Assembly: GCA_964631415.1 (NCBI GenBank)
Contig: CAZVZC010000005.1
Location: forward strand, 2,018 to 66,017
Reading direction: 5' to 3'
Length of the DNA stretch: 64,000 nt
From: an uncultured archaeon
GTDB taxonomy: Archaea; Asgardarchaeota; Thorarchaeia; Thorarchaeales; Thorarchaeaceae
The position numbers and the translations under genes are program-made. Of this stretch, positions 1 through 64,000 are shown one piece after another. The notes beneath the pieces are model-generated. The model did no database searches and had not been told where the DNA came from. It saw only the letters and a list, made by a program, of their open reading frames with translations. How positions within the stretch are numbered: position 1 is the stretch's first letter; each line of letters begins with the position of its first letter.

Positions 1-836
1 GCGGGGGGCAGGTGAACATAGGCTCCTATGAGTTCAGCCTCTATGGTGACTTCCTGTCCCACAAATGCTGACAGTAGGAAGACATACGGACTGTCCACAT
101 ACCCGAAGACCTCGCAGGAAGAGGGGTCGGAGAAGGGCTTGGCGACAGTTACAACATAGATGGTGGAACCAAGACCGAGGAAAAGGAAGAATGCTACTGC
201 AGGTAGATTCCGGTAGAGTACCGTTCTCTTCGACCTTGCTCTTGGAAGTGATGGTTGGACCTGAGCGCTGGAGAGAACTAGTCCGGTATCGTACAGGAAG
301 TCCAGTGCCTGCCAAGCGAAATAGCCTGCGAAGATGAAACCTGAGCAGAAGGCCAAAATAACTATCAACATTATGTAGTAGAGAGGTGCCCCTACAAAGT
401 AGAATGCCTGGAGGACCAGCACATTGGAGGCTGTGGAAAGGCCGCCAGCCAACCACCACACCATCTTGCTCCCGGGACCAGCTCTTGAGAGGCTGCCACC
501 CAAAGCAGCGCCTCCATCGATAATGATGCCTTGAACCAGAGACACGAGTACTATGACAATGCCATGGGTGCTCCCAGTGAAGAGCTCCACGACGCCCTTC
601 AGGAGTCCTGCAGCTGTGCCAGCTCCGTTCTTCGGTATCAGCAACCGAATCAGTACTATCCAGAAAACATGGAGCCCTGCCATGAACTGTCCTGCTCCAA
701 ATGGCACACCAAGAGCTAGGTTGATGAGATTGCCGAGATAACCCACAAAGGTGCTGAGCGCACCACCGAGAGACGATAGCACTGCGATTGTGACGATCTC
801 CCGGGTGTTCGAGGGGGTGCCATGGTTGATGCTCAT
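1..836 (-). CDS. Polytopic membrane protein with an ECF-transporter S-component-like N-terminus; its C-terminus runs off the window (partial)
   Basis: This gene is not in the ORF track because it has no stop inside the window. Reading the minus strand from ATG 836-834 gives MSINHGTPSNTREIVTIAVLSSLGGALSTFVGYLGNLINLALGVPFGAGQFMAGLHVFWIVLIRLLIPKNGAGTAAGLLKGVVELFTGSTHGIVIVLVSLVQGIIIDG... The frame stays open to position 1 and contains several hydrophobic helices. Its ATG overlaps the stop of the upstream gene (ATGA). The track ORF 34..852(-) is a different, R/C/H/W-rich frame. Confidence 0.6.
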   Translation of the reverse strand, partial: MSINHGTPSNTREIVTIAVLSSLGGALSTFVGYLGNLINLALGVPFGAGQFMAGLHVFWIVLIRLLIPKNGAGTAAGLLKGVVELFTGSTHGIVIVLVSLVQGIIIDGGAALGGSLSRAGPGSKMVWWLAGGLSTASNVLVLQAFYFVGAPLYYIMLIVILAFCSGFIFAGYFAWQALDFLYDTGLVLSSAQVQPSLPRARSKRTVLYRNLPAVAFFLFLGLGSTIYVVTVAKPFSDPSSCEVFGYVDSPYVFLLSAFVGQEVTIEAELIGAYVHLPP

Positions 837-2410
837 CCATGAACCACCTCAATCAATACGACATTTCGCACCCACTGGGCACCCGCAGAAGGATATGCAT
901 GATAGCCCAGTCTAGGCGCAGATGTGGCCATGCAGTCATCATTGCTGTAAGCGCCATCAGGTGCAAGCATCACAAGCCTAGGACCTTCTGACCAGACTGG
1001 CACGACCGTATCATTGAACTCGAATGCAAGTACCATGTCACCTTGGAGCATGCGCCAGGACTCATTGGGGTAGACGTTCCAAAACGAAAAACACTGCTCG
1101 AAACCATCGAATGCTGAAACTCTCAACAGGTCATCTGTGGTCATCCCGCCCACCAGCTCGAGCAGGTCAGAAACCTTCACGCCGCTATAGACTCCCTGTC
1201 CACGCCAGTTACCATACTGGTTCTGGAAAGAAGACGGACCTGCGATTCCTCGCATTTGTGCCAAATCCTCCACTGACAAGACGACAGCCTCCCCGAGGCC
1301 TCGTATGACAACATGATCGCGTTCTATGACAGGTGGCTCAAGACTCACGGGCTCTATTGTTGCATCCGAACCGCTGAGAGTCACGTTCACGTAATGATAT
1401 GTGGCGCCTTGCTCGGTGGAATAGAGGTCTGCGCCAGAACCGCCTGTGATGACGTAACGGACACCGTTCTGGACGCTCTGGTTGAAGATGTGAATGTGGC
1501 CGCTGAATACGATGTCAACGCCTGACCTCTCGAAAATGTCCATCAGCCGTCTGGCAGTCGTGGTGTTCGATAGCCCGTGATCTCCGCTAGGGCGTGGGTC
1601 GAACGGAGGTATGTGGGTGAAGACGAGCTTCCAGTCTGCCAGTGACTCAGACAAATCGTGTTCCAGCCATGCTATGGCCTCTTCGGAAACATTGTCCTGA
1701 GAGGTATCAAGGACTGTGATGTGCGCAGGCCCTGCATCAAAAGCATAGGTTGGTGGGCCGAATTGGCCCGTGTATCTGGAAGCGCCGCCCATACGGATGT
1801 CGTGATTACCTGGCGTCAGGAAAATTGGCAGAGTCAGATTATCGAGGGCCTTCACGAAGCTGACATACTGATTGTCTTGCCCGAAAGGCGTCATGTCTCC
1901 ACAGTGAAAGACAAAACCCGGCCGCTCCTTGTTAGCAGCCGCAACTACTTGCTGTACTCCACCTTGGTATCCCTGTGAGTCACCAAGAACGTAGAAGGTC
2001 AGTGAAGAGTCTGAAATCATGGCATGAGCCCGTACTATGGCGGAAGCGGCCGTTGTACGCACTTCGACAGTCTTGGAGGAACTGCCAACACGGATCAAGA
2101 GGATCTGGGCATCGGAGTCGATTGTGGTCTGCTCGACATCTATGTTTGTGATATTCAGCCTGTATACGCCCAATCCAAGCTGCGTACTCCACACAATCGT
2201 GATATTACAACTGAAACTCATTGCACGGACTATGGCCGAGTCTTCCTCAGCCTCTATCAAGTGACATCCCTCAACAGACAGAGTTGGTGCGCTTCTCACA
2301 GACTGAAGAGTGGACAGGCTGATGACTGCTAGACCTGCTGCAATGAGTACAATTGACAGGATGAATGCAGCAGTCCGTACTCTGATCATCGGCGGGTCCT
2401 CTTCTGCCAC
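833..2410 (-). CDS. Membrane-anchored calcineurin-like metallophosphoesterase fused to a C-terminal molybdopterin-binding-oxidoreductase-like domain
   Basis: The ORF is 525 aa. It has an N-terminal hydrophobic anchor (AAFILSIVLIAAGLAVISL) and phosphoesterase motifs FHCGDMTPFG, GNHD and FSGHIH. The C-terminal ~150 aa (VIRGLGEAVVLSVEDL...GVYSGVKVSDLLELVG...LVMLAPDG) resemble a YedY/sulfite-oxidase-type domain. Confidence 0.7.
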   Translation of the reverse strand: MAEEDPPMIRVRTAAFILSIVLIAAGLAVISLSTLQSVRSAPTLSVEGCHLIEAEEDSAIVRAMSFSCNITIVWSTQLGLGVYRLNITNIDVEQTTIDSDAQILLIRVGSSSKTVEVRTTAASAIVRAHAMISDSSLTFYVLGDSQGYQGGVQQVVAAANKERPGFVFHCGDMTPFGQDNQYVSFVKALDNLTLPIFLTPGNHDIRMGGASRYTGQFGPPTYAFDAGPAHITVLDTSQDNVSEEAIAWLEHDLSESLADWKLVFTHIPPFDPRPSGDHGLSNTTTARRLMDIFERSGVDIVFSGHIHIFNQSVQNGVRYVITGGSGADLYSTEQGATYHYVNVTLSGSDATIEPVSLEPPVIERDHVVIRGLGEAVVLSVEDLAQMRGIAGPSSFQNQYGNWRGQGVYSGVKVSDLLELVGGMTTDDLLRVSAFDGFEQCFSFWNVYPNESWRMLQGDMVLAFEFNDTVVPVWSEGPRLVMLAPDGAYSNDDCMATSAPRLGYHAYPSAGAQWVRNVVLIEVVHG

Positions 2411-2530
2411 TACTGATATGTTTGGCTGGACATATCACTGCGTTGATGGCAATATGAACGTTAGGGAAGAGCGGCTATTCGGTTGTCGGATTATCCCTGC
2501 GAACTCGATGAGCAACGGAGTTTCGGAGAT

Positions 2531-3316
2531 CTAGTCAACTGGAATACCTTCTGCTGCAACGCGTTTTGCAAGAGCGAGAAGACTGTCGTCCCTGCGCCAA
2601 TGGGCAGTCTGTTTCAGCGTATTAGAAACGGTTTCGATAAAAAGCCCATCGATGACGCTCTCACGACTCTCGCCACGTAGTCCCAGGTACTTCTCAAGTA
2701 GACGCCAAGCAAGAGCCCTCTTACGTCTGTCAAACACCGGCTCTGTGTCAAGGAGGCTTGCACTGATGCCACCGATGTCAGCAATCCAGTGTCCGGGCTC
2801 CGACTCTTCAAAGTCCACACCGAAGATTACTCCATTGCTGATTATGAAGTTCCGTAAGCGTGGGTCACCCTTGTTCCGACCCAGAGCCATGTGGTACCCG
2901 TAATACCATTCAGCAAGCCTGTCAATCAGCCCGGGCTCAAAGGTCCGGTTTATCCGCTCGACAAGAGCTTCGCCCGGGATGAATGACATCAGAATGACTC
3001 CATCTTGAGCTCCTAGGACTCTTGGTACGGCAAGCCCCTTCTGATAGCCTTCTCGGAGTATGTGGAGCTCATCGTCAAAGCGATCCATCACAAACAGTTT
3101 TGCAACCACGCGAATGGACGACACCCGCCCACTTGGCCAGACTCTGAGAAGAAAGACCACGTTCTTCTTGCTCTTGAAACGCTGAAGTGGACTCACTCGG
3201 ACCCGAGAGCTGAAGGTCTGTGTGAGGAGAGTTTCAAGCGTGGTCAGACGTGTAGGGTCAAGTCTGATGCCGTCTACTCCAGTGAAATCACCACCTAGCT
3301 CCTTCAACAGGTCCAT
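2531..3316 (-). CDS. Protein-kinase-fold protein (RIO/Kdo-kinase/aminoglycoside-phosphotransferase-like)
   Basis: Kinase-like catalytic segment KGDPRLRNFIISNGVIFGVDFEE. I place the start at the internal ATG (MDLLKELGG, 3316), because the longer track ORF (to 3460) would overlap the opposite-strand DUF6485-like gene. Confidence 0.55.
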   Translation of the reverse strand: MDLLKELGGDFTGVDGIRLDPTRLTTLETLLTQTFSSRVRVSPLQRFKSKKNVVFLLRVWPSGRVSSIRVVAKLFVMDRFDDELHILREGYQKGLAVPRVLGAQDGVILMSFIPGEALVERINRTFEPGLIDRLAEWYYGYHMALGRNKGDPRLRNFIISNGVIFGVDFEESEPGHWIADIGGISASLLDTEPVFDRRKRALAWRLLEKYLGLRGESRESVIDGLFIETVSNTLKQTAHWRRDDSLLALAKRVAAEGIPVD

Positions 3317-3407
3317 AGTATGGATTTGAAACCCGCATTCGCTATTAGTCTGCCGAATGAACCAATCAGGTTTTAATGTCTGGAATCGTGGAGTGCCAGT
3401 GACCGAC

Positions 3408-3629
3408 ATGACTGACAGAGCCTGTAATGCGGAAAGGAACAGGCAGCAATGCAGCTGCACATATGAAGGCTGCTCCAGACAGGGCTTTTGCTGTGATTGC
3501 CTCCGTTATCACTGGAAGAACCATGAACTCCCAGGCTGCCTCTTTCCTCCGGACGCTGAGAAGACGTACGATCGTTCTCTTGACCACTTCTTGGGAGTCT
3601 GGAGCAAGAAGGCTCCAAAGAATCGGTGA
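3408..3629 (+). CDS. Small Cys-rich protein, DUF6485-like
   Basis: Motif QQCSCTYEGCSRQGFCCDCLRYHWKNHELPGCLFPPDAEKTYDRS matches my memory of the CxCxY..C.RKG.CC.C..YH family. The track ORF starts at 3357; the ATG at 3408 (MTDRAC...) fits the family length better. Confidence 0.55.
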   Translation: MTDRACNAERNRQQCSCTYEGCSRQGFCCDCLRYHWKNHELPGCLFPPDAEKTYDRSLDHFLGVWSKKAPKNR

Positions 3630-3721
3630 CTCTCATGAATTCGACAGCTCGTGGCTCTTTGAAGGTGGGTGCGGATTGAAGAACGGAAGTACTTATGAGG
3701 CAACCTCGGCTTTGAGTTGCC

Positions 3722-3796
3722 GGGCGCGTCGTCTAGCTAGGACAGGGCGCCGGCCTTCGGAGTCGGATGTCGCAGGTTCGAATCCTGCCGCGCCCG
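3722..3796 (+). tRNA. tRNA-Arg (anticodon TCG), no intron
   Basis: Acceptor GGGCGCG/CGCGCCC. Anticodon arm CCGGC-CTTCGGA-GTCGG. T arm GCAGG-TTCGAAT-CCTGC. Discriminator G is followed by a genomically encoded CCA (3797-3799). Confidence 0.85.
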
Positions 3797-3846
3797 CCAC
3801 TTCTTATCATACACGTAACAGCATAGAATCTGTCGTGTGAGCCCAG

Positions 3847-4914
3847 TCAGTCGCAAGACGAAGGCTTCACTCGTCCGAGCTCGGACGAATCAAAAAGCCG
3901 CTTCATCTTTTCCTCGTTGGGCCTACGAACAACTCCTCGATCCGTGATGATTGCCGAGATGAAACTAGGTGGAGTGATATCAAATGCGGGATTGTAGACT
4001 TTCGCAGTTGGCACAGTGACATACTGGCCATTTATGATTCGAACCTCGTCTGGATGCCGCTCCTCAATCACAACGTCCTCAGGTCTAGTTGCCATGTCGA
4101 TTGTGGACGTGGGTGCAGCTACGTAGAACGGTATTCTGTGATGCTTCGCCACTATGGCCATTGTGTACGTGCCGATCTTGTTTGTCACATGACCGGTCCT
4201 GAGTATTCTGTCGGCGCCAACGACGCAGCAGTCGACCCTCTTCTCGCGGAACACCGTCCCAATCATCCCATCAGTTATGAGTGTCGTATCTATGCCGTCC
4301 TGCATGAACTCGAACACCGTCAACCTCGCACCTTGCTGTCGTGGGCGGGTTTCAGCTGCATAGACCTTGATGTTACCGTACTTCTCATGGGCCATACGGA
4401 CTACAGCACCGACAGTACCCAAGTGAACGGTCGCGAGAGAGCCAGCATTGCAGATTGTCTGAATGATCCATCCCGGCTTGATTAGAGGTAGCGCATTCTC
4501 ACCAATCCGCCTACACATCCGGACGTCTTCCTCAGCGATCTCCTTAGCCTCATCAATCAGTACTCTGGTGATCTCACTTGCAGTTCCATCAAGACCTCTG
4601 GCGGCTTTCAACATGCGGTCCGTTGCCCAAGTCAGATTGACTGCTGTCGGACGCGTGTTCAGAGTTGTTGCAGCGCGCTCGAGATGATGGAGCAGTTCAT
4701 CTTTGGTCCGGGCATTGCTCTCAACTGCAGCCAAGGCCATGCCCATACCTGCAGCGGCACCGATGGCAGGAGCTCCCCTGATTTCCATTGCCCTGATTGC
4801 GTCTGCTATGCGTTCATGACTCGTAGTGGCAATGAATTTGATCTCCAACGGGAGCCGGGTCTGGTCCACAAACTGCACTCTGCCGTCATCAAGCCATTCT
4901 ATGGTTCGGAACAT
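3847..4914 (-). CDS. mtnA: Methylthioribose-1-phosphate isomerase / aIF-2B-like family protein
   Basis: 355 aa. N-terminus MFRTIEWLDDGRVQFVDQTRLPLE...AIRAMEIRGAPAIGAAAGMGMALAA and VVGADRI...G.V.NKIGTY are typical of the MtnA/eIF2B alpha-beta-delta family. Confidence 0.85.
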   Translation of the reverse strand: MFRTIEWLDDGRVQFVDQTRLPLEIKFIATTSHERIADAIRAMEIRGAPAIGAAAGMGMALAAVESNARTKDELLHHLERAATTLNTRPTAVNLTWATDRMLKAARGLDGTASEITRVLIDEAKEIAEEDVRMCRRIGENALPLIKPGWIIQTICNAGSLATVHLGTVGAVVRMAHEKYGNIKVYAAETRPRQQGARLTVFEFMQDGIDTTLITDGMIGTVFREKRVDCCVVGADRILRTGHVTNKIGTYTMAIVAKHHRIPFYVAAPTSTIDMATRPEDVVIEERHPDEVRIINGQYVTVPTAKVYNPAFDITPPSFISAIITDRGVVRRPNEEKMKRLFDSSELGRVKPSSCD

Positions 4915-5437
4915 CTTTGAGCCCTCTCAAGTGCTGTCTTAGAGCACGCTCTAAGACACTAATAATCTTCTGACCCACCACACATATCTCAGCGGTCAGT
5001 CCTTCGCCAAATTCCAAGCTCTTGGGCTGCACACCCAAGAGAATCGTTTTCCCTCCAGTCTCTTGTTCTAGGTACATCATGAGGAAGGAGAGCGGCATGT
5101 TGTGTGTGCTTATTGTGATTCCTCTTCCGCCTATTTGCTCCTTAGCAATGAGCTCGACATGTCCTGGCGGCTTCTGCATGTCAGCAGCATCGACCAGAAT
5201 TACTCGTTGCGCTCCAAACTCTGCCAAGGGACGTGCAAAGGCCTCGGGAACTGACCCGACATTCTCTACCATCAAGTCCGGGTGCTCTATCCTTAAGCCA
5301 CTGATGATGAACAGGCCGACTCCATCATCGGTTCTCAAGTCGTTTCCGATTCCAAGTACCCCTATGCGCTTTCCCCCTGATATGAAATCTTTGAGACTGG
5401 CTTCAAGGGCACGGTATGACATGGCTTGATACTCCAT
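4889..5437 (-). CDS. Hydrogenase maturation endopeptidase (HycI/HoxW family)
   Basis: Motifs RIGVLGIGNDLRTDDGVGLFI, VILVDAADM and STHNMPLSFL. The Ser-rich N-terminal 65 aa of the track ORF (to 5632) is the antisense of the acidic leader of endA. I therefore prefer the ATG at 5437, or alternatively 5422. Confidence 0.7.
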   Translation of the reverse strand: MEYQAMSYRALEASLKDFISGGKRIGVLGIGNDLRTDDGVGLFIISGLRIEHPDLMVENVGSVPEAFARPLAEFGAQRVILVDAADMQKPPGHVELIAKEQIGGRGITISTHNMPLSFLMMYLEQETGGKTILLGVQPKSLEFGEGLTAEICVVGQKIISVLERALRQHLRGLKDVPNHRMA

Positions 5438-5438
5438 A

Positions 5439-6161
5439 ATGCGTGAGATGCTTCTCGCCAATTGCTTCGACGAAGGGTTTTTCTCGTGTCGGTTGAGGTC
5501 TTCGTGTACTAGGCGAAGACTGTTGCCCCATAAAGATGGCGAAGAGCCCAATCCGGAAGACTTCGACAATGCCGAGGAAGAGATTGTCGAGGAGGAGTCC
5601 CTAGAGCCTGCAGAGGAGCCTGCAGAGGTCATCTTCAGCGAGGGGCGTGGCTATGTTGCAGGCGACAATGCTGACAGGATATCGCAGCAGGGCTTCTATG
5701 GCACTCGTTTGGATGACGGCAGGCTCCAGATTGACCCCGTTGAGATTCTCCACCTTCTGGAACGGAAGAGAGTCTTTGTGAGGTCTGTCAGTGGGGATTC
5801 AATTGAGGCAAGACGCGTCGTAGATGAACTGCTTGATGATGACCCAGATCTGTGGACACGCTATCTCGTGTATCGCGACCTTAGAAGCAGGGGCTACGCA
5901 GTACGCCAGGGGTTTGGTGGAGGAATAGGGTTCAGGGTGTATGCAAGGGGTGACAGGCCCACGGAGAAGACAGCCAACCAGCTTGTCTATGTACTCAAGG
6001 AGGGCGAACCCATTGCGCTCCATGACCTAGATATGGTGACAGAAGCAGCTTCTACTGCACGAAAGAAACTGGTCTTCGCTCTCGTTGACCAGAACGGTGA
6101 AGTCAGTTTCTATAAGGTTTCCCGGACAACACTGCGTGCCTTGGCAGGTGAGTCTGAATGA
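5439..6161 (+). CDS. endA: tRNA-splicing endonuclease EndA homolog with an acidic N-terminal extension
   Basis: The C-terminal half YLVYRDLRSRGYAVRQGFGGGIGFRVYARGDRPTEKTANQLVYVLKE...ARKKLVFALVDQNGEVSFYKV aligns with M. jannaschii EndA ([44 protein letters not shown]...VRKKLLIAIVDADGDIVYY). The start is uncertain: ATG 5439, or the in-frame TTG at 5523. ATGA overlap with the next gene. Confidence 0.8.
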   Translation: MREMLLANCFDEGFFSCRLRSSCTRRRLLPHKDGEEPNPEDFDNAEEEIVEEESLEPAEEPAEVIFSEGRGYVAGDNADRISQQGFYGTRLDDGRLQIDPVEILHLLERKRVFVRSVSGDSIEARRVVDELLDDDPDLWTRYLVYRDLRSRGYAVRQGFGGGIGFRVYARGDRPTEKTANQLVYVLKEGEPIALHDLDMVTEAASTARKKLVFALVDQNGEVSFYKVSRTTLRALAGESE

Positions 6162-7807
6162 CGAACAATGTCGTAGTGCTTGATACCAGTGTTGTGGTGG
6201 ACGGCTGGGTATCACAACAGATTGAATCAGGAGAGTACAAGGGATACCGAATTGTGATACCAAACGCGGTGCTGGCCGAGATTGAGCATATGGCAAACCA
6301 GAAGCGGGATATTGGCAGACTCGGAATGAATGAACTGGAACGCCTCAGGGCTCTTGCTGAGAACGGAGCGATTACACTGGATTTTGTGGGAGAGAGGCCT
6401 ACACCCGAGCAGATTCATGGATCACACGCCGGAGAACTCGATGCACTGGTACGTGATGTGGCCTCTAAGATGAACGCGACATTGGTCACATCTGACAACG
6501 TTCAAGCGGCTGCAGCCCATGTTATCGGACTTGACGTAGTCGTGATAGAGAAGAAACGAGCCCGTTCGATAGTGACACTGGAGGAGTTCTTTGACGACCG
6601 CACCATGAGTGTGCATCTTATGGAGAACAATCCACCTCGTGCGAAGAGAGGAGAACCGGGAGACTGGGAGCTCGTTGATCTCTCGGATCACATACTTACG
6701 TACGAGGAACTTGAACAGCTAGCGAACACGATACTTGAGAGAGCGCGCCAAGATAGAGCATCATTTGTGGAGATTGAGGAGCTTGGAGCCACCGTTGTCC
6801 AGCTCAGGAACTACCGAATCGTCATCGCACGTCCGCCGTTCAGCGACAAGATGGAGATATCTGCTATCCATCCAATCACAAAGCTTGACATCGACTACTA
6901 TGGTCTCAGCCCAAAGCTGATGAACAGGCTGGAAACCCGTGCCGAGGGGATTCTGATATCGGGCTCGCCGGGCTCCGGGAAGAGCACTTTCGCGGCAGCG
7001 CTGGCCGAGTTCTATAGTAAGAAAGGGAATGTGGTCAAGACATTGGAGCAGCCGAGAGACCTTCAGGTCGCTGACGACATCGTTCAGTATGCACCACTTG
7101 AGGGCAGCATGGAGAAGGCTGCTGACGTTCTGTTGCTCGTACGACCCGACTATGTGGTCTATGATGAGTTGCGCAAGGACTCCGACTTCAAGGCATATGC
7201 AGACCTCAGGTCGGCAGGAGTCGGCATGGTGGGGGTTGTTCATGCCGGATCTGCCATCGATGCCATACAGAGATTGATACTTGGTGGCAGAGTCGAACTA
7301 GGTCAACTGCCTAGCACGGTTGATACGGTGCTTCATGTCGAGGCAGGCCGTGTCGCGAAAGTTGCCTCACTCTCTCTCAAGGTGAAGCTTCCAACTGGCA
7401 TGAGCAGTCAGCAGAGAGACTTGGCAAGACCGGTCGTTGAAGTGCGTGACTTCGAACGAGGAGCACTCGAGTACGAGATGTTCTCGTTTGGGGGCGAAAA
7501 AGTCGTCGTGCCTGTAAGAGGTGAGAGCCGTACAGCATTCGGAGCACCTCAGGCAGCAGTCGACCGGGGCGCGCCGGGAGAGAGTGTGCCAGTCAGTGTG
7601 AGCTACTCTCACAAGAAGGTCACGATATATGCTGGCAGGAAGTATGCCAAAATGCGGCTCGATGTCTTTGCAAATGACCAGTACATACTAGCTACCGTTG
7701 TTGGACGCAATGGTGAAGCATCAATACGAATCAAGACAAGACAAGGAAGCGCATTAGTCGATGCCCTTGAGGAAAGCGCAACCATAACAGCGAAAGTAAC
7801 GGAATGA
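6158..7807 (+). CDS. PIN-domain plus KH-domain P-loop ATPase (PilT-like, COG1855-type)
   Basis: 549 aa. N-terminal PIN-like region VVVLDTSVVVDG...LVTSDNVQ. Walker A ISGSPGSGKSTF. The architecture is the conserved archaeal PINc/KH ATPase. Confidence 0.75.
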   Translation: MTNNVVVLDTSVVVDGWVSQQIESGEYKGYRIVIPNAVLAEIEHMANQKRDIGRLGMNELERLRALAENGAITLDFVGERPTPEQIHGSHAGELDALVRDVASKMNATLVTSDNVQAAAAHVIGLDVVVIEKKRARSIVTLEEFFDDRTMSVHLMENNPPRAKRGEPGDWELVDLSDHILTYEELEQLANTILERARQDRASFVEIEELGATVVQLRNYRIVIARPPFSDKMEISAIHPITKLDIDYYGLSPKLMNRLETRAEGILISGSPGSGKSTFAAALAEFYSKKGNVVKTLEQPRDLQVADDIVQYAPLEGSMEKAADVLLLVRPDYVVYDELRKDSDFKAYADLRSAGVGMVGVVHAGSAIDAIQRLILGGRVELGQLPSTVDTVLHVEAGRVAKVASLSLKVKLPTGMSSQQRDLARPVVEVRDFERGALEYEMFSFGGEKVVVPVRGESRTAFGAPQAAVDRGAPGESVPVSVSYSHKKVTIYAGRKYAKMRLDVFANDQYILATVVGRNGEASIRIKTRQGSALVDALEESATITAKVTE

Positions 7808-7847
7808 ATGGACATGGTTGTGCTTGAGAAGTGTCAAAGAACTGCAA

Positions 7848-7857
7848 AAACTTTAAC
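7848..7857 (+). promoter_or_regulatory. TATA-like element upstream of tRNA-Arg(CCT)
   Basis: AAACTTTAAC lies about 28-37 nt upstream of the tRNA 5' end. It is related to the CTTTTAT element upstream of three other tRNA genes in the window. Confidence 0.35.
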
Positions 7858-7884
7858 AGCGTGCCGCAAGCCAGTTTCTTGAAC

Positions 7885-7981
7885 GGGCCCGTGGCTCAGC
7901 CAGGATAGAGCGCCAGCCTCCTATTCAGCAGTCGGCTGAGGTGCTAGTTGGTGATCGCGCGTTCAAATCGCGTCGGGCCCG
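7885..7981 (+). tRNA. tRNA-Arg (anticodon CCT) with a 22-nt canonical (37/38) intron
   Basis: Acceptor GGGCCCG/CGGGCCC. D arm GCTC..GAGC. Anticodon stem CCAGC/GTTGG, loop CTCCTA|intron|A. The intron is 7924-7945, with hairpin TCAGC/GCTGA and the C32:G(-3) pair of a BHB. T arm GCGCG-TTCAAAT-CGCGT. CCA is encoded. Confidence 0.85.
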
Positions 7982-7994
7982 CCATCGAATCTGA

Positions 7995-8729
7995 CTATTT
8001 TCTGAGTACGTACGACTTTGTATCGGTGCCCACATGTACTTCGTCAGTCATACCTACAAAGAGACCAGTTTCCACAACACCGGGAATCATCTTCAACTCA
8101 GTTGCCGTTTTCCTAGGGTCATCGATTGGCTTGGAAAACCTCAGGTCAATGATGAAGTTACCATTGTCTGTCACTACCGGTCCCAGCTTCCCTTGTGCCT
8201 CACGCACGGCCGAACTGATACCCATTGCTCCGACCCTTCTCCTGACAAAGCCGAGTGAAAATGGAAGCACCTCAATTGGTATCGGGAACTCTGCCCCAAG
8301 CTGCTCCACCAACTTCGACTCATCGATGATTATGATAAGTTTCTTGGAAGCCGCCGCAACAATCTTCTCTTGGAAGAATGCACCGCCCCCTCCCTTTATG
8401 AGGTCCAAGTGTCGATCTACCTCGTCGGCTCCATCTACTGTGAGGACCAGCTCAGGATTGAGGTCGAGATTAGTCAGGGGTATCTTGTATTCGATTGCGA
8501 GTTGGTAGGCCTGATAGGAACTGGGAACGACAGTGGTGTCTGTCTTTCCCTCTGATATCAGACGACCAAGCTCTTTTGCAAAGGCCGCAACTGTGGAACC
8601 ACTTCCGAGTCCCAATGCTCCTTTCGCAGGAATCAGCTTCAATGCGCTCATGGCTGCGTTCGTCTTTGCTTTCGACAATCGGCGTCCACCACCCACGTTG
8701 AACTGTATGTGACTGGTCAACTGGCCCAC
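7995..8729 (-). CDS. rpiA: Ribose-5-phosphate isomerase A
   Basis: Motifs LGLGSGSTVAAF, TVDGADEVD and LIKGGGGAFFQEK. Confidence 0.9.
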   Translation of the reverse strand: MGQLTSHIQFNVGGGRRLSKAKTNAAMSALKLIPAKGALGLGSGSTVAAFAKELGRLISEGKTDTTVVPSSYQAYQLAIEYKIPLTNLDLNPELVLTVDGADEVDRHLDLIKGGGGAFFQEKIVAAASKKLIIIIDESKLVEQLGAEFPIPIEVLPFSLGFVRRRVGAMGISSAVREAQGKLGPVVTDNGNFIIDLRFSKPIDDPRKTATELKMIPGVVETGLFVGMTDEVHVGTDTKSYVLRK

Positions 8730-8774
8730 TCAATAAGGTTTCCGCGAATCGCTCCTGAATGACAATCACGGCCA

Positions 8775-8987
8775 TCAGGCAGAACCGCAGCAACCTCTTC
8801 CGCACTGAGCGGGACTTGTCTTGGGACGATAGTAGACTGCCCACCTTCCATCGTCAGCCTTGGAGATCACTACATACAGACGATCCTTAAGGGATCTGGC
8901 CAGAAGTACGGCCTCGCTGCTGCTCTGAAATATGTCGGCCAGCCTGTACACTTGACCACCCACCACATGCCATTTCTCTACTGACAT
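8775..8987 (-). CDS. Hypothetical small protein (70 aa) with a Cys-rich C-terminus
   Basis: ORF only. The composition is protein-like (WHVVGGQVYRLADIF...DGRWAVYYRPK...CGRGCCGSA). I recognise no family. Confidence 0.35.
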   Translation of the reverse strand: MSVEKWHVVGGQVYRLADIFQSSSEAVLLARSLKDRLYVVISKADDGRWAVYYRPKTSPAQCGRGCCGSA

Positions 8988-9332
8988 GCAATTGCGTCTT
9001 GATTCTGCCTAATAACCACGGAGCTGGACTATTGTTTAATGCTGCCCCCGTATGGTAACAACAGGATTCCATACCTACGGATTCATAATCGCTGTTTCGA
9101 TGCTGGACAATCTTGGACATCTCCGGCTAGGAGCCTGTGAGGAAGGACCCCGCTCGACTTCCTCAGGCCAACCTGACATAACGGCCTGCTCGAAGCAGTG
9201 TGATTACAGTGCCGTTTTCTGGGAGCACTGAAGCTTCTGTTTCCACCTCTGCCCAACTGACAACAGCATGCGCCCAGGGAAGCCCTCTGTGCATTCGGCG
9301 GAGCCTGTGTCTTGTGAGCAGATACTGCGGAC

Positions 9333-10340
9333 TCAGTCGCCACCCATGAGCGCCCGCAAGCGCTCCATCTCTGCAAGCATCTCTGATTGGAGCGAACTCT
9401 TGCCACCAGACACTCCAGCCGGTCTTGTCCCTGGCGACACACTTGGTCCACTGGGCTGCAATAGGCTGCCCTGTGGACTTGAGGAGGCGCTAGAAGGTCC
9501 GATACCGGGTGGACCCCCTGCACTAGGGACTCCACTTGGAGCAGCCCCCGTCACCGGTGGACCCCCTGAGGGTGAGCCTCCAGATGGTGGACCTCCAGCA
9601 GGTGCACCTCCGGACGGTGGACCCCCTGCGGGTGGACCTCCAGATGGTGGACCCCCGGACGGCGGACCTCCAGCAGGTGCACCTCCAGACGGCGGACCTC
9701 CTGCGGGTGGACCTGCAGCGGTAGCCGCAACTGGACGTGAGCCTGCAGAACGACCAGCGCCGGGCACACCGACGCTAGTGGGACCAGCTGCCTCAGTATC
9801 AGCCTCGACAGTCGTCCCAGACATTGCAGCCAGCTTCCTGAGATAATCAGATCGAGCCTTGTCTACGGCAAAGGATGTGTCAATTACTTCCTTGAGTTCT
9901 TCGTCTTTCGCGATTGCTGCACGAACTACCTCAAGTCTTGCCTTGTACACTTCGGCAATCTTGCTCTTCATTGATTCGTCGAGCTCGCCCTGTTGGGTAT
10001 AGTAGTCAACTGCTGACAGTGCCTGCTGGATAGCATTCTCTTCGACCTTGAGAAATACAAGGGCAGCACTAGGGCTCTTGATGAACTTGAGTTTCCTAGC
10101 ACCTGCGATTCCTCCAGAAACGTCGCCTATGGATGCTATAACCCTCGTGACTCCCTCAGGCACCCTCTTTCCGATACTCCGGACGCGACGTGCCAGAAAT
10201 GCGATGATTGATATGAATAGGACTGTGTATATTATGAAGAACCAATCTCCTGGACCTAGAGATATGCCCAGTGCCTGAAGTGGCTGGGCGATAAAGTAAT
10301 CAAAGAACCCATAAATCCAGACGAATATCAGGTCCTGCAA
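9333..10340 (-). CDS. Membrane protein with a coiled middle region, a long Pro/Gly pentapeptide-repeat tract and a C-terminal amphipathic helix
   Basis: 335 aa. N-terminal hydrophobic helices (FFIIYTVLFISIIAFLA). The repeat tract reads GGPPSGGAPAGGPPSGGPPSGGPPAGGPPSGG... The protein ends SLQSEMLAEMERLRALMGGD. Confidence 0.7.
   Translation of the reverse strand: MQDLIFVWIYGFFDYFIAQPLQALGISLGPGDWFFIIYTVLFISIIAFLARRVRSIGKRVPEGVTRVIASIGDVSGGIAGARKLKFIKSPSAALVFLKVEENAIQQALSAVDYYTQQGELDESMKSKIAEVYKARLEVVRAAIAKDEELKEVIDTSFAVDKARSDYLRKLAAMSGTTVEADTEAAGPTSVGVPGAGRSAGSRPVAATAAGPPAGGPPSGGAPAGGPPSGGPPSGGPPAGGPPSGGAPAGGPPSGGSPSGGPPVTGAAPSGVPSAGGPPGIGPSSASSSPQGSLLQPSGPSVSPGTRPAGVSGGKSSLQSEMLAEMERLRALMGGD
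9556..9720. repeat. Eleven tandem 15-nt units (consensus GGTGGACCTCCAGMN) encoding the Pro/Gly pentapeptide repeats
   Basis: The units start at 9556, 9571, 9586, 9601, 9616, 9631, 9646, 9661, 9676, 9691 and 9706, read directly from the sequence. Confidence 0.9.
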
Positions 10341-10634
10341 CTGTTATCACCTGTGGCACGCCGTCCATTGCAGCAGTGCTTCATGTGATATTTTAGCTTT
10401 CTCGTGGGTATTGTTCCTTTGTATCACACACGGCGTTCTGCTATCTTCCAAGGAAACAGCGTCAGGGTCTATGTCTACACCAGCCCTCATAAAGGTGTCC
10501 TCGATGGAACGCCATCCAAGTGCCAATGTCGGTCCAAGACTGCCCTCTTCTGGCTCGCACCTGTTTCATGACAATTCCCAGACAGAGATTCACTTAAATC
10601 ATCACTGGGAGCCTGTCGCCAAGAGTGACCAACC

Positions 10635-11177
10635 GTGAGCCTGCTTGACCCGTCAACAACTTACTACGTGATGAGCGAGAGAGTATGGAAACGTGGGAGT
10701 GGCGACATTCTGGATCGAGCTGGGGTCAAGATTGGTTCGACAAAATGCACACGACTGCCCATGCGAACTCGAATCGAACTGAGAGAACCCGGCGATACTA
10801 TTCTCTGCACGATTGACACGAAGAGCGTGAACTCGCGCCCCACCTATGATGTTAAGGACTCCAGTGGTAACCTCGTCGGTCGGGCAAAGAGGGCTATACT
10901 CGCGTTAAGAGGCTCAATGTCTATGTATGGCCCCAATGATAGCGAACTGTACAAGGCGGAGGGTGATGTGACTAAGCGAAACTTCACTATCACAGACTCA
11001 AAGAATCGGGGCCGGGTCTATGCGACGATCGCGAAGGCAGACAGATGGCGGAGTGTCTTTCTGCCCAACTTGAAACTGGGAAACGAATACGTAATTCGCA
11101 TTGAGGACCTAGAAGCAAACAGACTCATTGTTCTTGCTTATGCAGTCATAATCGACAGTGCATATCATGGCAAGTAG
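10635..11177 (+). CDS. LURP-one-related / Tubby-C-terminal-like (DUF567) family protein
   Basis: 180 aa with a GTG start. The pattern YDVKDSSGNLVGRAKRA...FTITDSKNRGRVYATIAK...YVIRIEDLEANRLIVLAYAVIID is typical of LOR-family barrels. Confidence 0.55.
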   Translation: MSLLDPSTTYYVMSERVWKRGSGDILDRAGVKIGSTKCTRLPMRTRIELREPGDTILCTIDTKSVNSRPTYDVKDSSGNLVGRAKRAILALRGSMSMYGPNDSELYKAEGDVTKRNFTITDSKNRGRVYATIAKADRWRSVFLPNLKLGNEYVIRIEDLEANRLIVLAYAVIIDSAYHGK

Positions 11178-11234
11178 AGAGCAGGTGGACTCCTCTGTTC
11201 TTGTCCCAGAATGACACTCGTCTTCAAGAGTAGG

Positions 11235-11242
11235 CTTTTATA
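11235..11242 (+). promoter_or_regulatory. TATA-like element CTTTTATA upstream of tRNA-Thr
   Basis: It lies 29-36 nt upstream of the tRNA 5' end (11271). Confidence 0.45.
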
Positions 11243-11270
11243 CGAAATATAGTGAGAGCAGTCTAGGACT

Positions 11271-11408
11271 GCCCCAGTTGCATAGACCGGTTAGTGCACC
11301 TGACTTGTATGTGGAGAGGCATGGACCTCTCAACTACGTCATCAGGTGGTCGCGAGAACCGTCTGCTCTCCAAGCAGGCGATCGCGGATTCAAATCTCGC
11401 CTGGGGCT
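11271..11408 (+). tRNA. tRNA-Thr (anticodon TGT) with two introns (37/38 and 53/54)
   Basis: Acceptor GCCCCAG/CTGGGGC. D arm GCAT-AGACCGGTTA-GTGC. Anticodon stem CCTGA/TCAGG, loop CTTGTA|31-nt intron 11310-11340|A. T stem GCGAG|32-nt intron 11357-11388|TTCAAAT-CTCGC. Both introns fold into BHB motifs. CCA is encoded. The track ORFs 11263..11700(-) and 11294..11593(+) overlap it and are spurious. Confidence 0.8.
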
Positions 11409-11522
11409 CCATCTCCATCCCTGATGTTGATTGGATTCCGTGCATGAACTGCAAAGGGCTGAAAGCCAGAAGCCGGACGGATGGACACAACCCTAGCCAT
11501 CCAGTCACTACTGTGATTGCCG

Positions 11523-12746
11523 CTACTTCATCCTCTTCGCCGCGTCCTCGAGTGCAGCAATCAGCTCGAGCTTCTTCCCCGTCAAGAAGTTGATGGTCGC
11601 ACCACCACCTGTGCTTATGTGGGTGATTTTGTCGGCGACTCCTTTCATCTGTGCAACGGCACCCATGTGTCCTCCGCCCACTATGGTGACACCCTTGCAC
11701 TTGACGATTGCATCCAACACTTTCTCAGTCCCGGTGGCAAATGGCGCCTTCTCGAAGTATCCCATCGGTCCGTTTGCGAACACCACGGCCGACTGGCTTA
11801 CTGTCTTGGCGAATCTATCGGTTGTCATAGGACCAATGTCCAGGAGTGGAGCACCCTTCATCTGGTCCAGTTTGCACTCGACTCGTTTGCCGTCCTTCTC
11901 TACTGCAGCATCGCTTGGGAGCCCTATGACCTTCGGATACTTGTCCAGGAGCTGTTTCGCGAGCGCCAGTGATGACTCATAGCCCTTGATTGGGGCTGCG
12001 TACTCCTTCGGAATGGTGCCTTGTGCCACAAGAAACAGAGTTCCCACAAGACCTCCAAGGAGTGCATTGTCCACTCTGCCAGTTGCCAGCAGTTTCTCTA
12101 GTGTCTTGACCTTGTCTTCGACCTTGCTTCCACCGAGAACTAGCGTCCATGGATGCTTATCTGTCGCAGTTGCAGCCGTAAGAGTCCGTATCTCTTTCTC
12201 TACCAGCCGCCCTGCTACTGAAGGCAGCACTGCCGTGAAGCCAACGATTGAGGGCTGGGCTCGGTGTGCCGCTCCAAAAGCATCGTTGGCGAAGAGATCA
12301 AAGAGAGGATAGAGTTCCTGAACTATCGGCTCCTTCGACATCTCCTCGGGTGTGCCAGTCTTCATCTCACCATCGAAGTACCGCGTGTTCTGAAGGACCA
12401 GAGACTCGCCCACCTTCACCTTCTTGATTGCGTCTTTTGCCTTTTTGCCAAAGATGTCGTCAACAAAGGACGCTCTGAGTCCCTTCTTCTTCATTACCTC
12501 GACATGCTTCTCAAGCGAAGTAAAGTCCTCATCACCAGGACGACCTTGGTGTGCCATGACGACGACCTTGCTCTTGGTGAGCTCCTTCAGCGTCGGTAGA
12601 GTTGCTACTATTCTTGAGTCATCAAGGATCTCTTTCGTCTTCGGGTCCAAAGAGCAGTTCAAGTCAGCCCGCACAAGGACACGTTTTCCTGCGTATTCCA
12701 CATCACTAAGCGTCTTGAATGGAAGTGTCAAGTATGTTCCCCGCAC
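11523..12746 (-). CDS. pgk: Phosphoglycerate kinase
   Basis: 407 aa. Motifs RVLVRADLNCSLD, VMAHQGRPG, NTRYF, GGSKVEDK and STGGGA. Confidence 0.95.
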   Translation of the reverse strand: MRGTYLTLPFKTLSDVEYAGKRVLVRADLNCSLDPKTKEILDDSRIVATLPTLKELTKSKVVVMAHQGRPGDEDFTSLEKHVEVMKKKGLRASFVDDIFGKKAKDAIKKVKVGESLVLQNTRYFDGEMKTGTPEEMSKEPIVQELYPLFDLFANDAFGAAHRAQPSIVGFTAVLPSVAGRLVEKEIRTLTAATATDKHPWTLVLGGSKVEDKVKTLEKLLATGRVDNALLGGLVGTLFLVAQGTIPKEYAAPIKGYESSLALAKQLLDKYPKVIGLPSDAAVEKDGKRVECKLDQMKGAPLLDIGPMTTDRFAKTVSQSAVVFANGPMGYFEKAPFATGTEKVLDAIVKCKGVTIVGGGHMGAVAQMKGVADKITHISTGGGATINFLTGKKLELIAALEDAAKRMK

Positions 12747-12966
12747 GCTGGGTCAGCTTGCCCTGAATATAGGCGTTGCCGTCGCGCCTCGAAATGGTTG
12801 TCTGAACAGTAGTAACAGCACACGCACTACGAAGTGGTAGACATGAAGAAACGAAGCTCGCTGCCCGTTTCGGAGAACTCGGGAGAAGGCAACAGACAGA
12901 GATAGACACAATCAGTGTCCAGCTGTGTGAACATACATGCATCGGCCCGATGCGTGATTATCGTGG

Positions 12967-13101
12967 TGCCGCAGGGGGGATTTGAGCCCCCGACTTCGAG
13001 ATTGCTCAACTTACCAGTGTTGAGACTTGACCCCATGTGTACCCTGAGGACTTCAGGGAGATTATGAGTCTCGCGCCCTAAACCAGCTAGGCCACTGCGG
13101 C
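12967..13101 (-). tRNA. tRNA-Met or Ile2 (anticodon CAT; elongator type) with a 60-nt canonical intron
   Basis: Minus strand. Acceptor GCCGCAG/CTGCGGC. Anticodon stem CGAGA/TCTCG, loop CTCATA|intron 13003-13062|A. A perfect 4-bp helix CTCA:TGAG precedes the splice-site bulges. T arm GGGGG-CTCAAAT-CCCCC. Discriminator A and CCA are encoded. G1:C72 argues against an initiator. Confidence 0.8.
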
Positions 13102-13200
13102 TCATGAGTCACGAAGATTGCCCGCTCAGATAACATCTAAGCAGGCTGGTCCGAGGGGTCGGTGGAGTTATTCTATTAAAGTTGCCGGACCAATGCATTG

Positions 13201-15135
13201 TCATCGGGAGCTGCTTTGCTGCCCTGCGAGAATTCGTCGCACTTCAGCCAATAGAAGTTCCCTCACCGTCTTGCCGTCAGCTCGACCCCGCACCTCTTTC
13301 ATCACAATGCCCATGAGACCGCTTACGGAATCTTCGCCGTGTTCGCGTATGTACTCAATCCGGTCATTGACTATCTTCCTGACCAGCAACTCTACATCAT
13401 CATGACTGATTGCTCCTAGGTGAATAGCTGCAAGCACTTCCTGCAAATCGTGATTGGGGTTCTGAGCAAGTTCTTTGAGGGCTGCAGGAATCCCCTCAGG
13501 AGTTATCGTGTTGTTCGAAACGGCTTGGAAGACCGATCTCAGGTGCCGCTCTTCGAGACAATCGACCGGAACCCCATCTCGCTGTAAACTCACTACAGTG
13601 TTTTCCAGAGTGGCTGCCAGTAGTGTCGGGGGAACGCCGGTATCTTTCACAAGAGTTTCAAAGAGGTCTAGATTCAATGAGCGGACCATCTGTGACGCCA
13701 TCTCATTGCTGAGTGAGTATTCCTTCACGAAACGTTTCTCTTTCGCCTCGAGGGTTTCGGGCATGTCTTTGGTGATTCTCTTAAGGTGAGATGCAGTCAC
13801 TTTCAGGGGACGCACATCGGTTTCAGGATACATTCTCTCTGCGCCAGGTCGCGGTCGAGCGTACTTCGATGTTCCATCTGGAAGAGGAGCCCGAGTTTCA
13901 GCAGTCACGCCGTCAAGTGCAGCACGAGCCCGTCCCAACACGGCCTGAAGAGCGTCCATGCAGTTCTTCTCGGGGGCTGCGACGATGACTATGGCATCGT
14001 TGTCGTCTGCGCTCATGCTTGCCCGTAGTCTGATGACCTCAGATGCTGTGATACCATACTGCGGTAGTTCGTCTGTATGGAAGACGCCACCAACCCCACC
14101 CCAGAACTTGGCATAGTCTGAGAGTTCTGTGCCAAACCTTCGTTCTGGCTGCAGCTCAAGCCCAACCAGACCTGCAAACCCCGGAAGTAGGACCGCAAAG
14201 ACAGCGCCACCAGAATTCAAGACCTTCCTGATGACCTTTGATTCGGTATCCGCAAAGACATCACTGACATCTCGGGGGGTTCGATCAAACTCATCGCGTG
14301 TGATTTTCCTCTCGAGAAGTACGTCGCGTACCTTCAGGAGACCTTCTTGACGGAGAACCTCGAACTCTACGGTTTTCTCTAGCAGGTCAATCTGTTGAAG
14401 ACCCTTGATTTCGATTACCTTCCCATCCCTGATGGATATGTTCACATCCTGTCGGATTGTTCCAAGACCACGTTTCACCCTGCCAGTGGACCTGAGAAGC
14501 AAGCCAATGGCTAGTGCCGCTTCCCGAGCCTCTTCTGGCGAGCGTATGTCGGGGGCTGTGGCAATCTCGATTAGAGGAATGCCAAGTCGATCCAAGCGGT
14601 ATGTCCGCGTGTTCGTGGCCTCATCGTCAGCTGTCTTTCGAGCTGCGTCTTCCTCAAGGCAGATTGTCTGGATTCCAATGGGCTTGTTCCCGACTACAAT
14701 GAGTCCTCCACTTGCGACCACACAAGTACGCTGGAAACCAGTAGTGTTGCTTCCATCTATAACGATCTTCCTCATTGGATGTATCTCATGGACTGGCGTT
14801 GACTTGAGGAGGTTTGCCATGGTTAGACAGACGTCAACGGCCTCGGCATTGAGATCGTGAGGAGGCTCCTCGTCAACCTCAACAAGACAAGTCGTATCAT
14901 TGTAATACTCGTAATAGAAGCTCTTCTGCTTCTGAAACTCAAAAAGCGCAGCGGGATCGACTGCGCCCATCTCGCTCTGTGCAGGCCTCAGCCGTCGCAT
15001 AAAGCGGCCGTGGGGTTCATCCTCTCGGACTACAGGAGGACAATGGCAGAAGAGTTTCCTTGTAGAGTCGACTTGCTGGTGCAGCTCAAGGCCAACCTTA
15101 AGCCCGATTGCAATGTAGCGATTAGAGAACCCCAT
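13201..15135 (-). CDS. gatE: Glutamyl-tRNA(Gln) amidotransferase subunit E
   Basis: 644 aa. The N-terminus IGLKVGLELHQQVDS.RKLFC and the overall length fit archaeal GatE. It lies immediately downstream of gatD. Confidence 0.9.
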   Translation of the reverse strand: MGFSNRYIAIGLKVGLELHQQVDSTRKLFCHCPPVVREDEPHGRFMRRLRPAQSEMGAVDPAALFEFQKQKSFYYEYYNDTTCLVEVDEEPPHDLNAEAVDVCLTMANLLKSTPVHEIHPMRKIVIDGSNTTGFQRTCVVASGGLIVVGNKPIGIQTICLEEDAARKTADDEATNTRTYRLDRLGIPLIEIATAPDIRSPEEAREAALAIGLLLRSTGRVKRGLGTIRQDVNISIRDGKVIEIKGLQQIDLLEKTVEFEVLRQEGLLKVRDVLLERKITRDEFDRTPRDVSDVFADTESKVIRKVLNSGGAVFAVLLPGFAGLVGLELQPERRFGTELSDYAKFWGGVGGVFHTDELPQYGITASEVIRLRASMSADDNDAIVIVAAPEKNCMDALQAVLGRARAALDGVTAETRAPLPDGTSKYARPRPGAERMYPETDVRPLKVTASHLKRITKDMPETLEAKEKRFVKEYSLSNEMASQMVRSLNLDLFETLVKDTGVPPTLLAATLENTVVSLQRDGVPVDCLEERHLRSVFQAVSNNTITPEGIPAALKELAQNPNHDLQEVLAAIHLGAISHDDVELLVRKIVNDRIEYIREHGEDSVSGLMGIVMKEVRGRADGKTVRELLLAEVRRILAGQQSSSR

Positions 15136-15136
15136 T

Positions 15137-16600
15137 TCAACCGACCTCTGTGCGGCCGTGACTCGCCTGAATCTCGGTCCTCATCCCAATCTCGCCGACA
15201 AGGTTCTGGCCGATCGTAGTCTTCACTTCGTCGATGTTCTTCTTGTTTGCAAGCAACCACATCAGTTTGACAAGGGCGGTTTCCGGCAACATGTCTTCGC
15301 AGGGAATCACACCCATCTGTAACATCTCGACACCAGGCCGATACACATTCAAGTTCACACGTCCCCAGATGCACTGGCTTGTCATGACGATCACAACGCC
15401 GGCATCTATCGCTCTCTTCATAGCAGGATGAATTCGCTCTGGCGCATGACCAAGACCAGTTCCCTCTATCACGACTCCTGTGTATCCCGCGTCTGTCAGG
15501 CTATCGATGACTCCTGTGCTGATTCCAGGATAGGTCTTCACGAGTGCCACCCTCTGGTCAAAGAGAGGTTTCAAGCGGAAACTCCTATTGCGGTCGCGTC
15601 GACGAATCGGAGCGGATATCTCGGTGATTCCCTTGGTATCAATCTTGAACAGTGGACTGCAATTGACTGACTGGAAGGCGTCACGTCGGCTCGTATGACA
15701 CTTGCGTACGCGGGTCCCCCTGTGGGCGCAGATGAAGCTGTCATCAGATTCTCCGTGCATCGCCACCATGACTTCGGCCGCATCGGCTCTACACGCAAGC
15801 TCTGTTGCCCCTATGAGGTTCATTGCGGCGTCAGAAGATGGTCTGTCTGATGATCTCTGGGATCCGACAAGCACAACTGGAATAGGCAGTTCCTGAAGGG
15901 CAAATGACAAAGCGGCAGAGGTCAGAGCGAGTGTGTCCGTTCCGTGAGGTACAACAACCCCATCAGCGCCGTGCTTGATTTCTAGAGCTATGGCCCGTGC
16001 AATCCTTGTCCAGTCTTCGGGCTCGATGTTCTCGGACAGGACGCTCATGATGACTCTTGCCCTGACGTTTGCATGATCCTTCAGTTCTGGTACTGCGTCA
16101 TACAGATCCTTTGCGCTAAGTGCAGGGTTCACAGCTCCAGTATGATAGTCGACCTTGCTTGCAATGGTGCCACCAGTGCTTAACACAGCCACACTGGGCA
16201 GACCCGGCTTCTCGCTGACAGAAACGTCCGAAGTAGGCCGCTTTCGTGAACTTGCGGTCTGCACCAGCCGGACAGTCGTTCCCGACTCAATGCGTATGCC
16301 AGCATTGTACCCATTGTCCATCTTGATGACGACATGGTCAGGGTCAGTCCCAATCTGTGCACGCGGCATGAGTACTCCTGAGTACTCGTAGTCCTTGAGA
16401 GAGACTGCAATCCTGTCGCCTATCTTAACATGTGCGGCCGAGAGTTTGCTGAGGACGAGGCCACTATATCCGGACTCTTCCAGACCCAATGCTACCTCAC
16501 CTTCAATCTTGGGACCAGACGGCTCGTGGTCGTCATAAAGCTTCGCTCTTGCGGTTTCTGCGACCGAACAAGACCGTTCATATTGACAACGGAAGCACAC
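15137..16600 (-). CDS. gatD: Glutamyl-tRNA(Gln) amidotransferase subunit D (asparaginase-like)
   Basis: Motifs VLSTGGTIASKVDYHTGAV and VVVPHGTDTL. The N-terminal domain KIGDRIAVS...YSGVLMPR...IKMDNGYNAGIRI is GatD-like. The track start at 16600 looks too long; the in-frame TTG at 16489 (..GLEESGYSGLV) fits homolog length better. Confidence 0.9.
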   Translation of the reverse strand: MCFRCQYERSCSVAETARAKLYDDHEPSGPKIEGEVALGLEESGYSGLVLSKLSAAHVKIGDRIAVSLKDYEYSGVLMPRAQIGTDPDHVVIKMDNGYNAGIRIESGTTVRLVQTASSRKRPTSDVSVSEKPGLPSVAVLSTGGTIASKVDYHTGAVNPALSAKDLYDAVPELKDHANVRARVIMSVLSENIEPEDWTRIARAIALEIKHGADGVVVPHGTDTLALTSAALSFALQELPIPVVLVGSQRSSDRPSSDAAMNLIGATELACRADAAEVMVAMHGESDDSFICAHRGTRVRKCHTSRRDAFQSVNCSPLFKIDTKGITEISAPIRRRDRNRSFRLKPLFDQRVALVKTYPGISTGVIDSLTDAGYTGVVIEGTGLGHAPERIHPAMKRAIDAGVVIVMTSQCIWGRVNLNVYRPGVEMLQMGVIPCEDMLPETALVKLMWLLANKKNIDEVKTTIGQNLVGEIGMRTEIQASHGRTEVG

Positions 16601-16602
16601 GA

Positions 16603-17187
16603 CTAGAGGATGCCCGAGAAGATTAGGACTCCAAAGGCTATGAAGACAAGACTTGTGACCTTTCGTATCAGGTCAATCGGAACGGCCCTTGCTACTCGGC
16701 CTCCGGCAGCCGCACCCATGGCGTTGACAATGAAGAAACCAATAATAGCACCTAGGAATACAAACATAGGGATGGCGGACCGTGCGGCGAGTGCAAGACA
16801 CGCAATCTGAGTCTTGTCGCCGAGTTCTGAGAGAAAGACAAGCGAAAACATGCTCAAGAAGGTGCCAGCATTGCTGCAGTCGGTGGCACCCTCCGATTCG
16901 CGTCTGATGAGTGTGTAAAAGCCCATGGCCAGAAACATAGCACCGGAGAGGTGTGCTATCAAGTCGGTGGGAAGTTCGTCTGCCATCAAGACTCCAATGA
17001 CCACTGCTATGACAGTAGAACTCGCCAGCGCTAGCATTGTGGCAAGAAGCACTACAGATGGATGCTTGTACTGTGCGCTCATGCACATTGTAGCAAGCAT
17101 CGTCTTGTCACCCAGTTCTGCCAAGAACACGATACCTGCAGAATACAATAGCGTTTCTAACGGCAAGCCTGTCTGCTCCATGCGCAC
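16603..17187 (-). CDS. UPF0016 / GDT1-TMEM165 family cation transporter
   Basis: 194 aa and polytopic. The signature E-x-G-D-K-T occurs twice (AELGDKTMLATM and SELGDKTQIACL). Confidence 0.85.
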   Translation of the reverse strand: MRMEQTGLPLETLLYSAGIVFLAELGDKTMLATMCMSAQYKHPSVVLLATMLALASSTVIAVVIGVLMADELPTDLIAHLSGAMFLAMGFYTLIRRESEGATDCSNAGTFLSMFSLVFLSELGDKTQIACLALAARSAIPMFVFLGAIIGFFIVNAMGAAAGGRVARAVPIDLIRKVTSLVFIAFGVLIFSGIL

Positions 17188-17222
17188 ATGGCAGAGGAAC
17201 GCGTTTTCCGGAGATACGGCAC

Positions 17223-18569
17223 TTAAGGATGTCGTTGTAGATGTTTTTCTTGTAAGGTCCGGCTTATCTCGTTTCTTTTGATGATCTCGCGGAACATGTG
17301 AGCGCTCTCGCGGGGCTTGCGCGAGAGAGTCGAATAGTCCACTGCAATCAGTCCAAAGTGACTACTGAACCCCTCAGCCCATTCGAAGTTGTCAGTCAGA
17401 CTCCAGACCAAGTAACCTTGTATGTCCACTCCGTCTTGGATTGCCTGATGGACCTGCTGAAGATGCATCAAGATGTATCTGCAACGAAGTGAGTCGTCGA
17501 GAGCACCAATGCCATTCTCCGTCATGAACAAGGGCTTCTTCCATCTCCCCCAATAGGACTTGATTACATGATAGTAGCCTGCAGGATACACCTCCCAATC
17601 TAGTCCCTCACATCGCTCTAGACTGGGATCCTTTGGCGGCATCTGTCCTGCCTTGAAGTCAAGTTCCGACGAAACACGTATGCGACTGTAGTAGTTCACA
17701 CCGATGAAGTCTGCACTGTTCTCAAGCGGCTCATAATGGCCGCCGTCGCCTGCAGGCTCTGGGACTGTCGCTGTCATGACACCCTTCAGCCACATCTGGT
17801 TGTAGAGCTCGTCTAGGTAGCGAGCCAGTTCAACATCAGCATCGTTATTGGGATTATAGGGCTGAAAGTAAGAAACACTCAACACAGGACCGATTTGAGG
17901 TTGCCGCATGCCCAAGTCGTCATAGACATCACGAATACCAGTTGCAGCCTGTCCATGAGCCATCAGCAGATGTTTCGCTGCAGTGAGAGCTTTGCCATAG
18001 TCCTTTATCTCTGGAGGAAAACCTCCGAACAGATACCCTGAAGCTACAACCACCATGGGCTCGTTTATGATGTTCCATGTCACGTTGTAATCGGATAATG
18101 CAGCAGCAATCTTGCGGCAGTAAGGAGCAAACATCTCCGGACTCTCGGGGTTCAGCCAAGCTCCGGCATCGCGAAACCATATTGGGTTTGTGAAGTGATG
18201 GAGAGTCACCATCGGTCGGATTCCACGATCTACCAGTGCCTTCACTACTGACCGGTAGTGTTCAATCTCACGCTCATTCCATTCTCCACGCTTTGGCTCG
18301 ATTCGGCTCCATTCGACTGAGAGGCGATGAACTTGATGACCCAGTTGTCTTGCGAGGTCGAAGTCCTCCTCATACCGGTTGTAGTGGTCGCAGGCCACAC
18401 TTGAATTGGCACCATCCTTGATCTTCCCTGGTATTTTCTCCCACTCAGACCAATCGTTGTTGTTGCCGCCCTCCGTCTGGTGGGCTGACGCTGCGCTGCC
18501 CCAGAGAAAGCCCTTAGGAAATCTGAGAGTCTTGTACTGCAACGGTCTCACGAGTTGTGACCAAGGCAT
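17223..18569 (-). CDS. GH1 family beta-glucosidase/beta-galactosidase
   Basis: Motifs FLWGSAASAHQTEGG, TLHHFTNP, IINEP (acid/base Glu) and FMTENGIG (nucleophile Glu). Confidence 0.9.
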   Translation of the reverse strand: MPWSQLVRPLQYKTLRFPKGFLWGSAASAHQTEGGNNNDWSEWEKIPGKIKDGANSSVACDHYNRYEEDFDLARQLGHQVHRLSVEWSRIEPKRGEWNEREIEHYRSVVKALVDRGIRPMVTLHHFTNPIWFRDAGAWLNPESPEMFAPYCRKIAAALSDYNVTWNIINEPMVVVASGYLFGGFPPEIKDYGKALTAAKHLLMAHGQAATGIRDVYDDLGMRQPQIGPVLSVSYFQPYNPNNDADVELARYLDELYNQMWLKGVMTATVPEPAGDGGHYEPLENSADFIGVNYYSRIRVSSELDFKAGQMPPKDPSLERCEGLDWEVYPAGYYHVIKSYWGRWKKPLFMTENGIGALDDSLRCRYILMHLQQVHQAIQDGVDIQGYLVWSLTDNFEWAEGFSSHFGLIAVDYSTLSRKPRESAHMFREIIKRNEISRTLQEKHLQRHP

Positions 18570-18669
18570 AACGAAATGATAACTCTATCCCGACATCATT
18601 TGTGCAGAGAGTGTGGTGCGGGAGACGGGACACTCACACGCTCAGAAACTGATACGTGTTTTGAACCCG

Positions 18670-19002
18670 TGAATCCCTACGGAAGCAGATCTTAAGCCTG
18701 CCGCCTTTGACCAGACTTGGCAACTCCCGCATGGGTTGCACATTATTGGTGACCCCTTGGTTTCACCGTAGGGCTCTCCGCGGGTATCGCATGGTCACGA
18801 AGCGTTCTTCAACCTTTGGCCTGTTGATTCTGCGGATTCCCCTAGGAGAACCACCCGTTGCACTCGGACTAGCTTGTGAATGCCATTTAGAGCTGTCTTC
18901 TGACACACTTCAAATCAGTGACTTATGAGTATCCAACTCGGCTTTCACGACCGCAAAGTATGCCTTCTGCGGGAGTTTCAGGTGCGTCCAGCTTCTGTGT
19001 AA
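18670..19002 (-). ncRNA. Structured ~330-nt ncRNA, candidate (atypical) RNase P RNA
   Basis: Minus-strand reading. There is long-range pairing AACTCCC (18972-18978) with GGGAGTT (18722-18728), which would be P2. A hairpin GCAGAAGGCATACTTTGC follows (P3). GAAAGCC (18941-18947) pairs with GGCTT in CAGGCTTAAG (18691-18700), which would be P4. End pairing is ACAGAAGC/GCTTCCGT (P1). RNase-P-like islands are present: GAGTGCAAC, ACAGGCCAAAGG and ACGGTGAAACC..GGGGTCACC. The boundaries are approximate. The order of the S-domain islands and the missing bulged U in P4 are non-canonical. Confidence 0.4.
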
Positions 19003-19049
19003 TGAGCGCATCCAGAATCAGTTTCGAAAACTGCATGCTGTGTGGATGG

Positions 19050-19152
19050 TGGGGCGGACGAGACTTGAACTCGTGACCTACTCGGTGTAAGCGAGTCATC
19101 ATGGCCGATCTAGACCACCCTATAGAGGAGTGGTTGTCTAGACTACCGCCCC
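19050..19152 (-). tRNA. tRNA-Val (anticodon TAC) with a 28-nt intron in the D-loop
   Basis: Minus strand. Acceptor GGGGCGG/CCGCCCC. Anticodon arm ACTCG-CTTACAC-CGAGT. T arm ACGAG-TTCAAGT-CTCGT. The D region is interrupted by intron 19108-19135. The BHB is central helix CTAG:CTAG, bulges AC|A and AT|C, distal helix ACCAC/GTGGT. Splicing yields the D-loop AGACCGGCCA. CCA is encoded. Confidence 0.8.
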
Positions 19153-19175
19153 TATGCGTGAGCCTATCTGTGGAT

Positions 19176-19183
19176 AATAAAAG
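19176..19183 (-). promoter_or_regulatory. TATA-like element CTTTTATT upstream of tRNA-Val
   Basis: On the minus strand, CTTTTATTATCC lies 24-31 nt upstream of the tRNA 5' end (19152). Confidence 0.45.
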
Positions 19184-19189
19184 AGTTGC

Positions 19190-19867
19190 TCAGAGGCGGA
19201 CTGCGGCTAAATGGAATTCCTGCAGTGATTCGTCAAGGACTATTGCTTGCACATCAGTGTAGCCCAACGCAGACACACCTCCGGTCAGAGCCGACACGAT
19301 ATCGGGTTTCGCTCTGGACTTGAATGCCGCGACCAGTCTGCCATTATGCTTCAACAGTCGAGAAAAGCGTTCGATTAAAGATAGAGTCCCTTCCGGATCG
19401 GTTGTCACATCCACAAGCATCACGTCCAGTTCTTCCTCACTGCAGATACTGAGAGGATCCATGTTGAAAGCGTCTGCAATGAGGATGGAGATGCTAGGCC
19501 AAGTCTTAGATAGCTCTGTGAGCGGCTCCAGAAACCTGTTGGAAACCTCGATGCCCTTTGCTACTGCACCCCTTTCAGCTAGGTACCGGAGGAACCCCCC
19601 AGCAGAGCTTCCGATATCGAGAACTAGGTCCCCTGCGGACACGAAACGGCCGCCCAAGAGGGTGTCAAGCCGCTTGAGCTTGTCATAACCGACCGGAGCA
19701 TCTGAGGACTCCATAGAAACAGCTATCGACTCGGTACCGGTCACTTGAGTCGATGACTTGGCGACACGGCCATCAACTGTCACCATACCGTCACGGATAG
19801 CCCGCTTTGCAGCCTGTCGCGAGTGGAATCTGCCTGTTTCCACTAGCCAGACATCAAGTCGAGGCAT
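19190..19867 (-). CDS. TlyA-like rRNA 2'-O-methyltransferase (S4 domain plus FtsJ-like methyltransferase)
   Basis: MPRLDVWLVETGRFHSRQAAKRAIRDGMVTVDGR (S4-like) followed by VLDIGSSAGGFLRYLAERGA (SAM motif). I prefer the ATG at 19867 over the track start at 19897. Confidence 0.75.
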   Translation of the reverse strand: MPRLDVWLVETGRFHSRQAAKRAIRDGMVTVDGRVAKSSTQVTGTESIAVSMESSDAPVGYDKLKRLDTLLGGRFVSAGDLVLDIGSSAGGFLRYLAERGAVAKGIEVSNRFLEPLTELSKTWPSISILIADAFNMDPLSICSEEELDVMLVDVTTDPEGTLSLIERFSRLLKHNGRLVAAFKSRAKPDIVSALTGGVSALGYTDVQAIVLDESLQEFHLAAVRL

Positions 19868-20627
19868 GGTCTTCTCCTCGAATGTTGTTGGGCACAAACA
19901 AGTGAATAGGGACGCCCCTCAGCCGAGGACCAATAGCTGCTACGATACCTGATGCGTGTGTTGACCTCTTGCACATCAGAGAATACTCGAATGGACCCAG
20001 TTGCTCGACTGCAAAGATGTCCTCAAGGTGCCGCGTCTTGGACAGAGCGTGCTCCAGCATCTCTTTCGTGACACCCAATACAATGAGCCGTTCGTGGTCA
20101 TCGGACGTCCAGCTGGTGATTCTTTTCAAAATAAACTCAGTGAATTGTGCCTCGATTGTTGGCTTACCTGCATCCACCTTCGTCACTCTGATCTCCACAG
20201 GGAGATTGTTCACTAGGACGAGTTTGCTGGCGATAGCTCTCACAGACTTGTCGTGCATCTCGAACTGTTCGCGGACATGATACAATGGGACCAATGCATC
20301 TATCGCTTGCGGGACACGAATACCCATATCGACATACAGCCCAAAGCCGACTTTGCCAATGTCGACAAGCCATCCGTACGATACGACCCCGGGACTCAAG
20401 TCTTGGAGCCTCGGTGCAATACCCCATTGCTTGGCAAGAGCATTTGCAGCGAACTCTTCGTCCTCTCCTTCTAGACTCACGGACAGACGTCCAGCTGAAT
20501 CTGTCCGTAGGCTCACAAGCTGGGCATCGAGGCCTGTGATGACGCTCGAGATGCTGGCCTTGACTGTCCGCAGCAACCGCTGTCTGTAGGTGCCATATGT
20601 GTGAACTGACAGATCAAGGTGTTTCAA
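19854..20627 (-). CDS. Conserved archaeal protein, DUF2110-like with an S1/OB-like segment
   Basis: 257 aa. The segment GVVSYGWLVDIGKVGFGLYVDMG resembles an S1-type OB fold. The overall pattern recalls DUF2110, from memory only. Confidence 0.45.
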   Translation of the reverse strand: MKHLDLSVHTYGTYRQRLLRTVKASISSVITGLDAQLVSLRTDSAGRLSVSLEGEDEEFAANALAKQWGIAPRLQDLSPGVVSYGWLVDIGKVGFGLYVDMGIRVPQAIDALVPLYHVREQFEMHDKSVRAIASKLVLVNNLPVEIRVTKVDAGKPTIEAQFTEFILKRITSWTSDDHERLIVLGVTKEMLEHALSKTRHLEDIFAVEQLGPFEYSLMCKRSTHASGIVAAIGPRLRGVPIHLFVPNNIRGEDHAST

Positions 20628-20716
20628 TGATATTCCTCACGGACTGTTATACAAAGGACCTGTGCATAGCACGCCAAACATCGAACTGTGCGGGAACTGT
20701 CAGGACCCTGTGGAGG

Positions 20717-21253
20717 CTATGTGGATGTGCTTGCCTCCAAGTCGGCTTTCAACTCTTCAACGCGTTTTCGAAGGAAGCTGATTGCGCTGGCATTATCAAC
20801 ATACTCGAGTTGTTGATTGCAGACTGGGCAGCGGAAGGATAGGTTCATTGCCTCTTCAAAGGGAACTGGAGAAGAGTCGCGGTTCACGCATGCATATAGG
20901 TCATTGTTAGTTTCATGCTCCAGTCTCTGCTCGAGTAGGTTCAGCACCAGTCGCTTCTTCCGGTTAACAAGCGCTTGCGCCTTTCTCGGATCTATGCGCC
21001 AGTAATACAAGAACCACCCAGTGTTGGTATCACGGATTCTTCGATATGACGCAAGGTGATTGTCGTGCAGCTTGTATAGTATCCTACGTACAACGTTTAG
21101 CTTCAGGTCTGTCTTTGTGGCGATCTCTTCGTCTGTGGTTTCCTCAGTGTTCACAAGGACTGTAGCCACATCCACGCCCTCTTTGCCTGCAATCTCTTCG
21201 ACTACAAGACGAAACAGGTCATGATTTATCGAGTGTGCCATTGAAGCAATCAC
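20717..21253 (-). CDS. tfe: Transcription factor E alpha (TFIIE-alpha homolog)
   Basis: Winged-helix N-terminus (EEIATKTDLKLNVVRRILYKLHDNHLASYRRIRD..TGWFLYYWRID) plus a zinc-ribbon remnant FRCPVCNQQL. Confidence 0.85.
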   Translation of the reverse strand: MIASMAHSINHDLFRLVVEEIAGKEGVDVATVLVNTEETTDEEIATKTDLKLNVVRRILYKLHDNHLASYRRIRDTNTGWFLYYWRIDPRKAQALVNRKKRLVLNLLEQRLEHETNNDLYACVNRDSSPVPFEEAMNLSFRCPVCNQQLEYVDNASAISFLRKRVEELKADLEASTST

Positions 21254-21377
21254 CTAGGTGTGCAGTAGCTGGCTAGTCGGCTGGAGGTACGTGATGTTCA
21301 AAAGAACCATGAACGGAGTTTGTATAGACTATTATACGCTTAGATACTATATATCAGCTTCGCTTGCGCCCGCTACG

Positions 21378-21950
21378 CTAACTTCTGTTCGCCTTTTTCC
21401 GCTTGACCTTGACGACATCTCCCAAGGTAGCACCCCCTTCAGGACGGTCGTGGCCATACGAGCTGGGCGCCGGGCCGATTGGCTCCAAGAGCGAGATGCC
21501 TAGCTCTCTCTCAAGACCTCTGATTGTCTTCTCTACAGGCTTGAGCCTACCAGCTTCGATTCCCTGCAAAGTGGAAATCCGTTCGCCAACTTTCTGAGCG
21601 AGTTGCTCCTGACTGACCTTGGCCTTCTGCCTTGCATCCCTTATGACCCGGGCGTAGTCTTCAACAAGTATCATCTCATCGAGCGTCACAGCTCTTTCTG
21701 GGTGGGGCTTTGGCTTGACGATTGTATGAACCGTGCGTGGCGGTGGACGAATTTGGGGTGATTTCTGCTGTGGGGCACCAGTCCATGAGGTATGTGGGGG
21801 TGTCGATGGTAGTGATTTCTTGCCTGCGGTCACTGACTTGTCGCCGAACCTTTCAGCACACTGAGGACAGAGAATCATCGATGCTCCTTCTATGATCATG
21901 CTCCGGCCTTTTCCCTTCATGCTTCTGCCACAGAGCTCACAGCTCGACAT
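21378..21950 (-). CDS. mbf1: Multiprotein bridging factor 1 (zinc ribbon plus HTH-XRE)
   Basis: MSSCELCGR...CPQCAERFG zinc ribbon and C-terminal HTH IRDARQKAKVSQEQLAQKVGERISTLQGIEAGRLKP. The start is placed at the ATG at 21950. Confidence 0.85.
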   Translation of the reverse strand: MSSCELCGRSMKGKGRSMIIEGASMILCPQCAERFGDKSVTAGKKSLPSTPPHTSWTGAPQQKSPQIRPPPRTVHTIVKPKPHPERAVTLDEMILVEDYARVIRDARQKAKVSQEQLAQKVGERISTLQGIEAGRLKPVEKTIRGLERELGISLLEPIGPAPSSYGHDRPEGGATLGDVVKVKRKKANRS

Positions 21951-22157
21951 GGTAAGTGCCTCTGTCGTGAGTAAAGACTGGTATGCGTTGATAAACATTG
22001 CCGACTAGATATGTCGTTTGAAACCGGACTGACTGTTGCTACACGCCAGTTTGCTGCGACCGGCGCAAAACTGCTCACTGCGAATTCATTAATCCGTTTC
22101 GCGGTCAGCCTAACGCTTAAAACTGTAGTCGTTCACCTGAGCTTGAGGTTGCATTGA

Positions 22158-23360
22158 GTGCCAGGGACTGCAGAGGCCAAGAAGGACGAGAATGTTGATG
22201 ACAGCAGCTATGCGCAGACCTACACGAAGCACCTAGAACGACGCCTACGTGCACTAGAAACTGAGAAACAGATACTCCAGGCCGAACGCAGTCGACTTGA
22301 GAAGGAAACCCAGACACTCAGAACAGAGCTTGAGAAGCTGAGACAGTCCCCTCTGATAACTGCCACCATACTTGAAATGCTGGATGATGGCAGAGCCGTT
22401 GTCAAGAGCTCGACAGGTCCAAACTTCGTCGTGCATGTGGCGTCTTCGCTTCCTAAAGAGAAGATCCAGCCAGGCATTCGTGTCGCACTCAATCAACGGT
22501 CTTTTGCGGTGACCGAAGAACTGCCGCCGCCAAGAGACCCCATGATCAGGGCTATGGAAATAGAGGAGAAACCCACTGTTAGTTACGTTGAGATAGGCGG
22601 GTTGAAAGACCAGCTGAGAGAGATAAGGGAAACCGTTGAGCTGCCTCTGCTGAAACCCGATCTGTTCAAACAGGTGGGCATAGAGCCGCCTCGAGGAGTA
22701 CTACTAACGGGACCGCCCGGTACAGGTAAGACACTTTGCGCGAGAGCAGTTGCGCGGGAAACCAAAGCGGCGTTCATCCGGGTCATTGGTTCGGAACTCG
22801 TTCAGAAGTTCATTGGAGAGGGGGCGCGGCTTGTTCGTGAGATTTTCCTGCTTGCAAAAGAGAGAGCACCATCAATAGTGTTTGTAGATGAGCTGGATGC
22901 AGTCGGTTCGCACAGGCTTGATGTTGCCACGTCGGGTGACAGAGAAGTGCAGCGGACTCTCATGCAGCTTCTCAGTGAGCTAGATGGTTTTGAGAGCCGT
23001 GGACAGGTGGCAGTCCTAGGAGCTACAAACCGTCCTGACATTCTTGACCCTGCACTATTGAGACCGGGACGCTTTGATAGAATCATCGAGTTCCCACTTC
23101 CTGATGACAATGGCAGACTTGAGATACTCAAGATACACACGAGGGGAATGAACCTCGCTCCAAACATTGAATTCGGTCAGCTGGTCCATTCGACACAGGG
23201 GATGACGGGAGCAGACATCAAGGCGATCTGTACAGAGGCAGGGATGTTTGCCATCCGTGATGACAGGGTGTGTGTCACACAAGATGACCTCCGTCGTGCA
23301 GTAGCCAAGCTACAAGGAAGGGCAGGCGGCGACAGGGTTCCAAGTGAGATCTATTGTTAG
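22158..23360 (+). CDS. pan: Proteasome-activating nucleotidase (AAA+ ATPase)
   Basis: N-terminal coiled coil, Walker [10 protein letters not shown], Walker B IVFVDELD and [20 protein letters not shown]. Confidence 0.95.
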
Positions 23361-23375
23361 TTTCAGAAAGCTCCC

Positions 23376-24212
23376 GTGACGGATATGCAGTACAGGGACT
23401 ACTTGAGGACCAGACTCAAGGGACTGATTCCCGATGGAGTCACACTCCCTCTGGGTTTCAATCTCGTAGGACATGTTGCCCTACTACACCTCGATAGCAG
23501 CGTGTCAGACTACGCTCATCTCATAGGCAGTGCGACGCTAGGCTATGATTGGAGAATAAAGTCGGTCGCTGTCAGATCAGGGCCGACAGAGGGAGTGCTC
23601 CGGATACCGGCCTATGCTCTTGTAGCAGGCGAACCGAATACAGTCACAACACATGTTGAAGGCGGAGTAAAGTACAGGCTCGATCCCCTTGTCGTGACAT
23701 TCTCTGGAGGGAATCGACGTGAGCGAATCCGGTTGCGGTCTGTCGTAGGTCCCGGTGAGATTGTCGTTGATATGTTCGCATGCGTAGGACAGTTTGCATT
23801 GCCGATTGCAGCAGGGAAGAGCTCACAGGTCTTCGCTATTGAGATCAATCCTGTTGCCTATGGATATCTACTCGAAAACATCAGACTGAACAAAGCAGAA
23901 CACAAAGTCGTCGCTCTACTGGGCGATTGCAGAGAGGTACATCCATCAAGGATAGCAGACAGGGTTGTAATGGGTTATCTTCATAACACGCTGCTTTACC
24001 TCCCTGCAGCACTTGAAACACTGTCAGCCAAGGGCGGCATCATTCACATGCACATCGCTGCTCCGACAAGTGAAAGCGCATCTATCGAAAGCAGAATCAG
24101 CTCTGAAGCACGTCACAGCGGATTCATGACACAAACTATTGTGCGCCGAATCAAGACCTATTCACCGGGGGTCAATCACATGGTGTTTGACATCAGAGCG
24201 ACACCTGAATGA
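23376..24212 (+). CDS. Trm5/TYW2 (Taw2) family tRNA methyltransferase / aminocarboxypropyltransferase
   Basis: Met-10+-like pattern with VVDMFACVGQFALPIAA, AIEINP and MGYL. I cannot separate Trm5b from Taw2 by eye. Confidence 0.75.
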   Translation: MTDMQYRDYLRTRLKGLIPDGVTLPLGFNLVGHVALLHLDSSVSDYAHLIGSATLGYDWRIKSVAVRSGPTEGVLRIPAYALVAGEPNTVTTHVEGGVKYRLDPLVVTFSGGNRRERIRLRSVVGPGEIVVDMFACVGQFALPIAAGKSSQVFAIEINPVAYGYLLENIRLNKAEHKVVALLGDCREVHPSRIADRVVMGYLHNTLLYLPAALETLSAKGGIIHMHIAAPTSESASIESRISSEARHSGFMTQTIVRRIKTYSPGVNHMVFDIRATPE

Positions 24213-24321
24213 TCACACTCCGTGTCGAGCGCAATCATTTTATTCGAAACAGGGCATGAACACGGCGCAGCTCTCTGCAAGCTATCTGGTGTCGCGTCGG
24301 AAGTCACCGAAGGTAGATTAC

Positions 24322-24711
24322 ATGGGATTCAGAGGTCTATCACCCAAACAGATATCGCGAATGATGAAGAAGATGGGAATTGAACAGGAGGAATTGACCG
24401 GAGTCAAGGAAGTGGTAATTCGCTTTGCTGACAAGGAGTGGTTCATTCCCGATGCCCATGTATCGATGATTAAGCAGCCAGGTGCCGAGTCGTATCAAGT
24501 ATCAGGAACTAGGAAGGAACGTGCACTGACATCTGACAGTGGGACTAAAGAAGCTGCAAAGGCGACACAGAGGAAGACTGTTGAGATACCAATCCAAGAT
24601 GCTGCACTTGTCGCTAGTCAGACTGGTGTGACTGTTGATGTGGCAATGAGCGTGTTGAAGGAAACAGACGGCGATCTTGCTGCTGCGATACTGAAACTAC
24701 GTCGCAGCTAG
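24322..24711 (+). CDS. nac: Nascent polypeptide-associated complex protein (NAC plus UBA domain)
   Basis: MGFRGLSPKQISRMMKKMGIEQEEL...VVIRFADKEWFIPDAHVSMIK matches the archaeal NAC N-terminus. The C-terminus is UBA-like: IQDAALVASQTGVTVDVAMSVLKETDGDLAAAILKL. The track ORF start at 24139 overlaps the previous gene, so I prefer the ATG at 24322. Confidence 0.85.
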   Translation: MGFRGLSPKQISRMMKKMGIEQEELTGVKEVVIRFADKEWFIPDAHVSMIKQPGAESYQVSGTRKERALTSDSGTKEAAKATQRKTVEIPIQDAALVASQTGVTVDVAMSVLKETDGDLAAAILKLRRS

Positions 24712-24770
24712 GATTCGTGTAGTATTTGTAATACAACGAGAACTCGCCGACCGAAGGTCCAGTACCGGTC

Positions 24771-25361
24771 TTATTTCTTCAGTCGCTCCTTGACCATCTT
24801 GATGCGGTAGAAGTCTTCACGTTCTCGTTCCTCTAAGGCTAGCTTAACGAAGCGTGCAGTGGCATCAAGCCGAGGTATCACAACGGTTTCCAATGCTGAC
24901 ACCCGCCGCTTGGTCCTTTCAATCTCCAGAGCCAGTCGTTTGACGGTAGATTCTATCTCAGCCAGTCGGACTATGGTCCGAAGAGCCTCGCTGAACTTAG
25001 AACTCATAACATCGAGTTTGGCGCTTGAGTCTGGTAGTGAGTAGGCCATCTCGGGGTTTTCTTGCTCGACTGAAAGCACCGGGACACGGACACCCATCAT
25101 GGACCTAGTGGAGATTGTCAATTCAGCACGTACTCCGCTCGCGTACGCGAACTCCACTACCCGTGAGGGCCCCATCAGCATCTTGGCTTGGGTTAGAGCA
25201 GAGAATGCTTCCTTCAGAGTTGTGTCGACCTTCTCCCGAGCCTCTTTGATTTCTGCTATGGCGTTGAAGAATTCCATGATCAGCGAGTCGCGCTTTTCTC
25301 TCAGGAGCTTGTGACCACGCTCTGCAAGAGCCATCCTGTTTTTGAGAGCTAGCAGCTCCAT
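24771..25361 (-). CDS. atpD: A/V-type ATP synthase subunit D
   Basis: MELLALKNRMALAERGHKLLREKRDSLIMEF...ERTKRRVSALE..VIPRL. Homology appears to continue about 10 codons upstream (..KILPGTKTTR), but no ATG, GTG or TTG lies between the in-frame TGA and the ATG at 25361. Confidence 0.9.
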   Translation of the reverse strand: MELLALKNRMALAERGHKLLREKRDSLIMEFFNAIAEIKEAREKVDTTLKEAFSALTQAKMLMGPSRVVEFAYASGVRAELTISTRSMMGVRVPVLSVEQENPEMAYSLPDSSAKLDVMSSKFSEALRTIVRLAEIESTVKRLALEIERTKRRVSALETVVIPRLDATARFVKLALEEREREDFYRIKMVKERLKK

Positions 25362-25481
25362 GCGCGTGGTCTTGGTTCCTGGCAGGATTTTGCTCGTCCT
25401 CGTTCACCTCCGTATTCAGGTGAAAGCTGGAATGGATTGGCTCGAATCGTGTTCCAGTCCTGTCAAAGCCCTTCTGCTCCT

Positions 25482-25760
25482 TCATGCCACAGCAAACGTG
25501 ACAGCACTGATGATGACCCCAGTGAGGCAAAGGAAGAACCACTTCATGAGGTAGCTACCAGCAGCTTTTGGATTATCGTCGATTTGGCCAGTGACAGCCA
25601 GTGTGGACATGGAAATGAACAGGAATGCAAATGGCAGTGCAATTGCCTTGTTAGTGAGTGGGAAATCTTTGATTAGAATGATTCCAACAAGACCTGCGAA
25701 TATCAGAAAAGATAGTATCATCAGCGAGTCCAGCACATGTCGCATTCGCTCTATGTCCAT
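25482..25760 (-). CDS. Hypothetical small membrane protein (3 predicted helices)
   Basis: 92-aa ORF with hydrophobic segments (LMILSFLIFAGLVGIILI, ALPFAFLFISMSTLAV, FFLCLTGVIISAVTFAV). Confidence 0.45.
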   Translation of the reverse strand: MDIERMRHVLDSLMILSFLIFAGLVGIILIKDFPLTNKAIALPFAFLFISMSTLAVTGQIDDNPKAAGSYLMKWFFLCLTGVIISAVTFAVA

Positions 25761-26151
25761 TTTCTCTTTCTCCTGGAACTGGCAGATGATTGGACCCTGA
25801 GGTCCAGTTCTTGAACCTCTCTGTTCCGTTGAAAAAGATTATGGCTGGTCGACCTGTAGACTATCGAGAACCGTGCAAATAGGAGGGAGGCATTTCTGTG
25901 TTGGCCGGTTCATGTTGATACTGAACGTGCCAGTCGTTAGTTAGTCAACCACAAGTTGCATTCCAACTGCACTAAGACCCAAGCATACTGTCTGTTCGAG
26001 GAGTCACAAATCATCTGTTAGTACCTCGTGTTTCATTCAGCACTTCACAGGAAACAGACTACCACACAACTTATATCGACGTGCTGTCTTCTGTGATTGT
26101 ATTACAACCACTACTTGTGATACTGTCACTTGCGGTACCGAGGTATAGAGC

Positions 26152-27126
26152 ATGACGATTGCCATTCACGAGAGCGCGCTGATACGTCACTTCAACACCA
26201 GGAAGGAAACGTTGCGAGCTTGGGAAGAGAAGATTGGATGCCGGTTCTCGCCCTTCAGAGGGTTCAAGATGCCTGACTCGCGCCTGTATATCGAGCATCC
26301 TGATTTCTTGGATAGCATAGTCGACCTTGTCTTGACTAATGAGCGTCACATCTTCATTCGGGGACCTGTCGGTTCGGGGAAAAGCACACTCATGCTCTTG
26401 GCCCTGAGAGACCTGCCCACCCTCATGGACCGACGAGGAAACAGGTTTGTTGCGGGCTATGTCGGAATGACGGGGCTGTATGAGAAACAAATGGCAGCTG
26501 CAATTGCAGATTCCTTGAGGGTGAAGTATAGGAGGTCATGGGAGACGAGCCAGATCATAGAAGCGATCTCTGTCGAGAGTGTGCGCAGGTACATCGAGGA
26601 GAAATGTCGCACTGCGCTCTTCATAGAGGATGTTGCAGACAACCAAGAAGCGGCCTTTCATAAGATACGGTATCTTGCCGACCTTCCTACAGAGGAGATG
26701 AAGGATAGCTATGGGACTGCATTGGATGAACCGATTGTAACACTCATTATGAGTGGCACCATGGAGTACTGGAATGCTATGCTGAACTACCTTCCTCAGA
26801 TAGCTGACAGGACCGAACCCTTGGATGTCCCGCCTTTTGATGATGCGAAAGCGAGGGAGTTCATAGCCCGTAGAGTTGCATATGCGCAAGGCAAGATTGA
26901 CACCTTTGACAAGGACAACATTGACGTCTACCCCTTTACGGACGAGGCAGTGCGATGCATCAACGAAGCGGCGAAGGGCAATCCCAGGGACATACGGATG
27001 CTGGCGCGAGGATGTGAACAGGTAGCAGCCGAGGAATTCAGGAGAACAGGTGATCCGACGGTCGCTCAAAAGATTGCGGAGCTGGTAGCCGATGCATATG
27101 CTGTGATCCTCAAGGAGGTGCACTAG
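26152..27126 (+). CDS. AAA+ ATPase (Orc1/Cdc6- or ExeA/AAA_22-like), function unknown
   Basis: Walker A IRGPVGSGKSTLM, Walker B ALFIEDVADN, sensor-like TLIMSGT and a lid-like AKGNPRDIRMLARGCEQVA. Confidence 0.65.
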   Translation: MTIAIHESALIRHFNTRKETLRAWEEKIGCRFSPFRGFKMPDSRLYIEHPDFLDSIVDLVLTNERHIFIRGPVGSGKSTLMLLALRDLPTLMDRRGNRFVAGYVGMTGLYEKQMAAAIADSLRVKYRRSWETSQIIEAISVESVRRYIEEKCRTALFIEDVADNQEAAFHKIRYLADLPTEEMKDSYGTALDEPIVTLIMSGTMEYWNAMLNYLPQIADRTEPLDVPPFDDAKAREFIARRVAYAQGKIDTFDKDNIDVYPFTDEAVRCINEAAKGNPRDIRMLARGCEQVAAEEFRRTGDPTVAQKIAELVADAYAVILKEVH

Positions 27127-27447
27127 TTGAGCGTACTTGGGAAGTACAGAAGAGAGGCGGACAGGGAAGAGGAGGAGAAACCTGAAGCGACTTCTAAGAG
27201 TCGAGAGAGTGAGAGAGGTAGTGTGGACAGAGGAAGAGAGGAAACGCCTAGACAGACAGAATCCGTACCGAACAGAGACAGAAAGAGTCCAATAGTTTCC
27301 TTCTCCATACCCACCGACTTGAGAGCTTGCCTACAAGCAATAAGGAAGAATAAGGCAATCAATCTCAGCATGTGGGTAGAAAAGCAGCTTCGGAAGGCGA
27401 TACTTGAAGAATTCCCGGGCATAGCAGAGAAGTACCTTGAATCATGA
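27127..27447 (+). CDS. Ribbon-helix-helix (CopG/Arc-like) DNA-binding protein with a highly charged N-terminal tail
   Basis: The TTG start directly abuts the stop of the AAA+ gene. The C-terminus PIVSFSIPTDLRACLQAIRKNKAINLSMWVEKQLRKAILEEF has the beta-strand/helix/helix pattern of RHH proteins. Confidence 0.55.
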   Translation: MSVLGKYRREADREEEEKPEATSKSRESERGSVDRGREETPRQTESVPNRDRKSPIVSFSIPTDLRACLQAIRKNKAINLSMWVEKQLRKAILEEFPGIAEKYLES

Positions 27448-27510
27448 GTTCGATGGGTATGGCCCCCTCAAGTTCATCGATACGCTGAGCAGTCGAACCT
27501 CGGTTTCGTT

Positions 27511-28941
27511 TCACATTGTATTGTATGTGGCACGTTCCGGATACAGACTAGTGGAATCACTGTGCATCTGGGCATATTCTACTGCTCGACTGATACACAT
27601 GATGGCCAGTGCAGGATCATCATAACAGGGAATGTGGTGTGCTTCGAGCAACTCCTTCCCCGGTCGAGCCACATCACCGGCAAGCCACACTCCAACAACA
27701 GGTTTCTTTGTCCGAGATGTCCTGACTCCCTCCAATGTCCCTTCGGCATGTTCGATTTCTGTCATTCCTGCGAATGTTGGAACGGCACAAATCACAAGTA
27801 GGACGTCTACACTTCGGTCTCGGAGTGCAGACTCTGCTGCAATCTGGTACTCCCTCCTTCCTCCAGTGGCAACCACATCGATAGGGTTCTCGACTGAGGC
27901 AAGAGGAGATAGGACTTCGTGCAGTTCCCTACGAGTACTACTATTGAGTAAGGACAATGTGAGGTTCTGATCGGAAGCAGCATCTGCTGCTAGGACACCA
28001 GCACCTCCTGTATTACTAATAATACAAATCTTACGACCTGTCGGGAGTGGTTGATAATCAAAGAACTTGCATATCTCAAGGAGCGTGTCAAGAGTGGGGG
28101 CAGTCACACAGCCCGCCTGTTGAATCATTCCAGTGAAGACCCCCGTAGATCCTGCAAGAGAGCCCGTATGTGACTTGACTGCCTTGCCGCCTTGTTCACT
28201 ACGGCCCCCTTTCAGAATCACAACAGGTTTCTTCTCGGCGGTGTTGCGTAGTGACTCGAACACTGCACGGCCATTACTGACGCCTTCCATGTACATGGCA
28301 ATAACCGATGTACTGGAATCCTCGCCTAGGTAGTCCAGAATCTCCGTGAAGTCAACATCCGCCGCATTTCCGATGCCTACAAACTTGTTGAGCCCGATGT
28401 TCTTAGTACGAGTGATATAGATGCAGACTCCACCAAGGGCTCCACTCTGAGAAACAAGAGATATACGTCCACGCTCGGGCATGACAGTGAATGTACCATT
28501 GAACAGACGGCTGTTTGACACTCCGACACAGTTGGGACCAAGAAATCTAACACCTGCATCTTTGGCCGCCTTTACAAGAGTTTCCTCTATCTGCGCTCCT
28601 TCTGTGCCGGTTTCACCGAAACCTCCAGAGAATATGACTGCGTTCCGTGCACCGGCTCTTCGGATTTCATCCATCAGTCCTGGGCAGTGTTTGGCTTCTA
28701 TAGCTACTAGCACTAGGTCGACAGGCTCTGGCAGATCCGCCAAGCTCCTGTACGCCATCATGCCTGCAACACTGCCACCGCTACGTGTCACTGGATACAC
28801 CCTGACTTTCGAAGTCAAGAGATTCATGAGAATTGAATTGCCGAGCTTTCGCGGATCTGATGATGCACCAACAAGAGCAATCTTGCGAGGATTGAAGAAA
28901 AGATCCATGACACCTGTTGGTTTACCCTCAGTGACAGTCAT
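27511..28941 (-). CDS. acdA: ADP-forming acetyl-CoA synthetase alpha-type subunit (CoA-binding / succinyl-CoA-ligase-like)
   Basis: FFNPRKIALVGASSDPRKLGNSIL, GPNCVGV and SQSGALG are typical of ACD alpha / NDP-forming acyl-CoA synthetases. Confidence 0.8.
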   Translation of the reverse strand: MTVTEGKPTGVMDLFFNPRKIALVGASSDPRKLGNSILMNLLTSKVRVYPVTRSGGSVAGMMAYRSLADLPEPVDLVLVAIEAKHCPGLMDEIRRAGARNAVIFSGGFGETGTEGAQIEETLVKAAKDAGVRFLGPNCVGVSNSRLFNGTFTVMPERGRISLVSQSGALGGVCIYITRTKNIGLNKFVGIGNAADVDFTEILDYLGEDSSTSVIAMYMEGVSNGRAVFESLRNTAEKKPVVILKGGRSEQGGKAVKSHTGSLAGSTGVFTGMIQQAGCVTAPTLDTLLEICKFFDYQPLPTGRKICIISNTGGAGVLAADAASDQNLTLSLLNSSTRRELHEVLSPLASVENPIDVVATGGRREYQIAAESALRDRSVDVLLVICAVPTFAGMTEIEHAEGTLEGVRTSRTKKPVVGVWLAGDVARPGKELLEAHHIPCYDDPALAIMCISRAVEYAQMHSDSTSLYPERATYNTM

Positions 28942-29003
28942 GTACGGTTCCAGATAGGAACTCGATTTATGTCTAACTAGAAAGGTCTGTCATACTATTA
29001 TTA

Positions 29004-30287
29004 CTAGTAATACCGACTCATTGGATCCTTTGGCATTCTCTGATAGACTCGTTTCAGTCTGTTTCGGTTTGGACGCCCTGAACGCAGGGTGATGTGTATC
29101 ATGTATCTTGCTTCGGGACTCTTCTTCACTATGTTCTCTAGAGCCGACACTGAGGTGTCCAGTATCTCTCTTGTTCTTGTGTTGCACGCTATGTCGATGA
29201 GTACAGAAACCGCAGATTCGTGATAGAAGCCGCTTAGAGCGACAACTGCGGGTGTGACTACCCGGGCATCATCCATCTTGGCTAGCTTTCCAAGTATGGC
29301 AACAGACTCCTCCGTCCTGATTACGATATGGCTGTTGATGCAGTAGACTAGCTTACGGTAGTCCTCACTCGACTCTGTGGTTTCGTAGGCTGCAATCTGA
29401 CTGTCAAGTAGTGCGTTCAGCGTGAGTACGGCATGTCTGCTGCCAAGGGACCGAAGAACCTCTTGATCTTGGTCAATGATTGATGCTAGAAGAAGATTGT
29501 ACAAGCAATTCGATGGTGTGGCATATTCTCGGGGTCCTAGTGGCCCAGAGTCATTGCACCAGTCAGACTGCGTACCGAGCATTCTCTGTATTACGGGCAA
29601 TACAGTAGCCTCGCTCAGAGGAAGTTGCTTGCCCTTGACACCCAGTTCGGCCAGAACTCTGCGTGCGATTTCTGTCGACCACAGGGATGCGATATCTATG
29701 GTGTCGCCGCATATGACAGGCTTCATTCTCTTCAGCTCAATGTCCCTCATCGTTTCGAACGCCAATTGCATGTCTGGCCTGCAATCACTGATGGCCAGTG
29801 ATTGGTCGAAGAAGAAAGATTCACTTGAGGTGATTTGTTCGACAGCAAGCTGGCAGACTCGTTCTGAGAAATGCAATGAAGCTGCAACCATCGATGCTTC
29901 CCCTCCCAGGTCGCTGAGTAGGGCTGCAGTGTCAATATTGACAGGTTCGAGTCCAGTGCACGAAAAGAGACCGAATACCATTTCTCGATACTTCAGGGGT
30001 TCGAGCCGAGTACGACAACTGCCCGGGCTGACTGGAAGCGAATAGTCCATCTCGGCCGCCCGTTTCAGGAGTTGCAGTGCGGCAGGCCAACCAAGTTCGC
30101 GTTCCGTCGCAGCAGTGATATCGAGCAGGTCTCTACTTCTTCTCTCAGCTATTGCATCAACGAACTCCTGCAGCCGTACTCGATCCTCGGCCGCTCTGGC
30201 ACGCTCGGCGCTTGCCTTGAGAATCCAGCTGTGATCATCGTGCTGTGTCAAGTCAATCACTGCATAGCCCAAGTTCGAATTCGTCAT
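29004..30287 (-). CDS. Hypothetical all-alpha protein, HEAT-like C-terminus
   Basis: Long ORF. The track start is a TTG at 30350; the ATG at 30287 gives MTNSNLGYAVIDL. I recognise no catalytic motif. The C-terminal part (VVALSGFYHESAVSVLIDIACNTRTREILDTSVSALENIVKKSPEA) looks like HEAT repeats. Confidence 0.5.
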   Translation of the reverse strand: MTNSNLGYAVIDLTQHDDHSWILKASAERARAAEDRVRLQEFVDAIAERRSRDLLDITAATERELGWPAALQLLKRAAEMDYSLPVSPGSCRTRLEPLKYREMVFGLFSCTGLEPVNIDTAALLSDLGGEASMVAASLHFSERVCQLAVEQITSSESFFFDQSLAISDCRPDMQLAFETMRDIELKRMKPVICGDTIDIASLWSTEIARRVLAELGVKGKQLPLSEATVLPVIQRMLGTQSDWCNDSGPLGPREYATPSNCLYNLLLASIIDQDQEVLRSLGSRHAVLTLNALLDSQIAAYETTESSEDYRKLVYCINSHIVIRTEESVAILGKLAKMDDARVVTPAVVALSGFYHESAVSVLIDIACNTRTREILDTSVSALENIVKKSPEARYMIHITLRSGRPNRNRLKRVYQRMPKDPMSRYY

Positions 30288-30761
30288 CGACCGTGAGTGA
30301 ATAAGACTTTGTCCTGTGCCTTTCGCAGGTCGACAAGGGCGGCTGGACAAGTGGATGATACTGTCACAAGTGTGTACACTGTCACATGAACAGTGCCATG
30401 TTGTCTTGGATCTCGAAACGAGCCATTCAGCCTGAGAAACTATGCGTTCTAGGATTAGAACTATGTATTCCTGCGTAGTTACCTATAGTGAGTGTGTCGT
30501 GCTAGTAACGACTCGTTACAGTACTCTTTCACAGGGCTCACTTGAGCGTCCGTCAGAGGAATCTCTATCTCCTCAAAACAAGCATACCTCTAAGAGCGTC
30601 CGATGTCGGCACGAGCGAGTCCGTGAGATCAGCGTCCACTGAATTCCAGTGCTGTCGCTGATGGCACGACGCACTCGAGTTTTTCCGCATGGCGAAGTCC
30701 GAAAGTGACACGAATGTATTGTGATACCTGTATTACCAGAGTGCCAGCCGCTGTTTGCCCG

Positions 30762-31451
30762 CTAGCTGCTCCAATTCGGGTCTTCTCTGATGCGAGAGAG
30801 CACTGATTTCAGAGACAGTGGAGATGATACCTCTTCCAAAGCAGACAAGACTGTTCGCTCAGCCGCTTTGTAGCTCTCAGCATCTTCGCTCGTCAGATGT
30901 CCTTTACCTGCCAGCACATCACGTACTTTTCTGTAGTCGCCGATTTTCGCGGCTATCTCTTCAAAGGGCCTGAAGACTGTGAATTCGAACAGACCCAGAT
31001 ATCCTAGGAGCAACATAGTGTATAGACACCTGGTTACATTCGTTCGTGCCTGCTGAAGAGTCCTGTTGAAAGCGCCTCGTGACACTCCAGTCGACTGATT
31101 TTGGCCCCTAGAACGGAAGGATGCCTTCTCCTCGTAAGGTATATGCGTCCCAAGGGTGTCTTCTACAACTAGGTCAATCAGGAGAGTTTCGAGCTGTGAG
31201 TCTGTGAGATTCGACCCCTTGAGCAAGACCCTGAGTATGGGCTCTTTCAATACCTGTCTTGCGCCGGATGATGCTCTTTTTGCAGCCCTTGCACCCCTGT
31301 CGGCTTCAGTCTGATCAGGATTCATGAGATTGAACTCCTTTTTTTGAAAACGGGACCAAACGGCCCCCCAAGGTCGAATTGGATGTCTACGATGTCTTTC
31401 AAGACATGCGACAATCAATCGACCAAGCGGATACAAATCCGTATACGGCAT
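30762..31451 (-). CDS. Hypothetical protein with a putative sigma-70-region-4/LuxR-like HTH
   Basis: The segment STGVSRGAFNRTLQQARTNVTRCLYTMLLLGYLG resembles an HTH recognition helix followed by a dimerisation helix. An alternative start is the ATG at 31325 (MNPDQTE). Confidence 0.4.
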   Translation of the reverse strand: MPYTDLYPLGRLIVACLERHRRHPIRPWGAVWSRFQKKEFNLMNPDQTEADRGARAAKRASSGARQVLKEPILRVLLKGSNLTDSQLETLLIDLVVEDTLGTHIPYEEKASFRSRGQNQSTGVSRGAFNRTLQQARTNVTRCLYTMLLLGYLGLFEFTVFRPFEEIAAKIGDYRKVRDVLAGKGHLTSEDAESYKAAERTVLSALEEVSSPLSLKSVLSRIREDPNWSS

Positions 31452-31487
31452 CGATAGTTGTATGCCCTTAACATAAATGCTTCTAGC

Positions 31488-32450
31488 CTACCGGCATTCT
31501 CGAACCGTTCTTTGTTGGTTGGGCAAAATCGGGCGCAAGAGTCTTTGCGCTCGTAGAAGAAGCACTATGATTACATATTGTAGGATGGTTCCTGTCGGGA
31601 TAAACTCTGAGAGGAGTCTACTCAGGAGATACTCAAGCCGGTACTGAACAGTGTCGAAGGCAGTCCGAACTTTACGCGGCTGGCACACCTTCTTCCGATC
31701 ACAATCTGACATAGGTTCTGAGTGAAAGGTGATGATGCATTGTAGCTGGGAGCTCACGACAGGGAATGCATTCTGCAGTGATATCGCTTCGACAGACTTC
31801 ATCTTCCACTGAGTGTCCACTCCGAACCTAGCGGTATCGGCACAAATCCGAGAATCAGATTCCCCCGGATCTCGTCAAACTTGAAGACGCCGAGTAGATG
31901 GTTTCCAGATGTGGTGTCCCATTCCACCCACCCTCTACTCAGGTAGTATTGGAACACATTTCTACACTGTTTTCGTACTGATGAGAAAAGCTGTCGATAG
32001 CGTCTTCGTTGCGAAGGGCGGATGCCCCACCTACTGAGAATGAAACGATTGGCAAGACCATTGCTTGAAACAAGCACTGGCTTTCTTCCCTTCGGCTGAG
32101 TTACGATGATTCTCTGAAGGGCCTCGTGAAGACACTCTGGCACCGCAGCTAGGATGGACGGAGTCGGGCTGGGATCTCTAAACAGTGAACGATTCTGCTC
32201 AGTGGACGTGGACACTTTGGATCATCAATCAGTATGATGCGCCTCTTATGAGCGCCTATATTCTCAATAGCATGACATAGGTCTTCAACAGCTGCCTAGA
32301 AGGTGGGCAGTCTTGGACATTTTCGAGTAGGGGCTTAAATAGCTCGAACCAGACGTTTCTTCGAGGCTGACTCGACACATTCCAGCCACAAGGAGTACGA
32401 CCCCAGTGCCGTTTCTGGGAATACAAAGACTCCTGTGTCTAACTTTGTCC
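31488..32450 (-). pseudogene. Degenerate coding debris (several short overlapping minus-strand frames), possible gene remnant
   Basis: Protein-like fragments occur in three different minus-strand frames (..NVWFELFKPLLENVQD.., ..LCHAIENIGAHKRRIILIDDPK.., then VSTSTEQNRSLFRD...RFILSRWGIRPSQ), interrupted by stops. No intact ORF longer than 138 aa spans about 1.2 kb. Confidence 0.25.
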
Positions 32451-32655
32451 AACTAACAATGAACGGTTTCGTCTAGACTACTTACTGCAGGTTGGACAGA
32501 GTTGGATACAGTGAACTCTGCCCAATCCATGAGCGGCTGTCGCATACCTCGCATTTGCATCGTGATACTGGTAATGTTAGTAATACAACAGAGTAGACGC
32601 GGGCTCCAATCTATCTGTATGCAGGTTTGACGCTTCATTGAGTTAATATCGACTG

Positions 32656-35061
32656 GTGTATCCTCCGGCGGTAGGGCTCCTGAACTTGAAACAAAGAGCG
32701 GACATTCATGTCGCAGGCGTCGTTCAAGGAGTAGGATTTCGGCCCTTTGTGTATCGTCTTGCCACCAGCATGGGCTTGGTCGGCTATGTACTGAACCTCG
32801 GGACTTCGGGGGTTCGGATTGTAGCAGAGGGGGAAAGAAATTGTATCGAGCATCTGGTCAGTGAGATAAAGTCACATCCGCCATCAGTTTCTAGAATCGA
32901 CTCCATCCAGATCGACTGGGCAGAACCAAGGAACGATTTTTCAGACTTTTCAATCGAGAAGTCATCAGCAGCCAGAACCGACTCTTCAGCCCTTGAGATC
33001 CCTCCCGACATCGCCACATGCAATGAATGTGTCCAAGATTTGATGAACCCGGACTCACGCTGGTATATGTATCCGTTCACATCGTGTTCTGCCTGTGGAC
33101 CTAGGTTCTCTACGATAGTAGAGCTCCCATATGACAGGCCCAATACTACTATGAGCGATTTCCCTCTTTGTACCAAATGCGGAACCGAATACTCAGAGCC
33201 TCGAAACCGTCGATATCATGCACAGACCACTGCATGCCAATCGTGCGGGCCCGCATATCGTCTGGTGAATTCACGTGGCAAGGATGAAGGAACAAGCAAC
33301 CCAATAGCTACTGCCTCAGATTTGATTGCGAGAGGAGCAATAATCGCAGTCCAGGGAATCTCTGGAACGCATCTCGTGACAAAGACTACTGATCCCGAGC
33401 CATTGCAGGAGTTGAGAAGAAGAAAAAGAAGGTCACAGAGGCCGTTTGCAATAATGGTGAGGAACCTTCGAACTCTGTCGGCTCTTTTCGCTGTTTCTGA
33501 CCAAGAAGCTGAACTTCTCTCGTCTTGGCGCAAGCCCGTGGTCTTGGTGAGAAAACCAGCAGAGCCGTCAGTTGTGAATCCGGCCTCTAGAACGACCGTA
33601 TCAGGTGTAATACCAACGGAGGTTCTCGAAGCGATCTCGCCGGGTTTAGACACAGTGGGAGTGATGTTGCCTTACTCACCTATACACCATCTTCTCTTCC
33701 ATTATCTGGACGAACCAGCACTTGTCATGACAAGCGCAAATCCAACAGGCGTGCCTATGTACATTAATCCTGATACAATCATTTCAGAACTCGGGAACGT
33801 TGCTGATGGGTTCTTGGTTCACAATAGAAGAATTCACCAGAGAGCAGATGACTCCGTGGTCAAGTTCGTCGGAAACATTCCGGTGTTCATACGGAGAGGA
33901 CGGGGGTATGTGCCGGAACCACTTGAGTTGGATGATCATTTTAGCACGACTCAGGTTGTAGCTTTAGGTCCCGAAGAGAAGACCACGGGAGCAGTCCTGA
34001 AATCTGACAAGATCTACATGACTCAACATATAGGAGACACTGACAGGACAGAAAACGTTGAGTTTCTTTGGAACGCTTTGAAACACCTCATGCAGTTAGC
34101 TGGAGTGACCAGACCTGATACGGTTGCTTGCGATCTCCACCCCGAGTTCCTAACTACAGATTTCGGCAGAGAGATAGCGACGGAATACGAAGTGCCGCTC
34201 ATCCAAGTTCAGCATCACCATGCTCATATGGCATCACTGGTTGTCGACCGTCGAGTTCCTACTGACACTTCTATTACTTGTATTACCATGGATGGGTATG
34301 GCTACGCGCCTGACCGAACAGCTTGGGGGGGTGAAGTGTTGATCGGTGGCCTCATGGCGGCAAAGAAGTATGGAGGTCTCAAGCCGCAGAAGTATATAGG
34401 AGGAAACCTGTCTGCGAGGTATGCAGTCAGAGCTCTAATGGGGATAATTGGGACTGCTCTTGACTACGGTCAGGTTGTTGAAATGATGGGTGGTGCTAGC
34501 GTCGCACCGAATGTAGCCGTCAGTAGTGAGAGCTTATCCATGCTCGCGGAAGCACAGAACAAAGGACTGAATGTTATTGTGAGCACAAGCGCTGGGAGAT
34601 ATCTCGATGCTGTGGCAGCGGCTCTAGGAGTGTGTTATGAGAATACCTATGATGGTGAGTGCCCCATGAAGCTTGAGGCAATAGCCCGAGAAACAGACTT
34701 CAGGATTAATGCGGAGTATCATACTGGACACGGTTCACTTGAGTTGGACACCACAACATCGTTAGATCAAGTATTCCAATTGAGGAAAAGGGGAGTCCCG
34801 ATTCCAGAGATTGCATATGCGGCGCAGTGGCATCTGGGAGAAGCCTTGGCAGAGATTGCATGCACGGTTTCAAAAGGCGAAGGTGTGGAAGCTATTGGCC
34901 TTTCGGGCGGAGTAGCCGTCAACCGGATCATCACAATGGCAGCGCTTACTCGCATCGCGCGAGAAAAACTCCAGCCGTTGATTCACATGAGTATTCCGCC
35001 AGGAGACGGCGGCATTTCGGTTGGTCAAGCTGCTGTAGCCGCATGGAAGTCGCTCCACTGA
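32656..35061 (+). CDS. hypF: [NiFe]-hydrogenase maturation carbamoyltransferase HypF
   Basis: 801 aa. Acylphosphatase domain (VAGVVQGVGFRPFVYRLA). Two zinc-finger motifs (CNECVQDL...FTSCSACGPRFS and CTKCGTEYSEP..RRYHAQTTACQSCGP). YrdC-like and Kae1-like C-terminal domains. Confidence 0.95.
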   Translation: MYPPAVGLLNLKQRADIHVAGVVQGVGFRPFVYRLATSMGLVGYVLNLGTSGVRIVAEGERNCIEHLVSEIKSHPPSVSRIDSIQIDWAEPRNDFSDFSIEKSSAARTDSSALEIPPDIATCNECVQDLMNPDSRWYMYPFTSCSACGPRFSTIVELPYDRPNTTMSDFPLCTKCGTEYSEPRNRRYHAQTTACQSCGPAYRLVNSRGKDEGTSNPIATASDLIARGAIIAVQGISGTHLVTKTTDPEPLQELRRRKRRSQRPFAIMVRNLRTLSALFAVSDQEAELLSSWRKPVVLVRKPAEPSVVNPASRTTVSGVIPTEVLEAISPGLDTVGVMLPYSPIHHLLFHYLDEPALVMTSANPTGVPMYINPDTIISELGNVADGFLVHNRRIHQRADDSVVKFVGNIPVFIRRGRGYVPEPLELDDHFSTTQVVALGPEEKTTGAVLKSDKIYMTQHIGDTDRTENVEFLWNALKHLMQLAGVTRPDTVACDLHPEFLTTDFGREIATEYEVPLIQVQHHHAHMASLVVDRRVPTDTSITCITMDGYGYAPDRTAWGGEVLIGGLMAAKKYGGLKPQKYIGGNLSARYAVRALMGIIGTALDYGQVVEMMGGASVAPNVAVSSESLSMLAEAQNKGLNVIVSTSAGRYLDAVAAALGVCYENTYDGECPMKLEAIARETDFRINAEYHTGHGSLELDTTTSLDQVFQLRKRGVPIPEIAYAAQWHLGEALAEIACTVSKGEGVEAIGLSGGVAVNRIITMAALTRIAREKLQPLIHMSIPPGDGGISVGQAAVAAWKSLH

Positions 35062-35102
35062 TTGCAAGAGCGAACCGTGAGAACATTCAACCGGCTCGAC
35101 TT

Positions 35103-35732
35103 CTAGTAGCTCAGCTTCTCCTTCACCATTGAGTAACCAAGGTTGAAGGCGCGGACGTTCATCTCTTCAAACTTTCCGGGAAAGCTGTCACGTGCGGATT
35201 CGAGAGCCGTATCTCTGCTGATTGGTGTCATTCCTGAAGCGATAGCTGCACCGAACAAGACCATGTTTAAGGAACCTTCAGTGCCTGCTGTCTTCGCCAA
35301 GTCTGAAGCGTCAAACTCAAGGATGTTGTCTGTGAACTTCCGTATCAAGGCAAGAACCGATTCACGCTTTGGATATTCAATCTGACCCATTGAAACAGCA
35401 ACGGGCATCTGAATATGCGAATTCAGAATGACCAGACCTTCGGGCGCAACTAAGTGGATCTCCCTTAGTGTTTCGATGGGTTCGAAACCTAGTATCAGTT
35501 GAGCACTGCCAGCGTCTACAATGGGGCCCATTGCACAAGGACCTATTCTTACAGTGCATGTAACGTGACCTCCTCTTTGAGCCATACCATGTATCTCGCC
35601 AACCCTGACATTGTGCCCATCGAACATAGCAGCTCTTGCCATCATGTCAGCGAGTGTGAGAACACCTTGGCCACCCACCCCGGTGAGCACTATGTTCATG
35701 ATGGATGCAGTATTACAATTCGTACGTTTCAT
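35103..35732 (-). CDS. iorB: Indolepyruvate:ferredoxin oxidoreductase subunit beta
   Basis: MNIVLTGVGGQGVLT...GEIHGMAQRGG. It lies directly downstream of iorA. An alternative start is the ATG at 35699. Confidence 0.85.
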   Translation of the reverse strand: MKRTNCNTASIMNIVLTGVGGQGVLTLADMMARAAMFDGHNVRVGEIHGMAQRGGHVTCTVRIGPCAMGPIVDAGSAQLILGFEPIETLREIHLVAPEGLVILNSHIQMPVAVSMGQIEYPKRESVLALIRKFTDNILEFDASDLAKTAGTEGSLNMVLFGAAIASGMTPISRDTALESARDSFPGKFEEMNVRAFNLGYSMVKEKLSY

Positions 35733-35733
35733 G

Positions 35734-37635
35734 CTACTGCTCTCCTTGCCTTATCGCACCCTGTGGACAAACGGCGACACAACTGCCGCATATGTTGCAG
35801 AGCCTTTCATCGATTACAGCTTTGCCGCTATCGGGATCGAAGTACATTGCAGGACATGAATAGCGTGTAAGGCATCGCTTGCATCCGTTGCAGACAGTTG
35901 TTTCCACGTGGTATGGCTGGAGTATCTCTCCACTGCGGCTCCTCTCGGCAGCTGTAAGAATTGCACACGGTTCTCTGGACACCAGAACAGAGGGCTGCCT
36001 GTGTTCTCTGGTCCACGCCACCATTTGTCTGACCTCAGCAACCAAGTCAACCATCGAATCAAATGGCCTGACTATCCTCACATATTGTACTCCTAGCCCC
36101 TTACATACATCCGCTATGTCAAGTGGTGTGACTTTTTCCTGCATTCCAGTCAGACCTGTACCAGGATGAGGCTGCTGGCCAGTCATGGCAGTAGTGCGGT
36201 TGTCGAGAATCACGACACATATCGGGTGTTTGTTGTAGACTGCATTCACAATCCCTGGAAGGCCTGATGCAAAAAACGTGCTGTCACCGATAGTCGCTAC
36301 CACATCTTGACCTGTCACCTGTGCTATCCCGCATGCAGTCGTGATGGACGAACCCATATCGAATAGGATGTCTGCGGTTTCCAGTGGCGGAGCAATGCTG
36401 AGCGTGTAACACCCTATGTCTGAGGGGTAGATTGCTTTGCCTCTTGTGGCCGCTCGAATGGCATAGTAGGTAGTTCTGTGAGGGCAACCGGGGCAAAGAA
36501 GAGGAGGACGCGGGGGCAATGGTGGAATCTCGCGGGCTTTTGCGTCGATTGCCTCCCAATCGATAGGGGTCTTACGATTGAGAATCTTGCTCAGTGTTTC
36601 AATGACAATGCGTGGGCTGTACTCGTACGTTCTTGGGAAGTAGCCCTGATTCTTGCCGAGTATGTCCACAGTTATTCTGTTTAATTGTGCTATCTGACGT
36701 ACTTGGGTTTCTAGAAATGGTTCTAGCTCTTCGACAACTATGACAGTCGTATGACGTTGTAGAAATTCGGAAATCATGTGTTGTGGAATGGGGTGTGTCA
36801 GTCCGAGCTTTAGTACTTCGGCTTGAACATTCATCATGAAGAGTGCTTCGACGACATAGTTGTATGCAACTCCGCTTGCGATGATCCCAAGGCTTCCACT
36901 ACCTGAAGAGAGATTCAATCGTGTTGACTCGGACATCTCCAGAGCCTTTTCCATCTGTGCAAGGAGCCATGGGTGCCGCTTGTATGCCACAGATGGTATT
37001 GGTACAAACCTGAATGGGTCCTTAATGAACTGGACCTTGTTCGGTCTCTCTCGTATTGGGCCTAGGTGTACCGGGGACCGTGAATGGTTGACTCGAGTAG
37101 TTGTACGAAATATCACCGGTAGTTCTAGCTGTTCAGAGATGTCGTAGGCTTGGAGAAGCATGGACTTGGCTTCTGACGGATCTGACGGCTCAAGCATAGG
37201 TGCGTTGGCCATCAAGGCGTAGAAGCGTGAGTCATTCTCATTTTGAGAGCTCCACATACTTGGATCGTCGGCGACAAGAATTACCATTCCAGCACGCACA
37301 CCGACGTATGCCAACGAGAGCAACGGATCAGCTGCCACGTTTAGTCCTGGTCCCTTGCAGACCATCAGAGACCTCACTCCTGCAATCGCCGCCGCCCCAG
37401 CGACTTCCATTGCAACTTTCTCATTTGTGCTGAACTCGAAGTAGAAGTTTGGAATGTGTGGTGCCATAGCTGTAAGATTGTTGCCAATCTCACTGCTCGG
37501 AGTTCCGGGGTAGAGAGCAACTAGGCGTACTCCAGCTTCTACGACGCCACGTGCTATTGCTTCGTTGGCGAGCAGTAACACTGTTTTCCCGGGCTCGTTC
37601 TGCAGTAGATCCATTGCTCGAGTCAATGTGTGCAA
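35734..37635 (-). CDS. iorA: Indolepyruvate:ferredoxin oxidoreductase subunit alpha
   Basis: 633 aa. It has the TPP-binding region and C-terminal 2x[4Fe-4S] motifs (CNGCKRCLTRYSCP and CNICGSCVAVCP). The likely true start is the ATG at 37614 (MDLLQNEPGKTVLLLANEAIARG). Confidence 0.9.
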   Translation of the reverse strand: MHTLTRAMDLLQNEPGKTVLLLANEAIARGVVEAGVRLVALYPGTPSSEIGNNLTAMAPHIPNFYFEFSTNEKVAMEVAGAAAIAGVRSLMVCKGPGLNVAADPLLSLAYVGVRAGMVILVADDPSMWSSQNENDSRFYALMANAPMLEPSDPSEAKSMLLQAYDISEQLELPVIFRTTTRVNHSRSPVHLGPIRERPNKVQFIKDPFRFVPIPSVAYKRHPWLLAQMEKALEMSESTRLNLSSGSGSLGIIASGVAYNYVVEALFMMNVQAEVLKLGLTHPIPQHMISEFLQRHTTVIVVEELEPFLETQVRQIAQLNRITVDILGKNQGYFPRTYEYSPRIVIETLSKILNRKTPIDWEAIDAKAREIPPLPPRPPLLCPGCPHRTTYYAIRAATRGKAIYPSDIGCYTLSIAPPLETADILFDMGSSITTACGIAQVTGQDVVATIGDSTFFASGLPGIVNAVYNKHPICVVILDNRTTAMTGQQPHPGTGLTGMQEKVTPLDIADVCKGLGVQYVRIVRPFDSMVDLVAEVRQMVAWTREHRQPSVLVSREPCAILTAAERSRSGEILQPYHVETTVCNGCKRCLTRYSCPAMYFDPDSGKAVIDERLCNICGSCVAVCPQGAIRQGEQ

Positions 37636-37750
37636 CCTCTTCGGGGGCCCTTAGAACAGACAACCACGCATCAGTCTTCCGGTACTTGACACGGAAACAG
37701 TACTTGCTTCATCCGAATTAACGACCACTTACCCTCCAATCGGCTTGACG

Positions 37751-37765
37751 TTAGAACACGTGTTC
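37751..37765. promoter_or_regulatory. Palindromic element TTAGAACACGTGTTC (core GAACACGTGTTC) upstream of iorA
   Basis: A perfect 12-bp palindrome lies at 37754-37765. A 14/15-identical copy is at 37998-38012, and a half-site TTAGAACA is at 37651-37658. Confidence 0.4.
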
Positions 37766-37997
37766 CAAGTTGACCACAACCCCTTCGTTTCCGATGGAAG
37801 CAATATGATTATTTGGTTGAACAGATGGCGAAAAGTATAAATAGAGGTTTATGTAGCTGGTGTTTATCTACATTTTATCAGATTCTAGAGAATCTCGCTG
37901 AAACATGTCTACTGCAGTGGTTGCATTGGAAGCCGAGGGGAGTAGGAGGTTTTTTGCCAAACAACAACAGCGCATCTCTGACCTCCAACTATTACCA

Positions 37998-38012
37998 TTA
38001 GAACACGTGGTC
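37998..38012. promoter_or_regulatory. Second copy of the TTAGAACACGTG[G]TC element
   Basis: See the previous feature. This copy lies about 25 nt beyond the stop of the 96-aa gene at 38037..38327(-). Confidence 0.35.
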
Positions 38013-38036
38013 TACTACGCTCGTCGGTTGCGTTTT

Positions 38037-38327
38037 CTACTGTGCGTCCGTCAGTACCTCATACACTCGCGTTTCAAGGATGTCCTGATACGTCTTAAAC
38101 AGTGCATCAAACACTGATCTGTGCTCCTCTGGTACAAGTATCGCGGAATCCGTTACAGCCCTCGCACCTACACATTCGTCTAACAGTCCTCTTCTTCGCC
38201 CCTGTTTGATTCCTGCTCTTGTTCTCCAAGAATAGTCGAATCCATAGAGATCCTTCGTGAACGAAACCCTCCTTGCGTTTCTTTGCCGTGCACGTCTGCA
38301 ATCATAGAGGTAGAGGTAATAGACCAA
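38037..38327 (-). CDS. Hypothetical small basic protein (96 aa)
   Basis: ORF only: MVYYLYLYDCRRARQRNARRVSFTKDLYGFDYSWRTRAGIKQGRRRGLLDE...DSAILVPEEH. I assign no family with confidence. Confidence 0.4.
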   Translation of the reverse strand: MVYYLYLYDCRRARQRNARRVSFTKDLYGFDYSWRTRAGIKQGRRRGLLDECVGARAVTDSAILVPEEHRSVFDALFKTYQDILETRVYEVLTDAQ

Positions 38328-38485
38328 AGCGCTTGCCCATCACTGATAGCATATAGCTCTGCTTTGACTTCTAGTGTTACAATGCTCAGCATGGAAAGCT
38401 TAAAGCGCAGACAGATTCTCGCTCGAGTGCTCGGCTACAGCAGTCAGGGTACTTGTGACAATGATGTTTACACGGAGGGATCTTC

Positions 38486-39790
38486 GTGAATGTAATCGGT
38501 CTACGAAAGGAAGAGAAACTCTTCGAGAGCCGTGTTCCTATAATTCCGGAGCATGTGGGCGAGCTCACTCGCAAACACAAAATCAACTTCCTTATCGAAC
38601 CGAGTGAACAACGTGCATTCAATGCTGAAGAGTACAAGAGCATGGAAGCCGACATGGCGCAGCTCAAGGGCGGTCCTGCCCAGGTTATTCTGGGCATAAA
38701 GGAGATGCCCGATGATTTCTTTGAACCTGCTAAGGTGTATCTGTTCTTTAGTCACACAATAAAGGGGCAACGTCACAATATGCCCATGCTAAGGAGCATA
38801 CTAGATGCCAAAAGTACCCTAATAGACTACGAGAGAATTGTAGACGAAACTGGCAAGAGACTCATCTTCTTTGGCAACTGGGCAGGAATGGCAGGTATGT
38901 CGGACACACTGCATATTCTTGGCCAACGTTTCGATATCGAACGAATAAAGCCTAACCCCTTTCATATCATGAAACCTACCCTAGGACATAAGGACTTACA
39001 CGAGCTAAGAGATGGCTTCAAAGCTTTGGCCAAACAGATTGAGAGTGAAGGCCTGCCCAGAAGCCTCGATCCGTTTGTGGTAGGTTTTGCTGGCTACGGA
39101 AACGTTTCGAAGGGAGCGCAAGAACTCTTTGACATTCTCCCCCACGAATCAGTCGACCCAGAACAAATCCACAAGGCACCCCGCAATCGTCATCTGCTGT
39201 ACAAGTGTGTGTTTAGAGAGGAGGATATGGTAGAGCCAGTCGATGCACAGACGAAATTCAATCTCCAAGATTACTACGAGTATGGAACAATCAAATACAG
39301 AGGTACATTCGAACGCTACATACCCTATCTGACCGTACTCATGAACTGCATCTATTGGTCTGACAAATACCCTCGTCTAGTCACGAAGAAGTTCATTTCA
39401 GCTCATTGGGGTAACAAGCACCGCAAGCTTCGCGTCATCGGAGACATCTCCTGCGACATCGAAGGTGCTATCGAGTTCACCCTAGAAGCAACCAACCCGG
39501 GCGAACCAGCATTTACCTACCTCGTTAATGAGGATTGCACAGTAAAAGGCGTATCCGGGCACGGCCCTGTCGTCATGGCAGTGGACAATCTACCCTGCGA
39601 ACTACCACGGGAGTCGTCCGCTTCATTCAGCTCAACGCTCGTCAAGTTCGTCCCGGCATTAGCAAATGCAGATTTCACGTTGCCATTCGACCGTCTCAAT
39701 CTGCCAAGGGAACTGAAGGATGCGACCATTGTCTATCAAGGACAACTGACAAAGAACTACGAGTACCTGAAAGACCACTTACGAAAATAA
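38486..39790 (+). CDS. Lysine-ketoglutarate reductase-like protein (AlaDH/PNT-fold, LKR half of the saccharopine pathway)
   Basis: GLRKEEKLFESRVPIIPEHV, FFSHTIKGQRHNMPML, LIDYERI and FFGNWAGMAGM parallel the LKR domain of eukaryotic AASS (from memory: FFSHTIKAQ..NM.LLD, LIDYEKM, FG.WAGVAGM). Confidence 0.75.
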   Translation: MNVIGLRKEEKLFESRVPIIPEHVGELTRKHKINFLIEPSEQRAFNAEEYKSMEADMAQLKGGPAQVILGIKEMPDDFFEPAKVYLFFSHTIKGQRHNMPMLRSILDAKSTLIDYERIVDETGKRLIFFGNWAGMAGMSDTLHILGQRFDIERIKPNPFHIMKPTLGHKDLHELRDGFKALAKQIESEGLPRSLDPFVVGFAGYGNVSKGAQELFDILPHESVDPEQIHKAPRNRHLLYKCVFREEDMVEPVDAQTKFNLQDYYEYGTIKYRGTFERYIPYLTVLMNCIYWSDKYPRLVTKKFISAHWGNKHRKLRVIGDISCDIEGAIEFTLEATNPGEPAFTYLVNEDCTVKGVSGHGPVVMAVDNLPCELPRESSASFSSTLVKFVPALANADFTLPFDRLNLPRELKDATIVYQGQLTKNYEYLKDHLRK

Positions 39791-39803
39791 TGGAGGCTGG
39801 ACA

Positions 39804-41120
39804 ATGAAGACCGTACTATGTCTAGGTGCAGGGCTTGTAGCACGTCCTTACGTACACTACCTCTGCGAACATGGCTTTCATGTCATTATTGCGAGCAGAA
39901 CAATGGACAAGATCGAACATGTGATACAAGGTTCCGATAACACTGAACCTGTCAAGTTTGACATAAAGACCGATGATCAGCTGCTGGATCAACTCACCTC
40001 AAGAGCAGACGTAGTCTGTTCACTGCTCCCCTACATTCATCACGTCAAGGCTGCGAGAGTCGCTATCCGACATCGAAAACCCTTCTGCACTACGTCGTAT
40101 ATTTCAGACGAGATGAAGACACTTGATAGAGAGGCTAGGGACGCAGGGATTGTCGTACTGAACGAGTGTGGTGTCGATCCAGGCATCGATCACATGAGTG
40201 CCATGAAGATTATCAATCAAGTCCACAAGAAAGCCGGCAAGATACTCAGCTTCACCTCATTCACGGGAGGTCTACCTGCACCTGAGGCAAACAACAATCC
40301 GTTTGGCTACAAGGTTTCTTGGACCCCGAGAGGAGTCTTGCTAGCCGGCAGAAACGATGCACACTTTCTCAGAAACGGCAAAGAGGTCATCATTCCAGGC
40401 CGAGACCTCTTTGACAACTACGAGATAACAGAGATTGCCGGTGCCGGTAGATTTGAGGTATATCCTAACCGTGACAGCATCTCTTACATCGACATATACG
40501 GAATCAGGGAAACCAAGACAATGCTGAGAGGAACCCTGAGGAATATCGGGTGGTGTAGCACGCTGAAGAAGATAGCCGATCTCGGACTACTAGACATCGA
40601 AGAGAGGTCTCTTGAAGACTTGACTTATGCCGGATTAATGCAACAGCTCGTTTCTGCCGGTGAATCTAATCTCCTCGACGCTGTAGCATCGACCACTAAG
40701 CTAACACCGACAGATCCAATAATCTCGCGTCTTCAGTGGCTCGGACTCTTTGCTGACAAGAAGATTCCCACAGGAACCACCACAAGACTGGATGCACTCT
40801 GTCATCTCTTTGAGGAGAAGATGCAATATGCTCCTAGTGAGCGTGACATGCTTATCATGCACCATGAGTTCACTGTCAAGTACCCAAACCAAAAAGACAG
40901 AATCACGTCCACACTGATTGACTATGGAATCCCGAATGGTGATAGTTCCATGTCAAGGACAGTGACCACTCCAGTAGCCATAGCGACCCGGATGATACTG
41001 GAAGGGAAGCTCTCACTCACAGGAGTTGTTCGTCCAACCGTGCCCGAGCTCTACGAGCCAATACTGAATGAGCTCCAGACCCACGGTATTCGGTTCAATG
41101 AACATACACAACGGCTCTGA
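39804..41120 (+). CDS. Saccharopine dehydrogenase (glutamate-forming type, LYS9/AASS-SDH-like)
   Basis: KTVLCLGAGLVARP, TTSYISDEM, NECGVDPGIDHM, GGLPAPEANNNPFGYKVSWTPRGVLLAGRN, YPNRDS and RGTLRNIGW closely parallel yeast Lys9 and the human AASS C-terminal domain. Confidence 0.85.
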   Translation: MKTVLCLGAGLVARPYVHYLCEHGFHVIIASRTMDKIEHVIQGSDNTEPVKFDIKTDDQLLDQLTSRADVVCSLLPYIHHVKAARVAIRHRKPFCTTSYISDEMKTLDREARDAGIVVLNECGVDPGIDHMSAMKIINQVHKKAGKILSFTSFTGGLPAPEANNNPFGYKVSWTPRGVLLAGRNDAHFLRNGKEVIIPGRDLFDNYEITEIAGAGRFEVYPNRDSISYIDIYGIRETKTMLRGTLRNIGWCSTLKKIADLGLLDIEERSLEDLTYAGLMQQLVSAGESNLLDAVASTTKLTPTDPIISRLQWLGLFADKKIPTGTTTRLDALCHLFEEKMQYAPSERDMLIMHHEFTVKYPNQKDRITSTLIDYGIPNGDSSMSRTVTTPVAIATRMILEGKLSLTGVVRPTVPELYEPILNELQTHGIRFNEHTQRL

Positions 41121-41165
41121 AACCGCATCTCAGGGCCTTTCGTTCGTAGGGTCTTCCGGCGGCAG

Positions 41166-41792
41166 TTACTCCTTCACATGTACCTGTATAGCCTCTAGAA
41201 TACTCTCTGCCCGAGCTATCTCCTGCTGAACTTCGTCCAGTTCTGTTCTCAGCCTGTATGTGTATCCCGAGCGATTCCCGAATCTCTCCAGATGTCCCTT
41301 TCCATCGTTCCACATGCGAGCGAGATAAGTTGAGGCTGTGCTCTTGGGCAGTTCCTCACTGAATGTAGTTTCATAAATCTCAGCCACATCAAGTGACGAG
41401 AACTTACCGTGTTTGAACGAGGCATATATGACAACCTGCATTCTCTCATAGTTGCTCAGCGACTCAAAATCGCTTTCACCGGTTGCGCTTTCGGCTGTTT
41501 CTGCCGCAGGCACAAAGCTGTACCCAGTACTGGTTTCTAGGAACACTCTGAATTTCCCAAGCATTTCCTCGACAGTACCCTTTACCTGCAGACTCGACTC
41601 TTCTCCACTAGACTCGTCAGAGATCACCACTTTGAAGTCAAAGGGTGACTGAGTCAGTGCGAGGATCTTGCGAAAACGGGCTAAGGCCTCATCAGGTCTG
41701 ACATACTTACACTGAAAGATTTCCCGGAGACCTGGTCCTGAACTATACGTGAACTCGTACACGTAATTGGTTCTGTTGTCATCCGCCAACAT
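41166..41792 (-). CDS. Hypothetical protein with a C-terminal winged-helix (MarR-like) domain
   Basis: 208 aa. The C-terminal segment ERMQVVIYASFKHGKFSSLDVAEIYETTFSEELPKSTASTYLARMWNDGKGHLERFGNRSGYTYRL has a wHTH pattern. Its start codon is embedded in the first ATTCACAC copy. Confidence 0.5.
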   Translation of the reverse strand: MLADDNRTNYVYEFTYSSGPGLREIFQCKYVRPDEALARFRKILALTQSPFDFKVVISDESSGEESSLQVKGTVEEMLGKFRVFLETSTGYSFVPAAETAESATGESDFESLSNYERMQVVIYASFKHGKFSSLDVAEIYETTFSEELPKSTASTYLARMWNDGKGHLERFGNRSGYTYRLRTELDEVQQEIARAESILEAIQVHVKE

Positions 41793-42266
41793 TCACACCC
41801 GCCCTGTTCACAAGAGTTGATTGTGGCTCAGAGTATTCACACCTTTCAAGTTTCAAGAGCAAATAAGTGTGAGTGTGTGAATTGCGAATATCCTGATAAT
41901 GACTGGATAGCATATTCGCTGTGCCGCAAGCCACTCCTACCAGTATCAAGAAGACGCAGGCCAGGTTACAACCGAAAGGAGCCATTGCAACACTATCCGT
42001 GCTCGCATTGCCTCAAATGCGTAATTCTCCACGTTTCCTACTATTCACACATTTAACAGCTCTGTGAATGTGTTTGCAATTCCTCATATGCCTTCTATCT
42101 CCGTTCCATAGGAAACGAGGGGGTGTCACCATTCACATAGTCAAACGACTTTATACGACCTTCATTGGTCAATATGCATCAACTTAGACCTATTTCGCCG
42201 AGTAGATTCACACAAAAGGCGCCATTCACACGTTTCGGGTGTGAATGACTGTTGACCCCGTGAATT
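41791..42266. promoter_or_regulatory. Array of ATTCACAC / GTGTGAAT octamers in a 480-bp intergenic region
   Basis: Perfect copies are at 41791, 41835, 42043, 42206 and 42224 (plus strand) and at 41875-41882 and 42239-42246 (minus strand). One-mismatch copies are at 42062-42069 and 42131-42138; a two-mismatch copy (AATTCACG) is at 42259-42266. Three copies form inverted pairs, for example ATTCACACgtttcggGTGTGAAT at 42224-42246. Confidence 0.6.
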
Positions 42267-42272
42267 GTGACA

Positions 42273-43307
42273 CTATCCAATCGGTATTAGATAGTCGGAA
42301 GGATTCTCCCCCAGAACCAGCTGCGAGAAACCTTCACCTGTTGAAGCGACAGTGACAGACTCGAGTCTTCCTCGAGCCATGACATTTTCCCCATTGGACA
42401 CTTGTTCCGTGAATCGTCCTCGATAGCTAATAATCTGTCTAAGCGTCGGTATCTGATTACATTTGACAATGTAGGCACAAGGAGTGAATATCGAGTCGTC
42501 ATCATTTACGACCACACTCTGGACTGAACGGATTCCTAAGTTTCTGAACACAAGGTCCCCGTAACCATAGGCCATCTCATTCTTGAGCTTGACATTCCTG
42601 ATAAAAAAGTCATAAGACTCGAACACCCCGTGAAGGACCTTCTTAGCCTCTATGACTGTAAGAAGCGCTTTCCAATCTGTGTTTAGCCCCCATCTATCAG
42701 CGACGATACGATCAAGCGCCGCACCGAAGTAGTGGCTCAAACCAGGAACTCGTTCAGCACTTCGCAGGAAGGAGAGGGCTCTCTTCGCAGCCACAGTTCC
42801 GTATACGACTAGATCAATGTCCGAACCCTTAACTGGCAATCCCGCAAGCTGTGATCCGCTGAGACCGATATCTGACCAATTCAAACCCGCCCCTTGCACG
42901 AGTATCTGAGACAGTCTGACTGATGCCCTCTGCAGGCCCGTGACGTTCTCGCCTTTGTCCTTGATGCCGCCCAAGCAGCTGACCGGGTCCAGTACACACG
43001 AGATGTGGTCAAGCGGGACAGTCTGTAGTCGTCTCCCATAAACCTCGTCGTACCAAAGATACTCTGGACGCTCATCTCTTAGATAGGCCTCACGGTCTTC
43101 AAGAGAGTAAACCTTCTTGTATCTCACCCCGTCGACCGAACGCCTATCACCATCACTGGTTGGGATATACCTAAGGTATGCAACCACACGGCCCGGGGGA
43201 TGGGTGCTCCCCTTGACTTCAAAAACGTGGGCATCCCAAGTGACTATGAATTGGCCTTCCAGGAGATCGCTATTCAACCCAATCATCCTCTTGACATCAG
43301 ATGACAT
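42273..43307 (-). CDS. Predicted nucleotidyltransferase (Pol-beta superfamily, COG1665-like) with a C-terminal OB-like region
   Basis: 344 aa. Nucleotidyltransferase signature GSQLAGLPVKGSDIDLVVYG. The remainder has no motif I can name. Confidence 0.5.
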   Translation of the reverse strand: MSSDVKRMIGLNSDLLEGQFIVTWDAHVFEVKGSTHPPGRVVAYLRYIPTSDGDRRSVDGVRYKKVYSLEDREAYLRDERPEYLWYDEVYGRRLQTVPLDHISCVLDPVSCLGGIKDKGENVTGLQRASVRLSQILVQGAGLNWSDIGLSGSQLAGLPVKGSDIDLVVYGTVAAKRALSFLRSAERVPGLSHYFGAALDRIVADRWGLNTDWKALLTVIEAKKVLHGVFESYDFFIRNVKLKNEMAYGYGDLVFRNLGIRSVQSVVVNDDDSIFTPCAYIVKCNQIPTLRQIISYRGRFTEQVSNGENVMARGRLESVTVASTGEGFSQLVLGENPSDYLIPIG

Positions 43308-43335
43308 TTAAAGCCTGTACATCACAGTTTCGATT

Positions 43336-44550
43336 ATGGTCGGCAAGCTGGACATCAAGCCCGACTTCGGTGTGTTTGATGCATACCCTGATCTCGCATA
43401 CTTCGATTCCGCGAGCACTGCCCTTGTTCCCAAGAATTCTGTCAAAGCCACTGCCGACTTCCTGAATACAATCGCTGTGTCATCACGCCGTGGTGCTCAT
43501 AGACTGGCAGTCAAAGGCAGCACCATTGTGGAAAATGTTCGTACTTCTTTAGCCAAGTTCATGAACACGGACAAGTCACAGATTTCGTTCCATGCTACAG
43601 TCCCGTGCACTGTTGCATCATTTGCATACGGCTACGACTGGCATAGAGAAGGACGCAACCAGATTGTGATTGCTCAGAGCGAAGAACACTCCGTACTGGT
43701 CGCACTCCTCAGAGTGGCTCAAGTTCTCAACCTTGTTGTCAAGATTGCTCCTGTCGACCAAATGGGCATTCTAGACACAGAGGCATTAGAAACGTTAGTG
43801 AACCGACAGACTGGCATTGTTGCCGTTGGTCATATGGCCGCTGGTGTCGGTGTCCACAATCCTCTTCCCGAAGTGGCACACATCACCCATGAGAACGGAG
43901 CCATGTTACTCACGGATGCAACACGATCATTCAATTTTGGAAATGACCCACTCCATTCATTGGGGATGGACGTGCTCATCTCATCCGGCAATGTCAGTTT
44001 CATGAGTCCTCCCGGGCTCGTGATACAATGGATGGACAAGAACGTGGGCATGAGCCACGTCCCTGGAGTGATTGGTGGCTCTGCTATTGGCAACGTCACA
44101 CCCCCCTCCTACGACATCGCGATGCAGCCTGACAAGTTCGAGTCAGGGATAATCAATGTGCCTGCAATCGCTGGCCTTGGGGCGGCACTTGAATACATCC
44201 GTACTCTTCAGCCAAGAGGCCTACTACAGCACATGGTGGCATTATCACGATATATGGCTAATCGGCTTGCAGAAACGGAGGGTCTTGTCGTGTATGGGTC
44301 GCACAACGACAGTTCCACCATATTCAGTTTCAACATTGCAGGAAACAACAGAATCAGCTGCCACGATGTTTCACTGTTTCTTGACCAGTCTAATGTAGCT
44401 GTCCGCAGCGGTCTCCTGTGTGCGCATCCTTTCGTGCAGTTTCTTGCCGAAGAGGGGGTCGTCCAAGCATCACTTCACGCTTACAATTCCCTAGATGATA
44501 TTGATCGCCTAGCAGACTCTCTACGACTGATAGTTAATCAGCTCGTTTAG
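43336..44550 (+). CDS. Class V aminotransferase / cysteine-desulfurase-like protein (PLP lysine apparently absent)
   Basis: YFDSASTALVP, THENGAMLLTDAT and the Cys-loop VRSGLLCAHPF are SufS/NifS-like. The position of the SGHK motif reads ISSGNVSFMSPPG, with no lysine. Confidence 0.65.
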   Translation: MVGKLDIKPDFGVFDAYPDLAYFDSASTALVPKNSVKATADFLNTIAVSSRRGAHRLAVKGSTIVENVRTSLAKFMNTDKSQISFHATVPCTVASFAYGYDWHREGRNQIVIAQSEEHSVLVALLRVAQVLNLVVKIAPVDQMGILDTEALETLVNRQTGIVAVGHMAAGVGVHNPLPEVAHITHENGAMLLTDATRSFNFGNDPLHSLGMDVLISSGNVSFMSPPGLVIQWMDKNVGMSHVPGVIGGSAIGNVTPPSYDIAMQPDKFESGIINVPAIAGLGAALEYIRTLQPRGLLQHMVALSRYMANRLAETEGLVVYGSHNDSSTIFSFNIAGNNRISCHDVSLFLDQSNVAVRSGLLCAHPFVQFLAEEGVVQASLHAYNSLDDIDRLADSLRLIVNQLV

Positions 44551-44563
44551 TAGACTCATACGG

Positions 44564-44812
44564 TCATCCCAGACCGAAGACAGGCGGATACATCACAAAG
44601 TACTGAACGACAACAGTGAGCAGAATACCGCTCAAAACCAGCTGCTTGCCCCTTGAGGCATTCACTTCCGTTAGCCATAGAATCGCCCCGACAAGAACAA
44701 CGATGACCGATGAGATTCTGCCCACAAAAAGAAGGAACGCCCATATCTCTCCAAGGTGTTCGGCAATGATGTTTGCGAAGTCTACCAAAGGGCTAAGAAT
44801 CCACAGTGACAT
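44564..44812 (-). CDS. Hypothetical small membrane protein (2 hydrophobic helices)
   Basis: 82-aa ORF: WAFLLFVGRISSVIVVLVGAILWL...LVLSGILLTVVVQYFVMY. Confidence 0.4.
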   Translation of the reverse strand: MSLWILSPLVDFANIIAEHLGEIWAFLLFVGRISSVIVVLVGAILWLTEVNASRGKQLVLSGILLTVVVQYFVMYPPVFGLG

Positions 44813-44855
44813 GGCAATCCTCAGAGAGTAGTCTTGAACTCTGTATTTAAGCCCG

Positions 44856-46679
44856 CTAGAGGACTGTTACTGATTTGGCAAGGTTGCGTGGCTTGTCAGG
44901 ATCGTATCCTTTCCTCAATGCAACATAGTAGCTGAACAGCTGAAGGGGCACAACAAAGGGTATCGTTGAGAACTCTGGTTCCACACCTGTCTGTATCTCG
45001 AAGTACTGACTGGAGAGACCGCAGATTTCCTCGTCCCCTCTCTCAGCAACAGAAAGTATCGATGCGCCTCTCGCCTTCATCTCCATGATATTTCCAATCA
45101 TACGGCTCCTAGTCCCATCTCTAGGTACTACGAAGACCACCGGATAGCTGTCTTGGACCAGCGCAATAGGACCGTGCTTAGATTCACCAGCAGAATACCC
45201 CTCTGCATGATTGTACGCTATCTCCTTCAGCTTCAAGGCTCCCTCTTTCGCAGTTGCTACTGAAACACCACGGCCCAGAAAGAGGAAGCTTGGCCTGTCA
45301 TAGTAGGTCGCGGCCAAAGTACGAGCACGTTCTTCATTCCTAGCTATGGTTTCAGAAACAATCTCGGGCAGCCTGAATAGACCTGCTCTCTTTTGAATGA
45401 TAACATCATTCTCAATGAACTGCGTGGTTTCAGCCAAGGCTAAGGCAATTTGGGCTAAAGCTGTCAATTGTACCAAGAACGTCTTCGTTGCAGCCACGCC
45501 GATTTCCGGCCCGGCCTGTGTGATGACTGAGTAGTCAGCGGTCTGTGTTATGGAGCTTCCGACAACGTTTGTGATTGCAATGACTTTAGCTCCGAAACGC
45601 TTGGCATACTTGGCTGCCGAAATAGTGTCTGTCGTTTCTCCCGATTGAGTTATTGCAATCACGCAATCACGTGCAGACAGTCTGCCATAGACCGTATCAG
45701 AGAAGTCACTTGCAAGCTCTGGTACGGGGAGTATCCCTGCTAGTGAACCGAACATGTGCTGTCCTGCTACAGCCGCATGGCCCGACGTACCCATAGCGAT
45801 CATATACACCCTGTCCGCATCGCGGATCATCTCCGCTGCTTCGGCAATGACCTCTCTGCGAATTCTGAGAGTGTTCTTCACTGCGTCAGGCTGCTCATGT
45901 ATCTCCTTGAGCATGAAATGGGGAAAACCCCCCTTCTGAGCTTGATCCGCAGTCCAACTGACCTTGATTGCTTCGCGCTGTACCTTGGTCGCATCTGAGA
46001 TCTTCTCTATCTCGACACCGTCTGCTGACAATGTCGCTATCTCACCATCTAGAAGGAGTATCATCTTGTTGGTCATGGGCAGAAAGGCCGGGATGTCTGA
46101 ACTGATGTAGTGTACGCTCTCTTCCTCTCCGATGACAAGAGGGTTGCCGTCCCGCATTGCACACATCTTGTCGGGTTCTCTCGTTGTCATAGCCACTACT
46201 GCATAAGTCCCCTCTATTCGTAATGCCACCTTCTTCATCGCAGTCTTGAGATCTTGACCCTGGTTCATGAATTCCTCAATCATGTGAGGGATGACTTCTG
46301 TATCGGTGTCAGAGCTGAAGACGTGGCCTCTTGCGCTGAGCTCACTCCTGAGTTCGAGGAAATTGTCAATCACGCCGTTATGTACTACAGCTATCTGGTT
46401 ATTGCAGTCAAAGTGTGGATGCGAGTTCAACATAGAGGGTATGCCATGAGTCGCCCATCTCGTGTGTCCAATTCCCATAGACCCCGGCAGATCGTCAAGG
46501 TTGAGCTTTCTATGCACCTCGTCAATGCTTCCTCTCTCCTTCTTCATGTAGAGATGACCGTCTGCAACTGTCGTTATCCCAACGGAGTCATAACCCCTGT
46601 ATTCGAGTCGTTTGAGTGCTTGGTGAAGAAAAGGAGCCACATCACCCCGTTTCTGCACGACGCCTATTATCCCGCACAC
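44856..46679 (-). CDS. glmS: Glutamine--fructose-6-phosphate aminotransferase (isomerising)
   Basis: MCGIIGV N-terminal nucleophile, two SIS domains and the C-terminal ...NLAKSVTVL. 607 aa. Confidence 0.95.
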   Translation of the reverse strand: MCGIIGVVQKRGDVAPFLHQALKRLEYRGYDSVGITTVADGHLYMKKERGSIDEVHRKLNLDDLPGSMGIGHTRWATHGIPSMLNSHPHFDCNNQIAVVHNGVIDNFLELRSELSARGHVFSSDTDTEVIPHMIEEFMNQGQDLKTAMKKVALRIEGTYAVVAMTTREPDKMCAMRDGNPLVIGEEESVHYISSDIPAFLPMTNKMILLLDGEIATLSADGVEIEKISDATKVQREAIKVSWTADQAQKGGFPHFMLKEIHEQPDAVKNTLRIRREVIAEAAEMIRDADRVYMIAMGTSGHAAVAGQHMFGSLAGILPVPELASDFSDTVYGRLSARDCVIAITQSGETTDTISAAKYAKRFGAKVIAITNVVGSSITQTADYSVITQAGPEIGVAATKTFLVQLTALAQIALALAETTQFIENDVIIQKRAGLFRLPEIVSETIARNEERARTLAATYYDRPSFLFLGRGVSVATAKEGALKLKEIAYNHAEGYSAGESKHGPIALVQDSYPVVFVVPRDGTRSRMIGNIMEMKARGASILSVAERGDEEICGLSSQYFEIQTGVEPEFSTIPFVVPLQLFSYYVALRKGYDPDKPRNLAKSVTVL

Positions 46680-46765
46680 AGTAGGAACCTCCGTCGGGTG
46701 TTCTCACACTTGAGCAGTGCCTAGTCACCTCTGAGGGGTAAGACCTGAGATAAGCATTGGGACGG

Positions 46766-47077
46766 CTAACCTGTGAGTTCAATCTCAATGTACACAGAAT
46801 CCGGTATCTTCACACGCATTATCTGCCGGATGGCGCGCTCGTCTGCATCGATGTCAATCAGCCGCTTGTGAATCCTCATTTCCCATTTGTCCCAAGACTC
46901 AGAACCCTGTCCACACGGAGTCTTTCTTGTCGGAACAATCATCCGACGCGTGGGTAGGGGAATTGGACCTGCCATCCTAACGCCTGTCTTGTGGGTGATT
47001 CGCTTAATCTGATTGCATACACCATCAAGGTACTCAGTGTTGGTACTTGATAGTCGAATCCTAGCTCTCTGAGTCAT
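46766..47077 (-). CDS. rps10: 30S ribosomal protein S10 (uS10)
   Basis: 103 aa: [42 protein letters not shown]...RIHKRLIDI. Confidence 0.9.
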
Positions 47078-47301
47078 ACCGGCGTCAACCCCGCATTAGG
47101 AGGCTTCCGCAACAGCGACTTTCGATTGGGATAAAAACATTGTCTTGTGTGTGGCTGAAACGTTGCCAACGAACAGTCTATGAGCGCGATGCCGACTGCC
47201 GACCAAGCATAGTCGCCGGGCAGATGCATGATTGCTTGATGCTGTTAGATTCTTTCATGTCTAAGCGTGTAGTTGTGTACAAAGAAAGAGAATCTCCATA
47301 A

Positions 47302-48132
47302 GTGGGAGCCATCACAAACGCCTCTTGGGTGCACGTATTGGATAGCCTGACTGTAGTCAAACTCGGTGGTTCGGTCATTACTCACAAGGATTCCAGTCCG
47401 CCGATGGTAAACACTGAAGCAATCCTACGCATAGTTCGAGAGTTGAAAGCCCGCAGAGGTAAACTGATTGTTGTACTCGGCGGCGGGGCATATGGTCATC
47501 AGCCAGCCTATCTATACGGTTTTGGTGATCCAAGCACTCCCAAGGAACGTCTGCTAGCAGGTGTTCCGGTAATTCGCCACAACATGACTCTCCTCTCACT
47601 CGAAGTTGAGAAAGCAATGCAGGATGTAAGCATTCCTAGAGTCGTATTTTCGCCTTTCTCATCCAGTCTGTTGCACAACGGCTCAATAGTGGCCTTTCCG
47701 ACAGGTCTCATTCAGAGGGCTCTGGAAGCGGGACTGATAGTCATGACACATGGTGATGTGTGCTTCGACGACATTACAGGCGCCTCAATCCTCAGTGGTG
47801 ACACCATTCTAGTCTATCTTGCAAAAGCGCTGGGCGCTAAGTCTATCTACGTCGGCACAGACGTCGACGGCGTATTCGAAGGAGATCCAAAGGAAGATCA
47901 TGCTGCAAAACTCGTTCCGGTTATCAACAAGTCCAACAAGCAGCGCGTACTACTAGGTGTAGGTTCATCAAGGGCTAAGGACGTCACGGGTGGCATGGCG
48001 AGGAAGGTGGGTGAGCTAATGGAGCTTGAGGATAGCAAACCTGAGATTGCAATCTTCAATCTATGTATTCCCGGGCGCCTAGAGTCACTACTATCTGGCA
48101 AACCAGTAGTTTGCACAAGAATCACTTTCTGA
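47302..48132 (+). CDS. Isopentenyl phosphate kinase (amino-acid-kinase fold)
   Basis: VVKLGGSVITHKD, VLGGGAYGH, THGDVCFD, ILSGDTI, GTDVDGVFEGDP and KDVTGGMARKV. GTG start. Confidence 0.8.
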   Translation: MGAITNASWVHVLDSLTVVKLGGSVITHKDSSPPMVNTEAILRIVRELKARRGKLIVVLGGGAYGHQPAYLYGFGDPSTPKERLLAGVPVIRHNMTLLSLEVEKAMQDVSIPRVVFSPFSSSLLHNGSIVAFPTGLIQRALEAGLIVMTHGDVCFDDITGASILSGDTILVYLAKALGAKSIYVGTDVDGVFEGDPKEDHAAKLVPVINKSNKQRVLLGVGSSRAKDVTGGMARKVGELMELEDSKPEIAIFNLCIPGRLESLLSGKPVVCTRITF

Positions 48133-48199
48133 TAAATGGAAGGAAGTAGATGGTTCGACAGAAGTAAGTTCCTGCACAATCACCCCTGATTCACAGTCA

Positions 48200-51100
48200 T
48201 CACTTTCCATCACATCCTATGACTGCCTGGGCCTCCTCAAATTCGTAGGCCACGAGGTTTGGAGGTTTTACAGCATCTTCATTCAGATATTCTGCGGCTG
48301 TCAATACACACACTGTCTGGGTGGACTTGCAGACGTTACAGACCGGGTCGTTGACAGACTGCAGAAGTGCATTGAGTTCCTGCTGGCTCGGAAAGACAAT
48401 GTACGACTTCCTATCGGCACAGAGGTTGTAGTGACCATGATTTCGCAAAACCCGATCACTTGATTTGACAAGCTCTGCTTCAAGAGCCGCCACAGCCCTC
48501 TCCCTCAGCTCTACAATCTTTGAACCGCTGACGGCCCAAAGCCCTTCTTCGAGGTCCTGAAACACTTCCTTGTCCTTCACTCTCAATGCAACCAGCTTCT
48601 CATCCACCAGTAGCTCAGTCAGTGCCCGTCTTCCCTCATCTTCACTCATAGGAATCGATCTGCTTCTGACAGACTGGATTGCCGTTGTCTGGATGAAATC
48701 CAAGAGCGTGTTCCACCGAACTTGGCCCCCTGACAATTCCACAAAGTCTTGAATCGTTCCGAACCACAAACGCGTCTGAACTGCAGAAGCCGAAGATGGA
48801 ATCTGCTCATGCATCACGTTTCTCAGATGCCTATCCACAGGCCTGTCGACCATATCAACAGTGCTGATCTCGCTTCGTCCGTCCGCATGTTTCTTCCTTC
48901 TCTTGAGCTGGGCTTGTACCATGCTCTCGAGAGAGCTTGGAAACGCAGACACGACAGTGACAGAGTCGAAGTCTTCACTGGCATCCATAAGTTCTCTCAA
49001 ACGTGTGGCGGCAACACTTCCTCTTACAACGACGTAGAGCTCAGCAATTCCATTTCCCAAGCAATTCATACGATGTCGAATCCAGTCAAGCGTGCTCTCC
49101 ATTGACGAAGCTTTCAAATGCTCAGGGATTATCACTACTGCCTTATCCTCTATCACAATATCTGGCTCATCAGTAGACGTCTTTTCGGAAGTGGCCATCT
49201 TTCCAAGTGCCTTCAATATGTGCTGGGCGATGGCCTGCCTTACAGCCTCTAATCCCTTCCCGGGCAGTGTGAACAAGAAACCTCCAGAAACCAACGGCAG
49301 CGACTCCCGTTCGATTGTTCCCAGACAAATAAGGTCGTGAATCAACTCCGTTGTGTCCTCGTTTCTGATTCGTGGGTCTAATGTCGTCAGGAAATGCTGC
49401 AGTTCATCATCTGTAGCAGCCCTCTGTGATGCAAGAAATGCAACAACCCTATTTGCCAGTTCACCGAGCCTATCAAACACCAAGCACTGATGTACGTTCT
49501 CCTCTGAAGCACCCAACTCAGTTCCAGCGGCTTCTGACGCAGACGCGGGCAATACCGGGTATCTCTCCACACCACTGTGCTCATCACTCATGCTGTCCGC
49601 TACTGAATCGGTGACATCTGAAAGCTGATCATCTGGTGATAAACGGGACTGTGGTATCACGCTGAATCGTGTTGTGACAATCTCAAAGGTTTCCGTCTGA
49701 GGCGTGACAATAAGTGCTCTTCCAACTTTCAGTATCCTAAGATAGCGCTCCTGCTCCTCGTTTAGGGACATGAACCTGCCCCCAACCGAGCTGTCGTATG
49801 GTAGTCGGAAAGTGATTTTTGTTGACGTGTTGGCCAGAATGTTGGAAGAAATGTTAGGCCTAGTTGAAACTACGATAACACCCTGTCCAGTTGCTCGCTG
49901 TAACATGACCATAGATTCACCAGTGGTAACGTCCGCAGCGGACTGTCGCGTATAGCTCTCCGGCACAAGGTTGCTTGCCTCTTCCAAGACGACAACATGT
50001 ACAAGTTCGGGGGTGATGCCACGGCGCATCGCACCATCGAAGATGCGCTTTGCAACGAGATTGTAAAGCAACCGCGCCGCATCCATCCCACCAACCCTTG
50101 CGACATATCGTAGGTCGAATATGACTCGCCTGTCAAGTAGAGCTGACATCTTAACAGCATTAGGTCCTCCGCAGAGTATCGATCCAAGTGGTTCACGCGA
50201 GAGTATCTCAAGGCGATTTAGCAGTGCATCTCTTGTCAGGCTTCCTGTGCGGTCATTGCCCGCAAGTTCATTAACTGTGTCAATCAATGCATCTACTGAG
50301 TTGCCCCGCCTGTCTTCCCTAGCAACCTTCAGAACAGACTCCCTTAGCAGCTTCTCCATTGCAGGCGAGAGTTCGGTTGATGTTCCCATCTCCTTAAGCA
50401 GTTCTCTGAGGATGGCGAATGTTGTGTATGCGTGTCTTTCACCTGTGTCCACTTCTGGGTCCATCATGTCTATCACAAAAGAGGGATCCAATCCCGGGCG
50501 CAGAATCATGACTTCGTCGTTAATATCCACGAGGTCACTGTACTCTGACCCCTTAACGTCAAAGATCCACCATGGCACATTGGTCTTGAGAGTCAATTCG
50601 GCCATCAGGTGTTTCACCAGAGTTGTCTTTCCCGTTCCCGTGGCTCCCATGACAGCAACATGCTCTCTCAGCCACTCCTTCTTCAAACCCACTCTGTTGA
50701 GCTGTCGTCCTCCATAGACGGTCCATCCAATGAAGAGTTCATTGTCGACTAGCTCTCTTGCCGGGACTGGGAAGCTAGGTGTCTGTATGGCAGAAACAAC
50801 TGGCACACTCTGCACTGGAGTGTTCACGAACGCGGCAAGTCTACCCACATGCAGTTTCCGGGGTTTGAAATGGCGTCTTGTAAGCAGTTTCCAAGCCATG
50901 CCTGTACCGACCCTCATGTCCCTTACGAGGACACGACTATCCCCACCCCAAATGGATATGGCAAGTCCCATCACCCCCTCCTGAGCCATCTTCAACTGAG
51001 TTGCGCTTGGGGCGCTCACAACGACATATACAGTTGAGTTGAACCAGCTTTCATTGCCCTGCACTTGTTCGTACTGATCCAAGAGGTTTTTTTTCGCGGC

Positions 51101-52024
51101 TTGATCGACCAGCGAGTCCTCTCGCTTTCGCTCTCTCTCGCGAATGGATCTCCACTGACCCTCCATTTTCCTTCTCTCTCTGCCAGGTTTGGCACTGGAG
51201 AAGACACAGGTCAGACTCAAAGAAAACCCCTGTTTCAACGCGGTGGACAGGAAAGTGCCAACTTGCGATGATGAAGGTGAGGGTGCCACTCTAGGGGCAC
51301 CAGTGAACACCATTAGCGATTTCTGGAGGTCGGCTTCACCGTGCAATCGACTCTCCAGCATTCCTTCCTCGACAACGGATTCGGCCGCTTTTCCCAGAGC
51401 ATCGCCCCTCAATTGATGTAGTTCAAGATTGACTAGAGACGCCAGAAGGATTGCCTCTGTTCTCGTCGCCTCTCTCCTCAGGACTTGCATCATTTCTTCC
51501 AAGTGGCGACCGGTCATACTAATGAAAAACCTCAGAAACGGTTCTCCCTTAGCTAGTCCGGCCTCATATGCCACCGTGACTCTGTGATCCATACCTGCGC
51601 GTAGAGCCAATAGCATCGCCGTATTGTACTTAGGTTTGTCATCGGGTCCACACTCCACCGATCCTGGTGCAGATGTGATTTCAAGACAGCACATCGCAAT
51701 CAAACGGTTTCCTAGACAGACTACAAGGAACTCATCTTGCACTGAGGATGATATGCCTTCAACAAGAGTTCCTAGACATGCCAAGACTGCTCCTGCAGAG
51801 ATTGGCACTCCACAGACCAGAATCTCTACCAGAAGTTTCGACGGAACAGTGGGCTGTTCGATGAAACCGGCTAGTGGAAGCATGTAGACCACAATCAGAT
51901 ACAGGGCACATGCCACTGCTCCAAACGCATAGACTGTTCTAATCCAATGCCCACAATTCAACATGATTCTATCTGCGATGTTTCTCCTGTTGTTTCCGGG
52001 TGTGCTAGTGCTCATCATAAGCAA
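48200..52024 (-). CDS. Giant (1274 aa) membrane-anchored HerA/FtsK/VirB4-class P-loop ATPase with an uncharacterised C-terminal half
   Basis: N-terminal hydrophobic helices (VYAFGAVACALYLIVVYMLPLAGFI, LLVEILVCGVPISAGAVLACLGTLV). Central DUF87/HerA-type motifs: HVAVMGATGTGKTTLVKHL (Walker A), WWIFDVKGSEY and HVVVLEEASNLVP (Walker B). About 480 C-terminal residues carry no recognisable catalytic motif, only wHTH-like stretches. Confidence 0.75.
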   Translation of the reverse strand: MLMMSTSTPGNNRRNIADRIMLNCGHWIRTVYAFGAVACALYLIVVYMLPLAGFIEQPTVPSKLLVEILVCGVPISAGAVLACLGTLVEGISSSVQDEFLVVCLGNRLIAMCCLEITSAPGSVECGPDDKPKYNTAMLLALRAGMDHRVTVAYEAGLAKGEPFLRFFISMTGRHLEEMMQVLRREATRTEAILLASLVNLELHQLRGDALGKAAESVVEEGMLESRLHGEADLQKSLMVFTGAPRVAPSPSSSQVGTFLSTALKQGFSLSLTCVFSSAKPGRERRKMEGQWRSIRERERKREDSLVDQAAKKNLLDQYEQVQGNESWFNSTVYVVVSAPSATQLKMAQEGVMGLAISIWGGDSRVLVRDMRVGTGMAWKLLTRRHFKPRKLHVGRLAAFVNTPVQSVPVVSAIQTPSFPVPARELVDNELFIGWTVYGGRQLNRVGLKKEWLREHVAVMGATGTGKTTLVKHLMAELTLKTNVPWWIFDVKGSEYSDLVDINDEVMILRPGLDPSFVIDMMDPEVDTGERHAYTTFAILRELLKEMGTSTELSPAMEKLLRESVLKVAREDRRGNSVDALIDTVNELAGNDRTGSLTRDALLNRLEILSREPLGSILCGGPNAVKMSALLDRRVIFDLRYVARVGGMDAARLLYNLVAKRIFDGAMRRGITPELVHVVVLEEASNLVPESYTRQSAADVTTGESMVMLQRATGQGVIVVSTRPNISSNILANTSTKITFRLPYDSSVGGRFMSLNEEQERYLRILKVGRALIVTPQTETFEIVTTRFSVIPQSRLSPDDQLSDVTDSVADSMSDEHSGVERYPVLPASASEAAGTELGASEENVHQCLVFDRLGELANRVVAFLASQRAATDDELQHFLTTLDPRIRNEDTTELIHDLICLGTIERESLPLVSGGFLFTLPGKGLEAVRQAIAQHILKALGKMATSEKTSTDEPDIVIEDKAVVIIPEHLKASSMESTLDWIRHRMNCLGNGIAELYVVVRGSVAATRLRELMDASEDFDSVTVVSAFPSSLESMVQAQLKRRKKHADGRSEISTVDMVDRPVDRHLRNVMHEQIPSSASAVQTRLWFGTIQDFVELSGGQVRWNTLLDFIQTTAIQSVRSRSIPMSEDEGRRALTELLVDEKLVALRVKDKEVFQDLEEGLWAVSGSKIVELRERAVAALEAELVKSSDRVLRNHGHYNLCADRKSYIVFPSQQELNALLQSVNDPVCNVCKSTQTVCVLTAAEYLNEDAVKPPNLVAYEFEEAQAVIGCDGK

Positions 52025-52421
52025 ACTTCACGACCGCGCCACACTGTCGAATCATGATTCATCTGGGAATGCCAATTCCAAACACCCTGTGCCAGTGTCT
52101 GCAATTTGAACTCCCCCGCGACTCTTCCTCTGTCGACACATTGGCGTTCAGTTTTCAAGTGTTGTGACTAACTGGAGTCGCTGTTCCGTTGGTCACGTGA
52201 ACAGATTGGAGATGGCTAGTTTGCAATGGTTCTAGGAGGTTAAAAGACACGCTCCACTAACGAGAAAGCAGTGGATTGGATGAGAAACAGAGCCGTTTCC
52301 GAACAGGACATTGCCAGTTCAAGCGACGGACCAGTAATATCAATCCGATTCGTCAGAGGTACGCCCCGGACTCGATTGGGACCAAGGGGGCAAGACGACA
52401 AACCCTCCTGAGGCATGCTCA

Positions 52422-54386
52422 ATGAGGAATGAGTCTGTTCTTATTGGAGCTGCATTTGCCCTGATGCTCTTCATGTTTGTAGCCTGCACAGAAACAGCGT
52501 CTGCAGAAGAAGCGTCTATCTGTCGGGGTGACGTTGCAACCATCACCATTATCTTGCTCCAGAATGGCACCTATGGAAACCCTGTTTCCAACCAACCTGT
52601 GGAATTCTTCGATCAGACCCTTGATGTGTTCTTGGGTTTGGCCCTGACTGGTGTGGACGGGCACGCCCAGTTCGAATGGTCGCTACCATTAGACCATCCC
52701 CTTGGGCCGACCATCATTAATGCCACCTATCGTGGTAACGAAACCCTAGCACTCGCTCCTTCATTCCAATGGACATCGATTACTGTTCTCTCCCCAACAG
52801 AAATGGATATTCGAGTCGAACGGAGCGTTATCTTTCCCGGGGATGTCCTGCCATTCACAGTCCTACTCTTGAACGATATGGACCTTCCACTGCCGTATGC
52901 ACAACTCACTGTGTTTTGCAACAGAATGCCAGTCGTGTCCGGGGTAACGAACTCGTCCGGTTGGGCCCGGTTCACTGTACAGTGCAACGACTCATGGGCT
53001 TGTCTTGGAGAGAATGAAATCCGGGTTGTCTATGAACGAAACCTGACAGCCTTCAACGAGGCGGTAGCAGAGTCATTCATGATCACGATTGAGCAAGTTT
53101 CCACAAGCATCGAAGTTGCAGAGCCCCCTCCGGAGTCGTATGGGCTCAATGATACTCTGCTTACAGATTTCATTCTAAAGTCCGACGATGGAACACTACC
53201 TGGGGCCAGACTTCAAGTTTCTCTGGACGGAGTTTCTCTTGCTGTTGTCTTGACTGATGAATCTGGTACGGCATATGTGTGCCTAATCATAGACGCCAGA
53301 TTCAGTCTAGGTCCTCATACATTGACCATCGAATATCCGGGCAGTTCCCGATACGCTTCATGTTCACGTGAGATATATGTCACCGTTTCAAGCATTGCAA
53401 CTATTCAAGTCACTCTTCAAGAGCCTGTCATTATCAACACAGACAGCAACATCACCATTGAAATCGGGGATCTGTTCGGCCGTCCGATACCGAATGCTAC
53501 CGTCATTCTACGGGACCTAGTTAGCAACGAAACCCTTGCCAATGCTGTCCCTGCTGGCAAGACCTCTGTAGGCTTCAGCCTCCGCATTGTAGGAAGAAGC
53601 GGAGCTAGGAGCTTTCTTGTCCGCATTATTGGAAACGAGCACATCATGAACAGGACTTATGCATTCAGTGCCTTTGTGTGGTCTCGTCCTGACTTGATAC
53701 TAGTCAGAAGCACCATCAGGGGGTATGCTTCCCCCAATCAGCTGGTAACACTCGAGGTCAAGCTATGCGACTCCCAAATGGCCTACACTGGCACACTTGT
53801 GGAAGCTTGTATAGACAATACAACAGTCGTTTCCCGTGCATTCACGAATAGTTCTGGCCTTGCGGTCATTCAGATCAAAGCTCCGCAGCTTGAAGGTCCG
53901 TTCGATACATGGATTGTCTACCGAGGCAATCTGACTGCCTTTAGAATGTCTAATGCTCTGCACTATAGTTTCATCGTTAGCAGAACAGTCCCACTGGCGA
54001 TTGAACTGTACCACTACGCAGTCATTTTGCCACTGCAACAGCTCGAGGTTGTCTTAATGGCTTGTGCTCTCAATGGATCCTTGCTAGAGGGGGTGACAAT
54101 AAACTATGAATGGCTTTCCGTTCGAGGAAGCGCAGAGAGCACGCATGGTGGCTTGTCCCAACTGTACCTGCCAGTACCTGGATATCCGGGTTCGTTCAAT
54201 CTCTCCTACTGGACCGAATCCTCTTCATACATACTCTCATGTATCGGACACTTCGTCATCAATCTGAATGGAACTGAAGTTGCAGCGGCTCAAGGTGTCG
54301 GCATCACTGGTATGACAGCAAGCATATGCGTTTCACTAACACTGGTGGCTATACCAATCATCAGAAAGAGGTACCTGCTGGACTGA
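52422..54386 (+). CDS. Large secreted/surface protein with repeated Ig-like (beta-sandwich) modules and a C-terminal transmembrane anchor
   Basis: 654 aa. Signal-like N-terminus LIGAAFALMLFMFVACTETASA. Repeated modules follow the pattern G.P..NA.V......TNSSG.A....Y.GN. There are many N-x-S/T sequons. The C-terminus is GITGMTASICVSLTLVAIPIIRKRYLLD. Confidence 0.65.
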   Translation: MRNESVLIGAAFALMLFMFVACTETASAEEASICRGDVATITIILLQNGTYGNPVSNQPVEFFDQTLDVFLGLALTGVDGHAQFEWSLPLDHPLGPTIINATYRGNETLALAPSFQWTSITVLSPTEMDIRVERSVIFPGDVLPFTVLLLNDMDLPLPYAQLTVFCNRMPVVSGVTNSSGWARFTVQCNDSWACLGENEIRVVYERNLTAFNEAVAESFMITIEQVSTSIEVAEPPPESYGLNDTLLTDFILKSDDGTLPGARLQVSLDGVSLAVVLTDESGTAYVCLIIDARFSLGPHTLTIEYPGSSRYASCSREIYVTVSSIATIQVTLQEPVIINTDSNITIEIGDLFGRPIPNATVILRDLVSNETLANAVPAGKTSVGFSLRIVGRSGARSFLVRIIGNEHIMNRTYAFSAFVWSRPDLILVRSTIRGYASPNQLVTLEVKLCDSQMAYTGTLVEACIDNTTVVSRAFTNSSGLAVIQIKAPQLEGPFDTWIVYRGNLTAFRMSNALHYSFIVSRTVPLAIELYHYAVILPLQQLEVVLMACALNGSLLEGVTINYEWLSVRGSAESTHGGLSQLYLPVPGYPGSFNLSYWTESSSYILSCIGHFVINLNGTEVAAAQGVGITGMTASICVSLTLVAIPIIRKRYLLD

Positions 54387-54397
54387 AATCCCAATGG

Positions 54398-54504
54398 TGC
54401 TCCGGCCGGGATTCGAACCCGGGTCTGGGGATCGAGAGTCCCCAATGCTGGGCCGGACTACATTCGGCCGCACAACGAATCTGACTCGGTGCGTCTACCG
54501 GAGC
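54398..54504 (-). tRNA. tRNA-Glu (anticodon CTC) with a 32-nt intron between positions 10 and 11
   Basis: Minus strand. Acceptor GCTCCGG/CCGGAGC. Anticodon arm GGGGA-CTCTCGA-TCCCC. 4-nt variable loop. T arm CCGGG-TTCGAAT-CCCGG. The intron is 54463-54494. The BHB is central helix CGGT:GCCG, bulges AG|A and AA|T, distal helix CGCAC/GTGCG. The spliced D arm is GTG-TAGTCCGGCCCAG-CAT, typical of tRNA-Glu. CCA is encoded. Confidence 0.8.
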
Positions 54505-54758
54505 TTGGGCTGTGCCAGCCCGGAGCGGGCCATCACCCTCTACGAAGCAAATAAGGCTTTCTCTGCAAAGACGCGGTATTTTCGATTTGAGAGGGATGCT
54601 GGCAAAGAACTACGGTCTATCATTGAGCGAACCATGGATGGTTTCAGAGCACCAGCCACGTTTCCGATTCGTTTCAACCTGGCTTGCTCACTTTCAATGA
54701 CAGCCGATTGAATCCAAACATTCAAGCGGCCTCGATCTGCTTACCGTGACTGGGTGTA

Positions 54759-54965
54759 TCATGGACCGAATAGCTGGGTGAGACTACTCCAGCTGTCTTG
54801 GAGGAGCTGAAGCAGACTGCTCACAACACCTTGTGCCCATCCTGTTGCCTCGAGGATGACTGCTATTATGATGGAAACAGTGACCACAGCTAGACCAAGA
54901 AGCAGGCTCTCCTCTACCAAGGGTCCTCCAATCTCATTGTTCTTCAGCTCAGTCTGCTTCGTCAT
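54759..54965 (-). CDS. Small protein with a class-III-signal-peptide-like (archaeal pilin/Flp-like) N-terminus
   Basis: 68 aa: MTKQTELKNNEIG|GPLVEESLLLGLAVVTVSIIIAVIL... It has a short polar leader, Gly at -1, Glu at +5 and then a hydrophobic helix. It lacks the usual K/R at -2. It lies downstream of, and co-oriented with, the secretion-type ATPase. Confidence 0.35.
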   Translation of the reverse strand: MTKQTELKNNEIGGPLVEESLLLGLAVVTVSIIIAVILEATGWAQGVVSSLLQLLQDSWSSLTQLFGP

Positions 54966-55128
54966 CTCACAAACCTATCCAAGGGTTCTCTTCGAGGCTA
55001 TATTAAGTCCTCATGTTCTTGGCCCGGAGATAATGCGCCCTCTCAGCAAACCCTAACATACTCCACCAGCACAACTTAGTGTGTCAAAGGCTGGCCAACC
55101 GTGTGCAAAGGCGACATTTGATGTCGTT

Positions 55129-56925
55129 TCAGCCCCGGTACACAAAGGGATGACCGTTTTTCCATAGCCGTTCCCCTATGAACATAGTAGTGTCCATACC
55201 GGACCCGCCAATTTCGTTCTCAAGTTCATGAAGCAGCCTCTCATAGGCGGGCATATGACTTTGAATGCTTTGTTCCCGGGAATGAATCACAAATGCTCCA
55301 TCCTCCCCCCACTTCGGGATTCTAGGCTTAGGCAGCTGACTTGACAAGACCGTATTCAGCCCCACGAATCTCAGTAGGCCATCAATAACCTGTCTTCTCA
55401 CTTCAACAACCTCTTTGAGTCGTCGTGTAGCTTCTCCTGGTGTGGGCCGCTCCATAGTGACTATGAGGTCCATAAGTGCAACACTCGACTTGTCAATGCC
55501 GTGATCCGATGTCCAGCGAGAAATGAGGCTTGATGCAGAGTCACTATGGCACGTCTGCATCGTATGAAGACCAGCCGCAATTGCCTGAAACAAAGCACGA
55601 CTGTGTTCTGCAGTCTGAATCTCGCCAAGAACAAGATAGTCAGGTGATCTGTGAAGGCTCTTGACAATCTCCTTGCTCTTGTCAAATCCGGGCTCGTTCT
55701 CGTCTACTGGATCGACCCTGATTCTTACTTGGTGATAGCCTTTGATGGCCCTACTCTCGACGGCATCTTCAATGTAGACTTTTCTCCAGCTTCGTGGCGT
55801 GGTCATGTCCAGAGCATTCAGAAGAGTAGTCTTCCCGGACCCCGGACCACCTGTTATCGTAATGTTGAACCTAGCAGACACAGCAAGCAACAGTATCGCT
55901 GCAGCCTCCATACTCAGTGTGCCGTTGCGAACCAAGTCTGCTACCGAATATGGGCTCCTACGGGCCCTGCGCATCTCAAGGTGCAGTCCATCTGGACTCA
56001 AAGGTGGTAGGCTCAGAGAGAGCCGCAGGGCCGCATCACAGACCGACATCTCTGTCTTGAGTGAGGGGTTTCTCCGGTCGAGATGGAAATTGCTCTCAGC
56101 CCTTACCAGTGTGACGATACGATCAACATCATCTTCGTTGAGGGTCGTTGTCGAACAACACCTTCCCAAACGCCGATGGTCAAAGTAAATCTGACTCTCC
56201 GGCCGGTCTAGGTAAACTTCCTCTACCTCGTCATCCAGCAGAATCGGAAGGAAGCATCGGAGGGCTGTTGATCGATGTGCTATGATCTCTGCGATTCTAG
56301 TCCTAGTGATAGTGCCTACCTCTGGCAGTGAGTGCGAGATTCTCGCTGCAACGATTCCGGAAATTCGTGTAAGTCTGGTGTTGATGCTCTCCCTGGACAG
56401 AAACGGTGTATTATCAAACAGACTCCTGTCGGCACCCAATTCATTCAGTAACGTCATTTCAAGGCGAGTTCTAACAAGTGGGACCGCTTGGTGAAGCAGA
56501 CCTGAACTGGATCTACACTCACGAAAGACTGACAGGTAGGGCCCAACAAGATATGCTTCAGATACCAGCTGAATCGTGTCAAAGAAACCTTGGTCCTCAA
56601 TGTAGACTGATTCCCAGCCCTCCGATTGCCAAGGTGGCTCGTTGAGCAGTCTTCCATCGTGTCCTCCAAGATGAACTAGGCTCTTCTCAGGTTCGACGAC
56701 CAAGACCTTGGCTCTCCGGCCATCATCAGAACTGTTCAAGGCTAGCTGTCTGCATGGCCCAGGCTCTGCATAATCACATTCTGTGCACCGTGCCTTGGGG
56801 CATACGACAACAGTAACCAAGTGTTTTACCACATGGATCCAACTCCATAGCATCGGATGTGAATCGAATCCGCAAGCCTGAAGCTGCAAACAGCAACCGT
56901 TTGTTTCGTCAAGCGGCAGATACAA
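55129..56925 (-). CDS. Type II/IV secretion / type IV pilus assembly ATPase (VirB11/FlaI/TadA family)
   Basis: 598 aa. Walker A ITITGGPGSGKTTLLNAL, Asp/Walker B region SPDYLVLGEIQTAE and His box GLHTMQTCHSDS. There is an N-terminal extension with the Cys cluster CPKARCTECDYAEPGPC. Confidence 0.8.
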   Translation of the reverse strand: MYLPLDETNGCCLQLQACGFDSHPMLWSWIHVVKHLVTVVVCPKARCTECDYAEPGPCRQLALNSSDDGRRAKVLVVEPEKSLVHLGGHDGRLLNEPPWQSEGWESVYIEDQGFFDTIQLVSEAYLVGPYLSVFRECRSSSGLLHQAVPLVRTRLEMTLLNELGADRSLFDNTPFLSRESINTRLTRISGIVAARISHSLPEVGTITRTRIAEIIAHRSTALRCFLPILLDDEVEEVYLDRPESQIYFDHRRLGRCCSTTTLNEDDVDRIVTLVRAESNFHLDRRNPSLKTEMSVCDAALRLSLSLPPLSPDGLHLEMRRARRSPYSVADLVRNGTLSMEAAAILLLAVSARFNITITGGPGSGKTTLLNALDMTTPRSWRKVYIEDAVESRAIKGYHQVRIRVDPVDENEPGFDKSKEIVKSLHRSPDYLVLGEIQTAEHSRALFQAIAAGLHTMQTCHSDSASSLISRWTSDHGIDKSSVALMDLIVTMERPTPGEATRRLKEVVEVRRQVIDGLLRFVGLNTVLSSQLPKPRIPKWGEDGAFVIHSREQSIQSHMPAYERLLHELENEIGGSGMDTTMFIGERLWKNGHPFVYRG

Positions 56926-57022
56926 ACTAAGCTGCCGGCCTCACCGATTTAAGGCCCCTCAGGTGATAATCCGAAAGGAGGCATCTTCAGGTGGTACCTG
57001 CTCTGGTGTCATGAAACAAGGC

Positions 57023-58090
57023 TCAGGCAGACAATTCTGGGGCCTTCGTGGTACCTTCGTCCAAGATTTTCTTTATCATCCCGTAGTGGTCGCGGATGCT
57101 ATACTCTGCCACTTCTGTCGCGTTGGAAACCAGTTTCTGAGTCAACACAGAATGCCTCCCATGCTCAATAGCCACTATCCGGTCACTAGCATAGGCGACC
57201 GAAACAACAAATATGAACGGGTTTCGACCACCTCTCCTTGAGGCCGGTATGAGATCGAGGACTACAAACATTTTGTTCCTCATGGCGTTCTCATATTCCT
57301 TGGAATCCCATTCTCTCAACTTTGCTTTGCCAACAACCTCCGGACTATTCATGAGCATCGACAACACCCTAGGGATGTAATCCTCGGGCTGTCTCAGATC
57401 TGGTGCATGACCTGTCACAGACTTGAGTCGCATCGCTTCGCGGACCATTGCACGCACATTCACTCTGTGCCCGCACTTCTCAAAGACATCAGCTATCTCC
57501 TCCAGAGTTATCGGAGCTTCGTCCTTGAACTCACGTACTGCCATCAGCAGACATACGGCCATTAGGAGAATGTTATTGGTGATTCTGTCTTTTGCATCTG
57601 AGATGACTTTCTTGTAGAGATACGCAGTCCGATCGCGTACCTGATCGCTCAGCATTAGTGATTTCGAAACATGATTGAGCGTTCTGAGTGCCCGGTACTT
57701 TGCCTCACTCCTCCCGATTCTTATGCGTGCACTGTACACAGTCTTCAGTCGTTTGAATCTCTTCTGCGCAAGGCCGGACAAGGCTTGACCGTGAGCATCT
57801 CGGAAATACGTGTCCTTGTGAAAGCCCATGTAGCTTCCAAGCCCGTCTACAATATGCATTCTGTTTCCCAGTGAAACATACATGGCTGCATCCGGAGTTT
57901 CGCCATGTTGTTCCTCCCCCATCTGGTAAGTTGGATGCACATATTCCCTAGAAACCACAAGTCCACATTCGGTGCATACTATGTGCCCCTGACTGGTCAC
58001 CAGTTGCCCCGAACAGTCCGGACAGGACCATGAAGAGGTTGCGAGCTGTTCACCTGTTTCATTAACCAAGGGCTGTACCACAGGAGACAC
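57023..58090 (-). CDS. tfb: Transcription initiation factor IIB (TFB)
   Basis: N-terminal zinc ribbon CPDCSGQLVTSQGHIVCTECGLV followed by two cyclin-fold repeats. 355 aa. Confidence 0.9.
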   Translation of the reverse strand: MSPVVQPLVNETGEQLATSSWSCPDCSGQLVTSQGHIVCTECGLVVSREYVHPTYQMGEEQHGETPDAAMYVSLGNRMHIVDGLGSYMGFHKDTYFRDAHGQALSGLAQKRFKRLKTVYSARIRIGRSEAKYRALRTLNHVSKSLMLSDQVRDRTAYLYKKVISDAKDRITNNILLMAVCLLMAVREFKDEAPITLEEIADVFEKCGHRVNVRAMVREAMRLKSVTGHAPDLRQPEDYIPRVLSMLMNSPEVVGKAKLREWDSKEYENAMRNKMFVVLDLIPASRRGGRNPFIFVVSVAYASDRIVAIEHGRHSVLTQKLVSNATEVAEYSIRDHYGMIKKILDEGTTKAPELSA

Positions 58091-58248
58091 TCATCATTCG
58101 AACCCATAACTGGATTCTAGGCGCTCCTGTTCTCTTCACAAGGCATGTATGTCTGCTCCATCGAACACGCATGGCTACTAAGCAGTTGTTTTCACCCTAC
58201 CGAGAAAGGGGGGTTTCCGAAACTACTGCATCTTCCGACGGACGCTTC

Positions 58249-58614
58249 TCAAGTGATCATGATATAGAACGTATTAGATGCGAAAGTCTTGCTCTGTGAG
58301 GGCGTTGGCTTAGCAATCCCAAGCACAACTCTAAGGCCCCCCAAAGATCCCAGTACCTCAAGCCCTTTGTTCTCACTTCTCCGGAAGACGGTGCCCTCAC
58401 CGTACAGCCTCGCCTGTTCTCCCTTAGGAATAGCCTTGGAGTCAATGACCACATCAACGTGATCCTTGACACCAAACCTACTGGAAAGCGCTTCTGGAAG
58501 TTCAATCGTCAGTGTTGCACCATCACTCTTGGACGACACCTTCAAGAGCTTGAGCCTCTTAGTGTCCGTTTCCCTGATCAGTTCGATGATGGCATCCTTG
58601 AGCCTGACACCCAT
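58249..58614 (-). CDS. rpo8: RNA polymerase subunit Rpo8 (RpoG) / eukaryotic Rpb8-like
   Basis: From the ATG at 58614: MGVRLKDAIIELIRETDTKRLKLLKVSSKSDGATLTIELPEAL...ARLYGEGTVFRRSENKGLEVLGSLGGLRVVLG...FYIMIT. This parallels yeast Rpb8 (..KVCRIEAAS..CKLTLDINVELFP...YVMYGTAYKFEE...YYSFGGLLMRLEG...AYLLIRR). It is adjacent to tfb. Confidence 0.55.
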   Translation of the reverse strand: MGVRLKDAIIELIRETDTKRLKLLKVSSKSDGATLTIELPEALSSRFGVKDHVDVVIDSKAIPKGEQARLYGEGTVFRRSENKGLEVLGSLGGLRVVLGIAKPTPSQSKTFASNTFYIMIT

Positions 58615-58737
58615 AACCCTAGCACATCCAGTAGATTGAGTCTTCGTGGTGAGCGGCCGAAGGCATTGAATTAAACCTGTCGCTGTTCTCTTGTGCCGTT
58701 TTTTAGGCACTGCAGTGACAGTTGTTCGGTGGGCCCG

Positions 58738-61428
58738 ATGCTTCCGAAACTGCTAGCCATACTATTCCTGTCCGTGGCAATGGCATCCTACTTTGTGGCA
58801 CCGGTTTCGGCGTTCTATTTTGAACTCTACTACTTCGAAACCGACAAGATGGTGTACGAGGTCGGGGAAACAATCGAGATGGTCGTCAAGGTCGCTGCTG
58901 AGTTCAGCGAAACTGGGTCATGTGACGCCTATTTCGCTGTTGTCAGAAGTAACGACTCCGTGACTGTCTTCTATGACGGCTACAGCATCCCCTCTGAGTC
59001 TGGTCTTCGCTTTCTGACTTCGCCTTACGTCATAATGCCCCGTGACATCACCCCGGGAGTCATTGGCGCGAAAATGCAGGTGGTCTTTAACATCGTCGTA
59101 TATGACGAGTATACCCAAGGCAATCACACGCAAATCGAGGTTGATGTGAAAAGAGGTCACCTAACAACGTTTCCTGAAAGCCCACTGTCGGTTGAGTTCG
59201 GGACCAACACGACAGTTCTGCTGAGGATAGCAAGTCCACACAACAACAACGTGGTTCTATCCAACGAAACCGTTTCACTCTACGTCCAGAACCCAGACGG
59301 TTTACCAGTGTTTCAAGCGGAAGCATCGACAGACTCACAAGGTCTGGTGCAGTTGAATTGGACCAAATCCATGGGTCCACCAGGGGTATACAATCTGACT
59401 ATCAATGGAGCCGGCACTGCTTCATTCCTGCCGTTTTCGGAATCGCTACAAGTCACTGTGCAACTTGGAGCATCGAGTCTGGAAGTACTGAGTGCCACGG
59501 AACAGGTCTACTGCCAATCCTCCGACTGTACTCAAACAGAGTTCGCGAAAGTCACGGTTGAACACTTCAGCACATCGCACTCTCCTATCTATGATAGCGA
59601 AGTGCAATGGAATGCATCATTTGGCTGCGGGTTCATGAACAATCTAGGGAACGGGACCTATAGTGCACTAATCCCTTTCAGTACCGGACCCGGACTGTAT
59701 ACCATTGGCCTCACAGCGACAAATGCTCTTTATCAGATTGCTGCGAGGACAGTTGTCATACGAGCCAATAGCAGACCACTATTGGCGAACGTCACACTGC
59801 TCTCTGAAGTAGTATGCGGCACGCCATTCCAAGTCCGAGTGCTAATCGCGGACGGGTTGAGCGGAACCCCAGTCGGATCACTTCCGTTCACACTCGGGGT
59901 TACAGTGGGTAACGAAAGCCTGACCATAGTAGAGGGTGCCACCAACTCCTCAGGTGCCCTGCAAATCACAAGGTACATACCAACCACATTCTGGGGTACC
60001 GGGTTTCTATCTTTGATTATCCATAACACAAGCCGCTACAGCGATCTATCGGAAACACTACCGATTGATGTCCTATACTGTCCTAAGGTGTCGGTTCAAA
60101 TAGAAACCCCGATTATGGTGAACCATGATGCAGAAGTTCGCCTGCTCCTGTTAGATCCCATTGGATCTCCGGTCTTCGGTGCAGTAGTCGAGCTTCATAC
60201 TCCCGACAATGTCACAGCGGTCATGAACACTACGAGCTATGACGGTACCACACTCCTCCGCTGGCGAGTTCCTCTAGGAACTGGCCTTGGAAACCAGACT
60301 CATTCGCTAGTGATACACAGAAACGGTGGAAGGTTCATCAGTCATACAACGAGAGACTTGGTGTTCATGGTTCTTTGCCCACTTTTTCTTGAGCCTTTCA
60401 ATGGCACACTGCAGGTCATACGGGGTCACAACGTATCTATTCGACTCACAATGGTGTCGGAAGGACCCAAGTACCAACTAATCGACCTTATGCTCCGAAG
60501 CAATGACAGTTCATTGACAACTTCAGCTGTGGTTTCCACTGACACCTATACGGAAATCACGCTGACGGCGAACTCAAGCATCGTTCCGGGTCCATACGTG
60601 GTCTATGCAGAAGTCCTATCCGGGCCATTTGTCATATTGAACCAGCCTCAGATCGAAGTCATTGTCATTGGGACTCTACAAGCGAGTTTCACCATTGTTT
60701 CGGCATTCTATGCTGAAGCCCTCGTTGTCAATCCTATTGTGAGGGATGACACTGATAGCACACCAGAATCGGTATCGGCAACCTTGTATTTCATTGATTG
60801 CGGACTTCAGATCTCCTTGGATCTGGCTCTTCCTCGTATGGCATGGTCCATTTCACTGCCCCTTCAAGTGGCCCCCGGAGCTCAGAATGTCACAATCGAG
60901 ATCAGCCTTCCTTGGTTTGTCGCGGCACATAGGTCTATTCTCGTATTTGTATGGATGCGGACAAGAATGGTGATCTCAGTATCGACCTACAAACCAAACA
61001 AGACTGGTTCTGTCGTTGGGCTTGAACTGGTTCAAGTCCCTGACAGCACATCGAGTAGCTCCCCCGGTTCAATCATAAGTCCTCCACCAATCTTGTTCAA
61101 TGGCACGACTTCAACCTTGTTGCCCACTGCACGAGAAACCTCTCTCACAAGCTGTCCGAGGTTGAGCTCTGGCACTAACAACCTGTCGACTGTGTCGGCA
61201 AACTGCCTCACTTCCGAATCAGGGAACGGCCATACAGTTCTAAGCCTCAAGGAACGGACCGACAAGGAACTCGTTCTGTTCACTACCACTTCTTCCACAG
61301 TTCTCGAAGTACTTCCGAAGGAAACTACCCCCCAATCCGCTGTCTGGGGCCCTGAAACAACCACATCAGTCAGAAGGGCGCTCTCTCTCAGAATCTTGTC
61401 CGTCAGTCTCCGCACGAGCCTGTCGTGA
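58738..61428 (+). CDS. Very large secreted/surface protein with repeated Ig-like modules (paralog-like to 52422..54386); its 3' end overlaps korA
   Basis: Signal peptide MLPKLLAILFLSVAMASYFVAPVSA from the ATG at 58738; the track ORF starts at 58693. It has the same G.P/NSSG/Y.GN-type beta-sandwich repeats and many N-x-S/T sequons. The last ~130 codons (61032-61428) are antisense to korA, are Ser/Thr/Leu-rich and contain no anchor helix. Confidence 0.6.
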   Translation: MLPKLLAILFLSVAMASYFVAPVSAFYFELYYFETDKMVYEVGETIEMVVKVAAEFSETGSCDAYFAVVRSNDSVTVFYDGYSIPSESGLRFLTSPYVIMPRDITPGVIGAKMQVVFNIVVYDEYTQGNHTQIEVDVKRGHLTTFPESPLSVEFGTNTTVLLRIASPHNNNVVLSNETVSLYVQNPDGLPVFQAEASTDSQGLVQLNWTKSMGPPGVYNLTINGAGTASFLPFSESLQVTVQLGASSLEVLSATEQVYCQSSDCTQTEFAKVTVEHFSTSHSPIYDSEVQWNASFGCGFMNNLGNGTYSALIPFSTGPGLYTIGLTATNALYQIAARTVVIRANSRPLLANVTLLSEVVCGTPFQVRVLIADGLSGTPVGSLPFTLGVTVGNESLTIVEGATNSSGALQITRYIPTTFWGTGFLSLIIHNTSRYSDLSETLPIDVLYCPKVSVQIETPIMVNHDAEVRLLLLDPIGSPVFGAVVELHTPDNVTAVMNTTSYDGTTLLRWRVPLGTGLGNQTHSLVIHRNGGRFISHTTRDLVFMVLCPLFLEPFNGTLQVIRGHNVSIRLTMVSEGPKYQLIDLMLRSNDSSLTTSAVVSTDTYTEITLTANSSIVPGPYVVYAEVLSGPFVILNQPQIEVIVIGTLQASFTIVSAFYAEALVVNPIVRDDTDSTPESVSATLYFIDCGLQISLDLALPRMAWSISLPLQVAPGAQNVTIEISLPWFVAAHRSILVFVWMRTRMVISVSTYKPNKTGSVVGLELVQVPDSTSSSSPGSIISPPPILFNGTTSTLLPTARETSLTSCPRLSSGTNNLSTVSANCLTSESGNGHTVLSLKERTDKELVLFTTTSSTVLEVLPKETTPQSAVWGPETTTSVRRALSLRILSVSLRTSLS

Positions 61429-62165
61429 GTTCCCGGGTCCGAAGTCATCCTGAGCCCGTTGTTGTCGTGGGTTGAACCAGTCACGAGCAGATTGTGTCCA
61501 TCACCAAACCTAGGCATTACTGCGTGCCCGCTCTCATCAATGCCGCCATACGACGGTTCTCCTGTCCGTGCGAATCTTCTCCGCACTGTCACATCTCTGT
61601 TCTTTGTGATAACAACCCTCTCTCGAGAGTGAGCCACAATCTCGTCGGACAGCAGTATCGTTGGGTGTCTCAGGCGTTCAGACAGGAAGAAGGCCTTCAG
61701 GGTCAGCTCATAGGTTTCTTCTGCTGAGCTGGGGGCAAGCACTATGCTCTCGTAGTCCCCATGAGATCCCCATCTGGCTTGCATGACATCTCCTTGGGCT
61801 GCCTTAGTGGCTTGTCCTGTGCTCGGGCCTGCTCTCTGGACGTCTACGATGACACAAGGTGTCTCAGTCATGATGGCATAGCCAATACCTTCCTGCATCA
61901 GGCTGAAACCCGGTCCCGAGGTAGCAGTCATTGAAAGGAGTCCACCCCACGAGCTACCAATGATGGCGGAAACTGCCCCTATCTCGTCTTCCATCTGGAG
62001 GTACGTACCCCCCACTCGTGGTAACCTTTCAGCCATGATTTCGGCAATCTCAGATGCTGGTGTGATTGGATAGCCAGCAAAGAAGCGGCAGCCCGCAGCT
62101 ATGGCTGCTTCAGCACAAGCTTGGTTCCCTTGCCAGAAGTAAACCGACCCGCCTTGGCCAGACAT
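61032..62165 (-). CDS. korA: 2-oxoacid:ferredoxin oxidoreductase alpha subunit (KorA/PorA-type)
   Basis: GNQACAEAAIAAGCRFFAGYPITPASEI, MEDEIGAVSAIIGSSWGG, TSGPGFSLM, VIVDVQRAGPSTG and the C-terminal LLVPELNLGQL. The start is placed at the ATG at 62165 (MSGQGGSVYFWQGN). No beta subunit is present downstream. Confidence 0.85.
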   Translation of the reverse strand: MSGQGGSVYFWQGNQACAEAAIAAGCRFFAGYPITPASEIAEIMAERLPRVGGTYLQMEDEIGAVSAIIGSSWGGLLSMTATSGPGFSLMQEGIGYAIMTETPCVIVDVQRAGPSTGQATKAAQGDVMQARWGSHGDYESIVLAPSSAEETYELTLKAFFLSERLRHPTILLSDEIVAHSRERVVITKNRDVTVRRRFARTGEPSYGGIDESGHAVMPRFGDGHNLLVTGSTHDNNGLRMTSDPGTHDRLVRRLTDKILRESALLTDVVVSGPQTADWGVVSFGSTSRTVEEVVVNRTSSLSVRSLRLRTVWPFPDSEVRQFADTVDRLLVPELNLGQLVREVSRAVGNKVEVVPLNKIGGGLMIEPGELLDVLSGT

Positions 62166-62390
62166 TCTTGGGACTCTCGATGCCTGCGTCGTTCTAGTGT
62201 TAAGATAAGACTTCTGCAATAGCTCCCCAGTCAAGTTGCCGAGAAGACTACGATGCAGTCACATCATATGAACCGCCAGTCTTGAGAAGGATTAATCGCA
62301 ATCCTAGACTTGGATACCAACCAACACCAATCGGCGTTCAGTCTTTGGTGTCATTGAAATGAAACAAGCACAGCGATTTTTGCCGATAGT

Positions 62391-62398
62391 CTTTTATC
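62391..62398 (+). promoter_or_regulatory. TATA-like element CTTTTATC upstream of tRNA-Gly
   Basis: It lies 27-34 nt upstream of the tRNA 5' end (62425). Confidence 0.45.
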
Positions 62399-62424
62399 AA
62401 GCACACTATGTGCTGCTAGATCGA

Positions 62425-62527
62425 GCGGCCATGGTCTAGTATGGTCTAGGACGGGAGCCTCCCAAGCTTCCAACCCGAGACGGTTTCATTGACAGTGACC
62501 GCGGGAGTTCAAATCCCGGTGGCCGCA
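62425..62527 (+). tRNA. tRNA-Gly (anticodon CCC) with a 28-nt intron at 53/54
   Basis: Acceptor GCGGCCA/TGGCCGC. D arm GTCT-AGTATGGTCTA-GGAC. Anticodon arm GGAGC-CTCCCAA-GCTTC. T stem CCGAG|intron 62480-62507|TTCAAAT-CCCGG. The BHB is central helix CCCG:CGGG, bulges AG|A and AG|T, distal helix CGGTT/GACCG. The spliced T stem has an A52.C62 mismatch. CCA is encoded. Confidence 0.75.
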
Positions 62528-62747
62528 CCATCTTCGTTCGCCACGCTTAAGGGGAAGTTCTACAGACGTGATTCTTGGCGAGTGATGACTGTCATGACCC
62601 CGATGAGTCGATTAGGACGATGATATGGATCTTGAGTTAAGAGCTCGCCACTATTACTTTCGGCTACCTCTACTGTCCGTGTGCATTTAATCGTACACCA
62701 CGCACAATGCTTTTAAGTTTCCAACGCGGCGTCCCAGTCGGACTGCA

Positions 62748-63941
62748 ATGTCTCGGGACTATGTTGAGGACGAGCTAAGCCGACACAGTGTGTTCAAGTC
62801 AGAGCAATTCCTGTCTGTCGACTATGTCCCTGAAATACTTCCTCATCGCGAATTGGAGCTGAGAGCTCTAGCTCAGAGCTTCAAGACAATCATAACATCA
62901 CCCGGTCGGACCAGCCAGAGATTCATCGTGGAGGGGCCTGTTGGCACTGGAAAGACAGCAGTGACTAAGAGGTTCTCGGAGCAAATGGTCCAAGCGGCCA
63001 ACAGAAGAGGCATTCGGTTGCACAAACTGCATATCAACTGCCGAGTGAACAAAACTACTAACCTAATCTACATGAAGATGCTTCGTGAGTTTAAGCCGAT
63101 GTTTCCTCGTAGAGGGCACTCGCCTGCCGAAATCCTCCAAATGGTCTTAGAGGTTCTCGACTCTGAAGACGAGTATCTCCTATTGATATTGGATGAGCTT
63201 GACTATTTCATTAGACAGAGGGGCACAGACATACTCTATGACCTCACGCGACTTATGGACGACCGACTCAATGCCCCACAAAGGATCTCAATGATTGGAG
63301 TGGGACGAAACATCTCAGTTGACGAGAGTATGTTCGATCATAGTATCCTCAGCACTCTCCAGCGCAACATCTCACACTTCGACAAATACGACTCTGAGGC
63401 GCTGCACGACATTCTGAGAGACCGTGTCATGTTGGCATTTGAGCCGAACACGGTCATGGACGAGGCTCTCCAAGTCATATCCGACATAGCATCCGAGCGC
63501 GGCGATGCAAGGTATGCTATTGAGCTATTGTGGCGTGCAGGCAAGCAAGCCGATCGCGAGGGCTCTAAGGCAGTTTATCCAGACTACGTACGTCAGGCCA
63601 AGGCCGACACACACCCTGAGCTGAGGAAGGAGGTCTTCACCTCTCTCCCGCTACAGACCAAACTTCTCTTGCTGGCTGCAAGCAGGCATCTGAAGGAGAT
63701 TCGTAGTGCCTATGCGACGATAGGAGAGGTGGAGGACATGTATCACACAGTGTGCGAAGAATATGGACAAGAGCCAAGAGCACACACCCAAGTCTGGCAG
63801 TGGGTCCAAGACCTCAGTGCTCATGGAGTAGTCGACACAAAGCGGTCTGGACAAGGTCAGAGGGGCCAGACTACGCTCATTGGTCTTTCGGACGTTCCTG
63901 CGGACATGCTTGAACGTTTCCTTGTAGATCTGCTCAAGTGA
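62748..63941 (+). CDS. cdc6: Orc1/Cdc6 replication initiator
   Basis: 397 aa. VDYVPEILPHRELELRAL, Walker A GPVGTGKTA, Walker B LILDELD, GDARYAIELL and a C-terminal winged helix. Confidence 0.9.
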   Translation: MSRDYVEDELSRHSVFKSEQFLSVDYVPEILPHRELELRALAQSFKTIITSPGRTSQRFIVEGPVGTGKTAVTKRFSEQMVQAANRRGIRLHKLHINCRVNKTTNLIYMKMLREFKPMFPRRGHSPAEILQMVLEVLDSEDEYLLLILDELDYFIRQRGTDILYDLTRLMDDRLNAPQRISMIGVGRNISVDESMFDHSILSTLQRNISHFDKYDSEALHDILRDRVMLAFEPNTVMDEALQVISDIASERGDARYAIELLWRAGKQADREGSKAVYPDYVRQAKADTHPELRKEVFTSLPLQTKLLLLAASRHLKEIRSAYATIGEVEDMYHTVCEEYGQEPRAHTQVWQWVQDLSAHGVVDTKRSGQGQRGQTTLIGLSDVPADMLERFLVDLLK

Positions 63942-64000
63942 CTATAGGAGGATGCTTGAATCATTATGAATCCCGCTTCTGGTCTGCGAATACCGATTGA

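Follow-up and report, generated by a model that had tools for sequence, protein, structure and literature searches.

Archaeal tRNA genes with multiple or non-canonical bulge-helix-bulge (BHB) introns have been described in several surveys (Marck and Grosjean 2003; Sugahara 2007, 2008; PMC4090602), and position 53/54 is explicitly listed among the known non-canonical intron sites (review PMC4090602). Introns of this kind are known from Thermoproteales, other TACK groups and DPANN as well as from several Asgard classes (PMC4090602, PMC11291895, PMC5829648). Multi-intron tRNAs have been published for Asgard archaea in particular, where most tRNA genes are interrupted, many by several non-canonical introns at BHB-compatible sites (PMC11291895; preprint 10.64898/2026.10.13.758758). 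These Asgard studies centre on Atabeyarchaeia, Freyarchaeia and Jordiarchaeia, and the term 'Thorarchae' is absent from the main text of the preprint (10.64898/2026.10.13.758758). The origin of introns in Asgard tRNAs is still open in current work (PMC11291895; preprint 10.64898/2026.10.13.758758). A heterotetrameric (alpha-beta)2 splicing endonuclease EndA carrying the crenarchaeal-specific loop L1 has been reported for Asgard archaea, including one Thorarchaeota genome (Kaneta 2018, PMC5829648), and the same work ties this enzyme form to cleavage of relaxed motifs.

The gene analysed here lies on a 64,000-nt stretch (the window) of a metagenome-assembled Thorarchaeia draft genome of 2.16 Mb in 81 contigs, 85% complete. 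An initial annotation of the window had read positions 11271-11408 as a tRNA-Thr(TGT) gene with two introns, and on re-reading of the sequence all of its coordinates and motifs for this gene agreed with ours (Table 1). As in the catalogued archaeal examples, the introns are short and have a 4-bp central helix between two 3-nt bulges, one of the two sites is 37/38 and the other is a different one, and the host encodes an EndA of (alpha-beta)2 type. Those catalogues are drawn mostly from Crenarchaeota and Thermoproteales, where related introns recur in different tRNAs through transposition, whereas here neither intron has a related second copy: blastn-short against the whole assembly, and against the fetched loci, returned only self matches as significant. 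The gene resembles the interrupted Asgard tRNAs, differs from the classes on which those studies centre in coming from Thorarchaeia, which it adds to the Asgard classes with multi-intron tRNAs, and differs from the published Asgard introns in that intron 2 may preserve a trace of how it arose. The initial annotation had also called the two-intron arrangement a strong lineage marker. This was only partly right and too strong, because several archaeal phyla have such introns and in this class they are routine; two-intron tRNA genes are already known and are common in the Thorarchaeota lineage.

Table 1. Parts of the tRNA-Thr(UGU) locus and the two EndA-family genes of the assembly (window coordinates unless another sequence is named).
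Feature	Coordinates	Strand	Description
Candidate TATA box TTTATA	11237..11242	+	~29-30 nt 5' of the mature end; read from sequence
Exon 1	11271..11309	+	tRNA positions 1-37: acceptor 5' strand, D arm, anticodon stem 5' strand, C32-A37 with anticodon UGU
Intron 1	11310..11340	+	31 nt, canonical 37/38, relaxed hBHBh'
Exon 2	11341..11356	+	tRNA positions 38-53: A38, anticodon stem 3' strand, variable loop UGGUC, T stem 5' strand GCGAG
Intron 2	11357..11388	+	32 nt, position 53/54, HBh'
Exon 3	11389..11408	+	tRNA positions 54-73: T loop UUCAAAU, T stem 3' strand CUCGC, acceptor 3' strand, discriminator U
EndA, non-catalytic (beta-type) paralogue	5439..6161	+	240 aa, tRNA_int_endo domain
EndA, catalytic	L031:1474-2040 (G000:C16)	minus	188 aa, outside the window

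Removal of both introns joins 39, 16 and 20 nt into a 75-nt tRNA-Thr(UGU). The initial annotation had predicted a normal 75-nt cloverleaf with T arm GCGAG-UUCAAAU-CUCGC and had suggested ARAGORN as a check; ARAGORN called the spliced 75-mer as tRNA-Thr(tgt), with that T arm. All stems of the spliced product are perfect, and it is identical at 67 of 75 positions, with no gaps, to the intron-less 75-nt orthologues L018 and L020. The conserved residues U8, A14, G18G19, U33, A37, G53-C61, U54U55C56 and A58 are all placed only under the two-intron splice. Threonine identity for this anticodon comprises UGU in a 7-nt loop, U33, a purine at position 37, G1-C72, C2-G71 and U73. The spliced product has the anticodon loop CUUGUAA, the Thr-type acceptor GCCCCAG/CUGGGGC and discriminator U73, as expected of a tRNA-Thr(UGU). 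Its acceptor and T arm agree with those found in other Thr genes of Thorarchaeia, and exon 1 is 90% identical to that of Thr(TGT) genes of a related genus (L002-L004). Directly after the discriminator, 11409-11411 encode CCA. Two open reading frames overlap the gene, 11263-11700 on the minus strand and 11294-11593 on the plus strand, and both gave only Pfam matches below threshold. The locus is thus very probably a real threonine tRNA gene with two short protein-spliced introns, and from its sequence we infer that the tRNA-Thr(UGU) precursor is transcribed, cleaved and ligated. Transcription probably starts from the candidate TATA box ~30 nt upstream, a spacing compatible with a short-leader archaeal promoter; this box was unchanged in a contig of sequencing run X8.

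Standard tRNA finders read the unspliced gene poorly. ARAGORN called no tRNA at 11271-11408 in the raw window, and reported Thr(tgt) with a 31-nt intron once intron 2 alone had been removed. A Thr-specific covariance model (R1) split the gene into two partial matches of 33.1 and 11.7 bits and gave no two-intron parse. The Rfam tRNA model (RF00005) covered 11271-11408 end to end at 34.0 bits against a cut-off of 29. The intron-less orthologue L018 scored 65.1 bits on the same model, a proxy only, as this score belongs to the orthologue and not to the spliced 75-mer. The RF00005 parse contains a single 65-nt insert and mismatched anticodon and T stems, and assigns GCAGG, CGAU and GCGGA of intron 2 to the anticodon stem, the variable loop and the T stem. 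Taken literally, this parse would mean one anticodon-loop intron of ~63-65 nt, with 11373-11388 (A-GCAGG-CGAUC-GCGGA) supplying the anticodon stem 3' strand, the variable loop and the T stem 5' strand, and this segment is indeed identical to exon 2 at 11 of 16 positions. We consider such an arrangement very improbable. It leaves a mismatch at A31.G39 and another, A53.C61, at the invariant G53-C61 pair, and its implied 3' cut lacks a bulge or a 4-bp helix, with C32 facing C(-3), whereas the two-intron splice gives perfect stems and the gapless orthologue match. Rfam prefers a single insert because, in a covariance model, two long inserts cost more than a small number of mismatches. As ARAGORN misses the gene and Rfam barely passes and mis-parses it, the genome's sole decoder of ACA codons would seem to be missing if the gene were not read with two introns.

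Intron 1 has both flanking helices of the motif. Its outer helix (h) is the anticodon stem, its central helix places 11304-11307 (C32-G35) opposite 11335-11338 (UACG) with three of four positions paired, and its 3-nt bulges are 11308-11310 (UA|U) and 11339-11341 (UC|A). In the inner helix, 11311-11319 with 11326-11334, eight of nine positions are paired, including GAGAGG/CCUCUC. This 6-bp hairpin and the C32:G(-3) pair, both noted in the initial annotation, are present in the sequence. The remaining central positions are a U33.C(-4) mismatch, U34:A and G35.U. RNAfold predicted the 3' bulge exactly and placed the 5' side in another register. The tRNA-Thr(TGT) genes of related genomes have no intron, one at 37/38, or two to three (D loop plus 37/38), and in those of other genera (L002, L003, L008, L019) the 37/38 intron has a perfect CUUG:CAAG helix. 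Intron 1 therefore occupies a site that is already interrupted in several genera. As read from these sequences, its predicted central helix is relaxed and weakened compared with that of its relatives, because of the U33.C mismatch and G35.U.

In intron 2 the central helix is complete, with CGCG at 11351-11354 (C48-G51) pairing with CGCG at 11383-11386 at four of four positions, between bulges at 11355-11357 (AG|A) and 11387-11389 (GA|U). Nine of ten positions pair in the inner helix (11358-11367 with 11373-11382), which opens with a single A-U pair followed by its one C.A mismatch; nine inner pairs were reached by only 2 of 20,000 shuffles. An outer helix is impossible here, as 47:55 is U.U. 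The description of this intron in the initial annotation as a textbook BHB was accurate for the central helix, the bulges and the ten-position helix with one mismatch, but overstated in the word textbook, since the outer helix is missing. Each of the two introns thus has a central helix, relaxed in intron 1, with two 3-nt bulges and at least one flanking helix, both h and h' in intron 1 and h' alone in intron 2 (HBh'). The motif of intron 2 requires an opened T stem, and the conformer showing both motifs lies ~13 kcal/mol above the predicted minimum.

The design of intron 2 recurs across the class. We searched for the pattern CGCGRG, 24-40 nt, CGCGNN, T loop and T stem, which matched in 55 of 87 Thorarchaeia genomes and never in reversed controls. 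Matches in intron-less tRNA-Leu genes, in which the anticodon arm and variable arm imitate the pattern, were removed by hand, leaving 49 distinct introns at 53/54. Their hosts are Thr(GGU, CGU), Leu(CAG, UAG, GAG), Lys(UUU), Ala(UGC, GGC, CGC) and His(GUG), with Thr(UGU) represented only by the present gene, and for nearly all 49 ARAGORN called the expected tRNA after removal of the intron. The eight inner pairs from i2:(-7) to i9:(-14) are each paired in 86-100% of the introns, with between three and six standard pair types per position, and i2:(-7) is paired in all 49. Overall inner-helix pairing is 89%, and drops to 37-47% once the partner is shifted by 1-3 positions. These data record a 53/54 intron design that recurs in five isotypes and covaries clearly. 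Across 301 sampled genomes of the phylum, other Asgard families showed the design sporadically.

Intron 2 shares with this class the cut after 53, the C48-G51:CGCG helix, the length of 30-32 nt, the absence of an outer helix and an inner helix that begins at i2:(-7), and its C.A at i3:(-8) also occurs in seven other introns. It differs in its first bases (AAC, against ACY, AUY or UYU in the others), in its 3' bulge (GA, against mostly AA or UA), and in being the only member that resembles tRNA exon sequence. No nearest relative stood out among the 48 other 53/54 introns, the best score being equalled by 29% of all pairs.

The same gene is present on contigs from three other studies. One 151-nt contig of X7 (record 11) spans 11311-11461 with zero differences. 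Two 151-nt contigs of X8 cover 11185-11335 and 11318-11468, the latter (record 15) with two differences, both in the 3' flank and outside the gene. A 412-nt contig from a diverged strain (X1) covers the gene from end to end and differs from it at just two sites, 11316 (G>A) and 11335 (U>C), each of them in intron 1; the second change turns G35.U into G35-C. Downstream of the gene, 114 nt of this contig carry over a dozen substitutions and many indels. Intron 2 is thus identical in the contigs of two further studies and unchanged in the diverged strain. These data bear on the possibility that the gene is an artefact in which the assembly joined two alleles or two Thr genes, which might be suspected of a metagenome-assembled draft in 81 contigs and of an intron 2 that is tRNA-like. 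We regard this as scarcely credible: single 151-nt contigs (X7, X8) run through intron 1, exon 2, intron 2, exon 3 and the flank, the longer contig of the diverged strain covers the whole gene, and the joined intron-less form was not seen among the contigs of the other studies.

A damaged or decaying tRNA gene is a less remote alternative, in which a partial internal duplication, our intron 2, would stay in the transcript, no working tRNA would result, and ACA would be read by an unassembled gene. The resemblance of intron 2 to tRNA positions 22-53 in register, the weaker central helix of intron 1, the fact that the motif-showing conformer is not the predicted minimum, and the incompleteness of the assembly would all fit such decay. 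However, intron 2 fits the BHB geometry of the 48 other introns exactly, down to the invariably present i2:(-7) pair, and the exons and intron 2 have not changed in a strain whose flank has diverged strongly. Moreover, no other Thr(UGU) gene was found in the assembly, and multi-intron tRNAs are the rule in this genome and in the window. We therefore judge decay improbable and retain the reading as a spliced two-intron gene. The two introns at 37/38 and 53/54 proposed in the initial annotation are borne out by the gapless orthologue alignment, by covariation among the 49 introns, by genes for EndA and RtcB, and by the recovery of the same DNA in independent metagenomes.

The assembly encodes two EndA-family proteins. 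The catalytic one most resembles 3P1Z_B (E 8e-49), the catalytic subunit of the heterotetramer from Aeropyrum pernix, retains the Tyr/His/Lys residues, and aligns gaplessly in the N-terminal loop region. The paralogue within the window retains Tyr and Lys, and has Thr at the position of the catalytic His. An RtcB ligase is also encoded (591.7 bits). By these gene sequences the host would have a heterotetramer-type EndA, a cutter of relaxed motifs, together with an RNA ligase. As in described (alpha-beta)2 enzymes (PMC5829648; A. pernix 3P1Z, 3AJV), there are two paralogues, one catalytic and one not, and the catalytic protein aligns with the A. pernix alpha subunit end to end, including the loop region. 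Unlike in those enzymes, the predicted non-catalytic paralogue is 240 aa long and has a long N-terminal extension, ~65 aa with an acidic stretch, which lies outside the matches to solved EndA structures.

These elements suggest how the precursor could be processed. Its two introns would each offer a BHB motif. At 37/38, the anticodon stem, the four-position central helix with three pairs and the nine-position inner hairpin would frame two 3-nt bulges. At 53/54, C48-G51 would exchange their T-stem partners for the CGCG of the intron, creating the AG|A and GA|U bulges and a ten-position inner helix. The (alpha-beta)2 endonuclease would cut each bulge after its second base, RtcB would ligate the three exons, and the T arm GCGAG-UUCAAAU-CUCGC could then fold.

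The Thr-specific covariance model aligned exon 2, intron 2 and exon 3 together as a tRNA, and we therefore compared intron 2 directly with tRNA exons. Its 32 nt are exactly the span of positions 22-53. Within it, a 7-nt loop closed by a 5-bp stem (UCUGC-UCUCCAA-GCAGG) precedes CGAU-CGCG-GA, a layout that parallels the anticodon arm, variable loop and T-stem 5' strand. With the comparison anchored on CGCG, the 24 nt before it matched the exon of the same gene at 13/24 positions and Thr(CGU) genes of other genera at 15-16/24; one Ala(UGC) gene also matched at 15/24. The other 48 introns reached at most 11/24 against any exon segment. Among hairpin-preserving permutations, 119 of 50,000 equalled the best match and 330 of 50,000 the match to the own exon (p ~0.002-0.007, post hoc). 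A general test of exon echo over all 49 introns, using the 11 nt before CGCG, was negative, with a mean of 2.5/11 that is below the permuted mean; the echo is therefore particular to this gene.

A tentative explanation, less likely than not and resting on a post hoc observation in a single gene, is that intron 2 is young and arose from a 32-nt in-register partial duplication of positions 22-53, or from unequal recombination between two Thr isoacceptor genes. As the reverse complement of CGCG is again CGCG, two copies would pair and thereby create the 4-bp BHB helix and both cuts after 53 at once, and the copied anticodon arm would become the inner helix. If true, this would provide a concrete, testable route for the birth of a BHB intron, by duplication across a self-complementary tetranucleotide.

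Three Thr genes are present in the assembly, those for CGU and GGU, each with a 37/38 intron only, and the present UGU gene. With only one Thr(UGU) gene found, it is the only ACA decoder found in this 85%-complete assembly. The phosphoglycerate kinase encoded next to it is 88-89% identical to proteins of Candidatus Thorarchaeota metagenome-assembled genomes. In the closest named relatives (L033, L034), too, a tRNA-Thr(TGT) gene follows the phosphoglycerate kinase gene at a distance of ~110 nt, on the opposite strand (4324-4432, minus strand), but it has a different, CGU-isoacceptor-like body and a single 35-nt intron. This body matches the Thr(CGT) gene of the present genome (G000:C1:159067-159172), and the L033/L034 gene looks like an anticodon switch from CGT to TGT. 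Judged by this CGU-like body and single intron, Thr genes appear to be replaced or remodelled between close lineages.

Rfam tRNA matches in the assembly number only 25, most of them longer than 95 nt, and many tRNA genes in this genome are probably hidden by several introns. Four further tRNA genes in the window have inserts. In tRNA-Gly(CCC) (62425-62527, plus strand) there is a 28-nt intron at 53/54 with a CCCG:CGGG helix, bulges AG|A and AG|U and an inner helix; its spliced T stem would have an A52.C62 mismatch, and Rfam shows a 35-nt T-loop insert. The 5' acceptor strand GGGGCGG of tRNA-Val(UAC) (~19051-19152, minus strand) is found ~30 nt upstream of the start given by ARAGORN and Rfam, and the gene has a ~28-nt D-region insert between GTCTAGA repeats. 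A ~33-nt insert follows the 5' acceptor strand of tRNA-Glu(CUC) (~54396-54505, minus strand) directly, at about position 8/9, because of which Rfam covers only model positions 9-63; the 75-nt ARAGORN call of this gene has a wrong 5' end. Finally, tRNA-Met(CAU) (12967-13101, minus strand) has a 60-nt insert in the anticodon region, the core of which, ATGGGGTCA, is shared with the matching inserts of other genera (L046, L047). This suggests that the core may be a conserved element within the tRNA-Met(CAU) intron.

Follow-up and report, generated by a model that had tools for sequence, protein, structure and literature searches.

The described systems closest to the locus analysed here are archaeal filament and DNA-import machineries. 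Subclade (or subsystem) 4D, a type IV pilus-like system of the Pyrobaculum-Thermoproteus group of Thermoproteales, combines an ATPase with a TFIIB homolog and RPB8 (Makarova, Koonin & Albers 2016, PMC4858521; bioRxiv 10.64898/2026.04.22.720090). Its ATPase bears an extra small Cys-rich N-terminal domain (PMC4858521; bioRxiv 10.64898/2026.04.22.720090), its function is unknown, it was described in Thermoproteales only, and it was reported to contain neither a pilin nor a secreted protein (PMC4858521). Other type IV pilus (T4P) loci of Thermoproteales encode adhesin-like proteins and S-layer-like proteins with a C-terminal transmembrane (TM) segment (PMC4858521). In Sulfolobales, CedD is built of TM, NTD and ATPase parts; experiments showed that DNA import requires it, and both CedD and the Ups pili fall under the TFB3 regulon (PMC11868833; PMC11823120).

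The window, a 64-kb stretch of DNA, comes from a Thorarchaeota-type Asgard archaeon. A preliminary description of it had claimed five genes with envelope or translocation signatures and mentioned tRNA-Glu, tfb and rpo8-like genes interspersed among them. All five open reading frames (ORFs) and the three interspersed genes are present, at the following positions counted from the first nucleotide of the window:

48200-52024, minus strand: large membrane-anchored VirB4/CedD-like ATPase, 1274 aa
48203-49477, minus strand: C-terminal module of the large ATPase (aa 850-1274), two winged helix plus alpha/beta repeats with a conserved Cys cluster
49655-50707, minus strand: P-loop motor domain of the large ATPase (aa ~440-790), Walker A GATGTGKT, Walker B VVVLEEA
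51785-51946, minus strand: predicted N-terminal TM helices of the large ATPase (aa ~27-80), Kyte-Doolittle windows at aa 27 and 62
52422-54386, plus strand: Ig-like surface protein 1 (Ig1), 654 aa, with signal peptide, beta-rich repeats and C-terminal TM anchor
54399-54473, minus strand: tRNA-Glu(CTC), found by ARAGORN and Rfam
54759-54965, minus strand: Flp-like prepilin candidate peptide, 68 aa
55129-56853 (ORF to 56925), minus strand: T2SSE-superfamily secretion/pilus-assembly ATPase, with Pfam, NCBIfam and PDB matches
57023-58090, minus strand: divergent TFB/TFIIB paralog, 355 aa, directly upstream of the T2SSE ATPase
58249-58614, minus strand: Rpo8 (RpoG/RPB8)-like protein, 121 aa, weak Pfam RNA_pol_RpbG match
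58693-61428, plus strand: Ig-like surface protein 2 (Ig2), 911-aa ORF, likely start M16 at 58738

The reading preferred here, to which we give an even chance, is that this locus is the Thorarchaeota (Thor) version of an old module of TACK and Asgard archaea that joins a 4D-like filament core, a CedD/VirB4-like ATPase and a TFIIB paralog. The core of the module consists of a TadA/FlaI-family ATPase and a Flp-like prepilin, accompanied in relatives by one or two cognate membrane proteins. An Rpo8-like gene is attached in Thor, as in Thermoproteales, and the Asgard versions add Ig-like envelope proteins. On this reading, the Thor locus is an expanded version of the little-understood subsystem 4D. 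The initial impression that it matches no known locus type is not supported, as an ATPase with a Cys-rich domain, a TFIIB homolog and RPB8 make up the published 4D set (PMC4858521; bioRxiv 10.64898/2026.04.22.720090).

The large ATPase begins with two or three hydrophobic helices; its homologs have two TM helices in Thor and four to six in Helarchaeota. Its Walker A and B columns are invariant in alignments of 24 and 38 sequences, and the motor matches the HerA P-loop core in Pfam (DUF87, 1e-13, aa ~445-780). Among NCBIfam families, CedD ranks first (2e-11), with 43 bits against a cutoff of 600; HerA_Thermprot scores only 1.4e-4, and TIGR00929 (VirB4) is matched weakly (1.6e-3). Judged by these profiles, the closest named family appears to be CedD, the Sulfolobales DNA-import ATPase, at a score far below the family cutoff. 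The AF2 model, which covers aa 111-1274 (pLDDT 72), was compared by Foldseek: full-length VirB4/TrwK comes out on top, aligned over ~800 columns at E 8e-17, 4ag6, the C-terminal domain of VirB4, is matched with TMt 0.66, and HerA with 1e-9. The protein thus models as VirB4-type in both its N-terminal and its motor domain, and not as FtsK. The fusion of a TM segment to a HerA/VirB4-like ATPase, put forward at first as a novelty, is a frequent trait of CedB and CedD.

The C-terminal ~480 aa of the large ATPase are conserved among homologs. In the AF2 model (pLDDT 81), the alpha/beta fold of the C-terminal module is restriction-endonuclease/XPF-like, and Foldseek returned RNAP III winged-helix arrays, FokI, XPF/Hef, YaeQ and MarR, all weakly (E >= 2e-3). 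Nucleic-acid handling would agree with these predicted winged-helix and nuclease-like folds. Full-length homologs in Thor number more than 200, with 50-90% identity. Full-length representatives are few, comprising about nine clusters (closest 44-53% identity) that were taken as Thor-type, and more distant homologs match the N-terminal domain and motor only; by sequence, the C-terminal module appears to be Thor-specific.

For the secretion ATPase, alignment with homologs places the start at ATG 56853 or GTG 56832, which yields ~567-574 aa instead of 598. It matches Pfam T2SSE (5e-23) and, in NCBIfam, TadA-like TIGR03819 (8e-30, below cutoff), FlaI (5e-23), TrbB (8e-21) and VirB11 (7e-19). In the PDB, afGspE (2oap, 2e-25), CpaF (1e-18) and FlaI (2e-16) were found, and this FlaI/TadA/GspE2 set scores 93, 70 and 63 bits against 24 bits for VirB11. 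The TadA/CpaF-type match is equalled or bettered by FlaI and afGspE. Profile and PDB searches assign the protein to the T2SSE (TadA/FlaI/GspE2/VirB11) superfamily, with afGspE, CpaF and FlaI as its apparent nearest relatives. The Walker A/B motifs and the His box are intact in the homolog alignment. An N-terminal Cys4 cluster (CPxxRCxxC...C) is conserved in the Thor homologs, and Cys-rich N-termini are also present on the secretion ATPases of Thermoproteota and Methanomethylicia; precomputed annotation places a PF27713 domain on both the Thor and the Methanomethylicia proteins. A word-indexed search with the TACK secretion ATPases returned Methanomethylicia relatives only.

The 68-aa peptide starts with MTKQTELKNNEIG and continues, after the putative cleavage site, with GPLVEESLLLGLAVV. 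Its layout comprises a polar leader, the motif G↓G/S-P-L/V-V-E-E (arrow, cleavage), one hydrophobic helix and one amphipathic helix. Across 74 unique sequences, P+2, E+5 and E+6 are invariant and G occupies position -1 in 68. The peptide is 76-81% identical between Thor genomes, compared with 50-60% for the neighbouring genes there, and is better conserved than any of them. Homologs were also detected in Helarchaeota, Methanomethylicia and other Thermoproteota, one of which carries the JGI annotation 'Flp pilus assembly pilin Flp'. Searches of Pfam (Flp PF04964, class III signal) gave no match to the peptide even at E 10, and a PDB sequence search gave none either. The leader is class-III-signal-like, as reported earlier, and, together with G-1, the invariant E+5 and the single hydrophobic helix, makes the peptide a candidate Flp-like prepilin.

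Linkage of these genes was assessed in metagenome loci with enough sequence to judge, anchored on the peptide gene. Among Thor loci, the T2SSE gene lies upstream of the peptide gene in 45/46, and the TFB paralog (33/33), the Rpo8-like gene (31/31) and the large ATPase (30/31) accompany it. Ig-like proteins flank both sides (29/29 and 39/39, the latter being Ig1 downstream of the peptide). The Thor order is Ig2, Rpo8-like, TFB paralog, T2SSE, peptide, Ig1 and VirB4-like gene. Local inversions occur in two loci (L023 and L088), whose module genes still stand together. By these counts, the arrangement is not a product of chance. Nevertheless, Thor synteny alone proves little, because the housekeeping flanks (AA kinase, S10, GlmS, KorA, Cdc6) are as syntenic as the module genes. 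The flanks therefore also speak for a rival explanation, in which the locus is an assembly of unrelated neighbours: a degenerate adhesion-type pilus remnant (ATPase and peptide), an FtsK-like housekeeping translocase for segregation or repair and an S-layer/adhesin pair, kept adjacent by Thor-wide synteny. The placement of the genes on both strands with a tRNA in between would fit such a collection, as would the large ATPase, whose TM, motor and winged-helix architecture recalls FtsK. Outside Thor, an 825-aa Baldrarchaeia homolog of this ATPase is surrounded by PCNA, primase, GINS and ribosomal genes, and no T2SSE gene occurs within 10 kb of it; several Helarchaeota paralogs occur without other module parts, and the large ATPase is missing from a Thermoproteota group (L024) that has T2SSE, peptide and TFB.

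However, the same set is reassembled in a different order in Helarchaeota, where four loci (L007, L010, L013, L019; the first two end inside T2SSE) contain the TFB paralog, VirB4-like ATPase, peptide, Ig-like protein and T2SSE. In three Methanomethylicia genomes (L096-L098; T2SSE 42-45% identical) it forms a single co-directional operon of T2SSE, membrane protein(s), a 61-79-aa peptide and a 604-609-aa TM-ATPase that matches NCBIfam CedD at 9e-63 (213 bits); the L096 operon has a TFB-like gene upstream of it, and its ATPase start overlaps with the stop codon of the peptide gene. The Ig-like family also stands beside paralogous VirB4-like genes in Helarchaeota (L015, L016). Moreover, the nearest named family of the large ATPase is CedD and neither FtsK nor repair HerA, and no NurA, Mre11 or Rad50 gene lies near it, its neighbours being Ig1 and the amino-acid kinase gene. 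An assembly of unrelated neighbours is thus considered unlikely. That the genes belong together, as first proposed, stands for reasons other than those given originally, namely the linkage of the core in Thorarchaeota, Helarchaeota and Methanomethylicia despite reordering: the large ATPase, pilus-type ATPase and peptide co-occur in these relatives, and the Ig-like proteins join them in Thor and Helarchaeota only. With its gene content, homologies and conserved linkage established, the module is well supported as a conserved gene set. The tRNA-Glu occupies this position in no more than about half of the Thor loci checked and is probably not part of the system.

The missing platform protein was a central point of the preliminary description. 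It holds for the window and ~45 Thor loci, but not for the system as a whole, since Helarchaeota and Methanomethylicia encode a membrane partner. Neither a polytopic FlaJ/TadC-like (T2SSF) protein nor a prepilin peptidase of the A24 family (TadV/PibD/EppA) is encoded in the 64-kb window, and neither a TadC/FlaJ-type or other membrane partner nor a prepilin peptidase lies within 10 kb in any Thor locus. CedA/TedA (VirB6-like) channels and CedA1/TedC (VirB2-like two-helix) pilins are likewise absent from the window and the Thor loci. In Helarchaeota (L013, L019), the gene next to the ATPase encodes a membrane partner of 503 aa with 7 TM segments, which is homologous to the one or two proteins of 251-331 aa in Methanomethylicia. 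These partners do not match T2SSF at E <= 0.1, and jackhmmer searches with them found no match in any Thor locus or the window. With no membrane partner or peptidase at the Thor locus, a filament machine therefore cannot be built from the locus alone.

The lack of a platform near the Thor locus also suits the idea that the genes are a filament-free remnant acting in transcription or signalling, as proposed for 4D, in which the ATPase and the peptide anchor would control the TFIIB paralog and an Rpo8-containing polymerase, for example by membrane sequestration. The TFB paralog matches Pfam TFIIB (4e-6) and Zn_Ribbon_TF and reaches 62 bits against a cutoff of 384 for NCBIfam TFIIB; a PDB sequence search with it gave no match. 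It stands beside the module in every lineage examined, with Helarchaeota orthologs (40-43% identity) adjoining the VirB4-like gene and those of Methanomethylicia and Thermoproteota lying upstream of T2SSE. This constancy, the Rpo8-like gene in all Thor loci judged, as in Thermoproteales, and the Cys4 zinc-ribbon-like N-terminal domain of the secretion ATPase would fit such a role. The Rpo8 assignment is weak, however: the 121-aa product, which alignment starts at M33 of a 153-aa ORF, reaches 14.5 bits (E 0.038) with Pfam RNA_pol_RpbG, whose cutoff is 27, and a PDB profile search found nothing. Furthermore, the peptide shows the hallmark features of a prepilin and is better conserved than any of its neighbours, a polytopic membrane partner sits directly beside the ATPase in relatives, and a plain regulatory role of dedicated TFB paralogs at pilus and DNA-transfer genes is established (TFB3; PMC11823120). 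A remnant in transcription or signalling is hence quite unlikely. The tfb and rpo8-like genes, which had been cited as a caveat against a functional unit, are instead conserved partners and hallmarks of the 4D system.

Ig1 gives sub-threshold Pfam Ig/MG matches (Big_3_5, Big_1, CarboxypepD_reg) and has TM segments at aa 3 and aa 625. Ig2 has a Sec-type signal peptide, and its domain part ends near aa 770; the last ~130 codons of the ORF run antisense over the 3' end of the KorA-like gene. Its length varies among relatives (551 aa in L003), and in L001, where no gene was called, tblastn finds a homolog. In jackhmmer searches, Ig1, Ig2 and the anchored ~600-aa protein of Helarchaeota (599 aa) form one family. 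As one family of signal-peptide proteins flanks the module in Thor and Helarchaeota, the module might be a protein-secretion or surface-display machine, in which a T2SS-like pseudopilus and the VirB4-like ATPase export or anchor the Ig-like proteins. VirB4-family ATPases also power protein-secreting type IV secretion systems (T4SS). Other Thermoproteales T4P loci encode S-layer-like and adhesin-like proteins (PMC4858521). This explanation is nonetheless highly improbable: the Ig-like proteins carry ordinary Sec signal peptides, are missing from the module in Methanomethylicia and Thermoproteota and, in the case of Ig2, vary in length, and the nearest characterised relative of the motor moves DNA. 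Finally, an integrated conjugative or other mobile element with a T4SS (VirB4, VirB11 and pilin), suggested by the VirB4-like fold, the VirB11-superfamily ATPase and the small hydrophobic pilin-like peptide, is effectively refuted, as the region is chromosomal, with uniform GC content (0.49-0.51) and a position between housekeeping genes that is kept in dozens of genomes, its ORFs include no integrase, relaxase, VirD4, VirB6 or replication gene, the large-ATPase sequences diverge in step with their hosts (50-60% identity), and no close relative was found in viral contigs of IMG/VR.

For the preferred reading, a Thor version of a TACK/Asgard module, we infer the function, including filament formation, substrate and direction of transport: the module probably serves to carry DNA, or else another macromolecule, through the cell envelope. 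The TFIIB paralog would turn the module on, and, driven by the secretion ATPase, the processed peptide would polymerise into a short pilus or pseudopilus that crosses the envelope. The CedD/VirB4-like hexameric motor, anchored by its own TM helices and bearing the predicted winged-helix/nuclease-fold C-terminal domains in Thor, would pump its substrate, more likely DNA than another macromolecule, across the membrane, and the Ig-like proteins may serve as an envelope scaffold or as contact with a partner cell. By analogy, the module could be a functional counterpart of TFB3, Ups pili and Ced in Sulfolobales or of the ComG pseudopilus and DNA translocase in competent bacteria. A more far-reaching and doubtful hypothesis is that the TACK-Asgard ancestor possessed one hybrid machine, a Tad/Epd-like filament and a CedD/VirB4-like translocase encoded together under a private TFIIB paralog (with Rpo8), and that in Thor this machine works without any TadC/FlaJ-type platform. 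If true, an archaeal mating or competence apparatus would persist in the closest prokaryotic relatives of eukaryotes. The Thor ATPase would have as its partner either the VirB4-like motor, through its transmembrane N-terminus, or an unknown protein, and the Thor machine would be an exception to the general requirement of type IV filament ATPases for a polytopic platform.

Among known systems, bacterial T4SS resemble the locus in three respects: VirB4 is the fold modelled for the large ATPase, the TM helices at the N-terminus of this ATPase are reminiscent of VirB3-VirB4 fusions, and it is paired with a VirB11-superfamily ATPase. However, VirB6, VirB8, VirB10, VirD4 and relaxase are absent from the ORFs of the region, the peptide looks type IV pilin-like and not like two-helix VirB2, the second ATPase is closer to FlaI/TadA/GspE2, and the locus is chromosomal and vertically inherited. 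FtsK/SpoIIIE share the N-terminal TM helices and C-terminal winged helices of the large ATPase, but its motor models as VirB4/HerA and matches FtsK_SpoIIIE only at 1.6e-3 over 50 residues. HerA-NurA end resection was rejected on the basis of the weak HerA_Thermprot score, the lack of NurA, Mre11 and Rad50 genes nearby and the membrane anchor. With Tad/Flp (type IVc) and archaeal Epd systems, the locus shares a TadA/CpaF-like ATPase (CpaF 1e-18, TadA-like 8e-30) and a very short pilin candidate with predicted cleavage after Gly, Glu at +5 and ~20 hydrophobic residues, and the Thermoproteota group has two small membrane proteins between ATPase and pilin, like TadB/TadC. It differs in lacking Pfam Flp and T2SSF matches, in its motif (G↓(G/S)P(L/V)VEE versus G↓XXXXEY) and in that no TadV/EppA peptidase, TadZ, secretin or minor pilins were found and the platform is absent in Thor.

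The TFB3 regulon of Sulfolobales comprises Ups type IV pili (UpsE/F/A/B/C) and Ced (CedA/A1/A2/B/D) and thus likewise unites a T2SSE-family pilus ATPase and pilins, a TM-anchored HerA/VirB4-like ATPase and a specialised TFB paralog; the TM + NTD + ATPase architecture of CedD is the same in the window ATPase. In contrast, no CedA/VirB6-like channel, CedA1/VirB2-like pilin or second (CedB) ATPase was found here, the window ATPase scores far below the CedD and CedB equivalog cutoffs, TFB3 is truncated while the TFB paralog here is full-length, and ups, ced and tfb3 are dispersed, whereas the parts here are neighbours or one operon. Compared with 4D, the Thor locus lacks the 4-5-TM membrane partner next to the ATPase, and the gene adjacent in 31/31 Thor loci resembles RPB8/Rpo8 only weakly (E 0.038). 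It has in addition a Flp-like prepilin candidate after the ATPase, an attached CedD/VirB4-like ATPase and signal-peptide Ig-like proteins, and its TFIIB paralog (355 aa) is long enough for two cyclin folds, whereas arCOG05559 has one. Common to both are the Cys-rich N-terminal domain of the secretion ATPase and the TFIIB homolog in the gene string (33/33 Thor loci), and the Helarchaeota and Methanomethylicia relatives share with 4D a 4-7-TM membrane partner without detectable TadC signature. The likeness to 4D, whose ATPase clade is arCOG05558, rests on gene content and the Cys-rich domain, as given in the published description of 4D.

The window has a GC content of approximately 50% and carries archaeal housekeeping genes, and it is an Asgard (Thor-type) chromosome segment, since all close homologs of its proteins are labelled Thorarchaeota, Promethearchaeota or Sifarchaeia. 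Every open reading frame (ORF) named in the preliminary description, which was made from the sequence alone, is found in the window, and the locus comprises the following features:
48200-52024, minus strand: large VirB4/CedD-like ATPase, 1274 aa
52422-54386, plus strand: Ig1, Ig-like surface protein, 654 aa
54399-54473, minus strand: tRNA-Glu
54759-54965, minus strand: prepilin-like peptide, 68 aa
55129-56925, minus strand: T2SSE ATPase (secretion/pilus-assembly type), real start at about 56853 or 56832
57023-58090, minus strand: TFB paralog (divergent TFIIB homolog)
58249-58614, minus strand: Rpo8-like gene (RpoG/RPB8-like), 121 aa
58693-61428, plus strand: Ig2, Ig-like ORF, 911 aa
Hydropathy analysis of all ORFs, together with Pfam searches of the membrane candidates, detected neither a FlaJ/TadC-like platform protein nor a prepilin peptidase within the 64 kb. 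The Ig2 ORF remains open for ~130 codons antisense to the 3' end of a convergent KorA/POR-alpha-like gene (61032-62234, minus strand). The same read-through is present in the ortholog on contig L005, and the ortholog on L003 ends at the equivalent of residue ~765; this extension could reflect a genuine overlap or, alternatively, an antisense frame that is poor in stop codons. A Cdc6/Orc1 gene (62748-63941) follows ~1.3 kb past Ig2, as is also the case in L001 and L003, and a replication origin may lie close to the module. Additionally, Rfam identifies four long tRNA genes of 97-138 nt (7885-7981, 11271-11408, 12967-13101 and 62425-62527) that presumably contain introns; ARAGORN overlooked three of them and wrongly assigned an odd 4-base anticodon to the fourth. 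Among the Thor loci checked, tRNA-Glu(CTC) is located between the peptide gene and Ig1 in about half and tRNA-Gly(CCC) upstream of Ig2 in many, and these tRNAs are variable passengers.

In the T2SSE ATPase, a member of the TadA/FlaI/GspE2/VirB11 superfamily, the Walker A/B motifs and the Asp and His boxes are intact, and a CPxxRCxxC...C cluster is conserved at the N-terminus. The protein matches afGspE (2oap, 2e-25) best, ahead of CpaF (1e-18) and FlaI (2e-16); VirB11 is far weaker (1e-4), and the TadA-like, FlaI, TrbB and VirB11 models of NCBIfam all score under their cutoffs. Precomputed annotations assign PF27713 (UCP018868) to both Thor and Methanomethylicia homologs. The neighboring peptide is 76-81% identical between Thor genomes in which the surrounding proteins share 50-60% identity, and clear homologs are found in Helarchaeota, Methanomethylicia and other Thermoproteota. 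Its 74 unique sequences follow the pattern x-(R/K/Q)-G, then (G/S)-P-(L/V)-V-E-E-(S/G/A)-L-L, about 20 hydrophobic residues and an amphipathic helix, with Gly at position -1 in 68 of them and Pro+2, Glu+5 and Glu+6 invariant. As a lead from the residue pattern, this layout resembles a class III (prepilin) signal, and a Glu at +5 is typical of bacterial type IV and Flp pilins. One homolog is labelled "Flp pilus assembly pilin Flp" by JGI; Pfam families for Flp and class III signals did not match the peptide. PDB profile searches with the peptide and with the Rpo8-like protein were empty or returned chance transmembrane (TM) matches, and the TFB paralog had no PDB sequence match. On four unclassified contigs (L032:9917-11048, L066:3597-4734, L038:9941-11768 and L070:9968-11758), a ~95-aa membrane protein of VirB2-like appearance, whose two hydrophobic helices are joined by a W..G..GKK loop, is encoded after a pilin-like gene or fused to it. 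The next gene specifies a ~210-aa membrane protein, and no ATPase is encoded within 10 kb.

For the large ATPase, Pfam reports DUF87/HerA alone (1e-13), and the top NCBIfam family is CedD (2e-11, well under the cutoff). Since single-sequence and profile searches of the PDB gave only short, P-loop-sized HerA matches, structure prediction was needed. An AlphaFold2 model of residues 111-1274 (38-sequence alignment, pLDDT 72) retrieved full-length VirB4/TrwK of the R388 type IV secretion system as top Foldseek matches (E 8e-17, about 800 columns), spanning the N-terminal domain and the motor. HerA (1e-9) and TrwB rank below, and the isolated VirB4 C-terminal domain (4ag6) reaches a TM-score of 0.66. 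The last 425 residues, modeled separately (pLDDT 81), display a winged helix followed by an alpha/beta domain, repeated twice. Their Foldseek matches are weak (E 2e-3 to 0.2) and consistently comprise winged-helix arrays (RNAP III, MukE/F, MarR) and restriction-endonuclease-fold proteins (FokI, XPF/Hef, YaeQ), and the modeled fold would be consistent with binding of nucleic acids. When 1.8 billion representatives were scanned exhaustively with HMMER, only about nine full-length clusters emerged, which we take to be Thor-type; the nearest share 44-53% identity. More distant homologs (25-35% identity) align over the N-terminal domain and motor only; they are named Helarchaeota, Baldrarchaeia and Hodarchaeota, and nearly all of them carry one to six N-terminal TM helices. 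The fusion of TM segment and ATPase, held to be unprecedented in the preliminary description, is the norm, and fused TM segments are frequent in CedB and CedD. A genome scan with a narrow alignment of this protein returned Helarchaeota only, and a scan of viral contigs returned no match. As all PHROGs and PADLOC matches were generic HerA/P-loop hits, no defence or phage assignment can be made, and a HerA-NurA repair role was rejected on gene context.

The order Ig2, Rpo8-like gene, TFB paralog, T2SSE, peptide, Ig1 and VirB4-like ATPase is found in three Thor genomes (50-60% identity) and about 45 Thor-type metagenome contigs. Among loci with enough sequence, the peptide gene is accompanied by T2SSE in 45/46, the TFB paralog in 33/33, the Rpo8-like gene in 31/31, Ig-like proteins on its two sides in 29/29 and 39/39, and the large ATPase in 30/31. 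Thor synteny alone is weak evidence of linkage because the housekeeping flanks are as conserved as the module genes, and the evidence from other phyla is decisive. In four Helarchaeota loci (L007, L010, L013 and L019), a TFB-paralog ortholog (40-43% identity) lies directly upstream of a 1375-1583-aa VirB4-like ATPase. These loci also encode the peptide, a ~600-aa protein with a signal peptide and C-terminal TM anchor that jackhmmer unites with Ig1 and Ig2 in one family, and a T2SSE homolog (31-38% identity) with the YxDHxxxGRC and NPSLK motifs in common. Directly after T2SSE, L013 and L019 encode a 503-aa polytopic membrane protein (2TM-loop-2TM-loop-3TM); L007 and L010 end inside T2SSE. Three genomes of Methanomethylicia (TACK; L096, L097 and L098), with T2SSE proteins at 42-45% identity, present a co-directional operon of T2SSE, one or two membrane proteins, a 61-79-aa peptide and a 604-609-aa TM-ATPase that matches NCBIfam CedD (9e-63, 213 bits). 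A TFB-like gene is located upstream, and in L096 the end of the peptide gene and the beginning of the ATPase gene overlap at their stop and start codons. Other Thermoproteota (L024, L028 and L029) carry a TFB-like gene, T2SSE, two 3-TM proteins and the peptide, without the large ATPase. Homology links the membrane partners of Helarchaeota and Methanomethylicia (3e-24 and 3e-71); as queries they matched nothing in any Thor locus or the window, and Pfam T2SSF did not match them.

These arrangements bear on the rival explanation that the genes are unrelated neighbors, with, for example, the large ATPase in an FtsK-like housekeeping role. Exceptions to the linkage are a Baldrarchaeia homolog of the large ATPase among replication genes, without T2SSE, and several Helarchaeota paralogs without other module parts. 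T2SSE, the peptide and the TFB paralog very probably form one unit, the VirB4-like ATPase probably belongs with it, and membership of the Ig-like proteins is slightly favored.

Further genes accompany some of these loci. A Roadblock/LC7 protein (322 aa), a 302-aa protein and an Arf-like small GTPase lie between the VirB4-like gene and T2SSE in Helarchaeota (L007:17565-20083, L019:6548-9063), and the same trio adjoins Ig2 in four Thor contigs (L041, L049, L060 and L076, at ~930-3360). It is reminiscent of MglA/MglB, the GTPase pair by which Myxococcus steers its type IV pili. In Helarchaeota, VirB4-like paralogs without T2SSE and the TFB paralog neighbor an EF-2/EF-G paralog of ~720 aa (L012:8334-10502, L014:15334-17517, L015:3-1494, L016:2818-4992). 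The TACK versions L024, L028, L096, L097 and L098 are flanked by archaeosine TGT, Lsm and the TFB-like gene, with a thermosome gene at the other side of the operon; these common flanks suggest an old, stable chromosomal position.

In Sulfolobales, DNA damage is followed by activation of the Ups type IV pili and the Ced system through a specialized TFB, TFB3 (PMC11823120), and CedD is a membrane-bound HerA/FtsK-superfamily ATPase essential for DNA import (PMC11868833). The same three ingredients, i.e. a TFB paralog, a type IV pilus-like ATPase with a pilin candidate and a CedD-like motor, are here united in one neighborhood or operon. Because of this co-location, we propose a filament-assisted translocation machine with DNA as its most likely cargo, in which the Ig-like proteins would be envelope or contact components. 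The gene content, the homologies and the conservation of linkage are established by the data; filament assembly, substrate, transport direction and regulation are putative elements of this proposal, and DNA translocation as the function is held tentatively, at somewhat below an even chance. A repurposed transcription-related remnant and a protein-display machine are competing readings; a mobile element is rejected, as the gene context speaks against it. If the translocation reading holds, Asgard archaea would own a dedicated apparatus for cell-to-cell DNA exchange or uptake, which would bear on gene flow in the lineage ancestral to eukaryotes, and a single operon would connect two worlds, type IV filaments and type IV secretion. 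Cultured Methanomethylicia, Thermoproteales or Asgard strains would allow a direct test of this prediction.

A literature search found no description of an Asgard VirB4/HerA/pilus locus of this kind. The closest known system is subclade 4D of the archaeal type IV pilus-like systems, described in Pyrobaculum and Thermoproteus, which comprises an ATPase (arCOG05558) that carries an additional Cys-rich domain at its N-terminus, a membrane protein of 4-5 TM helices unlike known families, a TFIIB homolog (arCOG05559) within the same operon and an adjacent RPB8 gene (Makarova, Koonin & Albers 2016, PMC4858521). A 2026 preprint takes the same view of 4D and, by its account, Asgard archaea almost entirely lack type IV filament systems (bioRxiv 10.64898/2026.04.22.720090); 4D has been known for ten years without a pilin or an assigned function. 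The Thor string of Rpo8-like gene, TFIIB paralog and Cys-rich ATPase fits this account, with arCOG05558 compared by description only. The interspersed tfb and rpo8 genes, cited in the preliminary description as a reason to doubt a functional unit, are therefore hallmarks of a 4D-like system rather than noise; its observations, including the lack of a platform in the window, stand, and its interpretation is borne out in part. The Thor locus is subsystem 4D-like, with an unusually informative gene context. Beyond 4D as described, the locus and its relatives offer this orphan system a strongly conserved candidate pilin, a recurrent CedD/VirB4-like second motor that points to DNA translocation, Ig-like envelope proteins, an extension to Asgard archaea (Thor and Helarchaeota) and, with the membrane partner lost or relocated, a natural "platform-less" variant in Thor.

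Follow-up and report, generated by a model that had tools for sequence, protein, structure and literature searches.

In the DNA-import system of Sulfolobales, CedD and CedB (Ced references NCBIfam NF053655 and NF041017) consist of a transmembrane segment, a VirB4-like N-terminal domain and a HerA-clade ATPase, and are required for DNA import (PMC11868833). The type-IV-pilus-like loci of Thermoproteales known as 'subclade 4D' contain the ATPase arCOG05558, the TFIIB homologue arCOG05559 and RPB8 (PMC4858521). The bacterial T4SS structures compared here were those of VirB4/TrwK/TrbE (PDB 8rtd, 7o42, 7o41 and 4ag5). Fusions of VirB3 and VirB4 are known. Two further systems are the soluble HerA helicases of DNA repair and anti-phage defence (DUF87, PF01935) and FtsK/SpoIIIE; in FtsK a membrane anchor is followed by the motor, a flexible linker and a C-terminal winged helix.

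The window, that is, the whole stretch of 64,000 nucleotides analysed, carries on the minus strand a large open reading frame (48200..52024), which the initial annotation described as a membrane-anchored HerA/FtsK-class ATPase. The frame was confirmed with 1274 codons from a TTG. ATG follows at codons 3 and 4; translation likely starts at the ATG at 52018, giving 1272 residues, and residue numbers below count from this first ATG. The quoted motifs GATGTGKT, FDVKGSEY and VVVLEEASNL were all located in the translation. At least 120 of the 230 matches in the homologue search were near-full-length (1183-1292 aa); the full-length homologues among the matches listed have no assigned function, the source names being just 'ATP-binding protein', 'DUF87' or 'hypothetical'. 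In species-representative genomes the gene was found at 78 loci (41-86% identity), nearly all from Thorarchaeota MAGs; their labels are Thorarchaeota or Promethearchaeota, except for a few that read just 'archaeon' and one Hermodarchaeota. The ORF is real, and its product is a conserved, membrane-anchored motor protein of 1272 residues in Thorarchaeota (Asgard archaea). Its size is indeed more than twice that of canonical CedB or HerA, as had been stated (NCBIfam profile lengths: CedB 590, CedD 527, HerA about 490-560).

The RecA-like ATPase core (aa 421-785; 49664..50758, minus strand, like all features of this protein) matches Pfam DUF87 at 1e-13, with 52.1 bits against a gathering score of 23.2. 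The Walker A (GATGTGKT, aa 458-465; 50624..50647), Walker B (VVVLEEASNL, aa 675-684; 49967..49996) and STRPN arginine-finger (49847..49873) motifs are kept in all Asgard relatives examined, and FDVKGSEY lies at aa 486-493. Both 'VVLEEA' of Walker B and 'RP' of the arginine finger align with solved HerA proteins. On these sequence grounds the protein is a DUF87/HerA-clade ATPase, as first proposed. The best NCBIfam model is CedD (2e-11 over aa 438-780; 1e-27 for the orthologue P0137). The CedD scores are, however, 43-97 bits against an equivalog cut-off of 600, and the matches cover profile positions 200-527, the ATPase part, alone. The protein also falls outside the VirB4-specific sequence models, with 16.7 bits against 643 for TIGR00929 and no match to PF03135.

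The two strongly hydrophobic N-terminal helices reported earlier were seen both by Kyte-Doolittle analysis and in the AlphaFold model (helices 15-50 and 61-86), and the membrane anchor they form, a two-helix transmembrane hairpin (aa ~23-86; 51761..51952), is real. Because a basic leader precedes the hairpin and the loop on the outside is short, the remainder, and with it the bulk of the protein, should be cytoplasmic according to the positive-inside rule. The stretch of about 450 aa in which no motif had been recognised turned out to be this hairpin plus a mixed alpha/beta N-domain of the VirB4 type (aa 89-420; 50759..51754), which is the layout of CedB and CedD (PMC11868833). A Pfam search gave no match to the N-domain; its assignment comes from Foldseek, with the AlphaFold model of aa 1-800 (pLDDT 72) as the query. 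The best match was full-length TrwK/VirB4 of the R388 T4SS (E 4e-17, ~840 columns). Full-length TrwK/VirB4 targets aligned over ~800-860 columns (E 4e-17 to 1e-10), whereas DndH-C, HerA, VirB4-CTD and TrwB ranked after them with ~390-410 columns, about half. HerA structures aligned over the ATPase region alone (~390 columns), and the HAS-barrel of HerA, for which a check had been suggested, was not recognised. As modelled, the N-terminal 790 residues share their fold with VirB4. The overall TM-score to VirB4/TrwK is 0.29, a low value that reflects the different orientation of the domains and the moderate confidence of the model.

The ATPase core is followed by the acidic low-complexity sequence noted initially, a variable, Ser/Thr-rich linker (aa 786-845; 49484..49663) with 12 D+E against 2 K+R. 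It is the sole non-conserved stretch in an alignment of 23 sequences, and is of low confidence or disordered in the AlphaFold model. The C-terminal half beyond it is long and without family assignment, as had been claimed; it is also conserved, and constitutes a new domain set. Module 1 (aa 846-1045; 48884..49483), defined like module 2 by AlphaFold secondary structure and invariant columns, is predicted to have a winged helix at aa 850-915, then a long helix, and after it an alpha/beta domain at aa 954-1045 in which the motifs R999-G-S and SAFP are invariant. The initial annotation had singled out VVAFLASQRAATDDELQHFL...LIHDLICLGTIERE as helix-rich, and this stretch is present at aa ~858-905. 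For module 2 (aa 1075-1272; 48203..48796) the prediction is a helical or winged-helix-like part, then a long helix and then an alpha/beta domain, in which H1194, C1200 and C1227-x2-C1230 are invariant and C1237 is nearly so; these residues are a possible metal site. The two modules have the same topology, and hhalign between them was not significant (E 0.01, probability 4%). Module 1, but not module 2, is common to the orthologues P0137 and P0289 (937-940 aa), and module 2 is restricted to Thorarchaeota members.

Module 1 had no Pfam or PDB sequence match, and the C-terminal ~430 residues as a whole gave no significant sequence or fold match, none reaching E<=1e-3 in PDB or BFVD. The weak top fold matches (Hef/XPF/Mus81, FANCM-FAAP24, FokI and RTP) were repeatedly DNA-binding or endonuclease-like. 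Winged helices are predicted by AlphaFold, in agreement with the wHTH-like character proposed before, but the C-terminal model is of moderate confidence (pLDDT 68, from 15 sequences), its fold matches are not significant, and catalytic residues of the nuclease type are not conserved. With predicted winged-helix and alpha/beta modules of weak endonuclease-like resemblance, DNA binding by the C-terminal modules is a plausible hypothesis.

Compared with CedD and CedB, the Asgard ATPase has the same domain order over its first ~790 aa, and CedD is the best-scoring curated family both for it and for P0137. Both are chromosomal, non-mobile and lineage-wide, and the genome context of each also includes a type-IV-filament system and a paralogue of TFIIB, which in Sulfolobales are Ups and TFB3. 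The Asgard ATPase is, however, 2.2-2.4 times longer, with a conserved C-terminal extension of ~430 aa that is absent from CedB and CedD; no CedA/VirB6-like partner was seen near its gene; and Ced occurs in Thermoproteota rather than in Asgard archaea. VirB4/TrwK resembles it in N-terminal membrane attachment, in being the best structural match over N-domain and ATPase domain, and in the presence of a VirB11-superfamily ATPase gene nearby, but lacks the extra C-terminal modules. VirB6, VirB8 and VirB2-type genes were not found at the Asgard loci, where the pilin-like neighbour is Flp-type and not VirB2-type. HerA differs in being soluble and in its partners, NurA/Mre11/Rad50, Sir2 or DUF4297, which are absent at the Asgard loci.

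The strongest functional clue, which the initial annotation missed, is the conserved gene neighbourhood. A 654-aa surface protein (52422..54386, plus strand) is transcribed divergently from the ATPase gene; its Ig-like repeats lie between a signal-like helix at the N-terminus and a TM anchor at the C-terminus (Pfam Big_3_5, Big_1 and CarboxypepD_reg, all below cut-off). Next, on the minus strand, is a 68-aa protein (54759..54965) with no Pfam match, in which a variable leader precedes a near-invariant mature part, G|GPLVEESLLLGLAVVTVSIIIAVIL..., with Glu at +5; by this motif it is Flp/type-IV-pilin-like. Then come, also on the minus strand, a T2SSE-superfamily secretion ATPase with a Cys-rich N-terminus (55129..56925; Pfam T2SSE 5e-23; NCBIfam TadA-family 8e-30, FlaI 5e-23, TrbB 8e-21 and VirB11 7e-19, all below cut-offs) and a divergent TFIIB-like protein with a Zn ribbon and one detectable cyclin repeat (57023..58090; Pfam TFIIB 4e-6, Zn_Ribbon_TF 3e-4; NCBIfam TFIIB 62 bits against a cut-off of 384). 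The TFIIB-ATPase-pilin gene string is headed by a small protein of 121-153 aa (58249..58710, minus strand), conserved at 63 Thorarchaeota loci and without family or PDB match. Its membership of the system is uncertain, as is that of a 911-aa protein, secreted or anchored and weakly MG2-like (58693..61428, plus strand), which is syntenic in Thorarchaeota and was not detected at the loci of other lineages.

By its description, the 4D arrangement resembles this string: a divergent TFIIB homologue adjoins a secretion ATPase whose small N-terminal domain is Cys-rich, and a small protein precedes the pair. As a lead, the small protein sits where RPB8 stands in the 4D loci (PMC4858521). The Asgard loci, however, also contain genes for the pilin-like protein, the Ig-rich surface protein and the giant ATPase of VirB4 type, and are without the 4-5-TM protein described for 4D (PMC4858521). 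A 7-TM protein is encoded at one Helarchaeota locus. In the Thorarchaeota loci no VirB6/CedA-like or TadB/C-like polytopic membrane protein was found within +/-10 kb, so that a partner forming the channel is either lacking or encoded at another place.

A promoter-like motif, GGGGAGTTCAAAT, lies ~85 nt upstream of the ATPase start codon (52104..52117, minus strand). At 64 of the 78 Thorarchaeota loci a match to G[AGT]GTTC[ATC]WAW is found 66-102 nt upstream of the ATPase gene; it may act as a promoter. The motif is absent upstream of the neighbouring cluster genes, so a shared regulon finds no support here.

Throughout the class the ~20-kb region keeps its gene order, and synteny within Thorarchaeota is therefore weak evidence by itself. 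The argument for linkage is based on four rearranged Thorarchaeota loci (L028, L066, L061 and L068) and four loci from outside this class. In the rearranged loci the TFIIB-like and T2SSE genes are still within ~12 kb, and the Ig-rich gene still adjoins the ATPase gene divergently, as it does at every one of the 73 loci with a detected Ig-rich gene. Helarchaeota, Ranarchaeia and another lineage have more distant relatives of the ATPase whose C-termini differ. All three Helarchaeota loci L083, L084 and L088 have a T2SSE gene near the VirB4-like gene, and L083 and L088 also have a pilin-like homologue; the Ig-rich protein was not detected in them. The TFIIB-like protein is 41-43% identical to the product of the Helarchaeota gene directly upstream of the VirB4-like gene and to that of the first gene of the L086 cluster. 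In L086, from a third lineage, with otherwise different surroundings, TFIIB-like, T2SSE and 69-aa pilin-like genes lie ~7 kb from the divergent pair of Ig-homologue and VirB4-like genes; the Ig homologue (E 3e-19) is divergently paired with the ATPase orthologue in L086/L087. The pilin-like counterparts in L083/L088 and L086 share KRG|SP(V/L)(V/I)EEG. In the paralogous Helarchaeota subfamily (L089-L093), no such neighbours were found within the short flanks available. Genes for the TFIIB-like protein, the TadA/VirB11-like ATPase, the Flp-like pilin and, except in Helarchaeota, the Ig-rich protein are thus associated with the ATPase gene in three lineages.

From these comparisons, we infer with a probability of roughly 0.5 that the ATPase serves as motor in a so far undescribed cell-surface apparatus of Asgard archaea, fixed on the chromosome, inherited vertically and possibly used for DNA transfer. 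The protein would be a translocation ATPase like VirB4, CedB and CedD, anchored in the membrane and of the hexameric type. Its hairpin would hold the place of VirB3 or of the CedB/CedD transmembrane segment, followed by the cytoplasmic VirB4-type N-domain, the RecA-like motor with intact Walker and arginine-finger motifs, the presumably flexible acidic linker, and two lineage-specific modules, each probably a winged helix with an alpha/beta domain. These modules may hold or select a nucleic acid as the substrate, or link the motor to other proteins. The secretion ATPase, the Flp-like pilin and the Ig-rich anchored protein would be further parts, and the TFIIB-like protein would be a dedicated factor regulating the system. 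On analogy with Ups pili, Ced and TFB3 of Sulfolobales, the apparatus might mediate contact between cells and the passage of DNA through the membrane; the substrate and the direction of transport would both follow this analogy. The conjugation-like DNA translocase suggested at first is therefore partly supported: its direction was right, VirB4/TrwK being the best fold match and CedD the best curated family, but the affinities to FtsK and to viral packaging reduce to generic P-loop similarity.

It is worth considering that the same fold and gene-association evidence would suit a VirB4-like motor whose only task is the export of filaments or proteins, without DNA transport. Such a motor would power either the building of the Flp-like filament or the secretion and anchoring of the Ig-rich protein, as VirB4 dislocates pilin in T-pilus biogenesis, and its C-terminal modules would serve regulation or protein docking. 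A surface protein, not a DNA-processing enzyme, is the most constant neighbour, the cluster contains no relaxase, nuclease, ParA or recombination gene, and DNA binding by the C-terminal half is hypothetical. However, CedD and the HerA/VirB4/TrwB neighbourhood are DNA-handling motors, the predicted winged helices and endonuclease-like matches point to nucleic acid, and Flp-like filament assembly is already served by a separate TadA-like ATPase. We therefore regard export alone as possible but doubtful.

A housekeeping, membrane-tethered dsDNA pump that clears or segregates DNA at division, its winged helices reading chromosome polarity like the FtsK gamma domain, seems unlikely. The gene is apparently single-copy and class-wide at one syntenic position, in a stable housekeeping setting (ribosomal protein S10, GlmS, an amino-acid-kinase-family gene) that is not a mobile or variable island, and the order of anchor, RecA-like pump, flexible linker and predicted C-terminal winged helix mirrors the general logic of FtsK. 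Yet Pfam FtsK_SpoIIIE matched just the P-loop and, at 18.4 bits, stayed below its cut-off of 24, Ftsk_gamma had no match in the Pfam search, and no FtsK structure was among the best 50 fold matches, which VirB4 with its N-domain leads. The N-domain differs, there are two transmembrane helices and not four or more, and the conserved partners are surface and pilus-type genes.

Very improbable is a membrane-associated defence ATPase, in which a HerA-type motor is fused to an endonuclease-like effector, comparable to HerA-DUF4297, HerA-Sir2 or DndFGH-type anti-phage systems. PDB profile and Foldseek matches do include anti-phage HerA complexes and DndH-C, PADLOC gave weak mad8/HerA matches, and the weak C-terminal fold matches include restriction-endonuclease-like folds. 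The PADLOC and PDB matches are, however, limited to the P-loop core, PD-(D/E)xK-type catalytic residues are conserved in neither C-terminal module, the N-domain is VirB4-like without a HAS-barrel, and the one fixed position across the class is unlike that of defence islands.

Finally, an assembly or annotation fusion of a TM-HerA gene with a separate C-terminal gene, for which only the unusual length and the low-complexity linker speak, can practically be dismissed, since same-length homologues and invariant residues spread over both halves, the linker excepted, exclude a chance or fused frame. The shorter representatives are cut off by contig ends, and uninterrupted homologues of 1183-1292 aa occur on many independent contigs from NCBI, JGI, ENA and Logan, as well as on the complete chromosome CP070658.1.

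The longest open reading frame of the region lies on the minus strand at 48200-52024 and runs uninterrupted for 1274 codons from a TTG, with ATG triplets at codons 3 and 4. Residues were numbered from the ATG at 52018, which gives a protein of 1272 residues (hereafter the ATPase). Its translation contains a Walker A motif (GATGTGKT, aa 458-465), FDVKGSEY (aa 486-493), a Walker B motif (VVVLEEASNL, aa 675-684), the STRPN arginine-finger motif (aa 718-722), an acidic, Ser/Thr-rich linker (aa 786-845) and a helix-rich stretch starting VVAFLASQ. All the features quoted in the initial annotation (GATGTGKTT, FDVKGSEY, VVVLEEASNL, and the acidic and helix-rich stretches) were found at the expected places, and the hydrophobic N-terminal helices, of which it had counted at least two, proved to be two. 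Kyte-Doolittle analysis showed two strong hydrophobic segments near the N-terminus, which form two long helices (residues 15-50 and 61-86) in the AlphaFold model. Because of the basic leader and the short connecting loop, everything after residue ~88 should be cytoplasmic according to the positive-inside rule.

A search of 5.8 billion proteins gave 230 matches to the ATPase. The best 120 of these are 1183-1292 aa long and align with 92-100% of the query (50-90% identity); they derive from Thorarchaeota, Promethearchaeota or Sifarchaeia MAGs in NCBI, JGI, ENA and Logan assemblies. Scanning a single genome for each GTDB species gave 78 loci (41-86% identity), all titled Thorarchaeota or Promethearchaeota save a few labelled simply 'archaeon' and a single 'Hermodarchaeota'. 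A complete 2.58-Mb chromosome carries one of these loci, and the nearest relative of the window is the Thorarchaeota MAG OWC3. An alignment of 23 sequences showed invariant residues along the whole protein, including the N-terminal 440 and the C-terminal 430 residues, with the linker alone variable; GATGTGKT, VVVLEEA and STRPN are invariant within the family. The initial annotation had considered that the frame might be an assembly fusion of two genes, or that full-length homologues might already have an assigned function. The former was ruled out by the same-length homologues in many assemblies, the 23-sequence alignment and the 78 loci. As to the latter, the best 120 of the 230 matches carry generic names only ('ATP-binding protein', 'DUF87 domain-containing protein' or 'hypothetical'). 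The genes around it in the window, encoding a TFIIB-like protein, ribosomal protein S10, GlmS and an amino-acid-kinase-family protein, are archaeal. Judged from these sequence comparisons, the ATPase gene is a real, conserved gene of Thorarchaeota.

The only Pfam family above threshold in the N-terminal part was DUF87, the HerA central domain (PF01935), which scored 52.1 bits against a gathering cut-off of 23.2 over aa 443-607. Three relatives (P0137, P0139 and P0151) likewise passed this cut-off. The P-loop families TrwB_AAD_bind, HerA_C and FtsK_SpoIIIE matched below threshold, the last (PF01580) with 18.4 bits against 24 and over aa 452-499 only, while PF03135 (CagE_TrbE_VirB) gave no match at E<=1. 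Among NCBIfam models the best was CedD, named as a DNA-translocating ATPase and belonging to the Ced system of Sulfolobales (E 2e-11), in which aa 438-780 aligned with profile positions 208-522 of 527, namely the whole ATPase domain; the match was stronger (E 1e-27) for the shorter orthologue P0137. HerA models, CedB and VirB4 followed, all far under their cut-offs. The CedD scores of 43.1 bits for the window protein and 97.1 bits for P0137 are below the equivalog cut-off of 600, as are those for CedB (17.2 against 700) and for the VirB4 model TIGR00929 (16.7 bits against 643, P-loop only). When PDB sequences were compared with the N-part profile, only HerA/DUF87 chains were matched, at the Walker A and the Walker B/arginine-finger regions. 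Of the 'HerA/FtsK-class' assignment in the initial annotation, the HerA part is upheld by DUF87 and the FtsK part is not; we narrow it to a VirB4/CedD-like ATPase with a novel C-terminal half.

The protein was modelled with AlphaFold in two parts. The model of the first part (aa 1-800), built from 13 aligned sequences and with a mean pLDDT of 72, was compared with the PDB by Foldseek. The R388 type IV secretion system supplied the top thirteen matches, each a full-length TrwK/VirB4 chain (E 4e-17 to 1e-10, 800-860 aligned columns). The next matches were DndH-C, HerA, the VirB4 C-domain and TrwB (E 1e-9 to 1e-7, ~390-450 columns). HerA structures (4d2i) aligned over ~390 of the 800 residues, compared with ~840 for VirB4, and the model has only two short strands before the P-loop strand; the N-terminal HAS-barrel of HerA may therefore be absent. 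The full-length matches indicate that the approximately 450 N-terminal residues in which the initial annotation saw no motif consist of a membrane hairpin and a VirB4-type N-domain. With the RecA-like C-domain, both domains of VirB4 could be recognized in the model, as could the layout of CedB and CedD. The latter two proteins have a TM segment, an N-domain partly superposable on that of VirB4 and a HerA-clade ATPase, and both are needed for DNA import in Saccharolobus (PMC11868833). The global TM-scores were low, about 0.29, because of domain orientation and model quality. Since the TM-scores are low and Foldseek did not report the alignment ranges, the assignment of the predicted VirB4-type N-domain is well supported but not residue-exact. 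In the published literature on Asgard archaea and VirB4, CedB, HerA or FtsK, we found no description of this family, nor of any Asgard VirB4/Ced-like ATPase.

The N-part profile was also compared with 1.84 billion cluster representatives, giving 2694 matches at E<=1e-3, of which 122 reached E<=1e-30. Domain profiling divided the best matches into three tiers. The first comprises Thorarchaeota representatives with the whole C-terminal part. The second is the 937-940-aa orthologue P0137/P0289, which has the N-domain and ATPase (E 1e-97) and only the first C-terminal module. The third consists of distant proteins of 900-1440 aa, from Helarchaeota and Ranarchaeia where named, with TM helices, a recognizable N-domain, the ATPase and unrelated C-termini; Walker A and B are intact in all of them. 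The three tiers point to an Asgard-wide family of membrane ATPases of the VirB4-like kind, in which the C-terminal extension differs from lineage to lineage; the window protein is the Thorarchaeota form. A Helarchaeota group (P0144, P0145 and relatives, 1393-1440 aa) is predicted to have 4-5 TM helices at the N-terminus and has C-terminal extensions of ~500 aa that are unrelated to the Thorarchaeota one; it gave no Pfam match at E<=0.01, though its Walker motifs are intact.

Within Thorarchaeota, the C-terminal 430 residues are conserved as strongly as the motor. The AlphaFold model of this part (15 sequences, pLDDT 68) shows two modules with a disordered loop between them. Module 1 contains a winged-helix-like unit of three helices and a hairpin (aa ~850-915) and, after a long helix, a beta-beta-alpha-beta-alpha-beta-alpha domain (aa ~954-1045) in which an RGS and a SAFP motif are invariant. 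The order of elements in module 2 (aa ~1075-1272) resembles that of module 1. The two were also considered as an internal duplication; hhalign placed their wing, helix and first-strand regions in register, and with an E-value of 0.01 and a probability of 4% the shared topology was not significant. The terminal domain of module 2 has invariant H1194, C1200 and C1227-x2-C1230 and a nearly invariant C1237, and these residues may form a metal site.

Searches for relatives of this domain pair were negative. No Pfam family was found consistently across the 15 C-terminal sequences scanned, PDB sequences gave only chance-level matches to the C-terminal profile at E<=10 (for example TAF4, RTEL1 and UEV1), the profile gave no significant match to the Helarchaeota and Ranarchaeia relatives, and no structure in the PDB or BFVD matched the model in Foldseek at E<=1e-3. 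The C-terminal part is a conserved domain pair without a family match. The top weak fold matches, all with E>1e-3, were repeatedly winged-helix proteins (RTP, ORC) or restriction-endonuclease-like folds, the latter including the Hef/XPF/Mus81 nuclease domain (TM 0.52 on target), FANCM-FAAP24, FokI, EcoO109I, Can2 and YaeQ. Since no catalytic acidic or lysine residue is invariant in the C-terminal part, a nuclease-like fold, if real, would probably be inactive. On the basis of the model, DNA binding by these modules would be reasonable but is unproven.

The whole neighbourhood of ~20 kb is collinear across Thorarchaeota. Along the ATPase strand, a 911-aa secreted protein (58693-61428, opposite strand) is followed by a 121-153-aa protein, the TFIIB-like protein (57023-58090), a T2SSE-superfamily ATPase (55129-56925), a 68-aa pilin-like protein (54759-54965), tRNA-Glu(CTC) (54399-54473, minus strand, between the pilin-like and Ig-rich genes), a 654-aa Ig-rich anchored protein (52422-54386, opposite strand, head-to-head with the ATPase gene), the ATPase, and then the amino-acid-kinase-family gene, S10 and GlmS. 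Since collinearity throughout a class is weak evidence, we examined rearranged loci and other lineages. Four Thorarchaeota loci are rearranged (L028, L066, L061 and L068); in each of them the Ig-rich gene adjoins the ATPase gene and the TFIIB-like and T2SSE genes are kept within ~12 kb, while the housekeeping genes have moved. In three Helarchaeota loci (L083, L084 and L088), the surroundings of which differ from those in Thorarchaeota, a co-directional TFIIB-like gene lies directly upstream of the VirB4-like gene. Its product is 41-43% identical to that of the window, more than the VirB4-like ATPase (26-27%). A T2SSE homologue (33-38% identical) is located 8-10 kb from the VirB4-like gene, and in L083 and L088 a 62-aa pilin-like gene lies between the two. 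In a third lineage, that of P0289 (L086), a TFIIB-like gene (43%, E 2e-87), a T2SSE gene (36%) and a gene for a 69-aa peptide form a string; six unrelated genes lie between this string and a divergent pair, which consists of the VirB4-like gene and a gene for a 649-aa Ig-rich homologue (E 8e-14; 3e-19 in L087). A metagenome scan with the closer alignment covered 8 loci with short flanks. No such neighbours were seen within the flanks covered of a paralogous Helarchaeota subfamily (L089-L093) and a distant DUF87 protein (L085). Members of the family recur in the genome together with genes of four kinds: secretion ATPase, pilin-like peptide, surface protein and TFIIB paralogue.

The pilin-like protein is far better conserved than any other neighbour protein. 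In ~67 Thorarchaeota loci it has a leader variable in length and sequence, followed by a nearly invariant G↓GPLVEESLLLGLAVVTVSIVIAVILQATGWAQ (the arrow marks the putative cut). The counterparts in the other two lineages, which bring the size range to 62-69 aa (L083 16498-16686, minus strand; L086 2714-2923, plus strand), read KRG↓SP(V/L)(V/I)EEG. A short variable leader ending in Gly, a hydrophobic mature N-terminus and Glu at +5 were all found in the 68-aa protein, and the cut after Gly with Glu at +5 we take to be the signature of Flp/type IV prepilins. It had no Pfam match. A VirB2-like pilin was not found, the small neighbour being instead Flp-like with a G↓xxxxE site. The T2SSE ATPase has a Cys-rich N-terminus, and the NCBIfam models nearest to it are TadA-family, FlaI, TrbB and VirB11. 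The TFIIB-like protein shows 41-43% identity among Thorarchaeota, Helarchaeota and the third lineage. The string at 55129-58710 (minus strand), comprising a small protein, a divergent TFIIB-like protein and a T2SSE ATPase with a Cys-rich N-domain, resembles the subclade 4D loci of Thermoproteales; those loci contain an ATPase, TFIIB and RPB8 and are suspected to have left pilus biology (Makarova et al., PMC4858521). The 121-153-aa upstream protein gave no Pfam, NCBIfam or PDB match as RPB8/Rpo8. Both large surface-type proteins (52422-54386 and 58693-61428, plus strand) have signal-like N-termini and Ig/MG-like repeats, the first also a C-terminal TM anchor. They evolve fast, with 29-45% identity where the ATPase has 41-60%, as expected for exposed surface proteins.

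In 64 of the 78 Thorarchaeota loci a promoter-like motif, GGGGAGTTC(A/T)(A/T)AT(G), precedes the ATPase start by 66-102 nt; the copy in the window is GGGGAGTTCAAAT (52104-52117, minus strand). Across loci it was not present before the other cluster genes. The window contains 4 copies of GRGTTCWWAW where 1.5 would be expected, a count reached by 7 of 100 shuffles. A promoter motif common to all cluster genes was rejected, since the motif is conserved solely upstream of the ATPase gene. The motif probably serves the ATPase gene alone, as a promoter element of the BRE/TATA type, and it gives no evidence for a shared regulon.

The ATPase is a membrane-tethered P-loop motor of VirB4/CedD architecture, and it is probably active. 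We propose that the motor would form a ring at the membrane and act in a surface apparatus that also employs a Flp-like filament for contact. It would move DNA, with the winged-helix modules engaging the substrate, and the TFIIB-like protein would be a regulator or partner of the system. If so, Asgard archaea, at least Thorarchaeia, Helarchaeales and the third lineage, would possess a vertically inherited, chromosomally fixed machine for intercellular DNA exchange. Such a machine would unite a Flp/Tad-like filament system with a VirB4/CedD-like pump for DNA, which in Thorarchaeia would have gained DNA-binding C-terminal modules of its own, and the whole would be linked to a dedicated TFIIB paralogue. 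The proposed apparatus would parallel the Ups pili, Ced and TFB3 of Sulfolobales. We give this tentative reading a probability of roughly 0.3. The conjugation-like DNA translocase suggested in the initial annotation is partly supported, all functional statements here being computational. A plasmid or phage origin was rejected, tblastn having given only 23-27% identity over DUF87 cores.

The likeliest of three other explanations is that the motor serves only a pilus or protein export. The proposed DNA-exchange apparatus itself has gaps besides the unproven C-terminal fold: the cluster has no DNA-processing gene, and within +/-10 kb in the Thorarchaeota loci there is no polytopic membrane protein that could be a VirB6/CedA-like channel or a TadB/C-like platform. 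The gene directly after that of the T2SSE ATPase in L084 (2309-3811, plus strand) encodes a protein of 500 aa for which 7 or more TM helices are predicted and which has no Pfam match; this protein may be a TadC/FlaJ-like platform, and used as a query for a TadC/VirB6-like platform, it found no match in the Thorarchaeota loci. Second comes an FtsK-like housekeeping pump, for which the P-loop similarity to FtsK_SpoIIIE stays below its cut-off and the KOPS-binding Ftsk_gamma domain had no Pfam match. A defence ATPase is the least likely, since the PADLOC matches (mad8 1e-14; HerA models on aa ~441-506) are confined to the ATPase core, none being full-length, and the synteny is fixed. The partners of HerA (NurA/Mre11/Rad50, Sir2 and DUF4297) were absent among the neighbours in the window and related loci.

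No closer relatives of eukaryotes are known than the Asgard archaea. To our knowledge, essentially nothing is known of how they exchange DNA or make contact with other cells. A 2026 preprint describes type-IV-filament systems as widespread in archaea except Asgardarchaeota. The class-wide, syntenic cluster, combining a VirB4/CedD-like membrane motor, a secretion ATPase, a pilin-like peptide, an adhesin-like surface protein and a TFIIB paralogue, is a concrete and testable candidate for Asgard cell-cell DNA transfer or surface-structure assembly. It would extend the idea of Ced/Ted-type 'domesticated conjugation' beyond Thermoproteota. Even if the role were filament formation or protein export only, the architecture would be new in the FtsK-HerA superfamily, and the 430-residue C-terminal half, a conserved domain set without detectable relatives, is a target for structure determination.

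Several minor features of these loci are worth recording. A 105-aa ORF (54394-54711) overlaps tRNA-Glu(CTC) and is probably spurious. An 82-aa protein with two predicted TM helices (44564-44812, minus strand), 62-96% identical across Thorarchaeota, is encoded between the aminotransferase and GlmS genes; it has no family match and nothing ties it to the cluster, and its size and topology are as in small conjugative-pilin-like or CedA1-like proteins. In Helarchaeota, the stretch from the VirB4-like to the T2SSE gene codes for Roadblock/LC7-like proteins and for small GTPases of the Arf/Ras-like kind (L083 17565-20083; L084 3851-4735), and homologues of the two Roadblock-region proteins occur downstream, at ~+9 to +12 kb, in some rearranged Thorarchaeota loci (L041, L068).
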